Source: a virus (Duplodnaviria > Caudoviricetes). Taken from it: DNA of 50,214 nucleotides. Under the pieces are notes generated by a model. It saw only the letters and a program-made list of their open reading frames with translations, was not told where the DNA came from and ran no database searches. Of the stretch, positions 1 to 50,214 are shown piece by piece. Position 1 is the first letter of the stretch. The number at the start of each line of letters is the position of its first letter. A program made the translations under genes and the position numbers. Location of the stretch: positions 1-50,214 of IMG/VR virus record IMGVR_UViG_3300019458_000045, one strand, 5' to 3'.

Positions 1-60
1 CAAGGCCCTCCCGGCGGCGCGGACGCACTGAAGGTGTTTTCTACCCTCGCTTTCAGATAG
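1..60 (+). CDS. C-terminal end of the collagen-like tail protein (continuation of 47221..50214)
   Basis: Frame 1 reads QGPPGGADALKVFSTLAFR*. It begins with a Gly-X-Y unit matching the GPQGAQGPQGATGAQ run at the right end of the window. Confidence 0.7.
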   Translation, partial: QGPPGGADALKVFSTLAFR

Positions 61-67
61 GTGATAG

Positions 68-445
68 ATGGCGACCTCTCCGCAATTCCCCTCGACACCC
101 GTAATCGGGATCGCTCAGATTTCTACCGCGAACACGGCGCGGGACGGGACCGGAACCATTGGTACAGTTCTCACGGGCTCCACGAATGGCACAAAGGTTG
201 AGGCTCTCGTCATCAAGGCAATCGTCACGACCACGGCAGGGACCGTCCGCATCTTCATCCACGATGGGACCAACTTTAGACTTTGGCGGGAGATTCCGAT
301 TGTAGCAATTACCGTCTCGGCTACCATTCCCGCGTTCGAGACGGTCGTGCCGATAGGTATTACCCTGCCTAACAACTACTCAATCCGTGCCTCCACCGAG
401 AAGGCCGAAACGTTCAACGTGTTCGCGCACGGAGGGAATCTCTAG
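68..445 (+). CDS. small virion/tail-associated beta-rich protein
   Basis: 125 aa, Thr/Gly-rich, directly after the tail fibre gene. Its stop overlaps the next start (TAGTG). Confidence 0.6.
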   Translation: MATSPQFPSTPVIGIAQISTANTARDGTGTIGTVLTGSTNGTKVEALVIKAIVTTTAGTVRIFIHDGTNFRLWREIPIVAITVSATIPAFETVVPIGITLPNNYSIRASTEKAETFNVFAHGGNL

Positions 446-1515
446 TGTACGGGGAGTATAGTCTCAGGGATCTTCAGACCTTCTTCGACTTCCCCGGGTC
501 TAGGCTGGAAAACCCATTGCCGCTTATCGGCCTGAACCCGGACTGGGATCAGCCGCCCACAAGACGTGAGTTGTGGGGAGTGGCGAGTGGGATTGCCGGA
601 GGCAGGCTGACTTACCTTTCTTCTACCCTTATTACCTACACTCCGTTTTCGAGCAACTACATCGAGGTCAACTCAGAGCTGGTCCCGATTATCAACCCCT
701 TCGCGGGCCCAGGTGTAGTCATCGTCGGATACCCAGTGGGCATGAGCATTGGAAATGCAAGCGCGAATCATCCACTCATCGATGCAAGCGGGGCTGCGGT
801 GGCTGGAGGTGCGGCGGGTAGCACCACCTATTATGCCTATGTGTCAAACAGTAAGGCTCACTATGCCCCCAACTCGCTGAAGTTGTCTACTACTCCACCA
901 ACAAGTCCACCTTTGGGAGGATTGACTTTCGAGCATGGTCAACCAATAAGTACGACATTTGTTCAAACCGGTCGGGCGATGCTTGGGCCGTATCTCAGAA
1001 CCACCGGCAACGCGAGAAATTGGAGATTCGTAGGATACGTAAGGACCAACGCAAGCGCCCAATTTGCTGATAGCGGGACTCAGAGATTCACAATCAACTA
1101 CTACAATCGCAGAAAGCTAACTCTCACAAAGACAGAAGCAACAGCGAGCTGGACGTACACCCTCTCCTCTTTTCGTCCGTGGAACAACTCTACGGCCAAC
1201 CGAGTCGAGTTCGTCGCTAACGGCGAGGACCCCGTATTCCTACTGTTCACGGCGTACATGACGAGCAATGGGTTTGCGGTGATTGGCATTGATCTAGACG
1301 GGACAACGACTAATGATGCCGTTACCGCGTGTCCCGGAAGTGGGAGTACCGGGCCTCACCGGGGCTCTATGATCTCCACGTACAACGCCGCGCCTAGCAT
1401 GGGCTATCACTTCCTTCAGCTTCTGGAGGCTACGGATACGGGGACTATGACATTCTACGGGGCGGAATCCTCCCCGACTCGGCAAAGCGGCGCTACGGGG
1501 TGGGTGATGGGATGA
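445..1515 (+). CDS. putative tail fibre / receptor-binding protein
   Basis: 356 aa, Ser/Thr/Gly-rich, GTG start coupled to the upstream stop. Visibly more AT-rich than the core genes and in a tail-tip context. Confidence 0.55.
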   Translation: MYGEYSLRDLQTFFDFPGSRLENPLPLIGLNPDWDQPPTRRELWGVASGIAGGRLTYLSSTLITYTPFSSNYIEVNSELVPIINPFAGPGVVIVGYPVGMSIGNASANHPLIDASGAAVAGGAAGSTTYYAYVSNSKAHYAPNSLKLSTTPPTSPPLGGLTFEHGQPISTTFVQTGRAMLGPYLRTTGNARNWRFVGYVRTNASAQFADSGTQRFTINYYNRRKLTLTKTEATASWTYTLSSFRPWNNSTANRVEFVANGEDPVFLLFTAYMTSNGFAVIGIDLDGTTTNDAVTACPGSGSTGPHRGSMISTYNAAPSMGYHFLQLLEATDTGTMTFYGAESSPTRQSGATGWVMG

Positions 1516-1787
1516 GCGACCCCTACAACGCGACGACCCTAGACGCAGAGCTTCGGGCGGCGGGTCTGGAGATCCACGGATGCTCCTCACGGGGGAGGAT
1601 TGACTGGAAGAATCCTCCCACGCCGCAGGAAGAAGCGACCGCCGCCGCCGTTCTCACCGAGCACGACAAGACGAAATTGTCCACCCAGGAAGCGTTCTTT
1701 AAGAACATGAAGGCGAAGCGCAGGGCCGGGCAGTTGCTCACGCCGGAAGAGCAGGCGAAGATCATGGATATGTTTCTTGGCGTTTAA
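1512..1787 (+). CDS. putative tail fibre chaperone
   Basis: ATGA overlap with the fibre gene. Small protein with a 'RIDWKNPPTPQEEATAAAVL' segment in the usual chaperone position. Confidence 0.4.
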   Translation: MSDPYNATTLDAELRAAGLEIHGCSSRGRIDWKNPPTPQEEATAAAVLTEHDKTKLSTQEAFFKNMKAKRRAGQLLTPEEQAKIMDMFLGV

Positions 1788-1809
1788 GGATAACTAGGAG
1801 GACTTTGGC

Positions 1810-2181
1810 ATGGCATCCAACAAGCTGTTCAACTTCGGGCCCATCGCACTTACCACGACGTTGACGACGAACATCCTCAACCCGGCGGCGGCGTCGGGCG
1901 GCGTCAACGGCGGGTCGAGCGGTCAGTACATCATCCTGCGCCATATCAGGATTGTGAACAAGACCGGGTCGGCCGCGACGTTCTCGCTCTGGCGTGGCGC
2001 GACAGGTGCGAACACGGCCGGAACGGAGGTGGTCGGGCAGGCGCTTTCGGTTGCCGCCAACTCGGCCTTCGACTGGTACGGACAGATGAGGTTCGACACG
2101 GCCGATTTCCTCGTCGGGGGCGCGGGCACCACGACGGCCCTCTCGATCCAGGGCGAGGGCGAAGTCGGCGTTTCCGGGTAG
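1810..2181 (+). CDS. small virion beta-rich protein (similar in character to 68..445)
   Basis: Strong RBS (AGGAGG). Contains an 'IILRHIRIVNKTGSAATFSLW' strand pattern. Confidence 0.55.
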   Translation: MASNKLFNFGPIALTTTLTTNILNPAAASGGVNGGSSGQYIILRHIRIVNKTGSAATFSLWRGATGANTAGTEVVGQALSVAANSAFDWYGQMRFDTADFLVGGAGTTTALSIQGEGEVGVSG

Positions 2182-2268
2182 TCACCGGGCGTGCCGGATC
2201 GGAGCGTGACAGTCTAATGCCCGCAAGTCTCCGTCCGGCGGTCTCGTTATCCTTGTGGAGGTGAATCC

Positions 2269-2574
2269 ATGAGTGCTGAGGAACCCATCGTCATCAACAA
2301 GTATGGGGACGGTGACGGCCCGGAGTCCCTGACGGACGAGATCCGCGTCGAGTATTGGCGGGCCCGGTACGAGGGCATCAAGCGTGAGTACCGGGAACTC
2401 CTCCTGGCCAAGGAGGAATCCAAGCTGGCCAAGGACGAGGCGCTCCAGGATCGGGTCCGCAAGGGGTTCGAGCAGAACTGGCAGCGCAGGAAGGTCATCG
2501 TCTGCGAGCTGATCCGGCTGGGCCACGATCCCGGCGACAAGTACGTCCCACGGGCTGAGGCGAGCAACGCTTGA
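2269..2574 (+). CDS. hypothetical coiled-coil protein
   Basis: GGAGGTG RBS; 101 aa, charged and helical. Confidence 0.6.
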   Translation: MSAEEPIVINKYGDGDGPESLTDEIRVEYWRARYEGIKREYRELLLAKEESKLAKDEALQDRVRKGFEQNWQRRKVIVCELIRLGHDPGDKYVPRAEASNA

Positions 2575-3155
2575 AGGCAGTAACGTACCACACCCCTTCC
2601 TACGCCCAGTACGCTGACAAGTTCAAGGCGTCGTGCGCGGCCGTGAACCTGCCGTGCCTGGTGCGTGAACTGCCGTTCGAGTTCCAGTCCTGGTCCGAAG
2701 CCGTGCTGGAGAAGCCTGAATTCCTGTGGGAAATGCTGGTCGAGCACGGGGAAGTGCTGTGGCTGGACGTGGACAGCGAGGTACGTGAGTACCCGACGAT
2801 GGCGTTGGCCCATGACCGGGACGTGGCCGTCTACTTCGACCGCCCCGGGGACCCGTGGGCCGGGACCCTGTTCCTGCGGGACAGCGCACGGACCAGAAGT
2901 TTTCTGACGTTCTGGACCCACCTGCTGGCGAAGCACCAGCCGCCCTCCGACCAGGAAGTCCTGGACATGGCCCTGAAGTTGTCCGGTGTGTCGATCAATC
3001 GGCTGCCGCCGTCGTACCACTGGATTGAGCGCAAGATGCGGCGGCGTTTCGGAGCGGCGGTGCCCGTGATCGAACACCACATGGCGCATGGACGTACCAT
3101 CGTGCCGTGGACGGCAGGGGATCTCGGCGCAACACCGGACAGTCATGGCTCTTAG
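2571..3155 (+). CDS. GT-A fold glycosyltransferase (nucleotide-diphospho-sugar transferase-like)
   Basis: KPEF motif, DxD in 'VLWLDVDS', 'AGTLFL', 'SDQEVL', 'LPPSYHW', 'VIEHH'. TTG start overlaps the upstream stop. Confidence 0.75.
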   Translation: MKAVTYHTPSYAQYADKFKASCAAVNLPCLVRELPFEFQSWSEAVLEKPEFLWEMLVEHGEVLWLDVDSEVREYPTMALAHDRDVAVYFDRPGDPWAGTLFLRDSARTRSFLTFWTHLLAKHQPPSDQEVLDMALKLSGVSINRLPPSYHWIERKMRRRFGAAVPVIEHHMAHGRTIVPWTAGDLGATPDSHGS

Positions 3156-3342
3156 CTCTGAGGACCGCGAGTCCATCGGCAATCTCGTCAAGGTGTCCGT
3201 ATTGGAGGCCATGGCGCTTCACATCGACCAGTACCATCGTAACGGCCATAACCTGGCCAAGTGGGCCGGGGCCGTCGGTTCCGTGGTGGCCATCCTTGCC
3301 GCCATTCTAGGAGGATTGATTTGGCTGATAAAGCACGCTTAG
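3145..3342 (+). CDS. small membrane protein, holin-like candidate
   Basis: 65 aa with one C-terminal hydrophobic helix (AGAVGSVVAILAAILGGLIWLI). Confidence 0.45.
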   Translation: MALSSEDRESIGNLVKVSVLEAMALHIDQYHRNGHNLAKWAGAVGSVVAILAAILGGLIWLIKHA

Positions 3343-4085
3343 ACGGGAAAACCCGGGCCCGCGTCCTCCTCATCGACATCGAGAACCACGACCTGCACGC
3401 GGACTACGGGTGGTTCATCTGCGGCTGCTGGAAGGTCATGGGGGAGGACAAGATCCACACGGTCTCCCTGCTGGACTACCCGAAGTACATCAACCGGACG
3501 TCCAAGCACTTCTATCCCAACTACGACGCCCCGGCCGTGCAGGAGTACATCCGGCAGATTTCTGATGCAGATATCCTGGTGGGGCACTATGAAATATACC
3601 ACGACTTCCCGTACTTGCAGACCCGGGCGGTCATCCACAACCAGGATACGCTGCCGCCGGACATCCAGCTCCAGGATACCTGGAGCATAGCCAAACACAA
3701 GATGAAGTTCGGCTCGAACAGGCTGGCCTCGCTTGAGCGGGCCCTGAACATCAAGTTCCACAAGACGCAGATCCTCCCCGAGTATTGGGCCAAGGCGTCC
3801 TGGGGCCACAAGCCCAGCCTCCGGTACATCGTGGAACACTGCAAGCAGGACATCCTGGTCCTGGAAGAGGCGTACAAGCGCATCCGTGGCCTGTCCACGA
3901 CCCACCCGAACGTCTGCCTGCCCGGGGGCGTGGACGGCTGTACCAAGTGCGGGGCGGTCGGCACCATGGAGCGCCGGGGACGCCGCATCACCAAGTCGTC
4001 CATCGCGCAGCGTTACTATTGTCGGACGTGCCGGAGCTGGTCCGTCACGGCCCTGAAGCGTGTGCCTGAGGTTACGTTGAGGTAG
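3321..4085 (+). CDS. RNase H-like (DEDD/YprB-type) exonuclease with C-terminal Zn ribbon
   Basis: 'LLIDIE', 'LVGHYEIYHDFPYL', 'DTW', 'HCKQDI', then CTKC...CRTC. TTG start after GGAGG. Confidence 0.8.
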   Translation: MADKARLDGKTRARVLLIDIENHDLHADYGWFICGCWKVMGEDKIHTVSLLDYPKYINRTSKHFYPNYDAPAVQEYIRQISDADILVGHYEIYHDFPYLQTRAVIHNQDTLPPDIQLQDTWSIAKHKMKFGSNRLASLERALNIKFHKTQILPEYWAKASWGHKPSLRYIVEHCKQDILVLEEAYKRIRGLSTTHPNVCLPGGVDGCTKCGAVGTMERRGRRITKSSIAQRYYCRTCRSWSVTALKRVPEVTLR

Positions 4086-4088
4086 GCT

Positions 4089-4478
4089 ATGACCAATCGC
4101 GTTCTCTTCATGTTGGGGCTCCTGGTCGGCGTGCTGGGGTTCCTGGCCGGGTGCGGCATCATGGACACGATGATGGGGTTCGACCCCGAGACCGGGGCAT
4201 CCACTGGGGGAATCGTGGGCGCGGCCGGTACGGTGGCCTCCCCGTGGCTGCCCTGGGCGGGTGCCGCCGCAGGCTGGCTCACTTCCTTCTACGCGGCCCT
4301 TCGCGGGCGCAAGTGGAAGCGTGCCGCCAGCGTCACCTTCGACTCGCTTGAGGAGTTCCTCAAGACCCCCGAGGGTCTGGCGCTGGAAGGCAAGATCAAG
4401 GAATACCTGGCGTCTAAGCACGACGCCGCTGGCGTCTACGACTTCGTGAAGGCGTACGTCGAGCGGTTCGACCACTAG
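4089..4478 (+). CDS. lipoprotein with an additional hydrophobic segment (possible lysis/spanin-type function)
   Basis: Signal peptide ends in lipobox LAGC. Second apolar stretch GIVGAAGTVASPWLPWAGAAAGWLTSFYAAL. Confidence 0.5.
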   Translation: MTNRVLFMLGLLVGVLGFLAGCGIMDTMMGFDPETGASTGGIVGAAGTVASPWLPWAGAAAGWLTSFYAALRGRKWKRAASVTFDSLEEFLKTPEGLALEGKIKEYLASKHDAAGVYDFVKAYVERFDH

Positions 4479-4502
4479 TAGTTCCTCCCGCCCTCTCCCC
4501 TA

Positions 4503-4542
4503 CCCGGCGTCGGCTCACCGCTGACGCCGGGTTTTAATTTTT
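4503..4542 (+). terminator. rho-independent terminator ending the late/tail transcript
   Basis: CCCGGCGTC...GACGCCGGG stem followed by TTTTAATTTTT. Confidence 0.85.
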
Positions 4543-4580
4543 ACCGGGGTTGCGGCGTTATCCTGGTGGAGGATGACACG

Positions 4581-4673
4581 ATGTTGGAAAACATAATGGT
4601 GGGCGTTACCGGCGTGTTCGTGGTATTCGCTCTCTCGATAGCGGCAGTCTATTTGTTCCGGGAGGAGCAGTAG
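4581..4673 (+). CDS. 30-aa single-TM microprotein MLENIMVGVTGVFVVFALSIAAVYLFREEQ
   Basis: GGAGG 8 nt upstream; hydrophobic helix; C-terminus shared with the next ORF. Confidence 0.65.
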   Translation: MLENIMVGVTGVFVVFALSIAAVYLFREEQ

Positions 4674-4674
4674 C

Positions 4675-4749
4675 GTGGAACCCCTGCTTGCCATTCTGAT
4701 GATCGCCCTCGTGATTGCGGCGGCCTACCTGTTCCGGGACGAGAAGTAG
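4675..4749 (+). CDS. 24-aa single-TM microprotein MEPLLAILMIALVIAAAYLFRDEK
   Basis: GTG start 1 nt after the upstream TAG, with GGAGG in the upstream gene end. Paralogous to both neighbours. Confidence 0.6.
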   Translation: MEPLLAILMIALVIAAAYLFRDEK

Positions 4750-4750
4750 C

Positions 4751-4846
4751 GTGGACCACCTGCTTGCCATTATAGCCATGGTTGTGCTCACTGTCAGCGT
4801 AACCTTCGGCGTGTGTGTGTACATCACCATGAAGGATGGGGAGTAA
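4751..4846 (+). CDS. 31-aa single-TM microprotein MDHLLAIIAMVVLTVSVTFGVCVYITMKDGE
   Basis: Same TAG-C-GTG junction. Its stop overlaps the next ATG (TAATG). Confidence 0.6.
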   Translation: MDHLLAIIAMVVLTVSVTFGVCVYITMKDGE

Positions 4847-5340
4847 TGCCCCTTCACGTCCCCGTTGACCGTATCCTGTGCAACCGCATCGCGGACATAT
4901 ACCGCGAACTGACGGGGGCCAACCGCTTCGTCAAGATCCGCCCCTCGCCCTCGGCCGCCGTGGAGTTCGATAGGACGGCTACGGCCCTGGGACTTGGGTT
5001 GCGGGAGGCTATAGTTCTGTCCACCGGCCGCTTCAGCGAGGACTGGTGCCAGGAGACCTTCGGCTCGAACTATCCGCCCATCAACGTGGTGCTCGGGCAT
5101 AGCTCCAGGACGTGGCTGTCCCGCACCCAGCGCCGACTGGCCCTCAAGGAGGAGACCCCGGCCCAGCGCAAGGATGCGGCCTCCGGCATCGTGCGCAACA
5201 TCTTGTCCACCATGAAGTTGCGTGACGCCCTGACCATGGTCCGCAGCGGCCTGTGGCCAACCGATGCCAAGGTGCGGGCCATGGTGGGGGAGATCCTGGA
5301 GGCCAGGGCTGCTGGAAGGGGTCGCCGTGGGCCGCTTTAG
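4846..5340 (+). CDS. hypothetical protein
   Basis: TAATG coupling, GGGGAG RBS, phage-like codon usage. Confidence 0.6.
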   Translation: MPLHVPVDRILCNRIADIYRELTGANRFVKIRPSPSAAVEFDRTATALGLGLREAIVLSTGRFSEDWCQETFGSNYPPINVVLGHSSRTWLSRTQRRLALKEETPAQRKDAASGIVRNILSTMKLRDALTMVRSGLWPTDAKVRAMVGEILEARAAGRGRRGPL

Positions 5341-5692
5341 GTTACCCCAAAATCTCGATCCCAACTCCTTGACCGCCAAGAGGTTACGCAGCACTTTTGA
5401 GGCTCGTATCAAATCCGGCGGGGGTGGTGTCCGAGACCATGCCCGTTCGCCGAACAAGCCAAAGACCCCCCTGCAATCCGCCCTAAGTCGTTGGGACTCA
5501 GCGATTAAGGACACCGATAAGCACTCTAATACGTGCCGTAGCTGCCGAAAGAGGCGACTAAGCAAGGCCAGGGCCGTATCTACCGGCCAAGAACCGTACC
5601 GGCTGTGTGGCCGGGCCCTGGCCCTGTGGAACGCCGAGACGTCCGCATGGCGGGCGTACATACGACTGGGTGGCGGGATTCCGACGAGGTAG
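5327..5692 (+). CDS. hypothetical basic protein (H..CxxC..C possible metal site)
   Basis: Fills the gap between two coupled genes; the GTG start is inferred. Confidence 0.4.
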   Translation: MGRFRLPQNLDPNSLTAKRLRSTFEARIKSGGGGVRDHARSPNKPKTPLQSALSRWDSAIKDTDKHSNTCRSCRKRRLSKARAVSTGQEPYRLCGRALALWNAETSAWRAYIRLGGGIPTR

Positions 5693-5694
5693 AT

Positions 5695-6564
5695 ATGCTG
5701 CACAACAAGGCAAGGCGCATGAGGTCCATGGCCCGCCCGTCCGTCCAGGAGGACGGGACCGTGGACGTGGACGCCATTTCCTACACACAGATCGCCATGT
5801 GGCTCAGGTGCGGGGAGCAGTACCGGCAGCGGTACGTGCTGGGCAAGAAGGAGCCGCCCGCCGTGGCCATGGCCGAGGGGATCGCGCAGCACGCGGCCAT
5901 GGAGGCGGACAACCGGGAGAAGCTGGACCACGGCAAGACCCTGCCGACCAGCCAGCTTACGGCGATCTTCGCCGGTCATTTCGACAAGACCATAACGGAG
6001 TTTGAGGAGGCGTGCGACAGCCTCAAGACCACGCTGGACTGGGGCGGGGAGGACCGGGACGCCATCCTCCTGCGCGGCAAGAAGCACCTGGACAAGTTCG
6101 CCGCCGAGGTGACGGCGAAGATCGAGCCCGAGAGCGCCGAGGAGCCGTTCATCCGGGAGGTACCGGCCGGGGAGCACGGGGAGTCGTTCCGGCTTGCCGG
6201 GCAGGTGGACTTCACCACCAAGTCGCTGGTGGGGGACTACAAGGTCTCCTCCCGGGCCAAGAGCGACCGGGACATCAGGGAGGACTTGCAGTTGACGCTC
6301 TACTCCTGGGTCCGCAAGAAGCACCGGGTGCAGTTCGTTAACTTTGTGAAGGCGAAAGACCCATGGATTCAACTGATAGACCACGAGCGGACGCCGAACG
6401 ACTGGGCCTGGTCCCTGGAGGTGGTGAGCCGCGTGGTGAAGTCCATCCGGGCTGGCCACTTCCCGCTGGTCAACACGACGCAGTACATCGTCCCGCCGTG
6501 GTGGTGTTCGGCGGATCGGTGCGGGTACTGGGCGGATTGCAAGGGCAAGTACGAGAATAGGTGA
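5695..6564 (+). CDS. Cas4/AddB-like PD-(D/E)XK exonuclease
   Basis: 'ISYTQIAMWLRCGEQYRQRY', 'GQVDF...GDYK', 'QLTLY' and C-terminal C-x4-C-x5-C give a four-Cys Fe-S staple pattern. Confidence 0.85.
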   Translation: MLHNKARRMRSMARPSVQEDGTVDVDAISYTQIAMWLRCGEQYRQRYVLGKKEPPAVAMAEGIAQHAAMEADNREKLDHGKTLPTSQLTAIFAGHFDKTITEFEEACDSLKTTLDWGGEDRDAILLRGKKHLDKFAAEVTAKIEPESAEEPFIREVPAGEHGESFRLAGQVDFTTKSLVGDYKVSSRAKSDRDIREDLQLTLYSWVRKKHRVQFVNFVKAKDPWIQLIDHERTPNDWAWSLEVVSRVVKSIRAGHFPLVNTTQYIVPPWWCSADRCGYWADCKGKYENR

Positions 6565-6567
6565 GCC

Positions 6568-6918
6568 ATGGCGGTGAGCGAACTGGTCCAGGGCTTGTCC
6601 CAGGACTTCCAGCGGTGGGGGTTGGAGGCTGCTACCCGCGTGGCCTACGGGGTTGGCCAGTGGGGGATTCCTGAGGACAACGTTTGGATTGGCCAGACTG
6701 CCGATGGACGAATTGCCGGTTGACCTATCGCGTACGCTGCTGGCCGGATGCCAGGTCAGGATTTTGACGACATTCCCATGGATACAATCCGCTATTCGTA
6801 CATGCAGGTTGATGGTCCTATGGCAGGTCATGTCGTTTCCCTGCCTGAAGGAACTACGGCCAAGGACGTTCTGGCCGCCGCGAGGTTGGCTATCCGCAGG
6901 TTGAAGAGATCCTCCTAG
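6568..6918 (+). CDS. putative selenoprotein A1 (116 aa, in-frame TGA at 6721-6723, codon 52)
   Basis: Reads ...GRIAG*PIAYAAG...LPEGTTAKDVLAAARLAIRRLK. Homologous to 7772..8119 on both sides of the TGA; SECIS-like hairpin follows. Confidence 0.8.
6721..6759 (+). promoter_or_regulatory. putative bacterial SECIS element 1
   Basis: UGA, then 16 nt, then CUGGC-CGGAU-GCCAG (6740-6754). UGACCU can alternatively pair with AGGUCA (6753-6758). Confidence 0.7.
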
Positions 6919-6980
6919 AAGCGTGGGGGGGCCGTAAACGAGCCCCTTAGAACAGTAGGCACCCACGCTTCTAGGGGGAT
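6909..6980 (+). other. 19-bp RNA stem-loop (one G-U pair) with an internal hairpin
   Basis: ATCCTCCTAGAAGCGTGGG (6909-6927) pairs with CCCACGCTTCTAGGGGGAT (6962-6980). Confidence 0.7.
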
Positions 6981-7014
6981 TGCTGAGGAATTCACTCTTT
7001 AGGAGGATGGGCTA

Positions 7015-7368
7015 GTGCAAGATAACCAAGCAGCGGACAAGGCCCTCGACCTACTTAGAGACTTGGCGGGGGTGGTTGGAGGAACAGCAGAGAAACTCTG
7101 GCCGATGGCTGTGGAAGCGACGTGGGCTCGTGGCGTTACCCACCTTGTTTGTGGGACGGCAGGGGCATTGGTCTCCATTGGGGTAGTGTGCTTGGTATTC
7201 CGGCTGACGAGGAACCTGCATTCTGATGACAAGACAACGGCAAGGGCCGCATTCTTTTTCACTGGCCTTATTGGAGGCATCATTTCTTGTATAACGGGGC
7301 TTTCAATGGGGCTTCCTATGGTGTTGGCCCCCCAAGGTATGACGATCTTCAATCTTCTTGGACGCTAA
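7015..7368 (+). CDS. membrane protein with two hydrophobic segments
   Basis: AGGAGG RBS, GTG start, two TM-like stretches, lower GC than its neighbours. Confidence 0.65.
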   Translation: MQDNQAADKALDLLRDLAGVVGGTAEKLWPMAVEATWARGVTHLVCGTAGALVSIGVVCLVFRLTRNLHSDDKTTARAAFFFTGLIGGIISCITGLSMGLPMVLAPQGMTIFNLLGR

Positions 7369-7405
7369 GCTGGGGGAGTACTGTGAGGCGGAGGCGTGAC
7401 CTATA

Positions 7406-7762
7406 ATGACACACAAGTCCACCTGGAAGGCCGCCGAGAGGAAGGTCGCCAGGATCTTCAGGACCTCCCGCAGGCCATACTCGGGCGCGGCCGACAGCTA
7501 CGGCAAGGACGACATCATCCACGACAAGGCGTTCGTGGAGGTGAGGCTCCGCAAGTCGTTCCAGCCTGTTCGGTGGTGGCGCAAGGAAGTGGAGCCGGAG
7601 GCGAAAGAGGCCGGAAAGCTGCCGGTGCTGGTCCTGTTCCAGAAGGGGGACGGGCAGCCGTTCGTCCTGTGCCCGCTGGATGCCGACTATCTGCGCAATC
7701 TGTGGGAGTTGATCGGCACGCCGGACGTTATCCTAGCGAAGGACGACGAATCCTGCGGTTAG
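7406..7762 (+). CDS. Hjc-like Holliday junction resolvase (PD-(D/E)XK)
   Basis: 'WKAAERKVAR', 'RRPYSGA', 'DDII', 'VEVRLRK' follow the E..D..ExK-like layout; ends with 'LPVLVL'. Confidence 0.65.
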   Translation: MTHKSTWKAAERKVARIFRTSRRPYSGAADSYGKDDIIHDKAFVEVRLRKSFQPVRWWRKEVEPEAKEAGKLPVLVLFQKGDGQPFVLCPLDADYLRNLWELIGTPDVILAKDDESCG

Positions 7763-7771
7763 GGAGGAGAC

Positions 7772-8119
7772 ATGAGCAAGCGCGAGTTGGTGGAGGTCCT
7801 GGCGAGGTCGTTCAAGTCGTGGCGCTTGGGTGCCGCCAAGCGGGTGGTCAGTGGGGTCCTCAAGTGGGGGATTCCCCGCAACCTCGGTGAGTGGATCGGC
7901 TTGAACGTCAAGAGACGTATGTCCGGTTGACCCATCATGTACGCCGCTGGCTGGACGCCGGTTCAGGACTCCAATGACTTCCCTGACGACATTGACCGTT
8001 ACCGCTATAGCTGGGATGGGTGGGGGAACCGCGCTGGCCTGCCTGGAGGAACTACGGCCAAGGACGTGCTGACCGCCGCACGGCGGGCCGTTCGCCGGTT
8101 GAAGGAGAAGAGGAGCTGA
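7772..8119 (+). CDS. putative selenoprotein A2 (115 aa, in-frame TGA at 7928-7930, codon 53)
   Basis: GGGAGG RBS. Reads ...RRMSG*PIMYAAG...LPGGTTAKDVLTAARRAVRRLK; paralog of 6568..6918. Confidence 0.8.
7928..7966 (+). promoter_or_regulatory. putative bacterial SECIS element 2
   Basis: UGA, then 16 nt, then CUGGC-UGGAC-GCCGG (7947-7961; one U-G pair). Confidence 0.7.
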
Positions 8120-8122
8120 CCA

Positions 8123-8584
8123 ATGGCCATCGAGGAAAAGAACTGGCTTCCGTGGGACAGGTACTTCCCGGACCAGGAACTCACGGACGCGGAGAAGGAC
8201 GCCGGGTATGTTAACCTGAATACCCTGGGGTTTTCCGTCGGCCTGCTTGCGTTGTCTCACCTTGCCGATATGGCCCGGGCACAGGAGAGCGGCGGGGGCG
8301 TGGAGTCTGGCGGCATACTGACCGGGTACTCCACGGCCGGACTCATGGAGGCCATGGTGCGCTACGGATCGACCGCGGTCGAGCGCACCCTGGGCCGGGA
8401 TGAAGCCATCCGCTGGTGGAAAATGTGCGTGTTCGACAAGTTGGTCCGCGTTTTGGGTGAAAAGTACCCGGAGGTGGCCAGTCTTCATGTCTGGAAAGAC
8501 AAATCTCCTGGCGGACCCGGCGTGTCGGAAGTGCCCGCTCCACAAGACGGCGGGGACGGTTTGCATCCCAAGCCGGGGAGATAA
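8123..8584 (+). CDS. hypothetical protein
   Basis: AGGAG RBS, 153 aa; overlaps the polymerase start. Confidence 0.55.
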   Translation: MAIEEKNWLPWDRYFPDQELTDAEKDAGYVNLNTLGFSVGLLALSHLADMARAQESGGGVESGGILTGYSTAGLMEAMVRYGSTAVERTLGRDEAIRWWKMCVFDKLVRVLGEKYPEVASLHVWKDKSPGGPGVSEVPAPQDGGDGLHPKPGR

Positions 8585-10892
8585 GCGCCCCCGCATCCTG
8601 TTCGTCGGCCAGGCCCCGGGGGCGCTCGAGGACGAGACGGGCAAGTGCTTCGTCGGTCCGGCCGGACAGTTGCTCACCCGGGCCATCCGCAAGTACGTCA
8701 CCGTCCCGTACCGCCTGACGAACGCCGTCAAGTGCTTCCCTCCCGGGGACCGCAAGCCCAAGGCGGTGGAGCTGGGGTCGTGCCGGTCCTACCTGGACGC
8801 CGAGGTCCTGCACTACCGGCCGGACATCATCGTGGCCGTCGGGGACGTGCCCCTTCGTCACCTTACCGGCAAGACCGGGATCACGTCCTGGTCTGGCCGC
8901 GTGGCCGGTACCCTCAAGTTCGAGTCGGGGGACACCGAGTCGGGCGTGCCCCCCTACGAGCCCCGGGTGTTCGCGCTGATCCATCCCGCCTTCGTGCTCC
9001 GGGCCCCCGGCAACCTACCCAAGTTCGAGGCCGGGATGCGGGAACTGAACAGGCTGGCCGTGGGCGGGCCAAGCGGCAACCAAGCGCCGGTCTCCGAGGT
9101 GGACCAGGAAGGCTTCTGCAACTTCTTCCTGGCTGCCGGACACGCCGGGAAAATCATCGCCTTCGACTACGAGACGAACGGACATCCGTGGTGGTCCGGC
9201 GGCAAGCTGCGGTGCGTGTCCCTGTCGGATGGGACGTCCGCCGTCTGGATGGACGTGGAAAAGCACGGCAAGGCCGCGCTCCAAGCCCTGTTGCTGTTCC
9301 TGGACAGCCTGTTCCCAAAGGCCGCCCACAACATTTCGTTCGAGACCAACTGGTCCCGGGCGTTGTTCAGCCGGGAGCCCCGGCGTCTCAAGTGGGATAC
9401 GATGCTCCTCCACTACCTGTGGAACGAAAACTCCCACCACAACCTGGAATCGGTGGCCGGGGAGGTGTTGGGCGCGTCCCCCTGGGACATCCACCTGGAA
9501 ATGAAGGGCCGCAAGTGGACGTGGGATACGGTCCCCATGGAGGTCTTAGGTCCGTACAACGCCATGGACTCCTACTGGACGGCGAGGCTTGCGGGCGTCC
9601 TGCCTGAGAGGCTGTCTCCCAACCACTTGAAACTGTACAGGCGGCACATCATCAAGCAGGCCCGGGTATGCGCCCGCATGGAGTGGAACGGAATCCGCCT
9701 GGACCCCACCTGGGCCGAATGTGCGGACAAGTACCATGAGAAGGCGATGTCGGCCATCGAGTCCGAGATCCGCGCCCATCCCAAGGTCACGGCCGTTCAG
9801 AAGAAACTGAAAGACGTCACGTTCAACCTGCGATCCGCCTACCACATGAGGGCGCTGGTGTACGATCACCTGCGGATGCCCGTGTTCGAGCGCACCCCCG
9901 GGGGCTTGCCGTCCACGGCCGAGGAGGTACTGGACCGCCTCAAGGGCCGGTCCCCGCTTCTCGGCCGCATCATGGCGTGGCGGGAGACCGAGACCGTGCG
10001 CCGCAGGTACTTGCAGAAGTTCCCCGCCTACGCGCATACGGACGGCATCGTGCGCCCCGGGTACAACCCGGCCCGGATCGTCCCCGGCCGGATCGCCGTG
10101 ACGGACCCGCCGATGCAGACTCTCCCCACGTCCGCCGTCGTCCGGGGCATGGTCGTCTCGCGGTGGACCGGCGGCAAGATCCTGTCCGCCGACTACAAGC
10201 AGCTTGAGATCCGGCTGGTGGCCAACGAGTCCGGCGACGGCAAGTTGATCCGTTCCATAGCGGTTGGGGAGGACCAGCACGACAAGACCGCAAGTGAAAT
10301 CTTCGGTGGCAAGTTCACCAAGGATGATCGGCTGATCGCCAAGCGCATCAACTTCGGCATCGTCTACGGAATATCGCCATACAGCCTGGCCGCCCAGTTC
10401 AACATGACGGTGGACCGGGCCGAGGACATCTTCCGCCGGTTCCGAAAGGCCCGTCCGATGATTTTCCAGTGGATGGCCCGACAGCACGCCTTCATCGAGA
10501 AGCACGGATACATCAAGTCCCGGTTCGGCCGCAAGCGTCGGCTCCCTGAGATCCGCCACGCGGACGAGAAGCTGAAGGCCCGAATCTTCCGCCAGGCCGG
10601 GAACTTCCCCATCCAGTCCGCCGGGGCGGACATCACCAACCTGGCCATGATCCTGGTGGACCGGGAGCTGCGCAGGAGAAAGCTGAAGTCCCTGCTCGTC
10701 CTGCAAGTCCACGACTCCCTGCTGGTGGACCTGCACCCGGACGAGGTTAACGTGGTGCCCGATCTCGTCGTTAACCTTATGACCAAACAAGTTCAACGGC
10801 TCTGTCCCTGGATGCGCGTGAAGCTGGAAGTGGACGTGTCCGTGGAGGACCGATGGGGAGGCGCGACGAATGTGGGCGAGGCGGCTGCTTGA
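8487..10892 (+). CDS. polA: family A DNA polymerase with N-terminal family-4 uracil-DNA glycosylase-like domain and 3'-5' exonuclease
   Basis: UDG4: CRKCPL, VGQAPG, FVGPAGQLL, TNAVKC, HPAFVLR. Exo: AFDYET, AHNISFE, YNAMD. Pol motifs: A SADYKQLEIR, B RLIAKRINFGIVYG, C QVHDS. Confidence 0.95.
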   Translation: MSGKTNLLADPACRKCPLHKTAGTVCIPSRGDKRPRILFVGQAPGALEDETGKCFVGPAGQLLTRAIRKYVTVPYRLTNAVKCFPPGDRKPKAVELGSCRSYLDAEVLHYRPDIIVAVGDVPLRHLTGKTGITSWSGRVAGTLKFESGDTESGVPPYEPRVFALIHPAFVLRAPGNLPKFEAGMRELNRLAVGGPSGNQAPVSEVDQEGFCNFFLAAGHAGKIIAFDYETNGHPWWSGGKLRCVSLSDGTSAVWMDVEKHGKAALQALLLFLDSLFPKAAHNISFETNWSRALFSREPRRLKWDTMLLHYLWNENSHHNLESVAGEVLGASPWDIHLEMKGRKWTWDTVPMEVLGPYNAMDSYWTARLAGVLPERLSPNHLKLYRRHIIKQARVCARMEWNGIRLDPTWAECADKYHEKAMSAIESEIRAHPKVTAVQKKLKDVTFNLRSAYHMRALVYDHLRMPVFERTPGGLPSTAEEVLDRLKGRSPLLGRIMAWRETETVRRRYLQKFPAYAHTDGIVRPGYNPARIVPGRIAVTDPPMQTLPTSAVVRGMVVSRWTGGKILSADYKQLEIRLVANESGDGKLIRSIAVGEDQHDKTASEIFGGKFTKDDRLIAKRINFGIVYGISPYSLAAQFNMTVDRAEDIFRRFRKARPMIFQWMARQHAFIEKHGYIKSRFGRKRRLPEIRHADEKLKARIFRQAGNFPIQSAGADITNLAMILVDRELRRRKLKSLLVLQVHDSLLVDLHPDEVNVVPDLVVNLMTKQVQRLCPWMRVKLEVDVSVEDRWGGATNVGEAAA

Positions 10893-11070
10893 CGCGGAGG
10901 CGTTCCCCATCGACATCGAGGGCCGGGACAAGGAACCGGCCAGGTGCCGGTGGTGCAAGAAGCAGCAGTACGGGTTCGTCCGGCTGTTCCTCGTGACACA
11001 CTTGATGAGGGCCGAATACGTGGAGTGTACAAGATGTCGTCAGCGGTTGGGCAAGGAGGTCGTCGAGTGA
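10870..11070 (+). CDS. small Zn-finger protein
   Basis: CRWC...CTRC; GGAGG upstream. Confidence 0.5.
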   Translation: MWARRLLDAEAFPIDIEGRDKEPARCRWCKKQQYGFVRLFLVTHLMRAEYVECTRCRQRLGKEVVE

Positions 11071-11279
11071 GGATCAAGTATTCCGTAGGGCGCACCGTGA
11101 ACATCGGGAATTTCGAGTCGCTGAGGTTCGATGTCGGCGCGGAACGCACGCCGGACGCGGGCCAGGACCCGCTGGATGTCTACGACGAACTCAAGCGGTG
11201 GTGTGATACCAGGATGGACGTGTTGACGGCTCCGTTTGACGGCGGGGCCAAGAAGAACAGAAAGAAAGGAGCGAAGTGA
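11067..11279 (+). CDS. conserved phage protein (TVNIGNFES motif)
   Basis: AAGGAGG RBS and GTGA overlap. This motif is commonly seen next to phage SSB genes. Confidence 0.65.
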   Translation: MRIKYSVGRTVNIGNFESLRFDVGAERTPDAGQDPLDVYDELKRWCDTRMDVLTAPFDGGAKKNRKKGAK

Positions 11280-11953
11280 TGGGACTGGACCTGGACAAGA
11301 TCCGCAAGCGTCAGGCCGACGACCGCGCCCGCCGGGGCGGACGGTTCAAGCTGGCCGACGGCAAGAACCGCATCCGCATCCTCAAGTTCAAGCACAAGGT
11401 CACCAAGGAGGACGTGGCGGCCAAGCTGTACGAGAAGGGCGAACTGGGGACCGTGGTCGAGGAGATCGACCGCCCTATCAGCATCCACTGGACCGGCAAG
11501 AACAACTCCCCGGTCCTGTCCACGCCGAAGCTGGTGGCCGAGTACGAGAAGTACGCCCAGTCCGGCAAGGCCAAGGACCTGGCGTACGCCAACAAGATCG
11601 GCCCCCGGTCGGTGTCGCTGGTGAACCTCGTGGACACGAACGAGCGCCCGTACCGCGTCCGACAGACCATGCTGCCCAAGTCCGTCATCGACGACGTGTG
11701 GGCGAAGGTGCTTGATGAGGACTACGGCGAGGGCGTCCTCGGTGTCAGGGGCCGGGACTTCACGGTAGTCAAGAACCCCAAGGCCAAGGCCCCCAAGGAC
11801 TACTACAAGACGGACGTCCGGGACAAGGACGCCTGCGCGGCCCTGCCCGCCAAACTGGAGAAGGACGTCGCGGACCTGTACCGTCAGGACGTCCTGGTCA
11901 AGGTGGGGCTGGTCCCCAAGGACGGGGGCGACGACTCCGGGGAGGAGGAGTAG
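11276..11953 (+). CDS. single-stranded DNA-binding protein (gp32-like)
   Basis: 'RFKLADGKNRIRIL', 'GRDFTVVK', acidic tail (DDSGEEE), replication context. Confidence 0.7.
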   Translation: MMGLDLDKIRKRQADDRARRGGRFKLADGKNRIRILKFKHKVTKEDVAAKLYEKGELGTVVEEIDRPISIHWTGKNNSPVLSTPKLVAEYEKYAQSGKAKDLAYANKIGPRSVSLVNLVDTNERPYRVRQTMLPKSVIDDVWAKVLDEDYGEGVLGVRGRDFTVVKNPKAKAPKDYYKTDVRDKDACAALPAKLEKDVADLYRQDVLVKVGLVPKDGGDDSGEEE

Positions 11954-11954
11954 C

Positions 11955-12263
11955 ATGGACAAACTGCACGCCCTCGGGGATCAGGTCATCATCGAGCCGG
12001 ACGCCGGGGAGAAGGAGTCCCCCGGCGGCATCCTGATCCCGGAGTCGGCACAGAAGCGCGGCGGCAAGCCGCTGCGGGGCCGTATCGTGGCCGTGGGGCC
12101 GGGCAAGCGCCACACGGACGGCAGGGTGTACCCAGTGTCCGTACGGGTGGGGTGGTCGGTCATCTACTCCAAGTACGATGGCTACGAGTTCACCCACGAG
12201 CGCAAGGACTACAAGGTCGTGCCGGAGTCGGGGGTCCTGGTGGTCGTCGAAGAGACCAGGTGA
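11955..12263 (+). CDS. groES: co-chaperonin GroES
   Basis: 'LHALGDQVII', 'SPGGILIPESAQ', 'GRIVAVGPGK', 'VRVGWSVIYSKYDG'. Confidence 0.92.
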   Translation: MDKLHALGDQVIIEPDAGEKESPGGILIPESAQKRGGKPLRGRIVAVGPGKRHTDGRVYPVSVRVGWSVIYSKYDGYEFTHERKDYKVVPESGVLVVVEETR

Positions 12264-12334
12264 TGTCCGCCGGGCCGGGCTACTGCTGGCGGCCACGCCG
12301 CCCCGTAGCCCGGCCCACTTCCAGGAGGTGGCCC

Positions 12335-12457
12335 GTGAACGACGAGCAAGCCCGGATGGCCCGGTTCATCATCTACGCCTTCATTCTCGGGTTCGGCGTC
12401 CTGTTCATGACGCTGTTCCTGCACGCGGCGTACCGGACGCTGATGTTGTATACGTGA
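12335..12457 (+). CDS. small single-TM protein
   Basis: AGGAGGTG RBS before GTG; hydrophobic stretch FIIYAFILGFGVLFMTLFL. Confidence 0.55.
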   Translation: MNDEQARMARFIIYAFILGFGVLFMTLFLHAAYRTLMLYT

Positions 12458-12465
12458 GGTGAACC

Positions 12466-12723
12466 ATGCCCTACATCAAGCCGCAGGATCGCACGGAGGG
12501 AGCGCGTCTGCACCCCTGCAACATTGGTGCGCTGAACTACGCCATTACCACGCTGATCGACGACTACCTTTCCTCCAAGGGCCTGCAGTACAGCGAGGTG
12601 AACGCCGTCATCGGGGCCCTGGAGTGCGCCAAGCTGGAACTTTACCGCAGGGTCGCGGCTCCCTACGAGGACCACAAGATCTATGAAAACGGCGACGTCT
12701 ATTCGCCTGGAAACCTCGTATGA
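12466..12723 (+). CDS. DUF6899-like conserved phage protein
   Basis: 'MPYI', 'GALNYAIT', '[28 protein letters not shown]'. Confidence 0.75.
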
Positions 12724-13999
12724 CTTCGACGTTCCCTTCCAGCGCAACCTACTGGCGGCGGCCTGGAACGACCGGGACTTCCTCGCCAAGGCCGAGGAGT
12801 GCCTGCGGCCCGACTACTTCACGGACGAGGTGCTGGCGGGAGTAGCCCGCGCCCTGCTCCACCTGTGGTCGGCCCACCGGACGCTGCCGGACCTGCCCGC
12901 CGTCCTTGAGCGGGTCCGCGAGGAGGTCGCCCCCGGCCGCAAGTACGGCGAGTATGAGAAGGAAGTCAAGCGCGTATGGAGCCAGCGTGGAACCAACACC
13001 GAATACTACCGCGAGCGGGCCGTTGAGTTCGCCAGACGACAGGCTGTCGCGGATGCTGTACTCGCTGCTGACGGCCTCATGGCTGACGGGAAACTTGACT
13101 CGATTGAGCCTCTCCTTCGCCGGGCTCTCGCCACCGGGGGTGGGCTCGCTGGCCAGTCGTACAATCACCTTGAGGAAGCTGATGCCCGGCTTGCGCTGTA
13201 CGTTCAGCGCGACGGCGCACGATCCCGAGACGAACGGCGAGTACCTTGCGGAATTGGTCCTATTGATGCCGCCACGCAGGGCGGCCTCGGAAAGGGGGAA
13301 CTCGGATGCGTCGTAGGGCTGGCCGGAAAGGGCAAGACTACGTGTCTTATCAACCACGGGGCGAACGTCCTGATGGGGGGTCGGAACGTCCTGCACGTCA
13401 CCCTGGAGAACTCCCTGGAGGTGACGGCGGCGCGGTACGACGCCCGGCTGTTCGGCCGGTCGATGGCCAGGATCAAGAAGTTCCCGGCCAAGTTCCAGAA
13501 GCACATGGCGAAGCTGCGGGAGGATTTGACTTCCCGGCTGCTGATACGCTACTACCCGACTGGGATGCTTACGGCTTCGACCTTGGAGGTGGAGATTGAG
13601 CGGGCTTCACCTAGGCCGGACGTGGTGTTCGTGGACTATGCGGCCCTCATGCGAACAGCGGGTGCTGCTGGAGGTCGTGATGGGCTGCGGTTCGAACTGG
13701 CTGATACGTTTCGGGATCTACGCCGGGTCAGCGGCATTACGTCTGCACCTATATGGACGGCACATCAGGCGAACCGCCCGGGGGTGGGCGCTGAAAAGCT
13801 CGGTATGGTACATCTGTCCGAGTGTTTCGAGATTGCTGGCATCGTTGATGTGGGCCTTTCGATAAACTGGGACGACGACAAGCCCGCCGAGGTGTCGATG
13901 TATGTCTGGAAGAACCGGCTGGGTAAGGGCGATTTCGAGGTTCCCTGTTCTGTCAACTGGGAGACCAGCATCATTTCCTCTTACAGCGACGAGGTGTAG
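12683..13999 (+). CDS. DnaB-like replicative helicase
   Basis: Walker A GLAGKGKT, 'LHVTLEN', 'VFVDYA', 'WTAHQANR', 'KNRLG'. Confidence 0.92.
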
Positions 14000-14500
14000 A
14001 TGAGCGATCAAGACACTGCTGGGAATTACCAGGAACTCCCCGTGCCTTCCGATTTGCCTCTCCCCCCAGGGGACCCCGTTGACAACCCAATGACTCCACT
14101 GGACCCTTATCTTTTCCGGGACCAATACACCCCAGTGGTAGGAGTCCCCGAGGAGTCCACCGTCGTCATCCGGCACAAGCCGGACGGCGGCTACAAGCTG
14201 GACCAGGACAAGCAGCGGTGGGACTTGCTGCCCATCCGCCCCATGCGGAAGGTCGTGGACGTGTACACCCGGGGCTCCAAGAAGTACGCGGATCGCAACT
14301 GGGAAAACGGCATGAAGTGGAGCCGGGTGTACGGGGCGCTGCTCCGGCACGTCACCGCCTTCTGGAACGGCGAGAGCATCGACGAGGAAGGTGGCCAGCA
14401 CCACTTGGCCAGCGTCGTATTCTCAGCCCTGGCCCTCATGCAGTACGAGGAGGACTTCCCCGACCTGGACGACAGGCCAAGGAAGCCGGGGGTGAAGTGA
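14000..14500 (+). CDS. dATP/dGTP diphosphohydrolase domain protein (DUF5664)
   Basis: 'GYKLDQDKQRWDLLP', 'GSKKYADRNWENG', 'ALLRH', 'GESIDEEGGQHHLA'. Confidence 0.85.
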   Translation: MSDQDTAGNYQELPVPSDLPLPPGDPVDNPMTPLDPYLFRDQYTPVVGVPEESTVVIRHKPDGGYKLDQDKQRWDLLPIRPMRKVVDVYTRGSKKYADRNWENGMKWSRVYGALLRHVTAFWNGESIDEEGGQHHLASVVFSALALMQYEEDFPDLDDRPRKPGVK

Positions 14501-14919
14501 TGGACGAGGCATACAGCCCGCTCAAGGTGTACATCGCCAGCCGGTTCCCCGACCGGGACGACTGTCTGTACCTTAAGGGGCAACTGGAAGCCCGAGGCTA
14601 TCAAGTCACCTCGACGTGGCTCACCCCGGCGGACGGCAACTCCGCGAACATGGCGACCCTGCGCGGCAAGCACGTTGAGTGCCGACAGCGGGCTATCAAG
14701 GACATCGAGGACATCAAGGCGGCCGATGTCGTCGTCCTGATGTCGCCCAAGAAGGCCCACAGGAACGGCACAGGCGGGCGTCACGTCGAGTGCGGCATCT
14801 CCATCGCCCTGGGCAAGCCCATCATCCTCGTTGGGGAGCGGGAGAACGTGTTCCACTATCACCCCCTGGTGCGGGTCGTCGGGGACGAAATGGGCGTATA
14901 CGGGGCGCTAGGAGCTTGA
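14500..14919 (+). CDS. nucleoside 2-deoxyribosyltransferase-like / nucleotide hydrolase
   Basis: 'KVYIAS', 'DIEDIKAADVVV', 'GGRHVECGISIALGKPIILVG'. Confidence 0.75.
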   Translation: MDEAYSPLKVYIASRFPDRDDCLYLKGQLEARGYQVTSTWLTPADGNSANMATLRGKHVECRQRAIKDIEDIKAADVVVLMSPKKAHRNGTGGRHVECGISIALGKPIILVGERENVFHYHPLVRVVGDEMGVYGALGA

Positions 14920-15878
14920 GCCTGTCCCTGCTGTCGGCCCTCACGTCCAAGCTCGGGGAGTACGACTCCAACCCTGTCCGAGACGACGGGGAGTACGAGT
15001 TCGTATGTCCCAGGTGCCCCAAGCAGGACGGCAAGCGCAAGCTGGGGGTCAACGTCTCCCGCAAGGTGTTCAACTGCTTCCGGTGCGGGTGGCGCGGGCG
15101 GCTGGTCGATCTCTTGCGGGCCCTGGGTATCAACCCGCTTTCCCTCGGCCCCGACCTGGGCATACGCCCGGTGGCCGCCTCGGACACCTACGGCCCGAAG
15201 GTGCGGCCGGACCAGATTCCCGGCTATACCCCTCTGCCGGAGCCGGACCAGCCCATGAGCCGGATAGAGCAGGTGGCGTACGACTACTGCCGGGAGCGCG
15301 GCCTGGACGACGTGGGCGAGGTCACGTCCCTTCGCCTGGGAACGTCCACGGAGAAGGACCTTGCCGGGCGGCTGGTGATCCCGGTGTTCGAGGACGGCCG
15401 CATGGCGGGGTACTTCGCCCGGTCCCTGTTCGACTACCTTGAACCCAAGGACAAGGTTGGGCCGGAGTACCTGGGCTGGGCCCCCAAGGGAGAGTTGGCG
15501 TACGGCCTGGACCTGATGCGGCCCGGCCACGTCCTCGTCCTGGTCGAGGGGTTTTGGGATTGGGTGCGGGTGCGGAAGGTATCGCGGTCCCTGGATTCGT
15601 TGGCGCTGCTTGGGTCCAACCTCGGGCCCGTGGCGGCGGGCAAGATCCTGGCCCGGCGGCCCGGCCGCATCGTCGTCATGCTGGACGGCGACGAGGCTGG
15701 GGAGCGCGGCACCCGCAAGATCGTGTCTGAGCTGCTGGTCCACCGGAAGTTCGCCTCCGTCCACGTCGCCCGTCCCCCAGTGGGCAAGGACCCCGACGAG
15801 TTGACGGCGGGCACGATCCTCGCCCTGGTGAACGAGGCCATACCCGCCGTCAACTGGCTTATCAAGCACGGGCGGTAG
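14916..15878 (+). CDS. DNA primase (Zn finger + TOPRIM)
   Basis: CPRC...FNCFRCG, 'RLVIPV', 'LVEGFWD', 'LDGDEAG', 'KDPDE'. The TTG start is inferred from the overlap. Confidence 0.9.
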   Translation: MSLSLLSALTSKLGEYDSNPVRDDGEYEFVCPRCPKQDGKRKLGVNVSRKVFNCFRCGWRGRLVDLLRALGINPLSLGPDLGIRPVAASDTYGPKVRPDQIPGYTPLPEPDQPMSRIEQVAYDYCRERGLDDVGEVTSLRLGTSTEKDLAGRLVIPVFEDGRMAGYFARSLFDYLEPKDKVGPEYLGWAPKGELAYGLDLMRPGHVLVLVEGFWDWVRVRKVSRSLDSLALLGSNLGPVAAGKILARRPGRIVVMLDGDEAGERGTRKIVSELLVHRKFASVHVARPPVGKDPDELTAGTILALVNEAIPAVNWLIKHGR

Positions 15879-16164
15879 GTTCGCTGAACAGGTGGGCCGG
15901 GAACCTGAATCGGAAGGGCTTGGTGGGGAAATCCATGCCGACGTCCGTGATAGCCTAGGTTTGGATCTTGACCATACGTTTCGGCCAGGGATAGTTCAGG
16001 AGACCCTCTTCTCCATACACCATTGCGGACTTGACCTGAACACTGTGGCACTTGACTCCTGCGTCCAGCAGGGCTAGGGCCACAGGTCACTGCTCGGTGT
16101 TTCTCAACTGGGACCGTCCCCTCTTCAAGTGATCCTCGGTCACCGGGACGTAACGGTACTTCAT
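15862..16164 (-). CDS. putative selenoprotein B1 (TGA codon 26 at 16089-16087; also in-frame TAG codon 70 at 15957-15955)
   Basis: AAGGAGG RBS. Reads MKYRYVPVTEDHLKRGRSQLRNTEQ*PVALALLDAG...KIQT*AITDVGMDFPTKPFRFRF...; the TGA aligns with Cys in CPVALAI of 23084..23365. Confidence 0.7.
16052..16089 (-). promoter_or_regulatory. putative bacterial SECIS element 3
   Basis: UGA, then 14 nt, then CCUGC-UGGAC-GCAGG (16072-16058), a perfect 5-bp stem, followed by AGUCA which can pair with UGAC. Confidence 0.7.
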
Positions 16165-16178
16165 GGCTGCCTCCTTTC

Positions 16179-16463
16179 CTAGACGGTAGCTCCAACCAAC
16201 CCCTTGCACGTCGTCCTCGTATGCAACTGGGACGATACCGCCCCCCCGCTCACCGGCTGCTGGATTGTCTGCTGACAGTGGAGGCACGTCCAGCCCGTGC
16301 CGCTCCTCCACTCAGCCGGATACCGCAGGTCGGCCGCATCTGACACCCGGGATAGACGATTCGCCTCCCCTGACAAGGATGCCAGCGCCCTCCCGCGCTT
16401 GCGGGCGCGTTCCACCGCCCGGTTCCTTGGGCGGTCCCGTTCGACACGTTTCAAGTAGCTCAT
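16179..16463 (-). CDS. hypothetical protein with CxxC...H...C Zn site
   Basis: GGAGG RBS; 'WTCLHC...HTRTTC'. Confidence 0.55.
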   Translation of the reverse strand: MSYLKRVERDRPRNRAVERARKRGRALASLSGEANRLSRVSDAADLRYPAEWRSGTGWTCLHCQQTIQQPVSGGAVSSQLHTRTTCKGLVGATV

Positions 16464-16471
16464 TAGTCCTC

Positions 16472-17047
<576 letters not shown>

Positions 17048-17066
17048 ATTGGCCTCCTTCAGTACG

Positions 17067-17531
17067 TTAACGCGCCAGCCCGCGAATAGTTGCCTCGATT
17101 GTCGCCCACCGCCGGGAAATCTGCGGGGCGGTCACTCCCAGCTTCTCCGCGATGTCGCACTGTCGGTACCCTTTCCGGGCCCATGCCAGCACTTCCCGAT
17201 CCTTCGGCCCCAGCCGGGCGCTAACCTCGTCCAGGAAGATACGGGCCGTCTCGTCCCGCCCCGGGGCGTGAAGGGACCGTGCCTCGTTGATCGGCCGTTC
17301 CCCGTCCGCCAACCTCTTGGTGCGCCGGATAGCGTCCGTAGACACGTTGACGAAGGCCCGGGACGCTATCTTGCGGAACTCGCCCCACGTCCTGCCTGGG
17401 TACTTCACGGACAGCCGCCATACCAGGGTTGTCATGTCCGCTACGGCCGCCTCAACGTCCCCGGGGCGCATCCGTCGGGCGACGTGGTACATGAGCGGGC
17501 GCAGACGGACTACCGCCTCCTCGAGGTTCAC
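17067..17531 (-). CDS. sigma-70 family (ECF-like) sigma factor
   Basis: Region 2-like 'GEFRKIASRAFVNVSTDAIRR' and region 4 HTH 'GYRQCDIAEKLGVTAPQISRR'. GTG start after GGGAGGA. Confidence 0.7.
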   Translation of the reverse strand: MNLEEAVVRLRPLMYHVARRMRPGDVEAAVADMTTLVWRLSVKYPGRTWGEFRKIASRAFVNVSTDAIRRTKRLADGERPINEARSLHAPGRDETARIFLDEVSARLGPKDREVLAWARKGYRQCDIAEKLGVTAPQISRRWATIEATIRGLAR

Positions 17532-17756
17532 TCCTCCCGCTCCGTCCGTGGCGCCCACCGTGGAGTATGCCCGTAGTGCCGCTCCCGGTCGAGCATCCGA
17601 AGGATGTCCTGAAGCTCCCGCGCCAGTTTGCGCGACGGCAGCGGGACTCCCATCCGCCGATAGGCTCGGCGGTGCCTCATGAGTGTTTGCCACTTTGACC
17701 CCCGTTTCCTAATCGGGAAACTGATACCATGACTACAGGCGCTACACCGCACGGGC

Positions 17757-18149
17757 CTACGCCCGGCAATCGCAAAGATCGGAGAAGTACACCGGGTCGA
17801 ACAGGCTCCCCACTTGGCGGTCCCGCCACGGGTCCCCGGGGCGGTGGAGCCCTTCCTGGGACAGCCGTATTTCCGCCCCGGTTGGAAGCGCATCGAAAAA
17901 CGTCCCGTGAACGTGCCAACAAGCGGCGGATGTCCGCCTGCGCTCTCCGCTCTTGACGCGGTGTAATCCGTGCTGCGCTCCCGGGCCGCGACGGTCCAGG
18001 ACTCGCAGGCGGACATTGTGCTTCTCGCTCCCGCCCCTTGTGTAACCGGCGGGGCGACAGAACAAGAATTGCACGTTGCCGCCGTAGTGTTCGTTGACGA
18101 TGTTCAGGGCGGCCTGAAGGTCTTCATACGACGCGTTGCGAACCAGCAT
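17757..18149 (-). CDS. hypothetical phage protein
   Basis: 130 aa, AGGGG RBS, 'AACWHVHGTFFDAL', ends CDC. Confidence 0.65.
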   Translation of the reverse strand: MLVRNASYEDLQAALNIVNEHYGGNVQFLFCRPAGYTRGGSEKHNVRLRVLDRRGPGAQHGLHRVKSGERRRTSAACWHVHGTFFDALPTGAEIRLSQEGLHRPGDPWRDRQVGSLFDPVYFSDLCDCRA

Positions 18150-18159
18150 GGCTATCCCC

Positions 18160-18861
18160 TTAAAGGGTGAATTCCTCCGCTTCCCCGCGTGTCAGGAAGA
18201 AATGAATCCCGCCCGCGCACTCGATCCACTTATCTGGTTCCCACTTGTGGGCCTTGACCATTTCCCCGGCCCGGTAGGCTGTTACCGCGTCCCGCAGGCT
18301 ATACCCAACATCCGCCCCGATAACGTCCAGGACGCGGACATGAGACGCTCGGCACTTTCGCCCCGTTGCGTTGGAGCGGGCCGCGTCGGCCGGGATTTCC
18401 AGTTTGACGATGACTTCTTTCTCGCCGCCCGGTTCCGCCTTACACTTTTTCCAACCGATGAAGGCCCCCTCCGGGGGCGTGATTTCAGTGGCTGGGAGGT
18501 CCGCCCCCTGGAGGTTCGCCCCCCGGAGGTTCGCCCCCCGGAGGTTCGCCCCCTGGAGGTCCGCCCCCTGGAGGTCCGCCCTCTGGAGGTACGCCCACTG
18601 GAGGTTCGCCCCCCGGAGGTCCGCCCTCTGGAGGTCCGCCCCCCGGAGGTCCGCCCCCTGGAGGTCCGCCCCCTGGAGGTCCGCCCCCTGGAGGTTCGCC
18701 CTCTGGAGGTCCGCCCCCCGGAGGTTCGCCCCATGGAGGTTCGCCCTCTGGAGGTACGCCCCCCGGAGGTTCGCCCCCCGGAGGTCCGCCCCGCCTGCTA
18801 CTGCGGTGGCCACGGATTCCCACTCCCCGATTGTCGAGCCGTCCAAGCGCTTGATCAGCAT
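18160..18861 (-). CDS. pentapeptide repeat protein with DUF5758-like C-terminus
   Basis: About 20 A(D/N)L(R/Q)(G/R) units, then 'FIGWKK', 'KLEIPADA.RSNATGRKCRAS', 'ECAGGIHFFLTR.EA'. Confidence 0.9.
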   Translation of the reverse strand: MLIKRLDGSTIGEWESVATAVAGGADLRGANLRGAYLQRANLHGANLRGADLQRANLQGADLQGADLQGADLRGADLQRADLRGANLQWAYLQRADLQGADLQGANLRGANLRGANLQGADLPATEITPPEGAFIGWKKCKAEPGGEKEVIVKLEIPADAARSNATGRKCRASHVRVLDVIGADVGYSLRDAVTAYRAGEMVKAHKWEPDKWIECAGGIHFFLTRGEAEEFTL

Positions 18862-18882
18862 ATATCCTCCGCTTCCCTAGTG

Positions 18883-19065
18883 TTATCTGTGACAGTATCC
18901 CGCCTCGATCAACCGAACGGCCATCCGGCCATAGCTTCCCTGTAGCGTCCAGGCGAGCCCAGTGTCGATCAAATGCTGGAACAGCCGGACGATTTCCGCT
19001 TCGTCTAGCTCTCCCTGCTCATACCGGATGATTGCGTCCACGTCATCGTATTGTGTGTTCTTCAT
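18883..19065 (-). CDS. conserved small phage protein
   Basis: '[10 protein letters not shown]...[26 protein letters not shown]'; GGAGG RBS. Confidence 0.75.
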
Positions 19066-19136
19066 GGACTGTCCTCCGCAATTACCATGCCATACGAATC
19101 CTCGATTTCCACGCGGGATTCCATGTTCGACCCGAC

Positions 19137-19178
19137 AAATTTCGTCATTGTGACGGGAATTGTCAACAATTTGTGTCA
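19137..19178 (-). promoter_or_regulatory. early promoter/operator copy 1
   Basis: Minus strand AAATTG-TTGACA-ATT; plus strand GTGACG-GGAAT-TGTCAA (19150-19166). Confidence 0.55.
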
Positions 19179-19179
19179 C

Positions 19180-19491
19180 CTATCCCCATATGAATCCCGT
19201 ATCCGGCCGGAACGTCGCCCGGTACGGCGAGTACCTGCGTCCGCCCCCGTCCCGTCGATTGCAGGGACCGCATAGCGGCCGTAGGTTCCCGGCCTTCCAG
19301 TCCCGGATGTACCGCGTCATCCTGGACCAGCGCGAGAGCCGGGCCGGATCATAGTCCCGGCCGTTCGGATGATCGAATTGCAAGTCCTTGCGCGTCTTGC
19401 ACTCGGCGCACCGTCCGCCCATAACGCGGAACAGCTCTTTACGCTTGGCCTTAGCCCAACGTACCAACCGGGCGGATTTGGATTCCTGCAC
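19180..19491 (-). CDS. HNH endonuclease
   Basis: 'GGRCAEC...LQFDH...NLRPLCGPCN'; GTG start inferred. Confidence 0.75.
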   Translation of the reverse strand: MQESKSARLVRWAKAKRKELFRVMGGRCAECKTRKDLQFDHPNGRDYDPARLSRWSRMTRYIRDWKAGNLRPLCGPCNRRDGGGRRYSPYRATFRPDTGFIWG

Positions 19492-19501
19492 GTTGCTCTC
19501 C

Positions 19502-19699
19502 CTAATCCGTAGTGCCGAATTCCGGGCAATCGGGATACTCAGGCTCCGGCTCCCGGGGAACGTCAAGCTCGCAAGCGTAACAGATCCCCCGGTTATCCCG
19601 GTAGCATCCGCCGCACAAGTACACGTCGGCGTCGTGCCGGTCCATGTAGGCGCAAGAGAAGCTTGCGCCGGAACAGCCGCAGTTTACACAAGCGTACAT
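19502..19699 (-). CDS. small Cys-rich (Zn-binding) protein
   Basis: CVNC, CGGC and CYAC motifs. Confidence 0.55.
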   Translation of the reverse strand: MYACVNCGCSGASFSCAYMDRHDADVYLCGGCYRDNRGICYACELDVPREPEPEYPDCPEFGTTD

Positions 19700-19950
19700 G
19701 GGTTGCTTCCTTCCTGATATAGTACCGCGTCTTGGTCGAATTCGTTGCGAAGGCAGGCTGCCAGATCCCCGACGGCTTCCCCGCTCACTTCGATGATCCA
19801 GGTTTCCTCCCGCCTGCCTTGCCAGTACCCGATAGCGGGAATCAACGTGAATCCAAGGACACCGTAGTTAGCAAGGGCCCGGGCGAGAGCACCTTCGGGG
19901 ATGCGCGCCCCGTTCCTTGCATTGTCGCCACCTAGATAGATCCGGCTCAT
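19684..19950 (-). CDS. SAM lyase-like (T3 SAMase / DUF3574-type fold) protein
   Basis: 'GFTLIPAIGYWQGRREETWIIEV ... LAACLRNEFDQDAVL' pattern. Confidence 0.6.
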   Translation of the reverse strand: MSRIYLGGDNARNGARIPEGALARALANYGVLGFTLIPAIGYWQGRREETWIIEVSGEAVGDLAACLRNEFDQDAVLYQEGSNPCTLV

Positions 19951-19997
19951 ACCGCTAATCCTCGGGATGCGCCCCGGTCGGGGCGCATTGACGGGGA

Positions 19998-20204
19998 CTA
20001 GCAAACCTTGGTGATTCGCCCGTCCCGGACCGTTACTTGAGCATACCACTTGCGGACCGTGGGCGACGGCCCAACGACGGGGTACGTCCCGTCGCCCCGG
20101 TACTCCGGGCCAAACAGGGACGTTTCCAGGAATACCCGGCCCGCGTCACGGCCGACGAATCCGCGGAGATCCTTCTTGGTGCGGGCACCGTAAACGGACA
20201 TCAT
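19998..20204 (-). CDS. conserved small phage protein
   Basis: GGGGAGG RBS; 'TKKDL...ETSLFGPEY.GDG...RKWYAQVTV.DG.I.KV'. Confidence 0.7.
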   Translation of the reverse strand: MMSVYGARTKKDLRGFVGRDAGRVFLETSLFGPEYRGDGTYPVVGPSPTVRKWYAQVTVRDGRITKVC

Positions 20205-20294
20205 GGGTCTAACCTCCCCTCGCCACTATTGGCGCTATCAGTCTAGCAATCCCCTTGCCAACCGGAAACGCTCCGGCCGCCCAGGAATTGCAGT

Positions 20295-20672
20295 TTACCA
20301 CGGCCGAAATTTGTCATAGCGCCACGAATTGTCAACAATCTGCGTAATCCGTCCGCCTCGACCGTTCAACGCTCCTTCGAACAGGCAAGCGTAATGCGGC
20401 CCCCAACGTAGGGCGATCAGTCGGAAGTAGACGGCCGCATAGTCCGGCCCGTGATGGGCGAACCGGGGCGCTAGTACGTGGGCTACTTCATGCAGTACCA
20501 TTTTCTCGAATCGGGCCCACTTGGGTACCGTGATGTACCGACGTAGCGCACTACCCCCAGCCCTACGGCGGCCCCGGCCGTCCGCTACCGCTATGGGTCT
20601 ATTCTGTCCTGGGAAGGCTCTCCGGAACGCAGGGGACGATTGCAGGGACCGCACAATTGTGCCTACCTGCAC
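20295..20672 (-). CDS. HEXXH Zn metallopeptidase-like (SprT-like) protein
   Basis: 'MVLHEVAHVL....HHGPDYAAVY'. Confidence 0.65.
   Translation of the reverse strand: MQVGTIVRSLQSSPAFRRAFPGQNRPIAVADGRGRRRAGGSALRRYITVPKWARFEKMVLHEVAHVLAPRFAHHGPDYAAVYFRLIALRWGPHYACLFEGALNGRGGRITQIVDNSWRYDKFRPW
20306..20345 (-). promoter_or_regulatory. early promoter/operator copy 2
   Basis: Minus strand AGATTG-TTGACA-ATTCGTGGCGCTATGACAAATTT, closely matching copy 1. Confidence 0.55.
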
Positions 20673-21142
20673 TTCCGTCCCGCTCGGGAAACGGCCGTTA
20701 CCCGGAGACTAGGATACCCGTATCTCCATGCCGCATAGGGTAGCGGTGCGCTCGGTAGGTTGGAATCGTAGATGTCATTGTCCAGGAACGCTACGGCGTG
20801 GGCCGCTACCACGTAAACTGGACTGAGGAAAGCAAACATCAAGACACCGCGTCCGCTAAGGTTAGGGTCATCTGTAGATATGACAGTCCGTCCTAGTACG
20901 TCCTGGATTGCGTCCCCTACCTGTTGATTGTGGCGCTCCCATGCTCGATAGGCCCACGGCGTCAATTCGGCCACGGCACGGAACGGCCCCGGGTTAGATA
21001 GATCATAGTATCCATGCGGCCGTAGGGCACGGTCGTACTCCGCGAGCAGGGGTTCGGCGTCCGCAGGCTCGAATCCTTCCGCTTGCAGGATGGCGGCCAG
21101 TAGACATATCGGCCGCCCGTGCTGCTGTAGATGGGTCACCAT
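20663..21142 (-). CDS. hypothetical protein
   Basis: GGGAGG RBS before the ATG at 21142; overlaps the next gene. Confidence 0.55.
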   Translation of the reverse strand: MVTHLQQHGRPICLLAAILQAEGFEPADAEPLLAEYDRALRPHGYYDLSNPGPFRAVAELTPWAYRAWERHNQQVGDAIQDVLGRTVISTDDPNLSGRGVLMFAFLSPVYVVAAHAVAFLDNDIYDSNLPSAPLPYAAWRYGYPSLRVTAVSRAGRKCR

Positions 21143-21397
21143 AGCTGCTATCCTCCCGTGCCGTCGAACGTTTCCCATCCGGCGTCCGGATTGCCGTCCA
21201 GCGCCGCTATCACGCGGTTCGGGTCCAGGTAGGATAGGTCCCGTTCCTGGTCCCGGAGCGTATCGCCCGGGGCGCTAGTGGTCAGGCCCATGCGGGCACC
21301 TACACCTTCCGCCCGAACACATAGCGGACACTCCAGCAAGTCCTGTGCCGTGCCGGAACAGCCTAGATTCGCGGGAATCGCGGTTCCAAACTGGGAA

Positions 21398-21444
21398 GTG
21401 ACAAAAACTGTCAACAATTTGCGGAAGGTGACAGGAATTGTCAC
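21398..21444. promoter_or_regulatory. tandem GTGACA-N5-TGTCAM operators overlapping a minus-strand TTGACA
   Basis: GTGACA-AAAAC-TGTCAA (21398-21414) and GTGACA-GGAAT-TGTCAC (21428-21444), between divergent genes. Confidence 0.6.
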
Positions 21445-21537
21445 GTGGAAACCGCGAAATTTGCGGAATTTGGGCTGGCATGGGGATTGCGGGAAGGTCA
21501 GGGTGGAAAGAATGGGGGATGGATGATGGAGGAAGCC

Positions 21538-21735
21538 ATGTACACGGTCAGCAGCGTCAAGACTAGCGACACGCAGTACCCTACTCTCCGAGATGCGGCC
21601 CGGGCCGCTCTGCGCATCGACGCTGAGTATCAGTCCGCCTACGGCGTGCAGGTCGAGGGCCCGAGCGGACGGTCGCTCTCGACGGACGACCCATCAGACC
21701 TGCTCCGCCTCCACCTCGCGGCGGCCCGCGAGTAG
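21538..21735 (+). CDS. hypothetical protein
   Basis: GGAGG RBS, 65 aa, followed by a GC-rich hairpin. Confidence 0.55.
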   Translation: MYTVSSVKTSDTQYPTLRDAARAALRIDAEYQSAYGVQVEGPSGRSLSTDDPSDLLRLHLAAARE

Positions 21736-22007
21736 CCCCCGCCCGGTCGGCCCCCTGCGGGGGGCCCTCCGGTTGTGGACTGTGACACCATAGGTCGCAT
21801 ACGACCTGTGACCTATCCTGTCACAAAGGCAGCTAGCCTGCCTGCCACAATGACAGGGACAATTTGTCCCGCCATAATGGCAGGCTGCCATTGTGGCAGG
21901 CGGTCGAGTACGGAGTCCGGATTTTGTTAGACGGCGGGGGGGTGGAGGGGGGTGATACCCACCACGGACTTCCCGCATATTTCACCCATACACCATGGCC
22001 CGGCCGT

Positions 22008-22098
22008 GCCCATGCCCAGCCGTACCCCAGCTCAGTCGCGCCGCCCATGCCCAGCCGTACCCCAGCTCAGTCGCGCCGCCCATGCCCAGCCGTACCCC
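22008..22098 (+). repeat. 35-bp tandem repeat, about 2.6 copies
   Basis: GCCCATGCCCAGCCGTACCCCAGCTCAGTCGCGCC at 22008 and 22043, partial copy at 22078. Confidence 0.9.
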
Positions 22099-22666
22099 GG
22101 TAGCTCCGGGGGTGTCCAATCCATAGCCGGGTCCCATCCTCGGAGTCCCGGCCAACCGCCTCGTCTACCCGCGTATACGCGTATATACCGGCCACTTTCG
22201 TAACTGGGTGGTGCCCTGGTACGTACCTGTTTGGACCCCAAATTGCCATCTGTAACCCACTGGCTATCAACAGGTTGCAGGGGTGTTTTTCAGGATTCCC
22301 AAAAGCGGCCCTTGGCGGGGCATCCTGGGGGAGGGCCTGATCACGCCCTGGCAAGGGGTGGATTTGGGGTCGGCCGGTTGGCCGGTGGGTGGGCTGGCAG
22401 GTTTGGGTGGATTAGGGGGTTGGTACGGCTTAGGGGGTGGCCTGGTTGGGTGGGCTGGTGGGTAGCTGGTGCGAGACTGGCTGGTACCCCGGTACCTGAT
22501 CCAATGGCCGGGTCCTATCCCCGGAGTCCCATACCCGCCGGGCCCATGTATGGTTCCTGCTGTCCCACCGCAAGGAGACTACGTTTTATGAAGGGTCCGC
22601 GTAAGGCTGGGTAGGGTCTGCATAGACTCCCCTACAGACAGGATTCCGAAATTCCGACAATAGGGC

Positions 22667-22696
22667 TTGACTTTTGCTGGTGCAAAATGTTACACT
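22667..22696 (+). promoter_or_regulatory. sigma70-type promoter with palindromic spacer
   Basis: TTGACT-N18-TACACT with extended TG; TTTTGC-TGGT-GCAAAA palindrome lies within it. Confidence 0.7.
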
Positions 22697-22927
22697 CCTA
22701 ACCGGAGCGACTGAGTGAGTGAGCGAGCGCCGGGAGGCGCGAGCGAACGAACCCAGCCGACAGGGAAGGGACGGATGGCCGGGGTCGGGGGATGGATTTA
22801 TTCCTGCCGGTGATGGATTGTGTGTTTGGAACTGGCGGTTGGGTACGTTATCTTCATAGATTACGAGCGACGAGCGAAGCGAGGAGCGAGTACGACGAGG
22901 CGAAGCCGAGGAGTCACCCGGCAACCG

Positions 22928-22972
22928 GAATGGTCGAAATGGTCGAAATGGTCGGTATGGTTGAAATAGTCG
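22928..22972 (+). repeat. degenerate 9-bp tandem repeat (ATGGTCGAA), about 5 copies
   Basis: gaatggtcgaaatggtcgaaatggtcggtatggttgaaatagtcg. Confidence 0.8.
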
Positions 22973-22980
22973 TGGACCTG

Positions 22981-23031
22981 GGGTGAAAGCATCCCACCTC
23001 GCCCCTTGGGGGGCTCGGTGGGATGCTACCC
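22981..23031 (+). other. long leader hairpin
   Basis: AGCATCCCACC (22988-22998) pairs with GGTGGGATGCT (23017-23027); inner GCCCC/GGGGC and outer GGGT/ACCC pairs. Confidence 0.7.
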
Positions 23032-23083
23032 GGTGGTGATAATTACTAATAGCCGGTAGGAAACCGTGGTGGAGGAACCGTGT

Positions 23084-23365
23084 ATGAAGAAGGTGCTGAA
23101 GGTTCGTGTGGGGAAGTACCACATCCAGCAGGGCATCAGGTGTTCCCTGACCAAGTGCCCTGTAGCCCTCGCCATTAACTCCCTGCTGCCCTAGGGTCAA
23201 AGCGGGTGTGTGGCACCGGACAGCGTGGATATTGGGAGTTCCAGTGACTCCTGGTACAAGACGTTTTACTTGCCCCCGAAGGTGGTGGCCTTCATTTACG
23301 CCTTCGACACCGGCAAGCCTGTCAAGCCCTTCACGTTCAACCTGGTGGTGGAGTTGTGGGCGTAG
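23084..23365 (+). CDS. Cys-containing paralog B2 of the minus-strand selenoprotein; in-frame TAG at 23192-23194 (readthrough or pseudogene)
   Basis: GGAGG RBS. Reads MKKVLKVRVGKYHIQQGIRCSLTKCPVALAINSLLP*GQSGCV...LPPKVVAFIYAFDTGKPVKPFTFNLVVELWA. Confidence 0.65.
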
Positions 23366-23376
23366 GAGATCAACCC

Positions 23377-23562
23377 ATGGATTCCTCGGCAACCGGCAAC
23401 TGCCCCTACTGTTGCCATGCTCCCGAAGAGCACGCCAATTGGATGGGGTGCCGCTACCCCGTCGAGCGGGATGCCCTCGGATTCGTGAGGGAGGTTTGCG
23501 GGTGTGTCTGGACGGCCGGTCACGATGCCCAAGACAGGAGGACCGATGAACCCCATCCTTGA
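23377..23562 (+). CDS. small Cys/His-rich protein
   Basis: AGGAG RBS; CPYCCH...H...C...CGC. Confidence 0.55.
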   Translation: MDSSATGNCPYCCHAPEEHANWMGCRYPVERDALGFVREVCGCVWTAGHDAQDRRTDEPHP

Positions 23563-24136
23563 CGTGTACCGCGACGACCGCCTGATCCGCCACAAGTGGT
23601 CTGACGTGGCCCAGGACGGTCGCCAGCTCCTCTGTCTCTACACCGCGCTCGTTTCGGACCCAGCGGCACGCCCCTCGTCTTGCCCCCCCAACGTCGCCCC
23701 CAGGTGGGTGGCCTATCTTCTGCCATGGATGGATGATGCTGGGAGCGTGGAGGCATGGCCCCGCGTAGTAGAGCGGGTCGCGGCCCTTGCTCCACACCTG
23801 CATCGCCTATGTCCGGCCGCCGAGTGGCGCACGATGGCTATCATCATCCGTGAGGGGGTGCGGTATCTACAAGACGGACGGACGTTGGAGACTTGGGACC
23901 GTGTGGCTACGCTATACGAGCGGCTGGGACGCGGAGAGGATGTCCCGAAGGGGGAGTTCAATGAGGCGGCTGGGTGGGCCAAGGAGTTTGAGTCAGAGGC
24001 TTGGAGTGCGGCCGAGGTGGTAGTAGAGGCAGCAGCGGAGGGGGCGGACCTCCTGGTGGATGTGGTACGTGCGTCAGTGGCCGACCGCCTGACTGCGGCG
24101 ATCCTATCGGACTGGGAGGGTGAGTTGGGGGTATGA
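23546..24136 (+). CDS. hypothetical phage protein
   Basis: AGGAGG RBS, 196 aa, Ala-rich C-terminus reminiscent of 16472..17047. Confidence 0.7.
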   Translation: MNPILDVYRDDRLIRHKWSDVAQDGRQLLCLYTALVSDPAARPSSCPPNVAPRWVAYLLPWMDDAGSVEAWPRVVERVAALAPHLHRLCPAAEWRTMAIIIREGVRYLQDGRTLETWDRVATLYERLGRGEDVPKGEFNEAAGWAKEFESEAWSAAEVVVEAAAEGADLLVDVVRASVADRLTAAILSDWEGELGV

Positions 24137-24228
24137 CGAAGACGAAGACTAAGAAGAAGAAGCGGGCGCGGTGCCTGACGTGCCGCAGGAGAGCGGTGTG
24201 CTGCGGGTACTGCGGGTGGTGCCATTGA
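24133..24228 (+). CDS. 31-aa basic Cys-rich microprotein MTKTKTKKKKRARCLTCRRRAVCCGYCGWCH
   Basis: ATGA overlap with the upstream stop; CxxC...CxxC. Confidence 0.5.
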   Translation: MTKTKTKKKKRARCLTCRRRAVCCGYCGWCH

Positions 24229-24230
24229 CC

Positions 24231-24398
24231 ATGAGTTTCGCGTGTGACCGATGCGGCTCTAAGGCGGTGTTCGTGTGTACCGTATGTCGCGCCCCGTTCT
24301 GCACGGTGCGGGGATGCCCGCAGGGCGACTCGCATCATCCGTGCCTTCCGTATCCGGAAGCGATTCCGGACGACGGAGCGCCGCTACACGATACTTAA
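24231..24398 (+). CDS. small Zn-finger-like protein
   Basis: CDRC...CTVC....C...C....H..C pattern. Confidence 0.55.
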   Translation: MSFACDRCGSKAVFVCTVCRAPFCTVRGCPQGDSHHPCLPYPEAIPDDGAPLHDT

Positions 24399-24423
24399 GA
24401 ACCGCGAGAGGTAAATAGTGCCT

Positions 24424-24596
24424 ATGACTAAACACGTCGTCATGTTCTCCGGGGAGTCGGCTCGTGGGCGGCGGCGAAGCGCGTTGTCGAGAAGCACGGT
24501 GTTAAAGATGTAACCCTCCTCTTCGCGGACACGCACATGGAGGATGAAGACCTCTACCACGACTGGGGCGGGTGCGGGTGCGCCCTTTCGGGCTAG
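24424..24596 (+). pseudogene. frameshifted, internally deleted PP-loop (PAPS-reductase-like) gene remnant
   Basis: MTKHVVMFSG, then a shift at GGGG (24451-24454) into GVGSWAAAKRVVEKHGVKDVTLLFADTHMEDEDLY, joined directly to HDWGGCGC*. Confidence 0.7.
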
Positions 24597-24627
24597 CTTG
24601 GCACAGAAAATGACCAGGAGACAACCC

Positions 24628-24837
24628 ATGCCCAGGACCGGCGTACCGACAAACGGCGATTGGCGTTCCTCATCCACCGGCACCAAGCAGCATTACGGGC
24701 GCGGCCCCATGGCCGTATGTGGATCGCCGCGATTGTTCTTGGACCCGGTAGACACGTCCCGGTACAAGTGTGTCAGGTGCCTTCGCATCGTCAACGGCCG
24801 CAATCCGTTCGTCGTCGATAAGTCCGAGGAGGAGTAG
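24628..24837 (+). CDS. small protein with H..C..CxxC site
   Basis: AGGAG RBS; 'KQHY...VCG...KCVRC'. Confidence 0.5.
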   Translation: MPRTGVPTNGDWRSSSTGTKQHYGRGPMAVCGSPRLFLDPVDTSRYKCVRCLRIVNGRNPFVVDKSEEE

Positions 24838-24838
24838 G

Positions 24839-25000
24839 ATGCCATACACAGGCTCGGTGTGCGACTGTTGTCGTCTGTGCGCCACCCACTGTCCCCGTGG
24901 GCCGGACTGTTTCGAGTTCGAGTCGCGCCGTTATGAGGATGGAGAGTGTGCAGACTGCTCCAGGCTCCCCAGCGAACCCGGACCCGCCGACCGAGTGTGA
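24839..25000 (+). CDS. small Cys-rich protein
   Basis: GAGGAG RBS; CDCC.LC..HC....DC...CADC. Confidence 0.45.
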   Translation: MPYTGSVCDCCRLCATHCPRGPDCFEFESRRYEDGECADCSRLPSEPGPADRV

Positions 25001-25172
25001 GTTCGGCCGGTGCGACCCGGCTCATCCGCTCCACTGCTGCCACTGGGCCGTTGGCGAGCAGATACCCGCCGGACGCCGGGGACAATTCCTGTGCAGTTGG
25101 CGGTGCATCGTCTGTGAGTTGACGTCCAAGTCTGCTGTTCTGGTGTTCCTTCGCGGCGGCGTCCGGCGTTAA
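24939..25172 (+). CDS. small Cys-rich protein
   Basis: C...C...HCCH...C...CIVC; start is uncertain and it overlaps the previous ORF. Confidence 0.35.
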   Translation: MESVQTAPGSPANPDPPTECEFGRCDPAHPLHCCHWAVGEQIPAGRRGQFLCSWRCIVCELTSKSAVLVFLRGGVRR

Positions 25173-25191
25173 CCTTTCGGAGGATTGCGCT

Positions 25192-26130
25192 ATGAGTTCC
25201 TGGACGTCCTACCCGAAAATCTACAACCTCGGCCACCCGGCTATTGCCGACCTGTTTGCCGACCCGGTGATCGTGGAGGAGAAGGTGGACGGCAGCCAGT
25301 TCTCCTTCGGCATGATCTTCGATGCCCAGGAGAACGTCCACCGGCTTCGCGTCCGGTCTAGGGGAGCCGAGTTGAACATCGAGGCTCCCGACAAGATGTT
25401 CGCCGCCGGGGTCGCGGTGGCCCAGGAGCTTGCCCCGATACTTGCCCCGGGGTGGACCTATCGCTGTGAATACCTGGCGAAGCCCAAGCACAACACGCTG
25501 GCCTATGATCGCATCCCGGCGAAGCACCTGATACTGTTCGACGTGGCGACCGGGCCGGAGGAGTACCTGTCCCGCCGGGGGAAGGAGGAGGCGGCGGCCT
25601 CCCTCGGGCTGGAAGTGGTGCCGCTCATCTTCGATGATTCTGTGGACGGCTTTGACGTATTCCGCAGCTTCCTTGGTCGGACCAGCATCCTCGGCGGGCA
25701 GAAGATCGAGGGCGTCGTCGTCAAGAACTATGTCCGGTTCGGCCGGGACGCGAAGCCGCTCATGGGCAAGTTCGTCTCCGAGTCATTCCGGGAGGCCCAC
25801 GGCGCGGACTGGAAGGAACGGCATCCTGGCTACAAGGACATCGTGCAGCGGATCGTCGAGAAGTACCGGACGCCCGCCCGGTGGATGAAGGCTGTCCAGC
25901 ACCTCCGCGAGGCCGGGGCGCTGTTGGACGACCCGAAGGACATAGGCAACCTGTTCCGCGAGGTTCACCGGGACTTCGATGAGGAGTGCCGGGAGGCGGC
26001 CACGGCCACCCTGTACGGCTGGGCCGAGGCCAACATCAAGCGCGGGGTGACGGCCGGGTTGGCCGAGTGGTACAAGGACGAACTTCTCAAGAAGCAGTTT
26101 TCTGTTTACGTTCCTGTAGATGAAGAATGA
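25192..26130 (+). CDS. RNA ligase, Rnl2-like
   Basis: 'YPKI', motif I 'EEKVDGSQFSF', 'LFDV', 'EVVP', 'EGVVVKNY', 'GKFVSESFRE'. Confidence 0.85.
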   Translation: MSSWTSYPKIYNLGHPAIADLFADPVIVEEKVDGSQFSFGMIFDAQENVHRLRVRSRGAELNIEAPDKMFAAGVAVAQELAPILAPGWTYRCEYLAKPKHNTLAYDRIPAKHLILFDVATGPEEYLSRRGKEEAAASLGLEVVPLIFDDSVDGFDVFRSFLGRTSILGGQKIEGVVVKNYVRFGRDAKPLMGKFVSESFREAHGADWKERHPGYKDIVQRIVEKYRTPARWMKAVQHLREAGALLDDPKDIGNLFREVHRDFDEECREAATATLYGWAEANIKRGVTAGLAEWYKDELLKKQFSVYVPVDEE

Positions 26131-26690
26131 TGCCACTATGGATCGTCACGGACAAGTCTGACCAGCGGCCACGGAAATTGGCTGACAGGCACTATACCCG
26201 CCAGTCTGTAGGCCATCCCATGTGGACCCGACCTGGCTACAACCAGATCCTATACGCCGAGCATCCCAACGGCAAGGCGGCGTGCTTCTGCTGGTGGCGG
26301 CCGAAGTGGGAGTCCGGCATTAAGGGGACAGAGCGCAAGGACGGCCTGCGTTGTATTGAGTGTGCCCTCTTTAGAAATGAGACTCCTTGGCTATCATCCG
26401 AGTTGATCTCAGCGGCGGTCCAGGCCGTGATGTTGTGGGAACATGCCTGGGATGTTGAATGGCCGGATGGCCTAATTACCGGGATTGGCAGCAGACAGAC
26501 ATCTGCTGGTAGATCCAAGTTCCATAAGCCGGGTCACTGTTTCCGCAAGGCTGGGTTTGTAGCGTTCGAGAAGAATGTCGGGCGGGCCGACGTGTGGCTG
26601 AAGATCCCGAGAGAGTCCTTGCCCGGGGGCTGTGTACGCACCAACCCTAAGCAGTTTTCTGTTGACATTCCGGTGTCTGACAGTACATAA
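26127..26690 (+). CDS. putative Mom-like GNAT-fold DNA modification protein
   Basis: 'LADRHY', 'CALFRNE....SSELI', 'LIT', 'PGHCFRKAGF' resemble Mom-type motifs. The family call is an inference. Confidence 0.45.
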   Translation: MMPLWIVTDKSDQRPRKLADRHYTRQSVGHPMWTRPGYNQILYAEHPNGKAACFCWWRPKWESGIKGTERKDGLRCIECALFRNETPWLSSELISAAVQAVMLWEHAWDVEWPDGLITGIGSRQTSAGRSKFHKPGHCFRKAGFVAFEKNVGRADVWLKIPRESLPGGCVRTNPKQFSVDIPVSDST

Positions 26691-26691
26691 T
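26662..26691 (+). promoter_or_regulatory. promoter for the packaging operon, probably giving a leaderless terS mRNA
   Basis: TTGACA-N18-CATAAT with the ATG 6 nt after the -10 and no RBS. Confidence 0.6.
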
Positions 26692-26697
26692 CCTTAC

Positions 26698-27387
26698 ATG
26701 GGAAAGCCTGGCCGTCCCCGAACGAGAGTTCCTCCCCCCGACCCCTGCAAACTGGACATCGACCCCGACTGGCTCGACTGGTTCAAGCTGGAATGTCCCA
26801 GGAAGCGCGAGTTCCTTCTCAGGTTCGAGGCGTGCGGGTCGGCCAAGACCGCCTGCCGGTTGACCAAGATCCGGCCCTCCGAATTGGACAAGTGGCTCAA
26901 CGACAAGGACGAGTCCGGCCAGTTGACCCGGGACGCCGAGACCATGCGCATGGCCATGGACATGGCCCTCGAGCACCGCGTCCAGGTGCTTGAGAACGAG
27001 GCCCGCCGCCGGGCCTTCATGGGCTCCGACCTGCTGCTCATTTTCCTGCTCAAAGCGGCCAGGCCCAACGTGTACCAGGACAATATGCGGCTGGTCCATG
27101 CGGGCACCGATCCCCTGACCGGCCAGCCCCGGAACCAGTTGAACATCCAGGTCAACAACATGGCTCCCGCGCCGCTGGCGATTCACGAGCCAGAGCAGCT
27201 CGAGCGGGTAATGGAATTGGCCAGACGATACAATCTTGTAGACAGGCTGTTCCCGAAGGTCAAAGATGGCGAAGTTGCCGCAGATCCAGTTGGCGCAGAA
27301 CCTGTTGACGGCTCTGACGCCGAAGTGGACGAGGTACATCCCGATAACACCGCACCCGAAGCAACATCTTTTGCTGTGTCTGGATAA
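26698..27387 (+). CDS. terS: terminase small subunit
   Basis: 'PGRPR', HTH-like segment, 'LENEARRRAF.GSDLLLIFLLKAARPNVY'; immediately upstream of TerL. Confidence 0.8.
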   Translation: MGKPGRPRTRVPPPDPCKLDIDPDWLDWFKLECPRKREFLLRFEACGSAKTACRLTKIRPSELDKWLNDKDESGQLTRDAETMRMAMDMALEHRVQVLENEARRRAFMGSDLLLIFLLKAARPNVYQDNMRLVHAGTDPLTGQPRNQLNIQVNNMAPAPLAIHEPEQLERVMELARRYNLVDRLFPKVKDGEVAADPVGAEPVDGSDAEVDEVHPDNTAPEATSFAVSG

Positions 27388-28714
27388 CGTTGAAGAGATT
27401 TTCTTCGGCGGCGCGGCCGGACCAGGAAAGAGTGCTGCCCTTCTCGCGTGTTGCCTTCAGTACGTGGACCAGCCCGATTACGCCGCGCTCATCGTGCGGC
27501 GCAACTATCCCGACCTGGTGCAGCCCGGCGGCCTGGTTGACATGAGCCACGATTGGCTGGACGGCACCGCCGCCAAGTGGAACGAGCAGTTCAAGAAGTG
27601 GCATTTCCCCGGCGGGGCCTGCCTGCAATTCGGCCACATGGACAACAAGACCGAGATCAAGCGGTACAAGGGTGGCCAGTACCAGACTATCTGCATCGAC
27701 GAAATGACCGACTTCAACAAGACCGAGGCTATGTTCCTACACTCCAGGCTTCGTCGCCGCACCGGGTCCACGATCCCGCTCCGGTTCCGGGCCGCCTCGA
27801 ACCCCGGGGGCACTGGGCACGAGTGGGTCAAGGCCCGGTACGTGGACTACGACGGCAGCGACCGCCTGTTCATCCCGGCCACACTGGACGACAACCCCTA
27901 CATCGACCGGGCCGCCTACGTGCGGTCCCTGGACCGGCTGGACCCCATCACCCGGGAACGACTACTCAAGGGGGACTGGACCGTCACGGACGGTGGCCGG
28001 ATCTTCGACCGTTCCTGGTTCGCCAACTTCTACGACGCCCGCCCGGAACTCGTGTCCGCTCGGGTGCGGGCGTGGGACCTTGCCGCCACGGTTCACGACG
28101 CCTCCAAGGAGACGGCTGGGGTGCTCATGTCCCGGACGGTCAAGGGACTGTGGGCGGTCGAGCACGTCGTCCACGGCAAGTGGCTGCCTGGCGACCGGGA
28201 TCGTGTCATCCGCCAGACAGCCGAGACGGACGGTGAGTACACCTCGGTCGTGATCGAGGAGGAGCCGGGTTCCGGTGGAAAGGCTCAGAACGAGAACCTG
28301 ATCCGTATGCTGGCTGGCTTCCGCGTGGAGTCCATCAAGGTCACGGGCGACAAGTTCGTGCGGGCCGGGGCCTTCGCCTCCCAGTGCCAGGCCGGTAACG
28401 TATTCCTGGTCCGGGGCCCGTGGAACGCGGCCTACATCGACCAGCTTCACGCGGCCGACCCTGAGAACGACGAGTTGCTGATTGACATGATGGACGCATC
28501 CAGCTTGGGATTCAACGCGCTGGTCCGCAAGCCGCTCAACCCGTACGCGGTGGAGACGCCGGAGCGCACCGCCAAGCGGTCCTTGGGCCTGGACCTGGAC
28601 TGGGAACGGGCCGAGGAAGAGGAGGCTGCCGAGGCCGCTAAAGCGCGCAAGGTCAACCTGTACGAGAGGATGTTCGCGGACACTGGATCTTCTTTCAGGG
28701 AGTGGTTCCTGTGA
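27266..28714 (+). CDS. terL: terminase large subunit
   Basis: 'PHPKQ', Walker A GGAAGPGKS, Walker B ICIDE, 'ASNPGG', 'DNPY', nuclease 'RAWDLAA' and 'DMMDA'. Confidence 0.95.
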   Translation: MAKLPQIQLAQNLLTALTPKWTRYIPITPHPKQHLLLCLDNVEEIFFGGAAGPGKSAALLACCLQYVDQPDYAALIVRRNYPDLVQPGGLVDMSHDWLDGTAAKWNEQFKKWHFPGGACLQFGHMDNKTEIKRYKGGQYQTICIDEMTDFNKTEAMFLHSRLRRRTGSTIPLRFRAASNPGGTGHEWVKARYVDYDGSDRLFIPATLDDNPYIDRAAYVRSLDRLDPITRERLLKGDWTVTDGGRIFDRSWFANFYDARPELVSARVRAWDLAATVHDASKETAGVLMSRTVKGLWAVEHVVHGKWLPGDRDRVIRQTAETDGEYTSVVIEEEPGSGGKAQNENLIRMLAGFRVESIKVTGDKFVRAGAFASQCQAGNVFLVRGPWNAAYIDQLHAADPENDELLIDMMDASSLGFNALVRKPLNPYAVETPERTAKRSLGLDLDWERAEEEEAAEAAKARKVNLYERMFADTGSSFREWFL

Positions 28715-28902
28715 TCGTCAAGGGCGAGAATCACGAGGCCGACCCCGCCGTGAATAGGTATCTTACGGAGGGTTGCTGCCCCAACCGTCACGGCCCGCTT
28801 TTCCGGGCGGCCAGGTACGTGGCCGCGTGCAAGTCGTGTGCGTTTACGTGGCGTTCGCGCCGAATCGAGAACATCTTTCCATCGAGAGACGGCAAACACT
28901 AG
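28702..28902 (+). CDS. small Zn-ribbon protein
   Basis: CPNRHG...CKSC. Confidence 0.4.
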   Translation: MVPVIVKGENHEADPAVNRYLTEGCCPNRHGPLFRAARYVAACKSCAFTWRSRRIENIFPSRDGKH

Positions 28903-28909
28903 GTGCGAC

Positions 28910-29659
28910 ATGGTGAAGCTGCTTTTGCTCGCGGTCGTCCTGCTGGGGGGCTGCAACTACGCCAAGCTGAGTCACCGGGACCTGGAGGCGGCCTATCCGG
29001 CATCGAGCGCCTTCGGCTTGCCGGAAGTGGCAAGCGCCTCCTGTCGTGTCCTGTCCCCAAGCGGGTCGAGCGGGTCCGGCGTTTGCTTTCAGGCCGGGCG
29101 GTCGTATGCGCTGGTGATTACCGCCAATCATGTCGTGGACGAGGGGGACGAGGCCAGCATTTCGCCGGAGAACGGCACCGTTCACAAGGCCCTCGTGGTT
29201 TGGCGGGACGCCGCCGAGGACCTGGCGGTTCTGCGCGTTCCCGGGCGGGGCGTGTTCGGTCGCGCCGCGTCCATGGCCGCCCGGGACCTGGGATACCGAT
29301 GGGACCCCGTGCTGGTGTACGGATTCCCCGCTGGCGTGAAGCCCAACGGGCACCCCACCTTCGGGCTGGTCGCGGCCGAGGATGACGTCCTGGAACTCCA
29401 CGAGCCGACGCCGAACGGCACGTTCAACCACACCCGAACCGTCATCAAGTGGCGGATCACGGCTCCAATCTTCTTCGGCAACTCCGGGGGCGGCGTATTC
29501 GTGTCGGAGGGCGGCGAGTGGCGGCTCGCTGGCGTGGCCCAGTTGGTGGCGGGGTCCGGCTTCGGTGGGGTGGCCACCCACGTCGGGTGGAGTTCCCCGG
29601 TGTTCCGCACCAGGACGGCGGTCGAGGCTGGCCGCAGGGCCGGGGAGGACCACAAGTGA
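28910..29659 (+). CDS. lipoprotein trypsin-like serine protease
   Basis: Signal MVKLLLLAVVLLGGC; catalytic triad motifs TANH, DLAVL and GNSGGG. Confidence 0.85.
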   Translation: MVKLLLLAVVLLGGCNYAKLSHRDLEAAYPASSAFGLPEVASASCRVLSPSGSSGSGVCFQAGRSYALVITANHVVDEGDEASISPENGTVHKALVVWRDAAEDLAVLRVPGRGVFGRAASMAARDLGYRWDPVLVYGFPAGVKPNGHPTFGLVAAEDDVLELHEPTPNGTFNHTRTVIKWRITAPIFFGNSGGGVFVSEGGEWRLAGVAQLVAGSGFGGVATHVGWSSPVFRTRTAVEAGRRAGEDHK

Positions 29660-30057
29660 GCGAACCCTACGTGTCCGCCATGGTCCTGGCCGACGTCGTG
29701 ATCTGCGACGTCTTTTCTGACAAGTGGTCGTTGGTTGGAATCTTCTCCAAGGCCTGGGCCCACAAGTTTCCCGTCATCATCCCGAGAATCTGCTGCTATG
29801 CGTGCTTGTCTGATGTCAGCGGCGAGATAAACCCCAGCTTCAGGATTCTGGACCCGGATCTTAACGTTGTCCGTCAATGTCCGGTTCCAACCTTGACGGC
29901 CAGGCGCGAGGACGAACAGGAAATCGGCTGCGTGTTCCCGGAGGTGCTGATGGCCCGTCCGGGCAGGTACTCGGTTGAGCTTTTGCTTGACGGGTGCATG
30001 GTGCAGTCTGTACGCTTGGATGTAGTCGATGTGCCCACCCCGATCCCGGAGCAGTAA
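29656..30057 (+). CDS. DUF6941-like protein
   Basis: 'AMVLADVVICD...KWSLVGIF...FP' and 'PGRYSVELLLDG'. Confidence 0.6.
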   Translation: MSEPYVSAMVLADVVICDVFSDKWSLVGIFSKAWAHKFPVIIPRICCYACLSDVSGEINPSFRILDPDLNVVRQCPVPTLTARREDEQEIGCVFPEVLMARPGRYSVELLLDGCMVQSVRLDVVDVPTPIPEQ

Positions 30058-30060
30058 CCC

Positions 30061-31461
30061 ATGAGCCTTCCCTTCATGATCCGCCAGTCCGTATCCAAGG
30101 AACTGTACGGACACCAGTACGCCTCGCTGATTTGGGCGGGGCGGGCCCACGACCAGTCCCTCGCCCTGTCCAGGGACCCGGCCGTCTACGAGAAGCTGCG
30201 CCTGGACGCCACCATTTCCCACCTGATGCAGATTCGCAAACACATGGTCGCGGGGAGCAGGTGGCAGCTTGAACCCGCATCGAACCGGGACGTGGACAAG
30301 CGCGGCGCGGAGGTGATGGAGAGGCTGCTTGACATCGGCCTCAAGAGGTTCGCCACGGCACGGTTCAACCTGGCCGAGGCCGTATTTACCGGCTCGGCGT
30401 ACGCCCGGATCAACGGCCACCACAAGTGGATCACGGTTTTCGACGGCGTGCCCCGGCAGTTTTGGGTGGCCACGGACCTGGCGGACGTAGACCGCCGCCG
30501 CTTCGACAAGATGTACGTTCGGCTGAACGAGGGGACGCCCGACGAGCAGGTGACCATCCAGTGGCGGATGTTCAACGTCCAGAAGAACGACTGGGAGGTG
30601 TGGGACCACCCCGAGTGGTACGTCAAGAACATCTACAACGACCAGGAAGAGTCGCTGGGCTACGGGCAGGGCCTTATCGACTCCATGTACTTCTACTGGA
30701 GGGCCAAGGAGATCCTGTGGAAGGCGGGATTGCAGGGCGCGGAGCGGTGGGCCCTGGGCATGATGATCGCCAAGGTTGACAACGCCCGCAGCGCCTCCAC
30801 CGGCAAGACCAACGCGGCTCTCGTCAACTCCTTCATTTCTGAGCTGGAACGTCAGCGGTCCCAGCACTACTTCGTCATGGACAAGGTGGACGAACTGGAA
30901 ATGATGGACGGCCCGCAGACCGGCTCCGAGATCGTGGAGCGGTTGATTCAGTATTGCGACCGTCAGCTTCGGCTGCTTATCCTTGGGTCTAACCTGCCCA
31001 CCGAGGCTACCGGCGGCGGGTCGTACAACCTGGCCGAGGTGCAGCAGGGCACCACGGACACGCTCATCAAGTACGACCGGGCTCTGGTGGCTGAGGCTTT
31101 GACCCAGGACTTGCTGAACCTGCTGTGGCTCGTCAACCGCCCGGTGCTGTTCGGCATGGGCCTGGGGTCGGCTGAAATGCCCCGCATGGTCATCCTGGAC
31201 GAGCGTCGGAGCGACCCGAAGATGATGGCGGATGTTACCAAGACCATTCTTGAGGCTGGCATCCCGCTCAAGGCCGACGAGACCTACGAGTTGCTTGGTC
31301 GCACGCAGCCCGGACCCGGGGACGAACTGATCGAGCCGATGGCCCGTCAGCAGTTTGATCCAGGCGGGGAGTTCCGACAGGACGTCAACCCGCTGGATAC
31401 GCCCGAGACCGTCAATCCCACAGGATCAGACAAGAAGGAGTCACAGACCAATGGTGCCTGA
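30061..31461 (+). CDS. portal protein (Mu gp29 / DUF935-like)
   Basis: 'DATISHLMQIRK', 'YGQGLI', 'ERWALG', 'LILGSNLPTE..GGGSYNLAEV'; positioned after TerL. Confidence 0.85.
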   Translation: MSLPFMIRQSVSKELYGHQYASLIWAGRAHDQSLALSRDPAVYEKLRLDATISHLMQIRKHMVAGSRWQLEPASNRDVDKRGAEVMERLLDIGLKRFATARFNLAEAVFTGSAYARINGHHKWITVFDGVPRQFWVATDLADVDRRRFDKMYVRLNEGTPDEQVTIQWRMFNVQKNDWEVWDHPEWYVKNIYNDQEESLGYGQGLIDSMYFYWRAKEILWKAGLQGAERWALGMMIAKVDNARSASTGKTNAALVNSFISELERQRSQHYFVMDKVDELEMMDGPQTGSEIVERLIQYCDRQLRLLILGSNLPTEATGGGSYNLAEVQQGTTDTLIKYDRALVAEALTQDLLNLLWLVNRPVLFGMGLGSAEMPRMVILDERRSDPKMMADVTKTILEAGIPLKADETYELLGRTQPGPGDELIEPMARQQFDPGGEFRQDVNPLDTPETVNPTGSDKKESQTNGA

Positions 31462-31861
31462 TTTCGACGCCAAGGCCATTCGAGTCCGCCGCCGGATTCC
31501 ACCCGGAGAGCCCGTTGAGGACAAGGTGTATTTGGCCCTCCAACTGGACGCCCCGTTGTCCGCCGAGTTGCCCAGCCGTTGCGCCATCGAGGACGTAGAG
31601 CGCACCGTGGAGGAGCGGGACGTCTCCTTCGACGCCAAGACCGGCAGGCGCAGGGAGAAGGTCAACGTCCGCAAGGTGGTCAGCCCGTCCCAGGTGTTCC
31701 GCTTCACGGAACGTGAGGACAGCCATTGGCATGGCGGGTCCATCCGGGCCGCCAGGGGCGATTTCCTCGTCAAGGACGGGGATACGTTCTTCGTCGTGCC
31801 AGAAGTCATCAAGGCCACGAAACAGCCCGTGTTTTGGTCTAGGTTCGAGTTGGTCCGTTAG
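31451..31861 (+). CDS. hypothetical protein
   Basis: AAGGAG RBS; C-terminal 'GDFLVKDG..FFVV...F...FE'. Confidence 0.6.
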   Translation: MVPDFDAKAIRVRRRIPPGEPVEDKVYLALQLDAPLSAELPSRCAIEDVERTVEERDVSFDAKTGRRREKVNVRKVVSPSQVFRFTEREDSHWHGGSIRAARGDFLVKDGDTFFVVPEVIKATKQPVFWSRFELVR

Positions 31862-31872
31862 GAGAAACGCGC

Positions 31873-32292
31873 ATGGACCGCCCGTGGATGTGGTACCTGG
31901 GGCTTGCCCCGGGCATCGACTGGATCGTCGCCTTCCAGTCCCAGGATGAAGTTCTAGGGTCGACGGCCGCCCGGCTGACGATCCGCCGCCTGTCGAAGGT
32001 GGTGGTCAACAAGGAGCGCAGGCTCCAGTGCATCCCGTGGTTCCCCCGCTTCTTCAACGTGATCGACGCGGCGTCGGCCATGGAGATCGAACGGTCCCTG
32101 TTCGTCTGGATGTCGGCCACGACCGAGGCTGCCGGGGCCGACTGGAACGAGGCGTGGGAGACGGACAAGCAGATTGTCGAGGTTACGGAGGGCGAGGCCG
32201 AGGCCGTCGTCCGGGACACCGCCGCCCTCGCCAAGGCCAAGGCGGAACTGGCGAATTCCCTCCGCAAGGGCAAGTTGGAACTGGTCAAGTGA
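31873..32292 (+). CDS. hypothetical protein
   Basis: AGGAG RBS, 139 aa. Confidence 0.6.
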   Translation: MDRPWMWYLGLAPGIDWIVAFQSQDEVLGSTAARLTIRRLSKVVVNKERRLQCIPWFPRFFNVIDAASAMEIERSLFVWMSATTEAAGADWNEAWETDKQIVEVTEGEAEAVVRDTAALAKAKAELANSLRKGKLELVK

Positions 32293-33185
32293 CGCTATCC
32301 GCACAGGACGAGTTCGAGCGCCTACAAGAGCGCAGCACGGCCGAGTTCACAGCGCGTGTTCTCGGCTTGATTGCTGCCCATGCACGCTCCGTGCCTGACT
32401 TGGCCGAGGTGCAGGGCGCTCGGACTCTCCTGGGCGAACTCATCGCTGGCACGTCCCTGGTCTCGAATATGCTCGGACGCCGCCGGGTGCGGCTGGAGGT
32501 CGGCAAGATAAAGAGCGGCGCGGCCTCGTACGACGCCATGCAGTACGCCGCCAGCGACCAGAATCTCCTGCCGAACGTGACGCCGGAACGTGCCGTCGAG
32601 GACATGGTGCGCCGCGAGCCTAAGCTGGCCGAGGGCTACCGCAAGGTCCAGGAGTTGTACTCCCGCGAGAGGGCCTTCGCCCTGGCCAAGTCCTCGGACG
32701 TCGCCGTCACGAACAAGGTGCAGTCCGTCATCGCGTCGGCCCTTCGTCGAGGGGATTTGCTGCCGACCGTGGACAAGATCATCGCGGAGTTGGGGGGCTG
32801 GGCCCGGGCATACGGGGAGACCGTGTTCCGCACGAACCTTAGCACCGCCTACGCCAATGGCCGGTTCATGGAGGCCATGGACCCGGACTTTGACGGGTTC
32901 ATCGTCGGCCTTGAGAGGATGGAGATTCTCGACGCCCGCACCCGGGACAACCACCGCGCCGCCCACGGACTCACGGCGGCGCAGCGAGACCCCATCTGGC
33001 TGCGGCTCGGGCTTCCCGGGGGATACCAGTGTCGCGGCACGTACCGGCTCGTTGATGTCTACGAGGCCCGCCGTGGGAGCCTAATGGACGGATCGGTGAT
33101 GCGTCGGGCCCAGTGGCCCACGGGGGCGTACAACGACGAGGGGTTTGACAACCGCGTATCGTTCAGCTTGATGGGTGCCTTCTAA
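32289..33185 (+). CDS. minor head protein (Mu gpF / SPP1 gp7 family)
   Basis: 'TVFRTNLSTAYANGR', 'DARTRDNHRAAHG', 'DPIW', 'GGYQCR'. Confidence 0.85.
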   Translation: MTLSAQDEFERLQERSTAEFTARVLGLIAAHARSVPDLAEVQGARTLLGELIAGTSLVSNMLGRRRVRLEVGKIKSGAASYDAMQYAASDQNLLPNVTPERAVEDMVRREPKLAEGYRKVQELYSRERAFALAKSSDVAVTNKVQSVIASALRRGDLLPTVDKIIAELGGWARAYGETVFRTNLSTAYANGRFMEAMDPDFDGFIVGLERMEILDARTRDNHRAAHGLTAAQRDPIWLRLGLPGGYQCRGTYRLVDVYEARRGSLMDGSVMRRAQWPTGAYNDEGFDNRVSFSLMGAF

Positions 33186-33355
33186 TGCCCGAGTCTCCCA
33201 GGATTTCCGTTCGCGTTCCCGAGAGGGAGTACAGGGACCTGCAGTACGTGGCCGCCGAGGAGGACAAGTCCGTGTCCGAGGTGGTCCTGTCCGCCCTTCG
33301 CAAGGCCCTGTATCCCGTATCTACCCAGCCGGACCTGTCAGACACTTCTAAATAG
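33185..33355 (+). CDS. ribbon-helix-helix (CopG/Arc-like) regulator
   Basis: MPESPRISVRVPEREYRDLQYVAAEEDKSVSEVVLSALRKAL...; TAATG coupling; below the ORF-track size cut-off. Confidence 0.7.
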   Translation: MPESPRISVRVPEREYRDLQYVAAEEDKSVSEVVLSALRKALYPVSTQPDLSDTSK

Positions 33356-33399
33356 TCCGGCGCATTACCCCTAGCTTTCACACCCCCCGCTTCTGTCTA

Positions 33400-35022
33400 A
33401 TGGATTTTATGACAGAAGCGATTGCGCTGCCCGACCTGATGTCCAAGCACGGGTACACCTACGCGGACTTCACCGAGGGCGAGCGCACCAGCATTTCCGA
33501 CCAGATCGGCAAACTGGTCGCGGCGGGCTACGGCAGCGACCAGGCCCTGGCTCGCGCCGTCAAGCATTGTGCCCCGTCCCGGACCCCCGTGGGCACCCCG
33601 GCCAAGGTCGGCGGTCAGTACGTCTGGTCCCGGAACGGCGACGGGACGTACAACATCTTCGACGTGCCGGTGTTCGTCAAGCACACCCGCAAGCTGGGGA
33701 TGCGGATGGTTGCCGACAAGGACGGGGAGCCCAAGGTCGTCGAGGAGACCATCGACATCGACGAGAAGTGGCTTAACCGCGCCTGCGAAGTCAACCAGCG
33801 CCGGTACTTCTCCGACAGCTATCTCGGGCCGCTGCACGTCCGTCACCACAAGCAGGACCCGAACGCCCAGGATCAGACCGAGGCGGCCGGTCACTTCCTG
33901 CTCAAGTACGTCAACGAGGTTTCGTACGACGGGGAGACGGTGCCCGTCCTGTTCGCAGACTTCTTGAGAATCCCGGCGGCCGTGTTCGAGCGGATCAAGG
34001 CCGGGCAACTCCCCTATCGCTCCATCGAGTCCCTCCCGCCCAAGTACGAGGAGATCGACTCCATCGCCCTCCTGGATACGGATACCCCGTGGTTCCGGCT
34101 GCCGCTGCTCGCGTTGGGCGCGGAGATCCAGCGGGAGGTGTACGCCGTCACGTCCGGTTCCAGCCTGGTTCGCGGATACGCCACGGCGGGCAAGGCGTGG
34201 GCCGCTCTTTGTTACGAGCACAGCGCGTCGTTCAGCGAGCGCAAGGACGAGGACGACGAGCCGGACAAGGATGAGGCTGGGGACAAGGGGGAGGCGGGCG
34301 ACAAGGACAAGATGAACGCTGGTGCTGGGTCCGAGAGCGACGAGTCCGACGTGGACGGTCTTTCGGACGACATGACTGACGAGAACGTTGAAGCTACCCT
34401 CGGAGGAGACACGATGAGCAAGATTCTGGAAGCCCTCCAGTCCCTCGCCAAGACGAACGAGTTGATTCTGGCGAGACTGGGCGGCGCTGTTCAGCCCCCG
34501 ACGCCGCAGGTTCCCGGGGCCCCCGTGGTCGAGACTGCCGGGGACAAGACCAAGACCGCCTCCTATGACGGTCGGCTGGCCGCCGTCGAGAGCATCCTCG
34601 CGGCCCAGCGCACGGAGGTCGATCTGCGCGGCAAGGTTAAGGCCCTGCTGGTGGACCTTGGCAAGCGGTTCAACCTCGGCTCGGACGCCGAGGAGCGCCT
34701 CTTCGCCAAGGCCCGCGAGTCCAAGGACCCGGACGCCGTTATCGCGGCGTACAAGGCCACCATCGAGGAGCACGGCACCCAGGTGCCTACCCCCTGGATT
34801 CCCGGGGTTCCTGCTTCCATCCTTCCCGCGTCCGGGACCGGACTGCCCGACGAGGTGAAGGAGTACCAGGCCAAGGGGCCGGAAGTCCTCGCCAAGGCGA
34901 TCAAGGCCAACGCCGCGTACGACGAGGCTAAGAAGGTCGGCCTCGTCTCCGGCGGCGTCACCCGCAAGGACTTCATCAAGTACAACATCGACCGCGACTT
35001 CTCGGCGCTTGTGACCGGGTAG
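33400..35022 (+). CDS. prohead protease / scaffold (Mu gpI-like)
   Basis: 'HVRHH', 'AAGH', 'IKAGQLPYRSIE', 'SIALL..P', then an acidic linker and a helical scaffold-like C-terminus. Confidence 0.7.
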   Translation: MDFMTEAIALPDLMSKHGYTYADFTEGERTSISDQIGKLVAAGYGSDQALARAVKHCAPSRTPVGTPAKVGGQYVWSRNGDGTYNIFDVPVFVKHTRKLGMRMVADKDGEPKVVEETIDIDEKWLNRACEVNQRRYFSDSYLGPLHVRHHKQDPNAQDQTEAAGHFLLKYVNEVSYDGETVPVLFADFLRIPAAVFERIKAGQLPYRSIESLPPKYEEIDSIALLDTDTPWFRLPLLALGAEIQREVYAVTSGSSLVRGYATAGKAWAALCYEHSASFSERKDEDDEPDKDEAGDKGEAGDKDKMNAGAGSESDESDVDGLSDDMTDENVEATLGGDTMSKILEALQSLAKTNELILARLGGAVQPPTPQVPGAPVVETAGDKTKTASYDGRLAAVESILAAQRTEVDLRGKVKALLVDLGKRFNLGSDAEERLFAKARESKDPDAVIAAYKATIEEHGTQVPTPWIPGVPASILPASGTGLPDEVKEYQAKGPEVLAKAIKANAAYDEAKKVGLVSGGVTRKDFIKYNIDRDFSALVTG

Positions 35023-35040
35023 TTGGTAAAGGAGTAGAAC

Positions 35041-35877
35041 ATGGCGCTTTCCGCGAACGCAAACTACACGATCAAGGACCCGCGTACCTACGCCATCGAG
35101 GCCGTTGACGCGGCCGAGATCTACAACGGGTCGCTGCTCATGATGGGCAGCCGTAGCCACGGCACGGCCGGTGTCATCGGCCGCATCCGGGCGTGGAACG
35201 ACGAGGTTGGGGCGATCCCGATGGGATTCTCGTCCCGCCGGACCACGGGCAATACGACCAACCAGGTGCTTGCCGAGGTTGATCTCCAGGCCCGCGTGCT
35301 GTCCAACGTCGCCGTGACCGGGCTGGCCGGTACCAATGCCGACCGGGGCCGCGTGGTCTACGCCACGGACGACAACACGTTCACCCTGACCCGGCCGACC
35401 CTCGGCCATCCGGTGGGCATCGTGGTCCGTGACCGCTCGGCCACGAACGCCGACGTGTACTTCTTCGACTTCGGGACGCTCTGCGCCATCGGCTTCGCCG
35501 GGGCGGGGCGGCACTCGTGGTTGGTCGGCATCGTGAACGGCGTCGTCTCCACGGGCAATCACGCGACAGGCATCGTGGCTCCTTGCCACGGACGCATCCT
35601 GTCCACCTACGGCATCGTGTTCGAGCCGCAGACGGACGGGGACGCCACCGGCACGATCAACCTTGAGATCGGCGGGACGAACGTTACCGGAGGCGTCATC
35701 ACGTTCGCCACGGCGGACGCCCTGGGTGCCAATAAGGCTGGCACGGCGGTCACCGGAGCCAACGTGTTCCACGAGGGTGACCTTATCGACATCGAGTGTA
35801 CGGAAGGCACGGCGGGCGCGGCTGCGGACGGCTACATGGCCGTTTACGCCGACGTCCTGATCGAGCCTGGGCTGTAA
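35041..35877 (+). CDS. capsid decoration/cement protein
   Basis: 'MALSAN', 'GRVVYATDDNTFTLT', 'VGIVV'; lies between scaffold and major capsid genes. Confidence 0.65.
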   Translation: MALSANANYTIKDPRTYAIEAVDAAEIYNGSLLMMGSRSHGTAGVIGRIRAWNDEVGAIPMGFSSRRTTGNTTNQVLAEVDLQARVLSNVAVTGLAGTNADRGRVVYATDDNTFTLTRPTLGHPVGIVVRDRSATNADVYFFDFGTLCAIGFAGAGRHSWLVGIVNGVVSTGNHATGIVAPCHGRILSTYGIVFEPQTDGDATGTINLEIGGTNVTGGVITFATADALGANKAGTAVTGANVFHEGDLIDIECTEGTAGAAADGYMAVYADVLIEPGL

Positions 35878-35900
35878 TCTTGACGGTGAAGGAGTAGACT

Positions 35901-36884
35901 ATGGCGCTCAATCCCATCCAGGCCAATCAGGTCCTCACCGCAGGACTACAGGCCAACTTCGCGCACACGTACGCGGCTTCGGCTCGTGCGAACCGCGAGA
36001 AGCTGGCCAAGGTCATGTCCATGGGCGAGGCTGCCGGGGCCAGGGTGACGCCGCTCGGCTATTTCCAGTCGGCGGTTTACCCGGAGCATTGGCCGTACGG
36101 CGATCCCATCCCCGAGGGGACGCACGACTCCGTGTCGTACAACGTCACGATCCGCCGCTGGGCCAAGCGGATCAAGTGGAACCGTGACGACGTTACGGAC
36201 GAGCAGACGCATACCCTCAAGCAGCGTGCCCTCCAGCTTGGAGAGCACTTCGGAACCCTGCACGAGCGGGTGTTCTTCCAGCTTCTCCAGGCGACGGTGG
36301 ACGCGGCCCTTCTCCCCGGTCCCCTCCCCAACGCCCCGGACGGCGCGGCGTTCTTCGCCACCGCGGCGGGGGGCGTCAACCGCTTCGGCGTTGCCAGCGG
36401 CAACCTCCTGACTGGGAACGGCGTGGCTGACATCGCCTCGATCCAGCGCGACTACTACAGGGCGATCACTCAGTTCACGCGAATGACGGACACCCAGGGC
36501 CAGCCCCTCCACAACCCCGGGGACTCCGACCGTGGCGTGTGCGTCATCTTCAACACGGCGAACAAGGAGATCTTCGAGAGGGCGTTCCACGGCTCCCTGG
36601 TCCAGGGCATCGCGGCCGGGATCTCCAACATTGTCCTCGACACCCGCAAGGGCGTGGACCTGTGGGAGACCCAGCGCGTCACGACCGACGACTGGTTCAC
36701 GTTCATGACGGGCGATCCCCTCAAGGCCACGGCCCAGTTCGACAAGGAGGGCCTTGAGACGACCGAGGCCGACTGGTCGAACAGCGACGAGGCCCGGACG
36801 CTCGATCACGGGTACTTCCAGGCCAAGGCCCGATACGGGTACGTCATCAACCTTCCCTATCAGGCTCTCCAGGTCAACAACTAG
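35901..36884 (+). CDS. major capsid protein (Mu gpT-like)
   Basis: 327 aa with AAGGAG RBS; 'YNVTIRRW...RDDVTDEQ', 'VFFQLL', 'DGAAFFATA', 'ARYG'. Confidence 0.8.
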   Translation: MALNPIQANQVLTAGLQANFAHTYAASARANREKLAKVMSMGEAAGARVTPLGYFQSAVYPEHWPYGDPIPEGTHDSVSYNVTIRRWAKRIKWNRDDVTDEQTHTLKQRALQLGEHFGTLHERVFFQLLQATVDAALLPGPLPNAPDGAAFFATAAGGVNRFGVASGNLLTGNGVADIASIQRDYYRAITQFTRMTDTQGQPLHNPGDSDRGVCVIFNTANKEIFERAFHGSLVQGIAAGISNIVLDTRKGVDLWETQRVTTDDWFTFMTGDPLKATAQFDKEGLETTEADWSNSDEARTLDHGYFQAKARYGYVINLPYQALQVNN

Positions 36885-36897
36885 GCGTGCGCGTTTC

Positions 36898-36954
36898 TGG
36901 CCCGCAGGATCACCTTGGGCGGCTGGTCCTGCGGGCCACCCGTTTGACGGTTTT
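36898..36954 (+). terminator. strong hairpin after the major capsid gene (terminator or processing site)
   Basis: TGGCCCGCAGGATCA pairs with TGGTCCTGCGGGCCA (15 bp); the U-tract is weak. Confidence 0.55.
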
Positions 36955-36967
36955 AGGAGGCACCTAA

Positions 36968-37531
36968 ATGAGCGAGACCAAGCCGCAGGGCAACCCCTAC
37001 GATCTGCCCGTTTTCACAGAGCAGGAGGAGCGCAAGGCGTATTGGCTGGGCACTCTTCCCACGCTGCCCCAGTACAACTGCGCCATCGGCGGCATCCAGT
37101 TCCACCGCTTCACCGATCCACCCGTGGGCACGGACCCCGACTCTGGGGCCACCCAGCGGGCGTACGCCAAGGGCTGCGTCGAACTCCTGACCAGGCCCCA
37201 GGTGGATCACATCATGGCTTCGATGAAGGACTGCGTTGTCCGGTTCCACGGCAGTTCCGGGCGCGGCTCCATCCACAAGCGGTCGGCCCGATACTACACC
37301 CGCGAGCGCGAAGATCAGCCCATCGCCATGCACCTCTACATGACGCCTCTCTCCGAGGCCACGATGGTTCTCCGCGAGAACCCGAAGGCCGAGTATCCAC
37401 CGTCCGTGTATTCGGCGGCGGGCGGCGTGGAGCGTCCCCGGGTTCCCGTCCGGGACCCCTGGGTCCCCGAGGTGGCACCGGGCATCGAGGATCTCGACCG
37501 CGAGCCGGTTCTTGCCGGGAAGGGACGCTAA
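36968..37531 (+). CDS. hypothetical protein
   Basis: AGGAGG RBS, 187 aa. Confidence 0.65.
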   Translation: MSETKPQGNPYDLPVFTEQEERKAYWLGTLPTLPQYNCAIGGIQFHRFTDPPVGTDPDSGATQRAYAKGCVELLTRPQVDHIMASMKDCVVRFHGSSGRGSIHKRSARYYTREREDQPIAMHLYMTPLSEATMVLRENPKAEYPPSVYSAAGGVERPRVPVRDPWVPEVAPGIEDLDREPVLAGKGR

Positions 37532-37540
37532 CGGTGATGC

Positions 37541-38824
37541 GTGGCCAGTCCCACTAGGGCCGAGGTCGAGACTCAGTGGAAGAACGCCACCGAACTCATT
37601 GAGGAAACCCGGAAGTTCGGGAACGTCAACGCCGAGAACTGGGTAAGCAAAGAGGACACCCTCGTCCAATCGGTGGAGAGCGATTGGGCCGACGACGCTC
37701 TGAGCGCCACGGCACGTTCGCGTGCCCTGCTCGCCTCCATCCTCACGAACGCCAACGCGGCCTCCATGCAGGTGCCCCACCTCCGGGCGTACGTGCGCCA
37801 CGTCATCAACTCACCCGAGTTGACCGACCCACAGGCCATGTTCGACCGTCTGTATCTGTACATGCATGACAACGGCCTGACGGTGAATTCCAGGGGATTC
37901 ACCTTCGGCAGCCCGGCGGCCGGTGGCGGGAACGCCGGAAACGGGACCATCCTGCGCCTCACAAAGGACGCCTACAACTACGACCTTGAGGCTCAGCACG
38001 CGGACGCCAAGACGGCGACGTGCGTAGACGACGCGAACACCCTTACCGCCCGGCACGAGGAGGCGTTCGAGTTCCGTGGGGGGGCTCCCGGCCGGGACGC
38101 CCTTCAGGTCACCGGGTCGAGTCGCGTGCAGCGGATTTCAGCCCTGTCCGCCCGCCAATCCCTGCTTCTCAACCCCAGCTTCAGCCAGATTTCCGGCACG
38201 ATCTCCGCGCCCACGGACATCACGTCCTGGACGAGTTCGGTGACGGTGAACGGGACCAACTACACGCTTGACGAGACCAATTTCTACCGGGACTTCCAGG
38301 GGGACACGACTCCCCGGGCGCTGAACATCCGGGTCACCGCCAACCTGACCCAGCGAATCTCGGTCGGCAACTTCAAGCTGCGCCACGACGTCCCGTATAT
38401 GTTGCGGGTGCCGTGGAACCGGCAGGTCGGGTCCGCGTCCGGCACGCTGCTTATTCGCCAGGGAGCGGTGAGCAACTCCGTTGCCGTCGCCGCACAGACG
38501 GGATGGCAGCTCCTCTACGTCGTCGCCTCACCGTCGCAGAACAACTGGTACCGACAGTTCGACGAGCAGAACTTGGACGTCGCCATCGAGTGGACGCGGA
38601 CGGGCGGCGAATTGCTTATCGACGACGTGCTTCTCGTTCCGGCGACCAACTTCGACGGTTCCTGGTACTGGGTGCTCGGCGGGTCCACACCCTTCCTGCG
38701 GGACGACGTGTTCACTTGGTCCGACACCGAGGGCGGGGCCATTCTTCAGACCTGGTTCTGGCGGGCCTTCGGCCGCTACGCCCCCTCCAACAATGCCGGG
38801 GGGGAAACCTGGACCGACCCATAA
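37541..38824 (+). CDS. virion structural protein
   Basis: 427 aa; 'GNAGNGT', 'LLLNPSF', 'LLIDDV' suggest a carbohydrate-binding-like sandwich. Confidence 0.55.
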   Translation: MASPTRAEVETQWKNATELIEETRKFGNVNAENWVSKEDTLVQSVESDWADDALSATARSRALLASILTNANAASMQVPHLRAYVRHVINSPELTDPQAMFDRLYLYMHDNGLTVNSRGFTFGSPAAGGGNAGNGTILRLTKDAYNYDLEAQHADAKTATCVDDANTLTARHEEAFEFRGGAPGRDALQVTGSSRVQRISALSARQSLLLNPSFSQISGTISAPTDITSWTSSVTVNGTNYTLDETNFYRDFQGDTTPRALNIRVTANLTQRISVGNFKLRHDVPYMLRVPWNRQVGSASGTLLIRQGAVSNSVAVAAQTGWQLLYVVASPSQNNWYRQFDEQNLDVAIEWTRTGGELLIDDVLLVPATNFDGSWYWVLGGSTPFLRDDVFTWSDTEGGAILQTWFWRAFGRYAPSNNAGGETWTDP

Positions 38825-38834
38825 AGGAAACGAC

Positions 38835-39161
38835 ATGGCCAGCCGCAGCAGATTCCTTCGCGTTGCTCCCGGGACCGCCTATACGGCGGGCCAGGACGTC
38901 GGGGGCAACCCCAATACGCTCACGCCCCGCCTCAACTGCGAATTGGACATCGAGGTGGCGGTCAGCGCCGCCACGATCCTGTACGAGCGGCTGAACTCGG
39001 TCAATCTGGAGTTGAACGACGGCGTGCCCCTCTCTGCGGATCGGGTGTACAGGTTCACCATCCTTGGGGGACCGGCGGATACCATTTCCTTCCGGTTCGC
39101 TGATTCGGTGACCCTCCGAAAGTTTGTGGTGGACGAGGTGTTTGAAGGGAGTGCGTCCTAA
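38835..39161 (+). CDS. small virion protein
   Basis: AAGGA RBS; beta-rich; resembles 39646..39987 ('LNDG...L', 'DT..F', 'RK'). Confidence 0.55.
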   Translation: MASRSRFLRVAPGTAYTAGQDVGGNPNTLTPRLNCELDIEVAVSAATILYERLNSVNLELNDGVPLSADRVYRFTILGGPADTISFRFADSVTLRKFVVDEVFEGSAS

Positions 39162-39646
39162 TGGCTCTCCCCCAGGGCAACGGCAAGGTTCTCGACCTTC
39201 ACGGGATGTCCCGCCTTCGTCAGACCATTGATGGCGAACTCGCGGCGTGGAACACGGTGGCCCAGCATGAGGCGTTTACCGTCACCGGGGTTGTTGAGGT
39301 GTTTAGCATCATCGACGTGACCGAGACGGTGGCGTCCGCCGGGGCGGCTGAAATCTCCTTCGGCCGCGAGGGGGACACGGATGCGTACGCGGCGGCCCAG
39401 GTGGTGACCGGCTTGACTGCCGGTCAGTTGGTAAATCCCGGCGGGACCGTCATCACGGCTCGCGGGTTGGACGCCTACCAGGCGGCAGGCGCGGCCCTGC
39501 CTATCCACCACGTCATCGCGGACCTGGACATCGGCTATGAGGTCACGGTGGCCGCGCTCAACAACGGCTTGATCGACTGGTATCTTTGGTGGAGGCCGCT
39601 ATCCGACGATGGCCGGGTGGTCCTCGGCACGGGGGCGGCGTTCTAA
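39161..39646 (+). CDS. small virion protein
   Basis: TAATG coupling; 'LWWRPLSDDGRV'. Confidence 0.55.
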   Translation: MALPQGNGKVLDLHGMSRLRQTIDGELAAWNTVAQHEAFTVTGVVEVFSIIDVTETVASAGAAEISFGREGDTDAYAAAQVVTGLTAGQLVNPGGTVITARGLDAYQAAGAALPIHHVIADLDIGYEVTVAALNNGLIDWYLWWRPLSDDGRVVLGTGAAF

Positions 39647-39987
39647 TGGCACTCGTAGGGTACACGCTCAGGTCGGACGGCCACAACATCGCCGCGCCCG
39701 GGGCGAACACGAACATCCTGACCACGGGGATCACCCCGAACCGGAACGGCAAGATGCGGGTGGCCGTGGTCCTGGCGACCACCAGCGTGTTCAACGTGAC
39801 CTTCACCCGGGGAGCGACCACGTTCACCTGCGGGCTGAACGACAGCGTGGCCCTGCCTTCCGGGGACTTGAAGGAGTTCGAGTTCAGCGTTTCCACCTCG
39901 GACACCGTGAACTTCCAAGTGGAGACGGATGGCATCATCCGAAAGTTGCAGGTAGGTGAAGTCATCGACGGGGTTCAGGGCGCGTAA
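39646..39987 (+). CDS. small virion protein
   Basis: TAATG coupling; beta-rich. Confidence 0.55.
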   Translation: MALVGYTLRSDGHNIAAPGANTNILTTGITPNRNGKMRVAVVLATTSVFNVTFTRGATTFTCGLNDSVALPSGDLKEFEFSVSTSDTVNFQVETDGIIRKLQVGEVIDGVQGA

Positions 39988-40445
39988 TGGCCCTTATTGA
40001 TCGCGTCCAGGAGCGCGTCTCCTCCTCGCTGCTCGAGGCCCTGACCAACCCCGACGAGCCAGAGACTTCCTCCGTGGATACGACCTACTTGCAGCGCGTG
40101 TGCGACGACGTGGAGGTGGGGGAGTTCGTCGCCTGGATGAACGAGTCCTACGACGAGGCCATCCGCCTCCACATCCTGGCGGCCATCGCCCTTGTCCGGC
40201 TGAAGCTGATCGAGTTCGGCGCGGCCCCGGGGTCGGCCGAGGAGAAGCTGGTCGCCCGCCTGGAAAAGACCGTCGAGCGGTACAGACACATCCGCGCCCG
40301 GGACCGGATCGCCCCGCAGTCGTCGTCGGAACTCACGCCCTCCGTCGAGGTGGAGCAGGGAGAAACCATACGCCCGGCGTTCGACGACCGATACTTCGAG
40401 GACATGACGCCGGAGGCCCCTCCTTTCCGAACAGAGTTGGACTAG
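39987..40445 (+). CDS. head-tail adaptor (Mu gp36-like)
   Basis: 'L..R.....LEALT......VDT..L' N-terminus and gene position. Confidence 0.5.
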   Translation: MALIDRVQERVSSSLLEALTNPDEPETSSVDTTYLQRVCDDVEVGEFVAWMNESYDEAIRLHILAAIALVRLKLIEFGAAPGSAEEKLVARLEKTVERYRHIRARDRIAPQSSSELTPSVEVEQGETIRPAFDDRYFEDMTPEAPPFRTELD

Positions 40446-41032
40446 TGGCGGCGGGCGACGGCGTTGAAGTCGTCAAGGGCTCTCGAATCCGGCTCATTGA
40501 GAACAGGCTGGCCGACCCGACCGTAATCCTCAAGCGCATCGGCGTCCTTGCAACTTCCCGGTCCCAGCGACGGATCAAGGACCAGGAGGACATCTACGGA
40601 AAGACCTGGCCCCCGAGAATGACGCCGGACATTCCCGGCATCCTCCGGGACATGGAGACCGGGAGCCGGATAAAGCCGTCCCGTTTGGTTTCGGGGGACG
40701 CGCTCAAGGACACCGGCCGGTTGTGGCAGTCGATAAGCTGGCAGGTCATCAGCAGAGACACGGTGGAGATCGGGACCAACATACCCTACGCCTCCCTTCA
40801 CCAGTTCGGCATCCCCCACGCCGTGCCCGTGTCGTCCGCCGCCAAGATGAACCTGTCCGCGTGGCTGTCCACGACGGTCGGTCTACCGTTCCGGCCGATG
40901 TTCGAGTGGCTGCTGTTCGTGGATGAGTTCGAGATCACCCCGATCCAGCGGGAATTCATCGGCCTCTCTGACCAGGACGTGGCGGACATCCAGGCTATGA
41001 TCCTGGACTCCCTGCTGGGCCGGAGGGCGTAG
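40445..41032 (+). CDS. virion morphogenesis / tail completion protein (Mu gpG-like)
   Basis: 'LKDTGRLWQSI', 'VEIGTNIPYASLHQFG', 'I.QREFIGLS'. Confidence 0.85.
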   Translation: MAAGDGVEVVKGSRIRLIENRLADPTVILKRIGVLATSRSQRRIKDQEDIYGKTWPPRMTPDIPGILRDMETGSRIKPSRLVSGDALKDTGRLWQSISWQVISRDTVEIGTNIPYASLHQFGIPHAVPVSSAAKMNLSAWLSTTVGLPFRPMFEWLLFVDEFEITPIQREFIGLSDQDVADIQAMILDSLLGRRA

Positions 41033-41146
41033 TGCAGGTCACCGTGGTCTTGATGGAGGATTGCCACGCCGATTGGCACGACGATTGTGCTGGATTTTTG
41101 CGGGACGATCTGGTAGTATACCTCTGCTATTGCCTCTGCCACGCCC

Positions 41147-41707
41147 ATGTCGAAGCCGAACGTTCGTGACATCCTGACGGTTCCCGGGCGGCTGTCGGTA
41201 GGACCGACAGACCTGCTGGCCCCGTATCCCCATGGGGGCACGGCCCTGGGCATCGTCTTGGAAACCGTCCTGATTCTGGACGTTCCCTACCAGTCGATCA
41301 TCGCTGAGGAATACGGCGAGCGCGTGGAGGGCATCGTGACCGGCCAGGGATGCGCCCTGGGGTTCCTCCTTCGCGGGTGGGACTTCGATACGCTTGACTT
41401 GATCTTCCCGAACGTCGCGGCTGGGGCGGCCAGCGGACGTGCCCGCATTTCCGCCCCGGGGACGATCCGTCCGGGAGAGCCCATGAGCAACCGCTCCGTC
41501 GTCCTTCTCTTCACCCCGGACGACATCGACCGCCACCCCATGTTCCTGATGCGCCGGGCTCTCCCGGCCGTCCGCGAGACGGCCGAGATCGCCCTTCGCC
41601 TGGACCAGGAGTACGGCGTCCCGGCCATCTTCGTGGGCATCCGGGACACCAGCGGCCGATTGTATGAGGTCGGCTTGGCCCACGACCTACAACCCGTGCT
41701 TGCATGA
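41147..41707 (+). CDS. putative tail tube-like protein
   Basis: 186 aa with 'PGRLSVG', 'ALG', a beta-strand pattern and 'F.GIRD'; first gene of the tail block. Confidence 0.45.
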   Translation: MSKPNVRDILTVPGRLSVGPTDLLAPYPHGGTALGIVLETVLILDVPYQSIIAEEYGERVEGIVTGQGCALGFLLRGWDFDTLDLIFPNVAAGAASGRARISAPGTIRPGEPMSNRSVVLLFTPDDIDRHPMFLMRRALPAVRETAEIALRLDQEYGVPAIFVGIRDTSGRLYEVGLAHDLQPVLA

Positions 41708-42039
41708 TCTTCCTGTCCAAGTTCCAGTCTCCAGAGTTCGACGAGGCCGCCGTCCAGGCTATCGCCCGCGAAGTGGAGCGGTTCGTCCGGGCGGGCGGCA
41801 CCTTCCTGCCTGAGCATTGGGACCGGATGTCCCCCGTGGAGCAGGAGGCCCTGATCCGGGCTCGCCGGGCCGTGGACGTGGAACGGGCCATCCTGTCGGC
41901 CCGGGTCCAGGCCGTGGAGTCGCCGGAGGATCTCCTGGGCGTGGTCCAGTCGGTGGACCCCGCGACGGCAGCCACGGCTCACCTGACCATGGCTACCCGC
42001 AAGGCGGTGGATCGGCTACAGCAGGCCCCCGTGCGATGA
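41704..42039 (+). CDS. hypothetical protein (tail chaperone position)
   Basis: ATGA coupling; helical, 111 aa. Confidence 0.45.
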   Translation: MIFLSKFQSPEFDEAAVQAIAREVERFVRAGGTFLPEHWDRMSPVEQEALIRARRAVDVERAILSARVQAVESPEDLLGVVQSVDPATAATAHLTMATRKAVDRLQQAPVR

Positions 42040-42863
42040 ACAGTTATCAACTGTCCAAGCAGTTCCGGTACAAGCTGCGGGCCCTGGAGTGGCCTGACCA
42101 GGAATACTCCACGGGCGACGTCGTGTTCGGCTCGGTTCACGTCACGAACGGGGTCCCCGAGGAGCAGTATCCATTCATGAAGTTCCCGGCCATCCTGATC
42201 GCGGTCAATGAGGCTGATTCCGACGAGCAGAAGCCCGACTACCTCAAGCAGACGTTCACCCTTACGTACGTGGCCCAGGTGGCCGGGGATCTTCGTGGAG
42301 AGGGCGTCCTGCTCGGGGCCAATCGGGTCGGGGCCGCCCTGTCGTCCAAGGGCCGTGGCCTGCTTGAGATCGAGGAGGAGGTGTCCCGCCTGGTCCGCCA
42401 GATCCAGGAGGATACCGGCGTGAAGATCCTCTCCCGCCGCCGGTCCACGGTAGGCGTCGGCGTCATCGACAACATGGGTTACGTCGCGGCTCGCTCCATG
42501 GTGATTGAGGCCCGTTGCACGGACGCCCGATACTACCACCCGCCCCAGCGGGTGCGGCTCGCGTCCACCAAGGACAACCGGGTGACCGTCACCTGGGAGG
42601 ACCCACCGGATAGATACGACGGGGTGGGACGATCCATCTACGTCCGGTATCTGGTGGGCGATACGCCCCCGACGTCCATCAACGATGGCCTGTCGGCCGG
42701 GTCTGTGGCCCGGGGCGTTCAATCTTTGGCCCACGATGCCGGGTCCGGCGTCCGAAGCTACTCCGTGTTCGCCGCCTATACGGATACCGGCGCGGCGGCG
42801 GATGAGCGCTACAGCGAGGGTCCCGTGACGGAGGATGGCGTCAGCGCCACGATTACGGTCTAA
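42036..42863 (+). CDS. tail terminator-like protein with C-terminal FN3-like domain
   Basis: 'KFPAILI', 'GLLEIEEEV', then 'PP..V.......VTVTWEDP...YSVFA'. Confidence 0.45.
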   Translation: MNSYQLSKQFRYKLRALEWPDQEYSTGDVVFGSVHVTNGVPEEQYPFMKFPAILIAVNEADSDEQKPDYLKQTFTLTYVAQVAGDLRGEGVLLGANRVGAALSSKGRGLLEIEEEVSRLVRQIQEDTGVKILSRRRSTVGVGVIDNMGYVAARSMVIEARCTDARYYHPPQRVRLASTKDNRVTVTWEDPPDRYDGVGRSIYVRYLVGDTPPTSINDGLSAGSVARGVQSLAHDAGSGVRSYSVFAAYTDTGAAADERYSEGPVTEDGVSATITV

Positions 42864-43387
42864 TGGTCGTCCCCGCGCAAAACGAACTGTACATCCGCGT
42901 CCGGCTGGACGGGACGTCGGCCAAGAAGGAAATGGACAAGGTGGGCATGGAAGCCACCAAGATGGCCCGCGTCCTGCCCCGTATATTGGCGGCCACGCTT
43001 GGATATTTTTACGGGGGGATCGCCCAGGAAGCCGGAGCGGCCATGCAGCAGTTTGGGACGGCGGCTGGGCTTAGTTCCCCGCTTGGCCAGAACGCCGCCC
43101 AGTTTTGGCGCAAGTTCGGGGCTGAGGCCACGGCCACTGAACGTACGGTTGAAATGTTCGGCTACGCCGGGGCCAAGGCCGACAAGGGCCAGGTGCTTCA
43201 AGCCTACCACGTATTCCGTGAAATGGAGCAGCTTAGGGCCGCGTCCAAGACGAACGTGGAGTCCATTATCGGGGAATACCGGGTAGACGCCTCCCTCAAA
43301 GAGGCCATCATAAGCGGCAGCTACGCCACGAGAAACATTTGGTCCGTGCTTAAAGAACTCGGAAACTACGTACCGAGGTTTCGATAA
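42863..43387 (+). CDS. short helical protein in the tape-measure position
   Basis: 'ELYIRVRLDGTSAKKEMDKV' resembles a TMP start; only 174 aa. Confidence 0.4.
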   Translation: MVVPAQNELYIRVRLDGTSAKKEMDKVGMEATKMARVLPRILAATLGYFYGGIAQEAGAAMQQFGTAAGLSSPLGQNAAQFWRKFGAEATATERTVEMFGYAGAKADKGQVLQAYHVFREMEQLRAASKTNVESIIGEYRVDASLKEAIISGSYATRNIWSVLKELGNYVPRFR

Positions 43388-45105
43388 TGGCCGTCGTTCC
43401 CCGCGAAATCCTGATCGTGTACGGCTCCGTGGCCGTGGGTTCCGTCGCCGCCGCCTCCGGCGGCAACACGGAATACACCATGGAGGATACCAACGGGGAC
43501 GGCACGGTTCCGTCCTGGATCGCTGCGGGGACGGAGATCAACTTTTACGCCAGCACCAACAGCGCGAACGACGGCACGTTCACGGTCGTTTCAGTGGCGG
43601 GTCTCGTGGTGACGGTGAACAACCCGGCGGGCGTCCTGGAAGCGGGATCGCCTGGATTGGCCGGATTCCCCGTCGCCGGACCCTCCAACTTCCATATGCA
43701 CGACCGTCACCGCAAGGGCGCGGACTACCGCACCCGAACCTACGACTTCGACGTGGTGATTTCCAGCACGGGCGCTGACCCTGAAAACGATTTCAACGTC
43801 CGCACCCTGTCCATCGAGCGGGCCTTCCGGTCCATCCGCCAGCGGTTCCGGTACGTGTTCGACGGCTCCGTTCGGGACGACCTGAACCCGGCCGCCGCAT
43901 CCGGCGGCAACACCGGCTTCAACCAGACTTCCCGGATCGAGAAGGTCGGGGACGACTTCGACACGGGCCGGTCCAGGAAATACCACGTCACCATCGAGGC
44001 CCAGCTTCCGGCGGACCACCCCGGGGTGTCCGGCAGGCAGGACTCCACGGTGGATCTCAGGTTCGAGGCGTCCCGTCGCCGGGTCGTTACCCTGAGCGGC
44101 CGGTATACCGCCCTTGGGGCCAACAACTCCCGGGCCCAGTACAACACGGCCATAGGCACGTACGTAACCGCCGTCCTGAACGGCCTCGGCGGCACCTACG
44201 AACTGGTGTCGGAAATGGCCGTGGCGGACGACCAGGACAAGAACCTGGACTTCCAGCGAACCTACGAGGAGATCATATACTCGCAGAGTTCCAGCACCTT
44301 CGATCATGCCTCCATCGTCCAGGGACGGTATACTTACAGCCGCCAGCAACTCGCCCCAGGGGATTCTGACTCCACCGCACGCCGCCTGGAAGTCTTGACG
44401 GTGGACTTCGACGCCTCCGTGGACAAGGACGTGACGGTTGACCTCGAGTCCTTGTGGACCGGCACCGTTCGTCCCTACCTGATAAGCCAGGCCCTCAGCC
44501 AGTTCCGCGCCGGGGCCGGGGCGCTGGTGGACATCCAGCCGAACCTGGACAGGTCCACGAACAGGATCTCGGCCAGGCTGACCCTTCACGTTGCCGCCGA
44601 GGGCGGCGGCGGCCTCGTCCAGGCCACCCAGGAAGTCCGGGTGGAGAACAACACCGGCAAGATCCTGGTGCCGGTATGGGACGGCAACGTCCTTGCCAAA
44701 CACGTCTACGACGGCCCGGCCCGGGCGATACGGACCAAGCGTTCGACAAAGCTGTATCTCGGCTCCGTTGGGCTGGGATCGAACCCCGGCCCGAACTCCC
44801 CAAACGTCGGCCTGCCCGGGGCGTTTACCGGCGGCATCGGCGTGGGGGCCCAGGTGCAGTTCGTATTCGCCAACGGCTTTACCACGCAGATATTCGGCTC
44901 CAACTCGGGGGCCGCGCAAACGGCCCTCGTAAACGCGGCCATCAACGACATTGTTTCAGGACAGCCTACCGGCCTTACCGGGTGGGTCCTCATGATGGCC
45001 GTCATTACGGTTCGTCCGATCTTCCTGGGGCTTCCCGGACACCAACTGGAGTTGTCCGAGGTGGAAGTGGAGCAGACGGAAGAGTACGTGGCGGCCCCGT
45101 CCTAG
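43387..45105 (+). CDS. tail/baseplate structural protein
   Basis: 572 aa, TAATG coupling, tail block. Confidence 0.55.
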   Translation: MAVVPREILIVYGSVAVGSVAAASGGNTEYTMEDTNGDGTVPSWIAAGTEINFYASTNSANDGTFTVVSVAGLVVTVNNPAGVLEAGSPGLAGFPVAGPSNFHMHDRHRKGADYRTRTYDFDVVISSTGADPENDFNVRTLSIERAFRSIRQRFRYVFDGSVRDDLNPAAASGGNTGFNQTSRIEKVGDDFDTGRSRKYHVTIEAQLPADHPGVSGRQDSTVDLRFEASRRRVVTLSGRYTALGANNSRAQYNTAIGTYVTAVLNGLGGTYELVSEMAVADDQDKNLDFQRTYEEIIYSQSSSTFDHASIVQGRYTYSRQQLAPGDSDSTARRLEVLTVDFDASVDKDVTVDLESLWTGTVRPYLISQALSQFRAGAGALVDIQPNLDRSTNRISARLTLHVAAEGGGGLVQATQEVRVENNTGKILVPVWDGNVLAKHVYDGPARAIRTKRSTKLYLGSVGLGSNPGPNSPNVGLPGAFTGGIGVGAQVQFVFANGFTTQIFGSNSGAAQTALVNAAINDIVSGQPTGLTGWVLMMAVITVRPIFLGLPGHQLELSEVEVEQTEEYVAAPS

Positions 45106-45124
45106 CGTTTGTCCGCGATACGCC

Positions 45125-47221
45125 ATGCGTTGCATTTTGGGCGGCGTTTCCTGCGATGCGGTCGGGCCGAACGGGTGGATCTTCACCACGGGCCCTCATC
45201 CCAACGTCCAGTCGTTTGAAATGGACAAGGACAAGGCCCATCGTCTCCTGGGCGGAAATCCAGTCGTGGAACTGGTCATCGAGGACGGGGGCCAGGCCAA
45301 GACCATTAAGAACCTGTACCTGATCGGGGAGGGACCCTCCTCCGCGCCCATGTTCGCCACCGTTCAGGCGGCGGACTTGCGCTGGCGGTGGCCCCGGACC
45401 CACGTCAAGGGGGCGTACAACATTCGCCGTCGAACGGGGGACAAGACCCTCCTCGTGGAGGCGAACAGCCTGGTGCAGTTGGCCCAGGTGGTGGACGACT
45501 TCCAGTTCGCCGCCTGGTCCCTGAACAGGGGCAAGAAGTGGCGGCCCCGGGAGATCATCCGGGACGTTTTCGAGAAACTTCAATCCGGCGGCCCGTTCCC
45601 CTTCACCATCGAGGACGACATCACCGACGAACTGGAAGTGAACGAGGTGGACGTCGATCTTCCTGGCCCGGAAGCCGTCGCCATGGTCTTGAACCACCTG
45701 CCGGGCGCATCCCTTTGGGTGGACGCCGAGGGCAAGGTCATCGTTCAATCCGCCATCGGCCTGGCGGAGGCGGATGTCATCCGGGCGGCCGGTCCCGAGA
45801 TCGTCGGCGGCGGCCACGTATCCCAGGTCAGCTACCGTCTGACGCGGCCCGAAAAGATCGTCGTCTACTTCACCCGGGAACAGGAGATCCGGTTCGACTC
45901 CGTATTGGAGGGTGCGGCTCCGGCGTCCATCGACGACCGCTTCTGTCAGAACGTTGTCCTCGTAACCGACCCCCAGGTGCTTTTGACCGGCGTGGACGGG
46001 ATCGTTTCCCAGGGAAGCTGGGCCACCTTCGATTCCATATTCGATTGGTGGAACTTCACGAAAGAGATTCCCAAGGCCCATGACGTGGATCACGACTTCA
46101 TACAGGCGGCGTTCTTCGAGGACGCCCTGTACAACGTTCATGTGCCGTGGGGAAGCGACGAACCCCAGCCGGTTTGGATGGGTCGCATCGGGGCCATCAA
46201 GCGCGATTACCGGCAGACCTACAGGATCAACCGCTCGTGGATGGATCGTCTCCACAGGATTCTTCCGATCCGAGCGGCCATCCTTGATCAGGCCACGGGC
46301 CAGCGCGGCCGGGCCCAGGCGTATACGGATCATTGTGTGCGGTTGGCCACCCGGAATACGGAGAAGTCCACCACCAAGCAGCTTCTCTTCAAGAACGTGT
46401 CCGGGTATAGCGCGGAGTTGTCCAACGCCGAGGTATCCCCGGCCATTGTGCAGGTCCTTGACGATCAGGCGGGCATCTTCAGGCTGGACTACCACGTAGA
46501 TCCTTACGGACTGTCCAAGGAGATATACCCGTCTCAAATGATAAACGTGCCCACCGCGAACGTGGGGGACAAGCGTCCTCGGGGGCTGTCCATCCGCGTC
46601 GGTATGTTTGGCGCGTTTCCCAAGTTGGCCCCGGATCATCGCATGGCCGTCGTGTTGACCTGCATCCCGGCGGCTCCCAACTCCAAGGCCCAATTCTACC
46701 CGGTGACGGTTACGCCGGAGGACGTGAAGGGGCTGGTTCCCGGCTTGGTCATCAACCCGTCCCTTGGTCCCCAGTGGGAGATCCGGGTGGACCCTGGGGT
46801 CGTCACGGCCAGGATCGCCTGGGCGGACGGCCATGCGGCGAGCGCCATCGAGCGTTCGCTTGGTGTCGGCGGGCAGAACCTCAACCCGATAGAGGCGGAA
46901 CAGCAGGCCCAGCAGGACGCCAAGCTGCTGGACTCCCTGGTCGTCAACCGGGCTCACTTGGTCGCCGTGGCCCAGGCGTTGGCGGCCCAGCTTTGGTCCC
47001 TCATGACGGATCGCTCCATCGGCAGCAAAACCGTCCGAAACCTTGACGTCCGCATCCGGGGGTCCATCGAATCCGTCAGTCACACCATCGAGGTGGACGG
47101 GCGGGTGTTGACGACCATTGCCCTGCCTGAGAAACTCCGGGAGCGCAACATCTTCGCCCTGCTGCCGGAGGGGGTTCGCCGGGTGCTGTTGCGCGAGGTT
47201 CCCATCGGGAACGCATCCTAA
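45125..47221 (+). CDS. baseplate hub-like tail protein
   Basis: 698 aa; 'ADLRWRW', 'LWVDAEGKVIV', 'IRGSIESVSHTI' give a hub-like layout. Confidence 0.55.
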   Translation: MRCILGGVSCDAVGPNGWIFTTGPHPNVQSFEMDKDKAHRLLGGNPVVELVIEDGGQAKTIKNLYLIGEGPSSAPMFATVQAADLRWRWPRTHVKGAYNIRRRTGDKTLLVEANSLVQLAQVVDDFQFAAWSLNRGKKWRPREIIRDVFEKLQSGGPFPFTIEDDITDELEVNEVDVDLPGPEAVAMVLNHLPGASLWVDAEGKVIVQSAIGLAEADVIRAAGPEIVGGGHVSQVSYRLTRPEKIVVYFTREQEIRFDSVLEGAAPASIDDRFCQNVVLVTDPQVLLTGVDGIVSQGSWATFDSIFDWWNFTKEIPKAHDVDHDFIQAAFFEDALYNVHVPWGSDEPQPVWMGRIGAIKRDYRQTYRINRSWMDRLHRILPIRAAILDQATGQRGRAQAYTDHCVRLATRNTEKSTTKQLLFKNVSGYSAELSNAEVSPAIVQVLDDQAGIFRLDYHVDPYGLSKEIYPSQMINVPTANVGDKRPRGLSIRVGMFGAFPKLAPDHRMAVVLTCIPAAPNSKAQFYPVTVTPEDVKGLVPGLVINPSLGPQWEIRVDPGVVTARIAWADGHAASAIERSLGVGGQNLNPIEAEQQAQQDAKLLDSLVVNRAHLVAVAQALAAQLWSLMTDRSIGSKTVRNLDVRIRGSIESVSHTIEVDGRVLTTIALPEKLRERNIFALLPEGVRRVLLREVPIGNAS

Positions 47222-50214
47222 TGGCCTTCATCAGCGACATATCCAAGCGCGGCATCCGGCCCGCGCAGCACCACGACAATTCCTGGGAGATCCCCGTCCG
47301 CATCGTGGAGTACAGCGCCCGGATTCTTGGCCGGGACTCCTTCGGAAACTACCAGTTGGACGAGGAATCCGTAGGGGACGAGCTGTGCCACACGCTTTGG
47401 GAGCGCGGCAACAGGGACATTTCCGGGTGGGCCGCCATCTGGCCGTCCGTGGTCCAACGCGCCACCGGCCCTCGCGGCCTGGCGTCCGGGTCCGGCCCCG
47501 TTCTTGGTCCCAGCGTAGCTTCGGGAAACATATCCGTAAGCGGTGGGCGCAAGCCTTCCTGCGACTTCCTGTCCACCAGCAATATGTTCGTCCTGCCCAT
47601 CTATGACGGCGGGACGGTCCCAGATCTTCGTTTCGCCCCGAAGCGGCCGATGGTCCCCAAGGACCGCGCCGGGCAGCCCATTTTCACCAAGATGCCGGTC
47701 GGCACGGTCGGCCTCATCACCTCGGCCACCTACGAATACGCCCAGGAGGATCTCTTCTTCCCCATCGAGCCCCGGCTGTTCGCGGTGAACATGGCCGGGG
47801 ACGCTGACATGGGCTCCCTCGTGTGCGACTTGAACGAGGAGTTTGAGGTAGACAAGGACCGCCGCGCCCGGTTGCAGTCGATGTTGTGGGTCCTCAAGAA
47901 GCCGGTCGGCGGCGAGAACGCCCTGGCGTGGAACATCGGATTCTCCGGCTGCCAGGACACCTCCGGCGGATTCGTCATCGACGACGTGGGCGGCAACAAG
48001 GTCATCGCCAGGGTGTCCGTCAACCAGGGCGGGTTCCTGGACGTAGGCACGGGGGGCTGCAAGCATAAACTGGGCAAGGACGAGGACGATCACAACGTCA
48101 TGTCCGCCCATATCTCCACGAAAGCCCTGTTCCGCAGGAACGACGTTGAGGATGGCCCGCTTCACTTCGAGGGGTTGTACGTGGAGCCCCCGAAAGCTCC
48201 TGAGTCCACGAGAGTACACCTGGAGTGGGCGGGCGGCGTCTGGAAGTGGCGGGCCGAGAGTCCCATCCGCCTTACCCCCTACACCTTCGACCCTAAACGC
48301 ACAGGCCCGACCAAGCCGTCCCCCGCCAACCCAGTTAGGCCGATGCCCGGGGACGCGCCGACTACGGCCCCGGGAGATAGACCCACGGCGGCAGATGGTA
48401 GCCCCGGGACGCCCCCGCAAATCGTTGACGTGGGGGATCCCAGCCCCCTCGGTCCCGGTGAGACCTTCATCCCGGAAGAGGACGAGCCCGGCCTTGAGCC
48501 GGACGATCCGTTTGACGAGGCTGGGAACCGGATCAGGGAGCGGCGTCGGCGGTTGCGCCGTACCGGCGTCCTGCCTGCTTCTTCCGAGTCCACCCCCACC
48601 GTACGGCCTACCGGCATCGGGGACGCGGCGGGCAACACCCTGGCCTCCATGTCCATGGCCCTTGGAGTGTCGGGCCTGCTGGCCATCCCGCAGAACTACG
48701 CTACCGGCATGGCGGACCTGCGGTACGACAACTCCCCTTCGGCCGCCGACGTGGCCAAGGTCGTCAACACCACCCCGGTATCCGGGGGGCTGTCGTCCTA
48801 CGGTGCCCAGGGCGGCGTGACGGCAACCGGCGGGTACGGAGACGAGGAAGTCGGCGGCGAGCATGATCCCTGGGGGTATACCCAGCGGCCGGGGGCTTCC
48901 CGATTCCGTGGCGGCACCGCACCCGGGGGCTGGGTGTTCCATCCGCCGGAGACCGGGCCGCAAGACCTTGACGACTACGGTATGGTCCCCCCGTCCATCG
49001 CCCGGTCGGCCGCCTACTTCGTGGCGGGTCCCGGGGCCTTCTTCGGGGCGGGCACGCCCGAGCTGGCCAACGGTGCCCTGCGGGACGGCTTCGTGTGGGG
49101 TGCGGATGAGTCCACTTTCGACTTGATCTTCAGTTCACACTCGGCGTCCGCCGCTGCGGTTACGGCCGTCCGGTTCGGCCGCACCAGCGGCAATATCTCG
49201 TGGAGAAGCGGCACATCATTTTGGGGGGAACTGGACCACGCCAACACGGTGGACCGCATCTACACCTTCCCCGACGCGAGCGGCACCATCCCGCTGGGAA
49301 CGGGCACGGCCAACCAGGTAGCCTACTGGAGCGGGACGAACGCGCTTGCCGGGGACGGCGGGCTGACCTACGACGCGCCCACGGATGTCCTGACCGTGAC
49401 GGGCGGGATCATCCTCTCGGCCCTCACCGCGTCACGCCTCATGGCTTCGGATGGAAGCAAGGCCCTGGTAAGCGTGGCGAACCTACAGTCCTGGATCGCC
49501 GGAACGTCGAACCAGATCATCACGGCGGACGACGGGGATGGCTCTATCACGCTCTCGCTGCCCCAGAACATCCATACCGGGGCAAGCCCGACGTTCTCAG
49601 GGCTCACCCTGACCGGGCTCACGGACGGAAGGGTGGTCTACACGGGGACGGGCGGGTTGCTGTCGGTTGCCAACGCCCTTCAATTCAACGCTGCGGGCGC
49701 TACTCTTCGGGTTGGAACGACCGGGCTGGAGGGGATCTTCCGCGTCTACGCGGACGACAACGCCAAGTACACACAGTACGGACTCGACGGCATCCAGCAG
49801 AACGCGAGCAGGCCCTTCCTGTTCGGGAGCAACGTTGCGGGCGTCGAGCTTGCCGCCGCGACGAACATGCTCACGTTCGCCGCGCTCGCCGTCAACCCCG
49901 GCACGGTCACGATGGCGGCCCTCACGGCGGTCCGCACCTGGACATTCCCGGACAGGAGCGGTACGGTCCTTCTGGATACCACGCCGTTGCCGCCAGGGCC
50001 TCAAGGAGAGCCGGGACAGGACGGTCAGGATGGTGCCCCTGGTCCGGCGGGTGCCGGGGGAGTGCCTGGATCTGCGGGGGCAACCGGGGCCCAAGGCCCC
50101 GTGGGGCCCGCCGTGTTTCTGGAGGCGGACCCCGGAGAGGAAGGACAGCCCGGACCCCGGGGCGTTGGAGGGCCGCAAGGAGCACAAGGTCCCCAAGGCG
50201 CGACCGGGGCCCAA
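47221..50214 (+). CDS. large tail spike/fibre protein with C-terminal collagen-like repeats (998 codons, runs off the window)
   Basis: TAATG coupling at 47219-47223 and no stop to the window end. Two 'R(I/T)(Y/W)TFPD.SGT' fibre motifs and Gly-X-Y repeats from about 49996. Absent from the ORF track. Confidence 0.8.
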   Translation, partial: MAFISDISKRGIRPAQHHDNSWEIPVRIVEYSARILGRDSFGNYQLDEESVGDELCHTLWERGNRDISGWAAIWPSVVQRATGPRGLASGSGPVLGPSVASGNISVSGGRKPSCDFLSTSNMFVLPIYDGGTVPDLRFAPKRPMVPKDRAGQPIFTKMPVGTVGLITSATYEYAQEDLFFPIEPRLFAVNMAGDADMGSLVCDLNEEFEVDKDRRARLQSMLWVLKKPVGGENALAWNIGFSGCQDTSGGFVIDDVGGNKVIARVSVNQGGFLDVGTGGCKHKLGKDEDDHNVMSAHISTKALFRRNDVEDGPLHFEGLYVEPPKAPESTRVHLEWAGGVWKWRAESPIRLTPYTFDPKRTGPTKPSPANPVRPMPGDAPTTAPGDRPTAADGSPGTPPQIVDVGDPSPLGPGETFIPEEDEPGLEPDDPFDEAGNRIRERRRRLRRTGVLPASSESTPTVRPTGIGDAAGNTLASMSMALGVSGLLAIPQNYATGMADLRYDNSPSAADVAKVVNTTPVSGGLSSYGAQGGVTATGGYGDEEVGGEHDPWGYTQRPGASRFRGGTAPGGWVFHPPETGPQDLDDYGMVPPSIARSAAYFVAGPGAFFGAGTPELANGALRDGFVWGADESTFDLIFSSHSASAAAVTAVRFGRTSGNISWRSGTSFWGELDHANTVDRIYTFPDASGTIPLGTGTANQVAYWSGTNALAGDGGLTYDAPTDVLTVTGGIILSALTASRLMASDGSKALVSVANLQSWIAGTSNQIITADDGDGSITLSLPQNIHTGASPTFSGLTLTGLTDGRVVYTGTGGLLSVANALQFNAAGATLRVGTTGLEGIFRVYADDNAKYTQYGLDGIQQNASRPFLFGSNVAGVELAAATNMLTFAALAVNPGTVTMAALTAVRTWTFPDRSGTVLLDTTPLPPGPQGEPGQDGQDGAPGPAGAGGVPGSAGATGAQGPVGPAVFLEADPGEEGQPGPRGVGGPQGAQGPQGATGAQ

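What the first reader, a model, noticed from the sequence alone, without database searches (positions are those of the whole stretch)
6568..8119. Phage-encoded selenoprotein pair: conserved in-frame UGA plus SECIS-like hairpin in two paralogs
Seen in sequence: 6568-6918 and 7772-8119 are diverged paralogs. Upstream of the TGA they share ELV, W.L.AA.RV..GV..WGIP and WIG. Downstream they share PI.YAAG and LP.GTTAKDVL.AAR.A.RRLK. Both keep TGA at the same aligned codon (G*PI.YAAG), and both have CUGGC-YGGAY-GCCRG with the loop 21 nt after the UGA. Established: bacterial Sec insertion uses a hairpin just 3' of UGA with a G early in the apical loop, bound by SelB. Inference: these are Sec-containing phage proteins of a family I cannot name, made with the host SelABCD machinery. 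A shared nonsense mutation would not explain continued conservation on both sides of the codon.
Basis: partly seen in the sequence, partly recalled or inferred. Interest (0 to 1): 0.95.

Follow-up and report, generated by a model that had tools for sequence, protein, structure and literature searches.

The report
Phage genes likely encoding selenocysteine
Two sister genes of an uncultured phage run through an internal UGA "stop" exactly where their few relatives have an essential cysteine, and a matching RNA hairpin follows each UGA, so they most likely encode selenium-containing proteins, which I found described for no virus of bacteria.

Summary
Genes 6568-6918 and 7772-8119 are paralogs, 53% identical across an in-frame TGA at the same column.

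The Sec reading is supported by four lines:
- All 4 TGA-free homologues found among 1.84 billion proteins have Cys at that column.
- A third homologue, in an unrelated 38-kb phage, again has TGA there.
- TGA ends many other genes in both phages, so there is no global recoding.
- A 5-bp stem with a YGGAY loop sits 21 nt after each UGA.

The window holds only 9 such hairpins on its two strands. The third sits 19 nt after an in-frame UGA in an unrelated gene (16164-15862, minus strand). That UGA replaces the invariant Cys of phrog_19191, and the hairpin lies in a different codon phase.

All three sites fit the published bacterial SECIS consensus.

Weak points:
- The host is unknown, and the phage carries no Sec machinery.
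- The third phage's hairpin is poor.
- Fold energies are not exceptional.
- There is no function or fold match, and no experiment.

This scan has noted other candidate phage selenoproteins on other DNA. I found none in the searched literature.

Confidence in the Sec reading is about 0.7.

The parts
6568..6918 (+). Paralog 1 of family A, 116 aa when read through. Sec candidate at residue 52; own stop TAG.
   Evidence: An SD-like GGTGAG lies before the ATG (read by eye).
6721..6723 (+). In-frame UGA (context UGA-CC) aligned with an invariant Cys of the family.
6740..6754 (+). SECIS-like hairpin CUGGC-CGGAU-GCCAG; the loop starts 21 nt after the UGA.
   Evidence: -7.4 kcal/mol alone, -9.5 with flanks. 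A competing fold of -12.6 exists.
7772..8119 (+). Paralog 2 of family A, 115 aa when read through. Sec candidate at residue 53; own stop is TGA at 8117-8119, with no hairpin after it.
   Evidence: SD GGGAGGAG read by eye.
7928..7930 (+). In-frame UGA (context UGA-CC), in the same column as 6721-6723.
7946..7962 (+). SECIS-like hairpin (G)CUGGC-UGGAC-GCCGG(U); the loop starts 21 nt after the UGA. It is part of the minimum-energy fold.
   Evidence: -7.0 alone, -9.3 = MFE
15862..16164 (-). Unrelated third UGA gene (family B, phrog_19191). UGA at 16089-16087 replaces the invariant Cys of the CP[IV]A.A motif. It also has an in-frame TAG at 15957-15955.
16058..16072 (-). Hairpin CCUGC-UGGAC-GCAGG; the loop starts 19 nt after the UGA. 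It is encoded by L-L-D-A-G, a different codon phase from family A (G-W-T-P).
   Evidence: -8.1 alone; part of the -17.4 MFE
23084..23365 (+). Cys-form paralog of family B (TGC at 23156-23158). It has no comparable hairpin and carries an in-frame TAG at 23192-23194.
   Evidence: best generic hairpin -4.2
5605..6564 (+). Neighbour: PD-(D/E)XK nuclease. It places the pair in the early DNA-metabolism module.
   Evidence: PF12705, E 1.2e-14
8400..10892 (+). Neighbour: family A DNA polymerase. It ends with an ordinary TGA stop.

Best explanation
Both genes encode small (~115 aa), mostly helical early phage proteins of a rare, unnamed family. Their single invariant Cys, in the motif G-[C/U]-P-I-x-Y-A-A-G, has been replaced by selenocysteine.

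Proposed mechanism: the UGA is decoded co-translationally by the host's Sec-tRNA(Sec) and SelB. SelB is recruited by a short in-ORF hairpin (5-6 bp stem, YGGAY loop) about 20 nt downstream, which is a bacterial-type SECIS. The phage supplies only the cis signals. A third gene from an unrelated family (phrog_19191) carries the same cassette.

The reactive residue is predicted to sit just before a short helix, which is typical of redox-active or nucleophilic Cys/Sec. I therefore infer a thiol/selenol-based redox or covalent-catalytic role in the replication-stage module.

Shown here: the UGA/Cys correspondence, conservation on both sides of the UGA, the hairpin motif and its placement, and normal TGA stops elsewhere.
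Inferred: SelB dependence, actual selenium incorporation, and the biochemical role.
For: 1. Sec/Cys pair. An exhaustive HMMER search of 1,835,955,588 representative proteins gave 9 hits at E<=0.001.
   - 2 are the window's own N-terminal halves, cut at the TGA by gene callers.
   - 4 are single-ORF homologues of 107-175 aa. All 4 have Cys at the UGA column (GCPITYATGW, CACPISYAAGW, KCCPIEYAAG, GCGSPHAYATGW).
   - 3 are long repetitive proteins that I did not examine.
2. An independent phage (38,191 b, 49% GC) has a homologue with TGA at the same column, GTKG-U-PITYAAGWTP.
3. On a 7-sequence tree, the one supported split (95/95) puts Sec forms on both sides, each with Cys relatives.
4. TGA is an ordinary stop for many large genes in the window. 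It ends 21 of 40 minus-strand ORFs of 90 aa or more in the other phage.
5. Hairpin placement. 3 of the 9 stem5-YGGAY-stem5 hairpins in the window lie 19-21 nt after the three in-frame UGAs, and no other of the 1,164 TGAs has one at 17-23 nt.
6. The family B hairpin is in another codon phase and encodes other residues. Against family A it shows 2 of 5 pairs changed on both sides, and 18 of 20 cells are paired.
7. The three sites meet the published bSECIS constraints, as quoted from passages of the review PMC13188914. Loop is 5 nt, stem 5-6 bp, G-G at loop positions 2-3, spacing 19-21 nt, and energy is -9.3 to -17.4 kcal/mol with the hairpin enforced.
8. 7 of 7 Cys-form family B sites (1 in the window, 6 in Gordonia phages) have no generic hairpin better than -4.2 kcal/mol.
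9. All three UGA genes have strong SD sequences (by eye).
10. The AF2 model (pLDDT 80.6) places the U/C residue immediately before helix 53-57.
Against: - The host is unknown. Its Sec machinery cannot be checked, and the phage has no tRNA, tRNA-Sec, SelB or SelA.
- Fold energies of the UGA regions are not better than shuffles (z 0.79, -0.10, 0.42, 1.06).
- 10-15% of all TG[ACT] positions in this GC-rich window have some generic bSECIS-like hairpin of equal energy.
- In paralog 1 a competing fold (-12.6) beats the hairpin.
- In family A the hairpin overlaps the conserved peptide A-G-W-T-P, so part of its conservation is protein-driven.
- The other phage's Sec-form gene has only a 3-bp version (-2.8 alone) and no generic hairpin.
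- No Rfam SECIS family matched 6400-8300 even at E<=10.
- The loop is GGA, not the GGU(C) seen in the two formate dehydrogenase SECIS I looked at in genomes with the nearest terminases.
- Both family B paralogs also carry an unexplained in-frame TAG. This leaves room for a more general readthrough or for decay.
- The family is tiny (7 sequences), so statistics are thin.
Confidence: 0.7

Rival explanations
1. Leaky termination. UGA followed by C is read through at low level by a near-cognate tRNA (Trp, or Cys). This gives a short product plus some full-length protein. The hairpin at most slows the ribosome.
For: - All four sites are UGA-CC. That UGA-C is the leakiest stop context in E. coli is recalled, not tested.
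- Hairpin energies are unexceptional.
- The other phage's site lacks a good hairpin.
- In-frame TAGs in family B hint at tolerance of stops.
Against: - The CC is simply the Pro codon of the conserved C-P motif.
- Paralog 2 ends with another UGA-CC that has no hairpin and is followed by the next gene's start.
- The UGA sits only at the invariant Cys, in two unrelated families and two phages. Trp there would replace the one invariant reactive residue.
- The same YGGAY hairpin at the same distance in two codon phases is not expected for plain leakiness.
Confidence: 0.12
2. Nonsense-mutated or deliberately truncated genes. The functional products are the ~51-aa N-terminal peptides, or nothing at all, and the downstream halves are decaying remnants.
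For: - Gene callers stop at the TGA (P0003, P0004).
- Cys codons are one step from TGA.
- The family B copies also hold in-frame TAGs.
Against: - The downstream halves of the two paralogs are as conserved as the upstream halves, including LP.GTTAKDVL.AAR.A.RRLK.
- They align with the C-termini of intact homologues.
- Three independent lineages would have had to hit the same invariant codon.
- The hairpin coincidence would be left unexplained.
Confidence: 0.08
3. UGA is read as cysteine by a SelB-like/SECIS-dependent route, through a tRNA with a UCA anticodon charged with Cys. Such systems are recalled from the literature on Sec recoding and were not checked here. Alternatively, Cys is inserted when selenium is scarce.
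For: The evidence is the same as for Sec: the UGA/Cys column and the SECIS-like hairpin. Sequence alone cannot tell Sec from Cys at the codon.
Against: Such systems are rare, and no tRNA is encoded by the phage. Nothing here points to it specifically.
Confidence: 0.06
4. Each locus is two separate genes, an N-terminal and a C-terminal one, or the phage or host uses a code with TGA as a sense codon.
For: Paralog 2 has an ATG 7 nt after the TGA.
Against: - Paralog 1 has no start until 6748, after the conserved PIAYAAG.
- All TGA-free homologues are single ORFs.
- TGA ends many large genes in both phages.
Confidence: 0.02

Closest known systems
Bacterial selenoprotein genes with an in-ORF SECIS read by SelB. 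The prototype, E. coli fdhF, is recalled. The consensus is as quoted in the review PMC13188914 (passages read).
   Same: - An in-frame UGA at a position where homologues have Cys.
- A hairpin directly downstream inside the ORF, with a 5-nt apical loop carrying G-G at positions 2-3, a 5-6 bp upper stem and 19-21 nt spacing.
   Different: - The genes are encoded by a phage that has no Sec machinery of its own.
- The protein family is new and unnamed.
- There is no nearby second Cys (no CxxU or UxxC) in the window's copies.
- The loop is YGGAY rather than the GGUC-type loops seen in the two FDH genes inspected.
Selenoproteins of eukaryotic viruses. The poxvirus glutathione peroxidases are recalled. 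'Viral selenoprotein' papers appeared in the listing and were not read.
   Same: A virus borrows the host's Sec machinery for one of its own proteins.
   Different: Those use a eukaryotic 3'-UTR SECIS and a known enzyme family captured from the host. Here the signal is bacterial-type and in-ORF, and the family is unknown.
phrog_19191, phage proteins of unknown function with a CP[IV]A.A motif; homologues in 14 Gordonia phage records.
   Same: A small phage protein with one invariant Cys followed by Pro and an aliphatic residue. The window's family B members belong to it, and one of them carries the same UGA-plus-hairpin cassette.
   Different: Family A is not detectably a member. There was no PHROG hit. 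The profile-profile comparison aligned only 12 columns around the C-P-I motif, with probability 3.7%.
Stop-codon-reassigned phages (TAG=Gln, TGA=Trp). PMC9523058 was seen only in the search listing.
   Same: In-frame stop codons in phage genes that are nevertheless translated.
   Different: Here TGA remains the normal stop of many genes. Only three specific codons, each at an invariant Cys and each followed by the hairpin, are affected.

Membership tests
Bacterial-type selenoprotein gene (Sec-UGA plus in-ORF bSECIS) | In-frame UGA with the reading frame open and conserved on both sides | tested here: met
   53% identity across the UGA; alignment with full-length homologues.
Bacterial-type selenoprotein gene (Sec-UGA plus in-ORF bSECIS) | Homologues carry Cys at the UGA column | tested here: met
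   4 of 4 TGA-free homologues have Cys, in an invariant column. A third TGA form occurs in another phage.
Bacterial-type selenoprotein gene (Sec-UGA plus in-ORF bSECIS) | Apical loop 3-9 nt and upper stem 4-16 bp (PMC13188914) | tested here: met
   5-nt loop and 5-6 bp stem at all 3 window sites. Not met by the other phage's copy, which has 3 bp.
Bacterial-type selenoprotein gene (Sec-UGA plus in-ORF bSECIS) | G within the first two loop positions, usually G[G|U] | tested here: met
   The loops are CGGAU, UGGAC and UGGAC.
Bacterial-type selenoprotein gene (Sec-UGA plus in-ORF bSECIS) | 16-37 nt between the UGA and the apical loop | tested here: met
   21, 21 and 19 nt.
Bacterial-type selenoprotein gene (Sec-UGA plus in-ORF bSECIS) | Free energy <= -7.5 kcal/mol | tested here: inconclusive
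   Hairpin alone: -7.4, -7.0, -8.1. Best fold with the hairpin enforced: -9.5, -9.3, -17.4. No better than shuffles. 10-15% of TG[ACT] sites reach such values.
Bacterial-type selenoprotein gene (Sec-UGA plus in-ORF bSECIS) | selA, selB, selC and selD available in the translating cell | not testable with these tools
   The host is unknown. The phage itself has none. 5 of 5 genomes with the nearest terminase relatives do carry SelB, but that is only a hint.
Bacterial-type selenoprotein gene (Sec-UGA plus in-ORF bSECIS) | Selenium actually incorporated at the UGA | not testable with these tools
   This needs 75Se labelling or mass spectrometry.
Rfam SECIS families | Match to a curated SECIS covariance model | tested here: not met
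   No SECIS family among the 6 matches at E<=10 in 6400-8300. Only this stretch was searched.
Global TGA reassignment (genetic codes 4 or 25) | TGA not used as a stop; many in-frame TGAs across genes | tested here: not met
   TGA ends many large genes. It ends 21 of 40 minus-strand ORFs in the other phage.
phrog_19191 (CP[IV]A.A phage proteins) | Profile match for family A | tested here: inconclusive
   No PHROG hit for P0001 or P0002. hhalign aligned 12 columns only, probability 3.7%. The window's family B genes do match (E 3.7e-06 and 1.6e-11).

The most novel reading that the evidence does not exclude
This phage carries a small selenoproteome. Three genes from two unrelated families of single-Cys 'C-P-[IV]' proteins have each independently acquired the same SelB-binding hairpin, tuned to one host. 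Full-length early proteins would then be made only in a selenium-replete, Sec-competent cell. The hairpin would be both a fingerprint of the host's SelB and a selenium-dependent switch on phage development. The C/U-P-[IV] proteins would be a new class of phage redox or covalent-catalysis factors.
Probability: 0.3. Interest if true: 0.9.

Novelty: new variant of a known kind. Interest (0 to 1): 0.8.

Why it matters
Selenocysteine is known from cellular organisms and from a few viruses of animals.

- I found no paper describing a selenoprotein encoded by a virus of bacteria in four full-text searches.
- A 2026 review of prokaryotic selenoproteomes does not contain the words phage, virus or viral (word search of the text).
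- One paper only remarks that some huge phages carry predicted tRNA-Sec genes (PMC10747093, passages read).

If confirmed, these genes show that phages exploit the host's most specialised decoding system. Gene callers systematically truncate such genes, as one search shows for these two. A SECIS hairpin could also serve as a marker of host range.

The case also defines a new, very rare protein family whose one essential residue is Cys or Sec. This scan has flagged similar candidates in other phage genomes, so the phenomenon may be widespread.

Tried and rejected
**Family and fold searches that found nothing**
- Pfam and PHROGs gave no family for family A or its homologues. Only sub-threshold noise appeared.
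- Word-indexed protein searches added no new member. One search gave none. One search returned 3 proteins already known. One search ('shorter') returned only the window's own half.
- The search for related loci found nothing with the 2-sequence alignment, could not use the 6-sequence alignment (error), and found nothing with P0005.
- tblastn of P0001 against 50,697 phage records gave no match.

**Pattern scans**
- GTTAKDVL pattern: 11 stretches, 0 relatives.
- TGA-form motif in viral contigs: 17 stretches, 1 relative.
1 relative, identical in the matched part to the viral one.
- Motif with Trp in viral contigs: 1 stretch, the same locus.
- The same motif in 185,579 species' genomes: 29 stretches, 0 relatives. 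One E 5e-4 tblastn hit in L155 lay elsewhere on the locus, and on inspection it had no C/U-P-I motif.

**Structure and RNA**
- Fold searches of the AF2 model gave no match: PDB Foldseek best E 2.1, BFVD best E 1.1, VIA wide best Z 4.4. So no known fold or function can be assigned.
- Rfam gave no SECIS family in 6400-8300. The only hits were spurious miRNA-like matches to a long inverted repeat.
- The promoter/terminator scan of 5400-8700 showed nothing above shuffles.
It requires a 15-nt bulge together with the upper hairpin, and I did not rely on it.

**Host inference (inconclusive)**
- The nearest cultured terminases are Methanothermobacter viruses at 43.6% identity.
- Among sampled genomes the best were Chloroflexota at 46-52% (6 of 301), then Actinomycetota at 41% (7 of 301).
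- Matches were weaker in the phylum of a deltaproteobacterial MAG (3 of 301) and in the phylum of a Lachnospiraceae genome (8 of 301).
- None of the 5 best genomes encodes family A.
- The major-capsid candidate had no match in the phage records.
- The two FDH SECIS inspected do not resemble YGGAY.

**Other**
- Sequencing runs: one DNA holder (cave metagenome, probably the source) and no RNA holder listed.
- A scan for further in-frame TGAs was noisy in this GC-rich DNA and gave no other convincing candidate.

The DNA and neighbourhood of the four Cys-form homologues could therefore not be examined.
- Supplementary files of papers were not consulted.
Full report
**What is there**

The window is a complete-looking (CheckV 100%) 50,214-b virus record from IMG/VR. 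It has 63% G+C and no tRNA genes. At 6568-6918 and 7772-8119 lie two plus-strand ORFs, each interrupted by one in-frame TGA (6721-6723 and 7928-7930). Read through, the two products are 53% identical (60 of 114, E 6e-35). The TGA falls in the same column and conservation is equal on both sides of it. Both genes have Shine-Dalgarno sequences (by eye). They sit in the early DNA-metabolism module, between a PD-(D/E)XK nuclease (PF12705), a small membrane protein and a family A DNA polymerase. A Logan contig from the one run that holds this DNA is identical over 6400-8300 at depth 16. That run is probably the source, so this is not independent support.

**Trivial explanations checked and set aside**

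- TGA is the normal stop of many large genes here, for example 5605-6564, 8400-10892, 27266-28714 and 30061-31461. Paralog 2 itself also ends in TGA.
- Paralog 1 has no start codon after the TGA until 6748, beyond the conserved PIAYAAG. The loci are therefore not pairs of genes.

**Comparative evidence**

The family is extremely rare. An exhaustive HMMER search of 1.84 billion representative proteins gave 9 hits at E<=0.001:
- 2 are the window's own N-terminal halves, which shows that gene callers truncate these genes.
- 3 are long repetitive proteins that I set aside unexamined.
- 4 are single-ORF proteins of 107-175 aa.

All 4 have Cys at the TGA column, which is one of 11 invariant columns of the 7-sequence alignment. 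A DNA pattern scan of IMG/VR then found a further homologue, in a different phage (38,191 b, terminal repeats, 49% G+C). It again has TGA at that column, GTKG-U-PITYAAGWTP. In that phage TGA also ends 21 of 40 minus-strand ORFs of 90 aa or more. On a small tree, the only supported split (95/95) has Sec forms on both sides, each with Cys relatives. Branches are long and the sample is 7 sequences.

**The RNA signal**

Each UGA is followed by a hairpin with a 5-bp stem and a YGGAY loop that starts 21 nt downstream. These are CUGGC-CGGAU-GCCAG and CUGGC-UGGAC-GCCGG. The one difference in the stem is U-A to U-G. In family A this overlaps the conserved peptide A-G-W-T-P, so on its own it is weak evidence. 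Fold energies of the regions are no better than shuffles, and paralog 1 has a stronger competing fold.

A third gene, on the minus strand (16164-15862), belongs to an unrelated family, phrog_19191, which has homologues in 14 Gordonia phage records. This gene has TGA where its in-genome paralog (23084-23365) and all six Gordonia homologues aligned have the invariant Cys of a CP[IV]A.A motif. Nineteen nt after that UGA lies CCUGC-UGGAC-GCAGG. It has the same loop and the same G-C/C-G top of the stem, but it is encoded by L-L-D-A-G in another codon phase.

The numbers on this motif:
- The whole window, both strands, contains only 9 such hairpins.
- Of 1,164 TGA triplets, only these three have one 17-23 nt downstream.
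- Taking family A as defining the motif, the chance of one at the family B UGA is about 7 x 9/100,428, or 6e-4 (my arithmetic).
- Aligned, 18 of 20 cells pair and 2 of 5 pairs change on both sides between the families. The two unpaired cells are both in the second phage.

The three sites satisfy the bacterial SECIS consensus as quoted in a 2026 review. That consensus is a loop of 3-9 nt, a stem of 4-16 bp, G in the first two loop positions (usually G[G|U]), 16-37 nt spacing, and energy <= -7.5 kcal/mol (PMC13188914, passages read). With the hairpin enforced the energies are -9.5, -9.3 and -17.4 kcal/mol. All 7 Cys-form family B sites lack any generic hairpin better than -4.2.

Cautions:
- 10-15% of TG[ACT] sites in this GC-rich DNA reach the generic threshold.
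- No Rfam SECIS model matched 6400-8300.
- The second phage's copy has only a 3-bp version of the hairpin.

**Machinery and host**

The phage encodes no tRNA-Sec, SelB or SelA, so decoding must rely on the host, which I could not identify. Terminase similarity points weakly to several groups:
- Chloroflexota, 46-52% identity, 6 of 301 sampled genomes
- Methanothermobacter viruses, 43.6%
- Actinomycetota, 41%, 7 of 301

All 5 genomes with the best terminase matches carry a SelB wing domain. That is a hint only. The two formate dehydrogenase SECIS inspected in them have different loops.

**Function**

There is no Pfam, PHROG, PDB or BFVD match. The AF2 model (pLDDT 80.6, from 7 sequences) is mostly helical and puts the Sec/Cys directly before helix 53-57. 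This arrangement is common for reactive Cys; that statement is established knowledge recalled, not tested here. Four homologues have a second Cys in the C-terminal helix (L.AC[RD]), but the window's copies have Ala there. I therefore infer a selenol/thiol-based redox or covalent-catalytic role during replication. This is the least supported step. Family A and family B share only the C/U-P-[IV] core (hhalign probability 3.7%).

**Rivals**

- Leaky UGA-C readthrough (0.12). The CC is the Pro codon of the motif, the gene's own terminal UGA-CC has no hairpin, and leakiness does not explain the Cys column or the shared hairpin.
- Nonsense mutation or truncation (0.08). This is contradicted by downstream conservation and by three independent hits on the same invariant codon.
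- Cys insertion through a Sec-like route (0.06). It cannot be told apart from Sec by sequence.
- Split genes or global recoding (0.02). Contradicted.

The in-frame TAGs in both family B genes remain unexplained. They are the main reason, together with the unknown host, that I do not go above 0.7.

**Novelty**

- Four full-text searches found no report of a bacteriophage selenoprotein.
- One paper notes predicted tRNA-Sec genes in huge phages and speculates (PMC10747093, passages).
- A marine trace-element survey reports few or no viral sequences among selenoprotein families (PMC9402790, passages).
- The 2026 review has no occurrence of phage, virus or viral.
- This scan itself has flagged similar candidates in other phage genomes: 322 notes hold the search words and 8 were shown. 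None involves this family.

The mechanism is the known bacterial one. What is new is the phage setting, the protein family and the three-gene shared cassette.

**Not done**

- dN/dS of the two halves was not computed.
- No supplements of papers were consulted.

Noticed in passing
window 15955-15957 (minus strand) and 23192-23194 (plus strand): Both family B (phrog_19191) paralogs carry an in-frame TAG at non-homologous positions. One falls in a variable D-[K/A]-G column and the other in a 4-residue insertion. Homology to the family, including KPF.F, continues after them. TAG is the commonest stop elsewhere. This is unexplained: readthrough, pyrrolysine-type decoding or decay.
   Followed up: partly
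window 6908-6981: A long near-perfect inverted repeat (about 20-bp arms, CCTCCTAGAAGCGTGGG...CCCACGCTTCTAGGGGG) starts inside the last codons of paralog 1. It showed up only as spurious miRNA-like Rfam matches. The terminator scan did not call it.
   Followed up: no
window 27266-28714: The large terminase's best matches among cultured viruses are the archaeal Methanothermobacter viruses psiM100 and psiM2 (43.6% identity over 82%), ahead of actinobacterial phages. Among sampled bacterial genomes, Chloroflexota prophage-like loci are closest at 46-52%.
   Followed up: partly
genomes G633, G715, G607, G669, G023 (loci L201-L205): All 5 bacterial genomes with the closest terminase relatives encode a SelB wing-3 domain above Pfam's cut-off, whereas only 1 of 14 control genomes does. 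Two of them have an FDH gene with an in-frame TGA.
   Followed up: partly
L029 1-3324 (virus record G001): In the second phage the Sec-form gene lies in a similar setting. An RNase H-fold exonuclease-like ORF, a small membrane-protein ORF and a nuclease-like ORF lie upstream, and a deoxyribosyltransferase-like ORF overlaps its TGA stop (ATGA). These names are from reading the translations and were not tested against profiles.
   Followed up: no
window 8117-8125 and 6562-6570: The stop of paralog 2 (TGA 8117-8119) is in frame with the next gene's ATG at 8123. The nuclease's TGA stop (6562-6564) is in frame with paralog 1's ATG at 6568. Neither TGA has the hairpin, so these look like ordinary stops, but readthrough fusions would be possible.
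   Followed up: no
window 14000-14500: This ORF matches dATP/dGTP pyrophosphohydrolase-type PHROGs (phrog_801, E 4.6e-35). The helicase (12683-13999), primase (14679-15878) and SSB-like (11276-11953) genes flank it. The family B Sec gene at 16164-15862 lies just beyond this module on the opposite strand.
   Followed up: no

What the first reader, a model, noticed from the sequence alone, without database searches (positions are those of the whole stretch)
6721..16089. Shared SECIS consensus conserved at RNA level across reading frames: a host fingerprint and possible selenium switch
Seen in sequence: all three sites begin UGA-CC and have a 5-bp stem ending GC, a YGGAY loop and a GC-starting 3' arm. 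Each is followed by (G/U)UCA, which can pair back to the UGA. The loop starts 21, 21 and 19 nt after the UGA, so it lies in a different codon phase in family B and protein constraint cannot explain it. I recognised no selA, selB, selC or selD in the window. Inference: the phage mimics its host's SECIS, so the host should be Sec-positive with a similar loop. Full-length products would then depend on host selenium status.
Basis: partly seen in the sequence, partly recalled or inferred. Interest (0 to 1): 0.8.

Follow-up and report, generated by a model that had tools for sequence, protein, structure and literature searches.

The report
Likely selenocysteine codons in phage genes
Three small genes of an uncultured cave phage have an in-frame UGA exactly where their relatives have an invariant cysteine, each followed by a small RNA hairpin, so they most likely encode selenocysteine read by the host's machinery.

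Summary
UGA-CC, a 5-6 bp stem, a YGGAY loop starting 21, 21 and 19 nt after the UGA, and a GC-starting 3' arm occur at +6721, +7928 and -16089. Dinucleotide shuffles expect 0.21 such sites.

The three UGAs lie in frame in small genes:
- Two are 54% identical paralogs (family A). Both halves are under purifying selection (dN/dS 0.41 and 0.32, dS about 1.1).
- One is a phrog_19191 member (family B).
- Relatives have Cys at the UGA column: 4 of 4 for A and 120 of 120 for B.
- TGA ends 24 of 76 predicted genes, so the code as a whole is not reassigned.

The best reading is phage-encoded selenoproteins decoded by the host's SelB and tRNA-Sec.

- UGA-CC is the conserved Cys-Pro dipeptide.
- The family A loop is encoded by a W-T pair that three of four Cys relatives share in part (GWTP, GWSP, GGTP).
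- Synonymous re-encoding keeps the motif in 9-18% of trials.
- The host is unknown, so neither "host fingerprint" nor "selenium switch" could be tested.
- Family B also carries an in-frame TAG and a degraded C-terminus.

Earlier reports of this scan proposed selenocysteine in two other phages.

The parts
6568..6918 (+). Family A gene, copy 1. It has 116 codons plus the stop TAG, with in-frame UGA at 6721-6723 (codon 52). ATG start preceded by AGGTGA.
   Evidence: Translation. 54% identity to copy 2 across both halves. dN/dS 0.41 upstream and 0.32 downstream of the UGA. Cys at this column in 4 of 4 full-length relatives.
6740..6754 (+). Hairpin of site A1: CUGGC / CGGAU / GCCAG. The loop starts 21 nt after the UGA. 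GUCA follows at 6755-6758.
   Evidence: Hairpin energy is -6.0 kcal/mol as the 5 canonical pairs; the -7.0 kcal/mol figure for a sixth pair scores a G.G mismatch as paired. An alternative register gives -8.3.
7772..8119 (+). Family A gene, copy 2. It has 115 codons plus the stop TGA, with in-frame UGA at 7928-7930 (codon 53). ATG start preceded by GGGAGGAG.
   Evidence: Translation. Alignment and dN/dS.
7946..7962 (+). Hairpin of site A2: (G)CUGGC / UGGAC / GCCGG(U). The loop starts 21 nt after the UGA. UUCA lies at 7962-7965.
   Evidence: Energy -7.9 kcal/mol with 6 pairs.
15955..16164 (-). Family B gene, a divergent phrog_19191 member. ATG at 16164 follows GGAAAGGAGG. In-frame UGA at 16089-16087 (codon 26). 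First non-UGA stop is TAG at 15957-15955.
   Evidence: Translations. The PHROG match runs across the UGA. Cys at this column in 120 of 120 relatives and in the window's own paralog.
16039..16088 (-). Extended hairpin of site B. Apical part: CCUGC (16072-16068) / UGGAC (16067-16063) / GCAGG (16062-16058). The loop starts 19 nt after the UGA.
   Evidence: -24.6 kcal/mol, z -2.6; 6.4% of synonymous re-encodings fold as well. No terminator-like site here.
15862..15954 (-). In-frame continuation of family B past the TAG, ending at TGA 15864-15862. It still carries the family's C-terminal K-P-F-x-F motif.
   Evidence: The conserved F, F-D and V positions are altered here, and the TAG lies in an insertion absent from 120 of 120 relatives.
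23084..23365 (+). Cys-form paralog of family B (phrog_19191, E 1.1e-12). TGC stands at the column where family B has UGA. It serves as an internal control without a hairpin and carries an in-frame TAG at 23192-23194.

Best explanation
Three small accessory genes of this phage are selenoprotein genes of the bacterial type. The ribosome reaches an in-frame UGA. A hairpin that begins a few codons downstream, with its apical loop 19-21 nt after the UGA, recruits the host's SelB carrying Sec-tRNA(Sec). Selenocysteine is then inserted at the position where every relative has a cysteine.

That residue opens a conserved (Cys/Sec)-Pro-(Ile/Val)-Ala stretch. In both predicted folds it lies immediately before the first residue of an alpha-helix.

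The phage carries no sel genes, so full-length protein would be made only in a host that decodes Sec and has selenium. Otherwise 51-, 52- and 25-residue fragments result.

Shown here:
- The UGAs are in frame.
- They are conserved between old paralogs.
- They are flanked by constrained coding sequence.
- They align with invariant Cys.
- They are followed by hairpins that fit the published bacterial SECIS model.

Inferred:
- Sec is the residue inserted.
- The hairpins bind SelB.
- The shared YGGAY loop reflects the host SelB's preference rather than protein motifs plus chance.

The function of the proteins is unknown.
For: 1. Family A.
- The two copies are 54% identical over their whole length, with the UGA in the same column.
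- Synonymous divergence is near saturation (dS 1.12 and 1.17). dN/dS is 0.41 before and 0.32 after the UGA. The frame after the UGA is therefore translated, and the UGA has been kept for a long time.
- The seven codons after the UGA (P-I-x-Y-A-A-G) differ by two synonymous changes and one replacement. They match the motif that follows Cys in the relatives.
- The next in-frame start codons are not at equivalent places: codon 9 after the UGA in A1 and codon 3 in A2.

2. Cys/Sec pairing.
- A profile search of 1.84 billion representatives gave 9 proteins. Two are the window's own N-terminal halves. Four are full-length proteins of 107-175 aa, and all four have Cys in the UGA column. One of these, P0015, has two extra residues between Cys and Pro.
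- I did not examine the three long multi-stretch hits (430-1404 aa).
- Family B: 1614 relatives at E <= 0.001. Cys stands in the UGA column in 120 of the 120 best, and in the window's own paralog.

3. Hairpins.
- All three fit loop size, G position and spacing of the bacterial SECIS model (for the model, for the sites).
- Only 100 of 1163 TGAs in the window (8.6%) have an ungapped hairpin that meets the model at <= -7.5 kcal/mol.
- 0 of 5 Cys-form family B genes (the window paralog and 4 Gordonia phages) have a YGGAY hairpin or any model-fitting hairpin better than -3.5 kcal/mol after the Cys codon. 3 of 3 UGA genes have one.

4. This is not a reassigned code. Predicted genes end in TAG 35, TGA 24 and TAA 17 times. 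The polymerase, helicase, primase, terminase and portal ORFs are uninterrupted.

5. This is not an assembly error. A second assembly of the one run that holds the sequence reproduces all sites. Its only difference over 6000-24000 is at 10083. It is the same sample, so it is not independent biology.

6. Both AlphaFold models are confident. Family A: pLDDT 84.7. A family B relative: pLDDT 91.2. In both, the Cys lies just before a helix (C52 before H53-57; C21 before H22-29).
Against: - The host is unknown, so the presence of selA, selB, selC and selD cannot be checked.
- No second genome with a UGA form was found. For family A, pattern scans gave 0 hits in viral contigs and 10 chance hits in metagenome contigs. 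For family B, 28 pattern hits in viral contigs included 0 real ones.
- The A1 and A2 hairpins are thermodynamically ordinary (z 0.15 and 0.58). They are no more stable than synonymous re-encodings. Their energies sit at the -7.5 kcal/mol threshold.
- The lower synonymous rate in the 12 codons after the UGA (3 of 9 sites against about 24 of 36) is not significant (Fisher p 0.13).
- Much of the 'consensus' is dictated by protein motifs that Cys relatives share.
- Family B looks partly degraded. It has an in-frame TAG inside an insertion absent from 120 of 120 relatives, and it has changes at positions that are 94-100% conserved in the family. Its UGA could therefore be a nonsense mutation.
- No Rfam family matched these sites at E <= 10.
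Confidence: 0.6

Rival explanations
1. The UGAs are Sec codons, but the shared YGGAY consensus is not an RNA-level signal tuned to the host. It would be a by-product of conserved protein motifs (C/U-P, A-G-W-T-P, A-L-A-L-x-D-A-G), high G+C content and chance. It would therefore be no use as a host fingerprint.
For: - Synonymous re-encoding keeps the motif in 11%, 18% and 9% of trials.
- Cys relatives of family A carry GWTP, GWSP or GGTP at the loop.
- The Gordonia phage Keelan protein has CPVALALNDAG next to family B's UPVALALLDAG.
- Only two independent events exist.
- The motif was defined after the fact.
- A covariance model of the three sites finds nothing else in the window. The next hit scores 18 bits and is not at a TGA.
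Against: - The motif is expected 0.21 times per window in shuffles but occurs 3 times, each at a UGA that protein homology alone already identifies.
- The family B loop depends on a Leu where the 14 relatives printed have varied residues (N, K, R, L, V), so the amino acid may itself have been selected for the RNA.
- 0 of 5 Cys-form genes fold likewise.
Confidence: 0.35
2. The genes are broken or decaying accessory genes. The UGAs (TGC to TGA) and the TAGs would then be true stops and only truncated peptides would be made.
For: - Family B and its paralog each carry an in-frame TAG.
- Family B has lost conserved C-terminal residues.
- No other genome with the UGA form was found.
Against: - Family A keeps the UGA in two copies that have diverged to dS of about 1.1, with dN/dS 0.32 downstream of it, no frameshift and no further stop.
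- Both independent UGAs fall on the single invariant Cys of their family.
- Both have a model-fitting hairpin, against 8.6% of TGAs in general.
Confidence: 0.12
3. The UGA is read through, but not as selenocysteine. Possibilities are near-cognate Trp, Cys or Arg insertion at a leaky UGA-C context, or a SelB-like system that delivers Cys. Such tRNAs have been described; I recall this and did not read it here.
For: - All three sites are UGA-C, which I recall as a weak termination context.
- The A1 and A2 hairpins are weak.
Against: - The column is invariantly Cys, so Trp or Arg would be a poor substitute.
- A low read-through level would waste most of the product of genes under purifying selection.
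- The hairpin spacing and loop match the SECIS model.
Confidence: 0.1
4. Each family A locus is two separate small genes: an upstream one of 51-52 aa and a downstream one of about 56-60 aa with its own start.
For: In-frame ATGs exist after the UGA: 6748 in A1 and 7937 in A2.
Against: - The ATGs are at non-equivalent codons, 9 and 3 after the UGA.
- The conserved P-I-x-Y-A-A-G segment would be untranslated in A1, yet it evolves like coding sequence.
- The Cys relatives are single proteins of 107-175 aa that span both halves.
Confidence: 0.04
5. The phage or its host uses a reassigned code in which TGA is a sense codon throughout.
For: Stop-codon-reassigned phages exist (recalled).
Against: - 24 of 76 predicted genes end in TGA.
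- No in-frame TGA interrupts any large conserved gene.
- There are 0 tRNA genes.
- A genome-wide screen for in-frame stops with coding sequence on both sides found no further TGA case. That screen also missed the three known sites, so it is weak evidence.
Confidence: 0.01

Closest known systems
Bacterial selenoprotein genes with an in-ORF SECIS read by SelB. The prototype is E. coli fdhF/fdnG. The consensus bSECIS model is as summarised in the review PMC13188914 (passages read).
   Same: - In-frame UGA at a Cys position.
- Hairpin directly downstream inside the coding sequence.
- Small apical loop with G-G at loop positions 2-3.
- Spacing of 19-21 nt, within the 16-37 nt range.
- The UGA region can pair into the base of the hairpin in A1 and B.
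   Different: - The genes are on a phage genome that lacks all sel genes.
- The proteins belong to two small families of unknown function. They have a single invariant Cys followed by Pro, not a recognisable redox enzyme or CxxC/UxxC motif.
- No Rfam family matches the sites.
Selenoproteins of eukaryotic viruses (poxvirus glutathione peroxidase homologues). This is recalled. Papers that use the phrase 'viral selenoprotein' were seen only as a search listing.
   Same: A virus encodes a UGA-Sec gene and depends wholly on the host's Sec machinery.
   Different: - Those use eukaryotic 3'-UTR SECIS elements and are homologues of host enzymes.
- Here the signal is of the bacterial in-ORF type and the proteins are phage-specific.
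Stop-codon-reassigned phages (TGA or TAG read as sense in late genes, often with suppressor tRNAs). Recalled.
   Same: In-frame stop codons in phage genes that must be read through.
   Different: - Here only three UGAs are involved, each with its own hairpin and each at a Cys column.
- TGA, TAG and TAA all end ordinary genes.
- There is no tRNA gene.
Two earlier reports of this scan on other DNA (e1-6055852 and e1-6094201): candidate selenocysteine codons in small genes of uncultured marine-sediment phages.
   Same: UGA at a Cys column of a small phage gene, followed by a bacterial SECIS-like hairpin.
   Different: - They concern other genomes and, as far as the notes tell, other protein families. 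No sequence likeness to my two families was found in the scan's index.
- Here there are two families and three genes in one genome, from a cave sample.

Membership tests
Bacterial selenoprotein gene (UGA-Sec with in-ORF SECIS) | In-frame UGA with constrained coding sequence on both sides | tested here: met
   - Family A: dN/dS 0.41 upstream and 0.32 downstream of the UGA, dS about 1.1.
- Family B: the phrog_19191 profile match runs across the UGA.
Bacterial selenoprotein gene (UGA-Sec with in-ORF SECIS) | Cys-containing homologues with Cys aligned to the UGA | tested here: met
   - Family A: 4 of 4 full-length relatives. One of them has a two-residue insertion after the Cys.
- Family B: 120 of the 120 best of 1614 relatives, plus the window's own paralog.
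Bacterial selenoprotein gene (UGA-Sec with in-ORF SECIS) | Apical loop of 3-9 nt on an upper stem of 4-16 bp, with G in the first two loop positions (model as read in PMC13188914) | tested here: met
   The loops are CGGAU, UGGAC and UGGAC, on stems of 5, 6 and 5 pairs.
Bacterial selenoprotein gene (UGA-Sec with in-ORF SECIS) | Spacing of 16-37 nt between the UGA and the apical loop | tested here: met
   The spacings are 21, 21 and 19 nt.
Bacterial selenoprotein gene (UGA-Sec with in-ORF SECIS) | Hairpin free energy of -7.5 kcal/mol or lower | tested here: inconclusive
   Ungapped YGGAY hairpins:
- A1: -6.0 as the 5 canonical pairs. The -7.0 figure scores a sixth G.G mismatch as a pair. Another register gives -8.3.
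- A2: -7.9.
- B: -6.6 with 5 pairs. The -7.6 figure scores a sixth C.A mismatch as a pair.

Whole 55-nt folds: -12.6, -11.6 and -24.6.
Bacterial selenoprotein gene (UGA-Sec with in-ORF SECIS) | UGA and hairpin conserved in orthologues of other genomes | tested here: inconclusive
   - Conserved only between the two paralogs of this genome.
- Pattern scans found no further UGA form.
- The scans need exact degenerate motifs and can miss relatives.
Bacterial selenoprotein gene (UGA-Sec with in-ORF SECIS) | The decoding organism has selA, selB, selC and selD | not testable with these tools
   - The host is unknown.
- The phage record itself has none of the four genes.
Bacterial selenoprotein gene (UGA-Sec with in-ORF SECIS) | Selenium is incorporated into the protein | not testable with these tools
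   This needs 75Se labelling or mass spectrometry.
Rfam SECIS families | Covariance-model match | tested here: not met
   No Rfam family matched any of the three sites at E <= 10. The window gave 3 weak, unrelated matches elsewhere.
PHROG phrog_19191 (unknown function) | Profile match over most of the family's length | tested here: met
   - Family B gene: E 8.8e-6 over residues 7-63, and E 2.2e-5 over profile positions 3-82, read through 1 TGA and 1 TAG.
- Paralog at 23096-23344: E 1.1e-12 with 1 TAG inside.
Stop-codon-reassigned phage (TGA as sense throughout) | TGA is not used as a stop and occurs in frame in many genes; often a suppressor tRNA is present | tested here: not met
   - 24 of 76 predicted genes end in TGA.
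- The large conserved genes are uninterrupted.
- There are 0 tRNAs.

The most novel reading that the evidence does not exclude
The phage makes a set of small proteins only in a host with expanded decoding. Selenocysteine would be inserted at three UGAs through hairpins that converged on the host SelB's preferred GC-YGGAY-GC loop. The two in-frame UAGs in the phrog_19191 paralogs would also be read through, for example as pyrrolysine or by a suppressor. These genes would then act as sensors of host identity or physiology (selenium supply, decoding capacity). Their SECIS loop would be a usable host-prediction marker.
Probability: 0.05. Interest if true: 0.9.

Novelty: new variant of a known kind. 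Interest (0 to 1): 0.62.

Why it matters
In what I could search, selenocysteine is described for cells and a few viruses of eukaryotes, not for bacteriophages. No paper in the library holds 'phage selenoprotein' or 'phage-encoded selenoprotein'. A 2026 review of prokaryotic selenoproteomes does not contain the words phage, virus or viral.

If these three genes are what they seem, four things follow:
- Phages can exploit a host's Sec machinery.
- Gene callers systematically split such genes. The public protein collection holds only the 51- and 52-residue N-terminal halves.
- Two protein families with a lone invariant Cys-Pro at a helix start gain a strong hint that this Cys is chemically active.
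- A Sec-dependent phage gene restricts the candidate hosts to Sec-decoding bacteria, which helps host prediction.

The narrower claim of a transferable 'SECIS fingerprint' remains unproven.

Tried and rejected
- Cultured-phage tblastn with family A and family B proteins: no match. The Cys paralog hit 24 Gordonia phage records.
- Word-index protein search: nothing for family A or B as single sequences.
- The search for related loci in viral contigs with single proteins: nothing. Alignments A3 and A2 were too diverse to use.
- Degenerate DNA pattern for family A (W-G ... C/U-P-I-x-Y-A-x-G): 0 hits in viral contigs. The 10 hits in metagenome contigs were all chance.
- Degenerate pattern for UGA forms of family B in viral contigs: 28 hits, 0 real.
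- Relatives of the phage:
  - Portal: one 5.5-kb contig at 64% identity.
  - DNA polymerase: none.
  - Terminase in genome contigs: none.
  - No comparative genome was obtained.
- Host search through an fdh-anchored pattern (U-H-G-P codons, then C-YGGAY-G at the right distance) in genome contigs. I had underestimated the genome-wide chance rate, so the test says nothing.
- phrog_19191 in bacterial genomes: 0 of 5 handles, then 0 of 401 and 0 of 401 genomes of two phyla. This gave no host clue.
- Sequencing runs: one DNA holder only (a cave metagenome, probably the source). No RNA holder was listed.
- Rfam: no match at the sites.
- Pfam: no family for either protein family or their relatives.
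- PDB by sequence: nothing below E 0.25.
- Fold searches:
  - Family A model: best Foldseek E 1.4 against PDB and 0.39 against BFVD. Best VIA Z 4.6 (rmsd 3.8, 86 aligned).
  - Family B model: best Foldseek E 1.6. Best VIA Z 2.5 (rmsd 2.2, 44 aligned).
  - Nothing stands out.
- ESM Atlas: the family A protein was not accepted. The relative P0009 gave no usable hit.
- Common origin of families A and B: hhalign probability 4.6%. Only the 15-column CP[IV]A stretch aligns.
- The site B hairpin as a transcription terminator: no terminator-like site in 15500-16700.
- Covariance model from the three sites: finds only its own training sites in the window.
- The first gene-calling script trained on one interval in the wrong frame. 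Later scripts used the corrected interval. The stop-codon tally comes and includes some doubtful short ORFs.
- Supplementary files of papers were closed. Selenoprotein family lists in them may bear on whether these families are already catalogued.

Full report
**What the window is.**
- It is an IMG/VR virus record of 50,214 bases. CheckV rates it 100% complete. G+C is about 63%.
- It carries a replication module: exonuclease, family A DNA polymerase, SSB, DnaB-like helicase and primase.
- It carries an RNA ligase, large terminase, portal, head and neck genes.
- It carries a sigma-factor-like gene and a pentapeptide-repeat gene on the minus strand.
- ARAGORN finds no tRNA.
- The last ORF (47221-50214) runs off the end. 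It would stop at base 58 if the record were circular, which fits a complete, permuted genome.
- Only one public run holds the sequence. It is a cave metagenome and probably the source.
- A second assembly of that run reproduces positions 6000-24000 with one difference, at 10083.

**The observation.** A script scan confirms the three sites.

| Site | UGA | 5' arm | Loop | 3' arm | Then |
|---|---|---|---|---|---|
| A1 | +6721 | CUGGC | CGGAU | GCCAG | GUCA |
| A2 | +7928 | CUGGC | UGGAC | GCCGG | UUCA |
| B | -16089 | CCUGC | UGGAC | GCAGG | A, then GUCA |

- Each UGA is followed by CC.
- The loops start 21, 21 and 19 nt after the UGA.
- In 300 dinucleotide shuffles the motif occurs 0.21 times per window on average and never three times.
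- The motif was defined from these sites, and A1 and A2 are paralogs. The honest count is two independent events.
- Judged by folding energy, A1 and A2 are ordinary (z 0.15 and 0.58). B is a strong 50-nt hairpin (-24.6 kcal/mol, z -2.6).

**The UGAs are in frame in real genes.**
- 6568-6918 and 7772-8119 each start with an ATG behind a Shine-Dalgarno-like sequence. Read through the UGA, they give 116- and 115-residue proteins.
- These proteins are 54% identical along their whole length, with the UGA in the same column.
- Nei-Gojobori estimates give dS 1.12 and 1.17, and dN/dS 0.41 and 0.32, for the parts before and after the UGA.
- The duplication is therefore old. The frame after the UGA is under purifying selection, and the UGA has been kept throughout.
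- The next in-frame ATGs are at non-equivalent codons (9 and 3 after the UGA). They would leave the conserved P-I-x-Y-A-A-G segment untranslated in A1. This argues against two separate genes.
- The third gene starts at 16164 behind GGAAAGGAGG. It matches phrog_19191 across its UGA.

**The UGAs replace an invariant cysteine.**
- A profile of the two family A proteins, searched against 1.84 billion representatives, found nine proteins.
  - Two are the window's own N-terminal halves as gene callers cut them (52 and 51 aa).
  - Four are full-length relatives of 107-175 aa.
  - Three are long multi-stretch proteins that I did not examine.
- All four relatives have Cys in the UGA column, within C-P-I-x-Y-A-(A/T)-G. 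One has two extra residues after the Cys.
- Family B is large, with 1614 proteins at E <= 0.001. In an alignment of the best 120, the UGA column is Cys in 120 of 120, within C-P-(I/V)-A-L-A.
- The window itself holds a Cys-form paralog at 23084-23365.
- The two families are not detectably related beyond that short stretch (hhalign probability 4.6%).
- AlphaFold models are confident: family A pLDDT 84.7, and a family B relative pLDDT 91.2. In both, the Cys lies directly before a helix.
- No solved structure, Pfam family or viral model resembles either. Their function is unknown.

**This is not a reassigned code.** Predicted genes end in TAG 35, TGA 24 and TAA 17 times (some short ORFs in that list are doubtful). 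All large conserved genes are uninterrupted.

**Fit to the bacterial SECIS model.**
- I read the model in passages of a 2026 review (PMC13188914). It requires:
  - a 3-9 nt loop on a 4-16 bp stem;
  - G in the first two loop positions, mostly N-G-(G/U)-N-N;
  - a spacing of 16-37 nt;
  - an energy of -7.5 kcal/mol or lower.
- All three sites meet loop, G and spacing. The energies are borderline for the bare hairpins.
- Among all 1163 TGAs tested in the window, 100 (8.6%) have an ungapped hairpin that meets the model.
- As a control, 0 of 5 Cys-form family B genes have such a hairpin after the Cys codon. These are the window paralog and four Gordonia phage genes. All three UGA genes have one.
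- Three of those four Gordonia genes look A+T-rich there, which by itself lowers their hairpin potential.

**How far the 'RNA-level consensus' goes.**
- UGA-CC is the Sec-Pro of a dipeptide that is Cys-Pro in every relative, bar the two-residue insertion in P0015.
- In family A the loop UGG-AC encodes W-T. The Cys relatives have GWTP, GWSP or GGTP there.
- Three of the five stem pairs are fixed by the amino acids.
- Drawing synonymous codons from the phage's own usage keeps a YGGAY hairpin at 21-19 nt in 220, 355 and 178 of 2000 trials for A1, A2 and B.
- The real A1 and A2 sequences do not fold better than such re-encodings. B does so only marginally (6.4%).
- The dip in synonymous change just after the family A UGA is not significant (p 0.13).
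- In family B the loop depends on a Leu where the 14 relatives printed have varied residues (N, K, R, L, V). That would fit an amino acid chosen for the RNA, but it is a single case.
- A covariance model built from the three sites finds only them in the window.

**Host and 'fingerprint'.**
- The record has no selA, selB, selD or tRNA-Sec.
- I could not identify the host.
  - There are no close relatives in the phage, viral-contig or genome collections.
  - The terminase is closest to Methanothermobacter phages psiM2 and psiM100 (43.6%), and then to actinobacteriophages.
  - The sigma-factor-like gene suggests a bacterial host.
- My fdh-anchored pattern scan returned chance hits only.
- Passages of a 2026 preprint (10.64898/2026.03.03.709296) report the Sec machinery in about 40% of 244 Mycobacterium genomes. 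High-G+C aerobic hosts that decode Sec therefore exist. That is background, not evidence for this host.

**Complication.**
- Both phrog_19191 genes carry an in-frame TAG, at 23192-23194 and at 15957-15955. Family homology continues in frame after each.
- Both TAGs lie in CCTAGG, of which the window has only three copies. 6 of its 571 TAG occurrences on both strands have that context.
- A C-to-T change in C-CAG-G would create both TAGs. This is my inference.
- In family B the TAG sits in an insertion absent from 120 of 120 relatives. Positions that are 94-100% conserved after it are altered. That gene may be truncated or decaying, which lowers my confidence that its UGA is functional.

**Literature.**
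- Five full-text searches found no report of a bacteriophage selenoprotein. I judged this from listings and abstracts.
- The phrases 'phage selenoprotein' and 'phage-encoded selenoprotein' occur in no paper.
- The 2026 review has no occurrence of phage, virus or viral.
- Two earlier reports of this scan proposed the same for other phages. I did not test them.

**Verdict.**
- The most likely explanation is phage-encoded selenoproteins. My confidence is about 0.6 overall, higher for family A than for family B.
- The 'host fingerprint' and 'selenium switch' readings remain untested.

Noticed in passing
23192-23194 (+) and 15957-15955 (-): Both phrog_19191 paralogs carry an in-frame TAG with family homology continuing in frame behind it. 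Both TAGs lie in CCTAGG, which occurs only 3 times in the window. A C-to-T change in C-CAG-G would explain both. Read-through cannot be excluded.
   Followed up: partly
47221-50214 (+) and 1-60: The last ORF (998 codons, open at the 3' end) would continue into the start of the window and stop at base 58 if the record were circular. This suggests a complete, circularly permuted genome.
   Followed up: partly
27266-28714 (+): The best matches of the large terminase among cultured viruses are the Methanothermobacter phages psiM100 and psiM2 (43.6% identity, E 2e-98), ahead of Brevibacterium and Gordonia phages (35-38%). The rest of the genome looks bacterial (sigma-factor-like gene, DnaB, PolA).
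   Followed up: no
18160-18861 (-) and 17067-17693 (-): A pentapeptide-repeat protein with a DUF5758 C-terminal domain (Pfam E 1.5e-40 and 3.1e-25) lies next to a sigma-factor-like gene in the minus-strand block.
   Followed up: no
20295-20672 (-): This ORF has an HExxH motif (HEVAH) and a stretch N-R-P-I-A-V-A-D-G that resembles the C/U-P-I-A motif. It is the best non-training hit of my covariance model (18 bits) but has no TGA there.
   Followed up: partly
whole window: TAG is the commonest predicted stop codon (35 of 76, against 24 TGA and 17 TAA). That is unusual for 63% G+C, yet the TAG trinucleotide is rare (210 on the plus strand) and CTAG is under-represented (41 against 64 expected).
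   Followed up: no
10083: The independent assembly of the holding run reads A where the window has C, inside the DNA polymerase gene. It is the only difference over 6000-24000.
   Followed up: no

Follow-up and report, generated by a model that had tools for sequence, protein, structure and literature searches.

A candidate selenocysteine codon at the conserved cysteine position of a small, amber-interrupted phage gene

We analysed a stretch of 50,214 nucleotides (hereafter the window) from a viral record assigned to the Caudoviricetes (IMG/VR IMGVR_UViG_3300019458_000045), in which a small minus-strand gene, B1, carries an in-frame TGA exactly where the other members of its protein family have a nearly invariant cysteine, followed by a hairpin of a kind that also lies downstream of two further in-frame TGA codons in the same genome. 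We hold, with moderate confidence, that this UGA is, or until recently was, a selenocysteine codon decoded by the SelB of the host. Since B1 also contains a premature TAG, at codon 70, which had been left out of the initial annotation, we read it as a selenoprotein gene caught soon after its inactivation. The features discussed below are collected in Table 1.

Table 1. Features of the B1 gene, its paralog B2 and the two family-A genes (window coordinates; hairpin loops are in brackets)
Feature	Coordinates	Strand	Remarks
B1	15862..16164	-	Divergent phrog_19191 member; 100 codons plus stop TGA, then directly TAA
Shine-Dalgarno-like AGGAGG	16171..16176	-	6 nt upstream of the B1 ATG; read from the sequence
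In-frame TGA, B1 codon 26, candidate selenocysteine codon	16087..16089	-	In the column where the family has a nearly invariant Cys
Premature in-frame TAG, B1 codon 70	15955..15957	-	Within CCTAGG 15954-15959 and within a B1-specific 4-codon insertion
SECIS-like hairpin CCUGC[UGGAC]GCAGG	16058..16072	-	Begins 14 nt, and its loop 19 nt, behind the TGA
Larger predicted structure enclosing the hairpin	16032..16089	-	UGACCUGUGGC pairs with downstream GCCACAG...AGGUCA
B2	23084..23365	+	phrog_19191 (E 1.6e-11); TGC 23156-23158; in-frame TAG 23192-23194 (codon 37) within CCCTAGGG
A1	6568..6918	+	In-frame TGA 6721-6723; hairpin CUGGC[CGGAU]GCCAG 6740-6754
A2, paralog of A1	7772..8119	+	In-frame TGA 7928-7930; hairpin CUGGC[UGGAC]GCCGG 7947-7961

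The B1 gene and the cysteine column of its family

Translation of the minus-strand frame 16164..15862 gives MKYRYVPVTEDHLKRGRSQLRNTEQ*PVALAL..., and the paralog B2 reads ...SLTKCPVALAI... on the plus strand. The TGA of B1 had been proposed to stand where B2 has TGC, and this is confirmed both by the translations and by a BLASTP alignment (29% identity, E-value 0.005) that places it opposite the B2 cysteine; the resumption of similarity noted further downstream is equally real, with KPFRF in B1 and KPFTF in B2, both in frame. Both proteins match phrog_19191, a small phage protein family of unknown function, end to end (for B1 the E-value is 3.6e-6, with residues 6-86 aligned to profile positions 3-82 of 91), and Pfam contained no family for either of them. 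The operon runs leftward; its gene upstream of B1 ends in TAG, the Shine-Dalgarno-like sequence of B1 lies directly past that stop, and no notable promoter or terminator signal was found around B1. B1 has no frameshifts, and its frame-0 coding score is above zero in all three segments that the TGA and the TAG delimit, the codon score being +0.48 after the TGA and +0.46 after the TAG, against an off-frame mean of -0.68. When compared with an HMM that we built from 22 family-B homologs, B1 scored 23.8 bits (B2: 78.3 bits), and its segments after the TGA, which are thus weakly homologous, scored 8.3 and 6.8 bits. The low similarity of B1 to its family is also compatible with a decaying gene.

The same column was read in 31 other family-B loci, where it is TGY in 29 and a glycine codon in two (one contig seen twice), a count that leaves out 11 further Gordonia phage records. 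These loci represent 22 distinct proteins, 21 with Cys and one with Gly at this position. The count of TGA against TGY that the initial annotation had called for thus yielded no second TGA. Being the only TGA member found, B1 is a single-sequence selenoprotein candidate by the criterion of the field, as given in PMC1976440. The presence of TGA in at least two sequences of a family, by which a "new selenoprotein" is recognized, was observed in family A (A1 and A2) and not in family B. Because no close relative of B1 turned up in any collection searched, neither among viral contigs nor, at near lengths, in a set of 5.8 billion proteins, its own UGA and hairpin have no support from conservation.

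In both families, to judge from AlphaFold2 models of B2 (with Gln at the TAG; pLDDT 94.6) and of A2 (pLDDT 88.1), the cysteine stands one residue ahead of a helix. Neither model had a Foldseek match in the PDB at an E-value of 0.001 or better, and a wide VIA-align search, in which the best Z for B2 was 4.0, matched no known fold. The suggestion that the short (U/C)-P-[IV]-x-x-A motif around this position may be a redox or metal site is therefore only weakly informed by the models.

The hairpin and two further UGA genes

Hairpins consisting of two 5-nt stem arms around a YGGAY loop are rare in this genome: only nine were found on both strands (about 100 kb), and three of the nine sit 19-21 nt past the three in-frame TGA-CC sites, namely those of B1, A1 and A2. 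In these three hairpins 15 of 15 stem cells are paired, and compensatory changes distinguish B1 from A1 and A2 at two stem pairs, with the loop and the GC closing pairs preserved. The free energy of the B1 hairpin itself is unremarkable; the larger predicted structure that encloses it has a minimum free energy of -24.7 kcal/mol (z = -2.08), and six of 200 shuffled sequences fold equally well. As had been claimed, the hairpin follows the TGA copy and nothing of that form is present in the Cys copy B2. The proposed co-occurrence of hairpin and TGA also holds in the wider family, as the YGGAY hairpin is absent from all 22 Cys-type homologs, although generic hairpins of at least 5 bp are frequent downstream of the Cys codon in these homologs. 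Rfam SECIS families gave no match at their gathering thresholds and, at two of the sites, none in local searches at E-values up to 10. Bacterial SECIS elements are diverse and are poorly covered by models, according to PMC12013277.

A1 and A2 have their TGA at the same column. Past the TGA the two proteins share 61% amino-acid identity, with a dN/dS of 0.31 (0.36/1.16), which indicates purifying selection; before it they share 45%, with a dN/dS of 0.41. All four family-A homologs, full-length or partial, that were found among 1.84 billion representatives have Cys at the UGA column. In a cluster look-up these homologs were singletons without names. The peptide of one, the Cys-type P0009, could encode the hairpin (19% of codon draws). 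Close relatives of family A were found neither in viral contigs nor by word search, and the family is absent from four phage records that bear family B or a related TerL. Judging from family A, there is strong support for the view that the UGAs of this phage are translated.

Homology between families A and B was considered and rejected, since hhalign gave a probability of about 1% and aligned only a 12-column motif. The initial annotation had envisaged that selenocysteine was acquired in two small phage families sharing (U/C)-P-[IV]-x-x-A. The motif is indeed common to both of these non-homologous families, and translation of the family-A UGAs appears well founded; the part concerning family B is weaker, in that B1 is a single-sequence candidate. 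While none of the other family-B loci read has TGA at this position, the B1 sequence past the TGA does not have the look of neutral decay, and only the TGA copy has the hairpin.

In the divergent copy B1 the nearly invariant Cys codon of the family is UGA, and we propose that the hairpin in its mRNA (5 bp, a 5-nt loop, GC-closed) most likely works as a SECIS of the bacterial type. In the infected cell, the SelB-GTP-Sec-tRNA(Sec) complex of the host would recognise the apical loop by binding to it and would read the UGA as selenocysteine, which would place a selenol one residue before the helix, where the relatives have a thiol. No tRNA, no SelB wing domain and no SelA were found in the phage window, and such a phage would therefore depend on a selenocysteine-competent host. 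Searches of genome contigs with the family-B alignment and with TerL gave no match, and hence no lead to the host. Relatives of TerL in viral contigs had only 47% and 40% identity, and the major capsid protein had no match in cultured phages, nor was there any match at the DNA level.

Alternative readings and the amber codons

General reassignment of a stop codon (codes 4, 15 and 25, or TAA as the only stop) can be excluded, as all three stops end confident genes; among 24 such genes TGA is the stop of seven and TAG, the commonest, of ten. Scans of GC3 by frame detected no in-frame stops between coding stretches besides the known sites and gene junctions.

The competitor that we take most seriously, though we consider it unlikely, is that B1 is merely a decaying pseudogene. 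In that case a TGC or TGT codon would have been changed to TGA, the TAG would have arisen later as a second nonsense mutation, and the hairpin would result incidentally from the peptide ALLDAG and from GC-rich codons. B1 does have two in-frame stops, is the sole TGA member of its family and has a low score against the family HMM, and the nonsense codon in B2 suggests that the family is dispensable here. Moreover, 8.3% of the possible codon choices for ALLDAG realise the YGGAY hairpin, and 45% of those for the B1 peptide yield a 5-bp hairpin of some kind whose loop has a G near its start. However, this scenario requires three coincidences. Of all codons, the TGA would have had to hit precisely the single conserved Cys codon. 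Among the 23 family members, B1 alone would have to have a peptide able to encode the hairpin, since none of the 22 Cys-type homologs could do so under any synonymous codon choice. Finally, the 3' arm of the hairpin is made by two rare codons, GCA (5% of Ala) and GGA (13% of Gly), and its loop, closing pairs and spacing match those found at the UGAs of A1 and A2. The lack of frameshifts and the coding-like codon score of all three segments also argue against simple decay.

One may also consider that the UGAs are read through without selenocysteine, e.g. by a near-cognate Trp or Cys tRNA, with the hairpin serving as a general stimulator. All three sites are UGA-C, a weak termination context, and none has an Rfam SECIS match. 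We nevertheless find this improbable: in two unrelated families the UGA replaces a cysteine that is invariant or nearly so, which is the signature of Sec/Cys exchange, and a Trp at that position would be disruptive. In addition, TGA-C is the true stop of four ordinary genes of this phage, which are not followed by the YGGAY hairpin.

The amber codons of B1 and B2 call for an explanation of their own. The hexamer CCTAGG occurs only three times in the genome and encloses both of them; the two strands together have 571 TAG trinucleotides, only six of which lie within CCTAGG, and these include both premature TAGs (p about 1e-4). The 5-methylcytosine of CCAGG is a deamination hotspot (PMC11603525, citing Coulondre et al. 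1978). The context of both TAGs therefore fits CAG-to-TAG deamination at CCAGG, and both genes may be freshly inactivated: 5-methylcytosine deamination would have turned a Gln codon, CAG, into TAG in B1 as well as in B2. The lacI gene of E. coli has comparable amber hotspots where CCAGG is methylated by Dcm (Coulondre et al. 1978, cited in PMC11603525), both TAGs here being in C-TAG-G after a C. Unlike at the lacI hotspots, CCWGG methylation is assumed for B1 and B2, and a search for a phage-encoded C5 methyltransferase found none. The TAG of B1 cuts off the most conserved C-terminal strand, and this strand (83-90) is in the core of the B2 model, so that, judging from the model, the 69-residue product is unlikely to fold. 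With these ambers, and unless UAG is suppressed, production of the full-length protein has probably ceased. We also considered that ribosomes might hop over the B1 TAG, given an AUC...AUC repeat flanking 12 nt, and dropped the idea because the take-off codon does not adjoin the stop and B2 has nothing comparable.

Alternatively, both kinds of stop could be programmed, the UGA as selenocysteine and CC-UAG-G decoded by a suppressor tRNA, as pyrrolysine or by regulated readthrough, so that full-length B1 and B2 are produced. The sequence past both TAGs is in frame, coding-like and homologous to the family (the family HMM scores the B2 segment ahead of the TAG at 31.8 bits and the one behind it at 44.5 bits), the rare CCTAGG context is common to both, and B2 with Gln at the TAG is predicted to fold with high confidence. 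Still, we think this has little chance of being correct. TAG is the commonest true stop of this phage; the genes that end in TAG show no short tandem back-up stops; the window has no tRNA; and structure downstream of the two TAGs does not exceed chance (z = +0.87 and +0.15). The two TAGs are also at non-homologous positions, one of them in an insertion specific to B1, and a known mutational hotspot accounts for the CCTAGG context as well. The most far-reaching form of this idea, in which a single phage uses two code expansions of its host, with all three UGAs read as selenocysteine through a shared, host-matched GC-YGGAY-GC SECIS and the ambers decoded too, appears to us just as doubtful; were it true, B1 and B2 would be live genes whose output is tied to selenium supply and to amber suppression.

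Lastly, a sequencing or assembly error behind the TGA and/or the TAG is conceivable for a metagenome assembly of about 16x depth known from one public run, but is very improbable, as independent contigs from that cave-metagenome run, the only public one holding the sequence and possibly the source sample itself, agree at all five stop sites, with one base differing (at 10083) in 16.9 kb, contigs being such that they hide minority variants.

Relation to known selenoprotein genes and implications

Cells and a few eukaryotic viruses are known to insert selenocysteine, and no bacteriophage selenoprotein was found in the literature searched. The prototype of a bacterial selenoprotein gene with the SECIS inside the ORF is E. 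coli fdhF, and the E. coli SECIS loop is of the GGUC type. Like the bacterial genes with an in-ORF SECIS read by SelB (as described in PMC1976440 and bioRxiv 10.64898/2026.03.03.709296), B1 has an in-frame UGA that aligns with the Cys of its homologs, a stem-loop directly downstream, guanosines in the apical loop and the UGA at the foot of a larger helix, and the spacing is similar, the loop starting 19-21 nt after the UGA in B1, A1 and A2. Unlike those genes, B1 resides on a phage without sel genes or tRNA, its loop is YGGAY rather than of the GGUC type, it has no Rfam SECIS match, the function of its family is unknown, and it contains an amber codon.

In their metagenome survey of Olavius symbionts, Zhang and Gladyshev treated findings that rest on a single sequence as "candidates", since these might stem from a sequencing error or a mutation (PMC1976440). 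B1 belongs to the same class, with a single TGA sequence, a SECIS-like structure and two or more Cys homologs; it differs from those candidates in that two more UGA genes, of another family and with the same type of hairpin, are present in the same 50-kb genome and lend it a support from within the genome that such surveys did not have.

Two non-homologous families that have UGA at a conserved Cys, and one apical hairpin in common that lies in different codon phases, form the pattern that a single host SelB would impose, and the host could be sought with this shared hairpin as a fingerprint. If B1 is, or recently was, a selenoprotein gene, it would show Sec/Cys exchange between paralogs within one phage genome and, through its amber codon, a rapid gain and loss of genes of this sort. 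If confirmed, these observations would also mean that phage gene callers, by stopping at UGA, systematically truncate a class of small proteins.

A UGA codon paired with a Cys codon in one genome

The initial annotation proposed that a minus-strand gene of this phage (B1) is the selenocysteine member of an in-genome Sec/Cys pair, the Cys-type member being a paralog (B2) on the plus strand from 23084. The frame from the ATG of B1 is as it had been read, with a Shine-Dalgarno-like AGGAGG ahead of the ATG and directly 3' of the upstream gene's stop. BLASTP aligns B1 and B2 over their whole lengths, placing the TGA opposite the Cys of B2 as claimed, and both match phrog_19191 end to end, while Pfam contains no convincing family match for either. 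What the annotation left out is that B1, beyond its TGA, and B2 also contain an in-frame TAG.

Coordinates of the features discussed, as positions in the window
Feature	Position	Strand	Remark
B1 frame	16164 (ATG) to 15864-15862 (stop TGA)	minus	
B1 in-frame TGA, codon 26	16089-16087	minus	context ...NTEQ*PVALALLDAG...
B1 hairpin, CCUGC / GCAGG, loop UGGAC	16072-16058	minus	loop begins 19 nt past UGA
B1 second in-frame stop TAG, codon 70	15957-15955	minus	
B2 Cys codon TGC	23156-23158	plus	reads ...SLTKCPVALAINS...
B2 in-frame stop TAG, codon 37	23192-23194	plus	
A1	6568-6918		replication module
A2	7772-8119		replication module
TerL / major capsid protein	27266-28714 and 35901-36884		
Sole base differing from run X1	10083		C in window, A in contig; inside DNA polymerase gene

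We surveyed the Cys column of the family (family B) in 13 loci from viral contigs, 15 from metagenome contigs (the two sets overlapping by at least three contigs) and three of 14 Gordonia phage records, i.e. 31 loci and 22 distinct proteins. A Cys codon occupies the column in 29 loci and Gly in two (one contig seen twice); TGA occurs in none of the 31, nor does an in-frame stop of any kind. These homologs are distant from B1 and B2 (<=46% identity), and a search for closer relatives of B1 turned up none. Since neither another TGA nor a close relative was seen, B1 ranks as a single-sequence "selenoprotein candidate" under the field's criteria (PMC1976440). The homolog at locus L013 (2812-3237; same contig as locus L031) has RGALALALRDAG replacing xCPVALAL... 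and is longer at its C-terminus by about 55 residues; as it is without Cys, that residue is not strictly essential to the fold.

A hairpin common to two unrelated families

Hairpins of at least 5 bp of some kind are present in many Cys-type homologs, and the local free energy of B1 is ordinary (the 60 nt from its UGA form a larger fold enclosing the hairpin, MFE -24.7 kcal/mol, z -2.08); generic hairpins are not diagnostic. The specific form, a 5-bp stem with a YGGAY loop, is diagnostic: in agreement with the suggestion that the hairpin goes with the TGA copy, it occurs in none of the 22 Cys-type homologs. No peptide in these 22 could encode it by any synonymous choice, whereas the ALLDAG of B1 can. 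When codons for ALLDAG were drawn from this genome's usage (100,000 trials), 8.3% of draws gave the specific hairpin and 45% a 5-bp hairpin of any sort that has an early G in its loop; in B1 the 3' arm uses GCA, the choice for 5% of Ala, and GGA, the choice for 13% of Gly.

A scan of the genome, on either strand, for YGGAY loops on 5-bp stems, with G-U pairs permitted, yielded only nine hairpins, three of which sit 19-21 nt after an in-frame TGA-CC, namely in B1 and in two genes of an unrelated family A, A1 (6721) and A2 (7928). When the three are aligned all 15 stem cells are paired, the loop and closing G-C pairs are conserved, and two inner stem pairs of B1 are changed on both sides relative to A1/A2; an outer helix UGAC...GUCA is possible at all three sites. 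A shuffle control of this alignment (104/500) is uninformative, there being only three sequences. No Rfam SECIS family matches; bacterial SECIS elements are known to be diverse (PMC12013277).

A1 and A2 are paralogs (54% identical) with TGA at the same column, G-U-P-I-x-Y-A-A-G. Given a dN/dS of 0.31 with 61% amino-acid identity after the TGA (0.41 and 45% before it), the post-UGA sequence has been translated ever since the two genes duplicated (dS about 1.1). A family-A profile search of 1.84 billion representatives gave nine matches, two being the window's own truncated N-terminal halves; six were examined, and the four homologs among them all have Cys at the column. The motif proposed to link families A and B stands, at 12 columns, with no overall homology detected beyond it. 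The fold comparison that had been suggested gave differing AlphaFold2 models, alpha/beta for B2 (pLDDT 94.6) and mostly helical for A2 (pLDDT 88.1), in both of which the Cys lies one residue ahead of a helix starting with Pro; neither model matched a solved fold.

Readings of the UGA and of the amber codons

On balance, we favour the view that the UGA of B1 encodes selenocysteine, or did so until recently, and would be served by a bacterial-type SECIS and SelB supplied by the host, because a random nonsense mutation would need several coincidences. That B1 is simply a pseudogene is rather unlikely: its weak score against the family HMM (23.8 bits), its position as sole TGA member found and its amber codon speak for this, but the mutation would need to strike the one conserved Cys codon, in the sole family member with a hairpin-capable peptide, where rare codons would need to yield a hairpin that agrees in loop, closing pairs and spacing with those of A1/A2 in this genome, whose own UGAs are demonstrably translated.

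Both premature TAGs lie within CCTAGG, found three times in the genome (13610, 15954, 23190) and accounting for just six of the 571 TAG trinucleotides that its two strands contain (p about 1e-4 for both by chance). CTAG is strongly depleted in the genome (41 observed, ~169 expected from composition) and CCWGG enriched in the window (299 vs about 186). Deamination of 5-methylcytosine in CCAGG gives C-TAG-G, turning CAG to amber, a classical hotspot (PMC11603525). This route would need a host C5 methyltransferase, as the phage encodes none, and we infer that the TAGs may have arisen by it. Their positions are non-homologous, that of B1 being inside a four-codon insertion found in none of 15 other aligned sequences. 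Downstream of both the frame is kept and coding-like (the B2 segment is strongly homologous, 44.5 bits), no structure beyond chance lies 3' of either, and no tandem back-up stops were seen after TAG-ended genes. Because the strands after the TAG belong to the core of the B2 model, truncated products should not fold. In our reading, the TAGs arose recently by mutation at hotspots, in genes that the phage can do without, with programmed TAG decoding a minority alternative; dual programmed recoding of UGA and UAG is improbable, and we give equally little credence to UGA readthrough without selenocysteine. Least probable of all is sequencing error, as all five stop positions are identical in contigs independently assembled, at ~16x depth, from the one public run in which the window was found, labelled cave metagenome (run X1, possibly the window's source sample); these contigs differ from the window by one base in 16.9 kb.

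General stop recoding was also considered and rejected, GC3 frame scans having found coding-flanked in-frame stops only at gene junctions and the sites discussed. The true stops of 24 confident genes are TAG (10), TGA (7) and TAA (7), and TGA-C terminates four ordinary genes.

The phage and its predicted host

The window, of 50,214 bases, is an entire virus record in a single contig, 100% complete by CheckV estimate, with 63% GC; no tRNA gene was found in it, and neither SelB nor SelA among the phage's own genes. The phage is far from cultured phages. No cultured phage matches the window at the DNA level, a tblastn search of 50,697 phage records gave no match to the major capsid protein, and TerL has its best cultured-virus matches in psiM100 and psiM2, archaeal viruses of Methanothermobacter (43.6% identity, E 2e-98). 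Encoded are a PD-(D/E)XK nuclease, a DNA polymerase, a DnaB-like helicase, a primase-like gene, a trypsin-like protease and a pentapeptide-repeat protein; in the leftward early operon, PF00805 pentapeptide repeats (E 1.5e-40) are fused to DUF5758 (E 3.1e-25) at 18160-18861 (minus). A 166-aa ORF (14000-14500, plus) strongly matches PF18909, the dATP/dGTP diphosphohydrolase N-terminal domain (E 2.2e-28), a domain of MazZ, an enzyme known from Z-genome (aminoadenine) phages; an adenylosuccinate-synthetase-like (PurZ-type) gene is absent from the whole record. A 129-aa ORF with a lipoprotein-type signal (…LAGC) and no Pfam match (4089-4478, plus) lies directly 3' of an RNase_H-superfamily gene. 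A low-complexity repeat (16514-16608), where the independently assembled X1 contigs are broken, encodes an Ala-rich run in the gene at 16472-17047 and a Gly run in an overlapping frame.

Literature searches, including passages of PMC9402790, found no bacteriophage selenoprotein in print. The particular value of B1 lies in the within-genome Sec/Cys pair and in the hairpin common to two unrelated families. Under the selenocysteine reading, the host should be selenocysteine-competent and should have SECIS loops of its own that resemble GC-YGGAY-GC.
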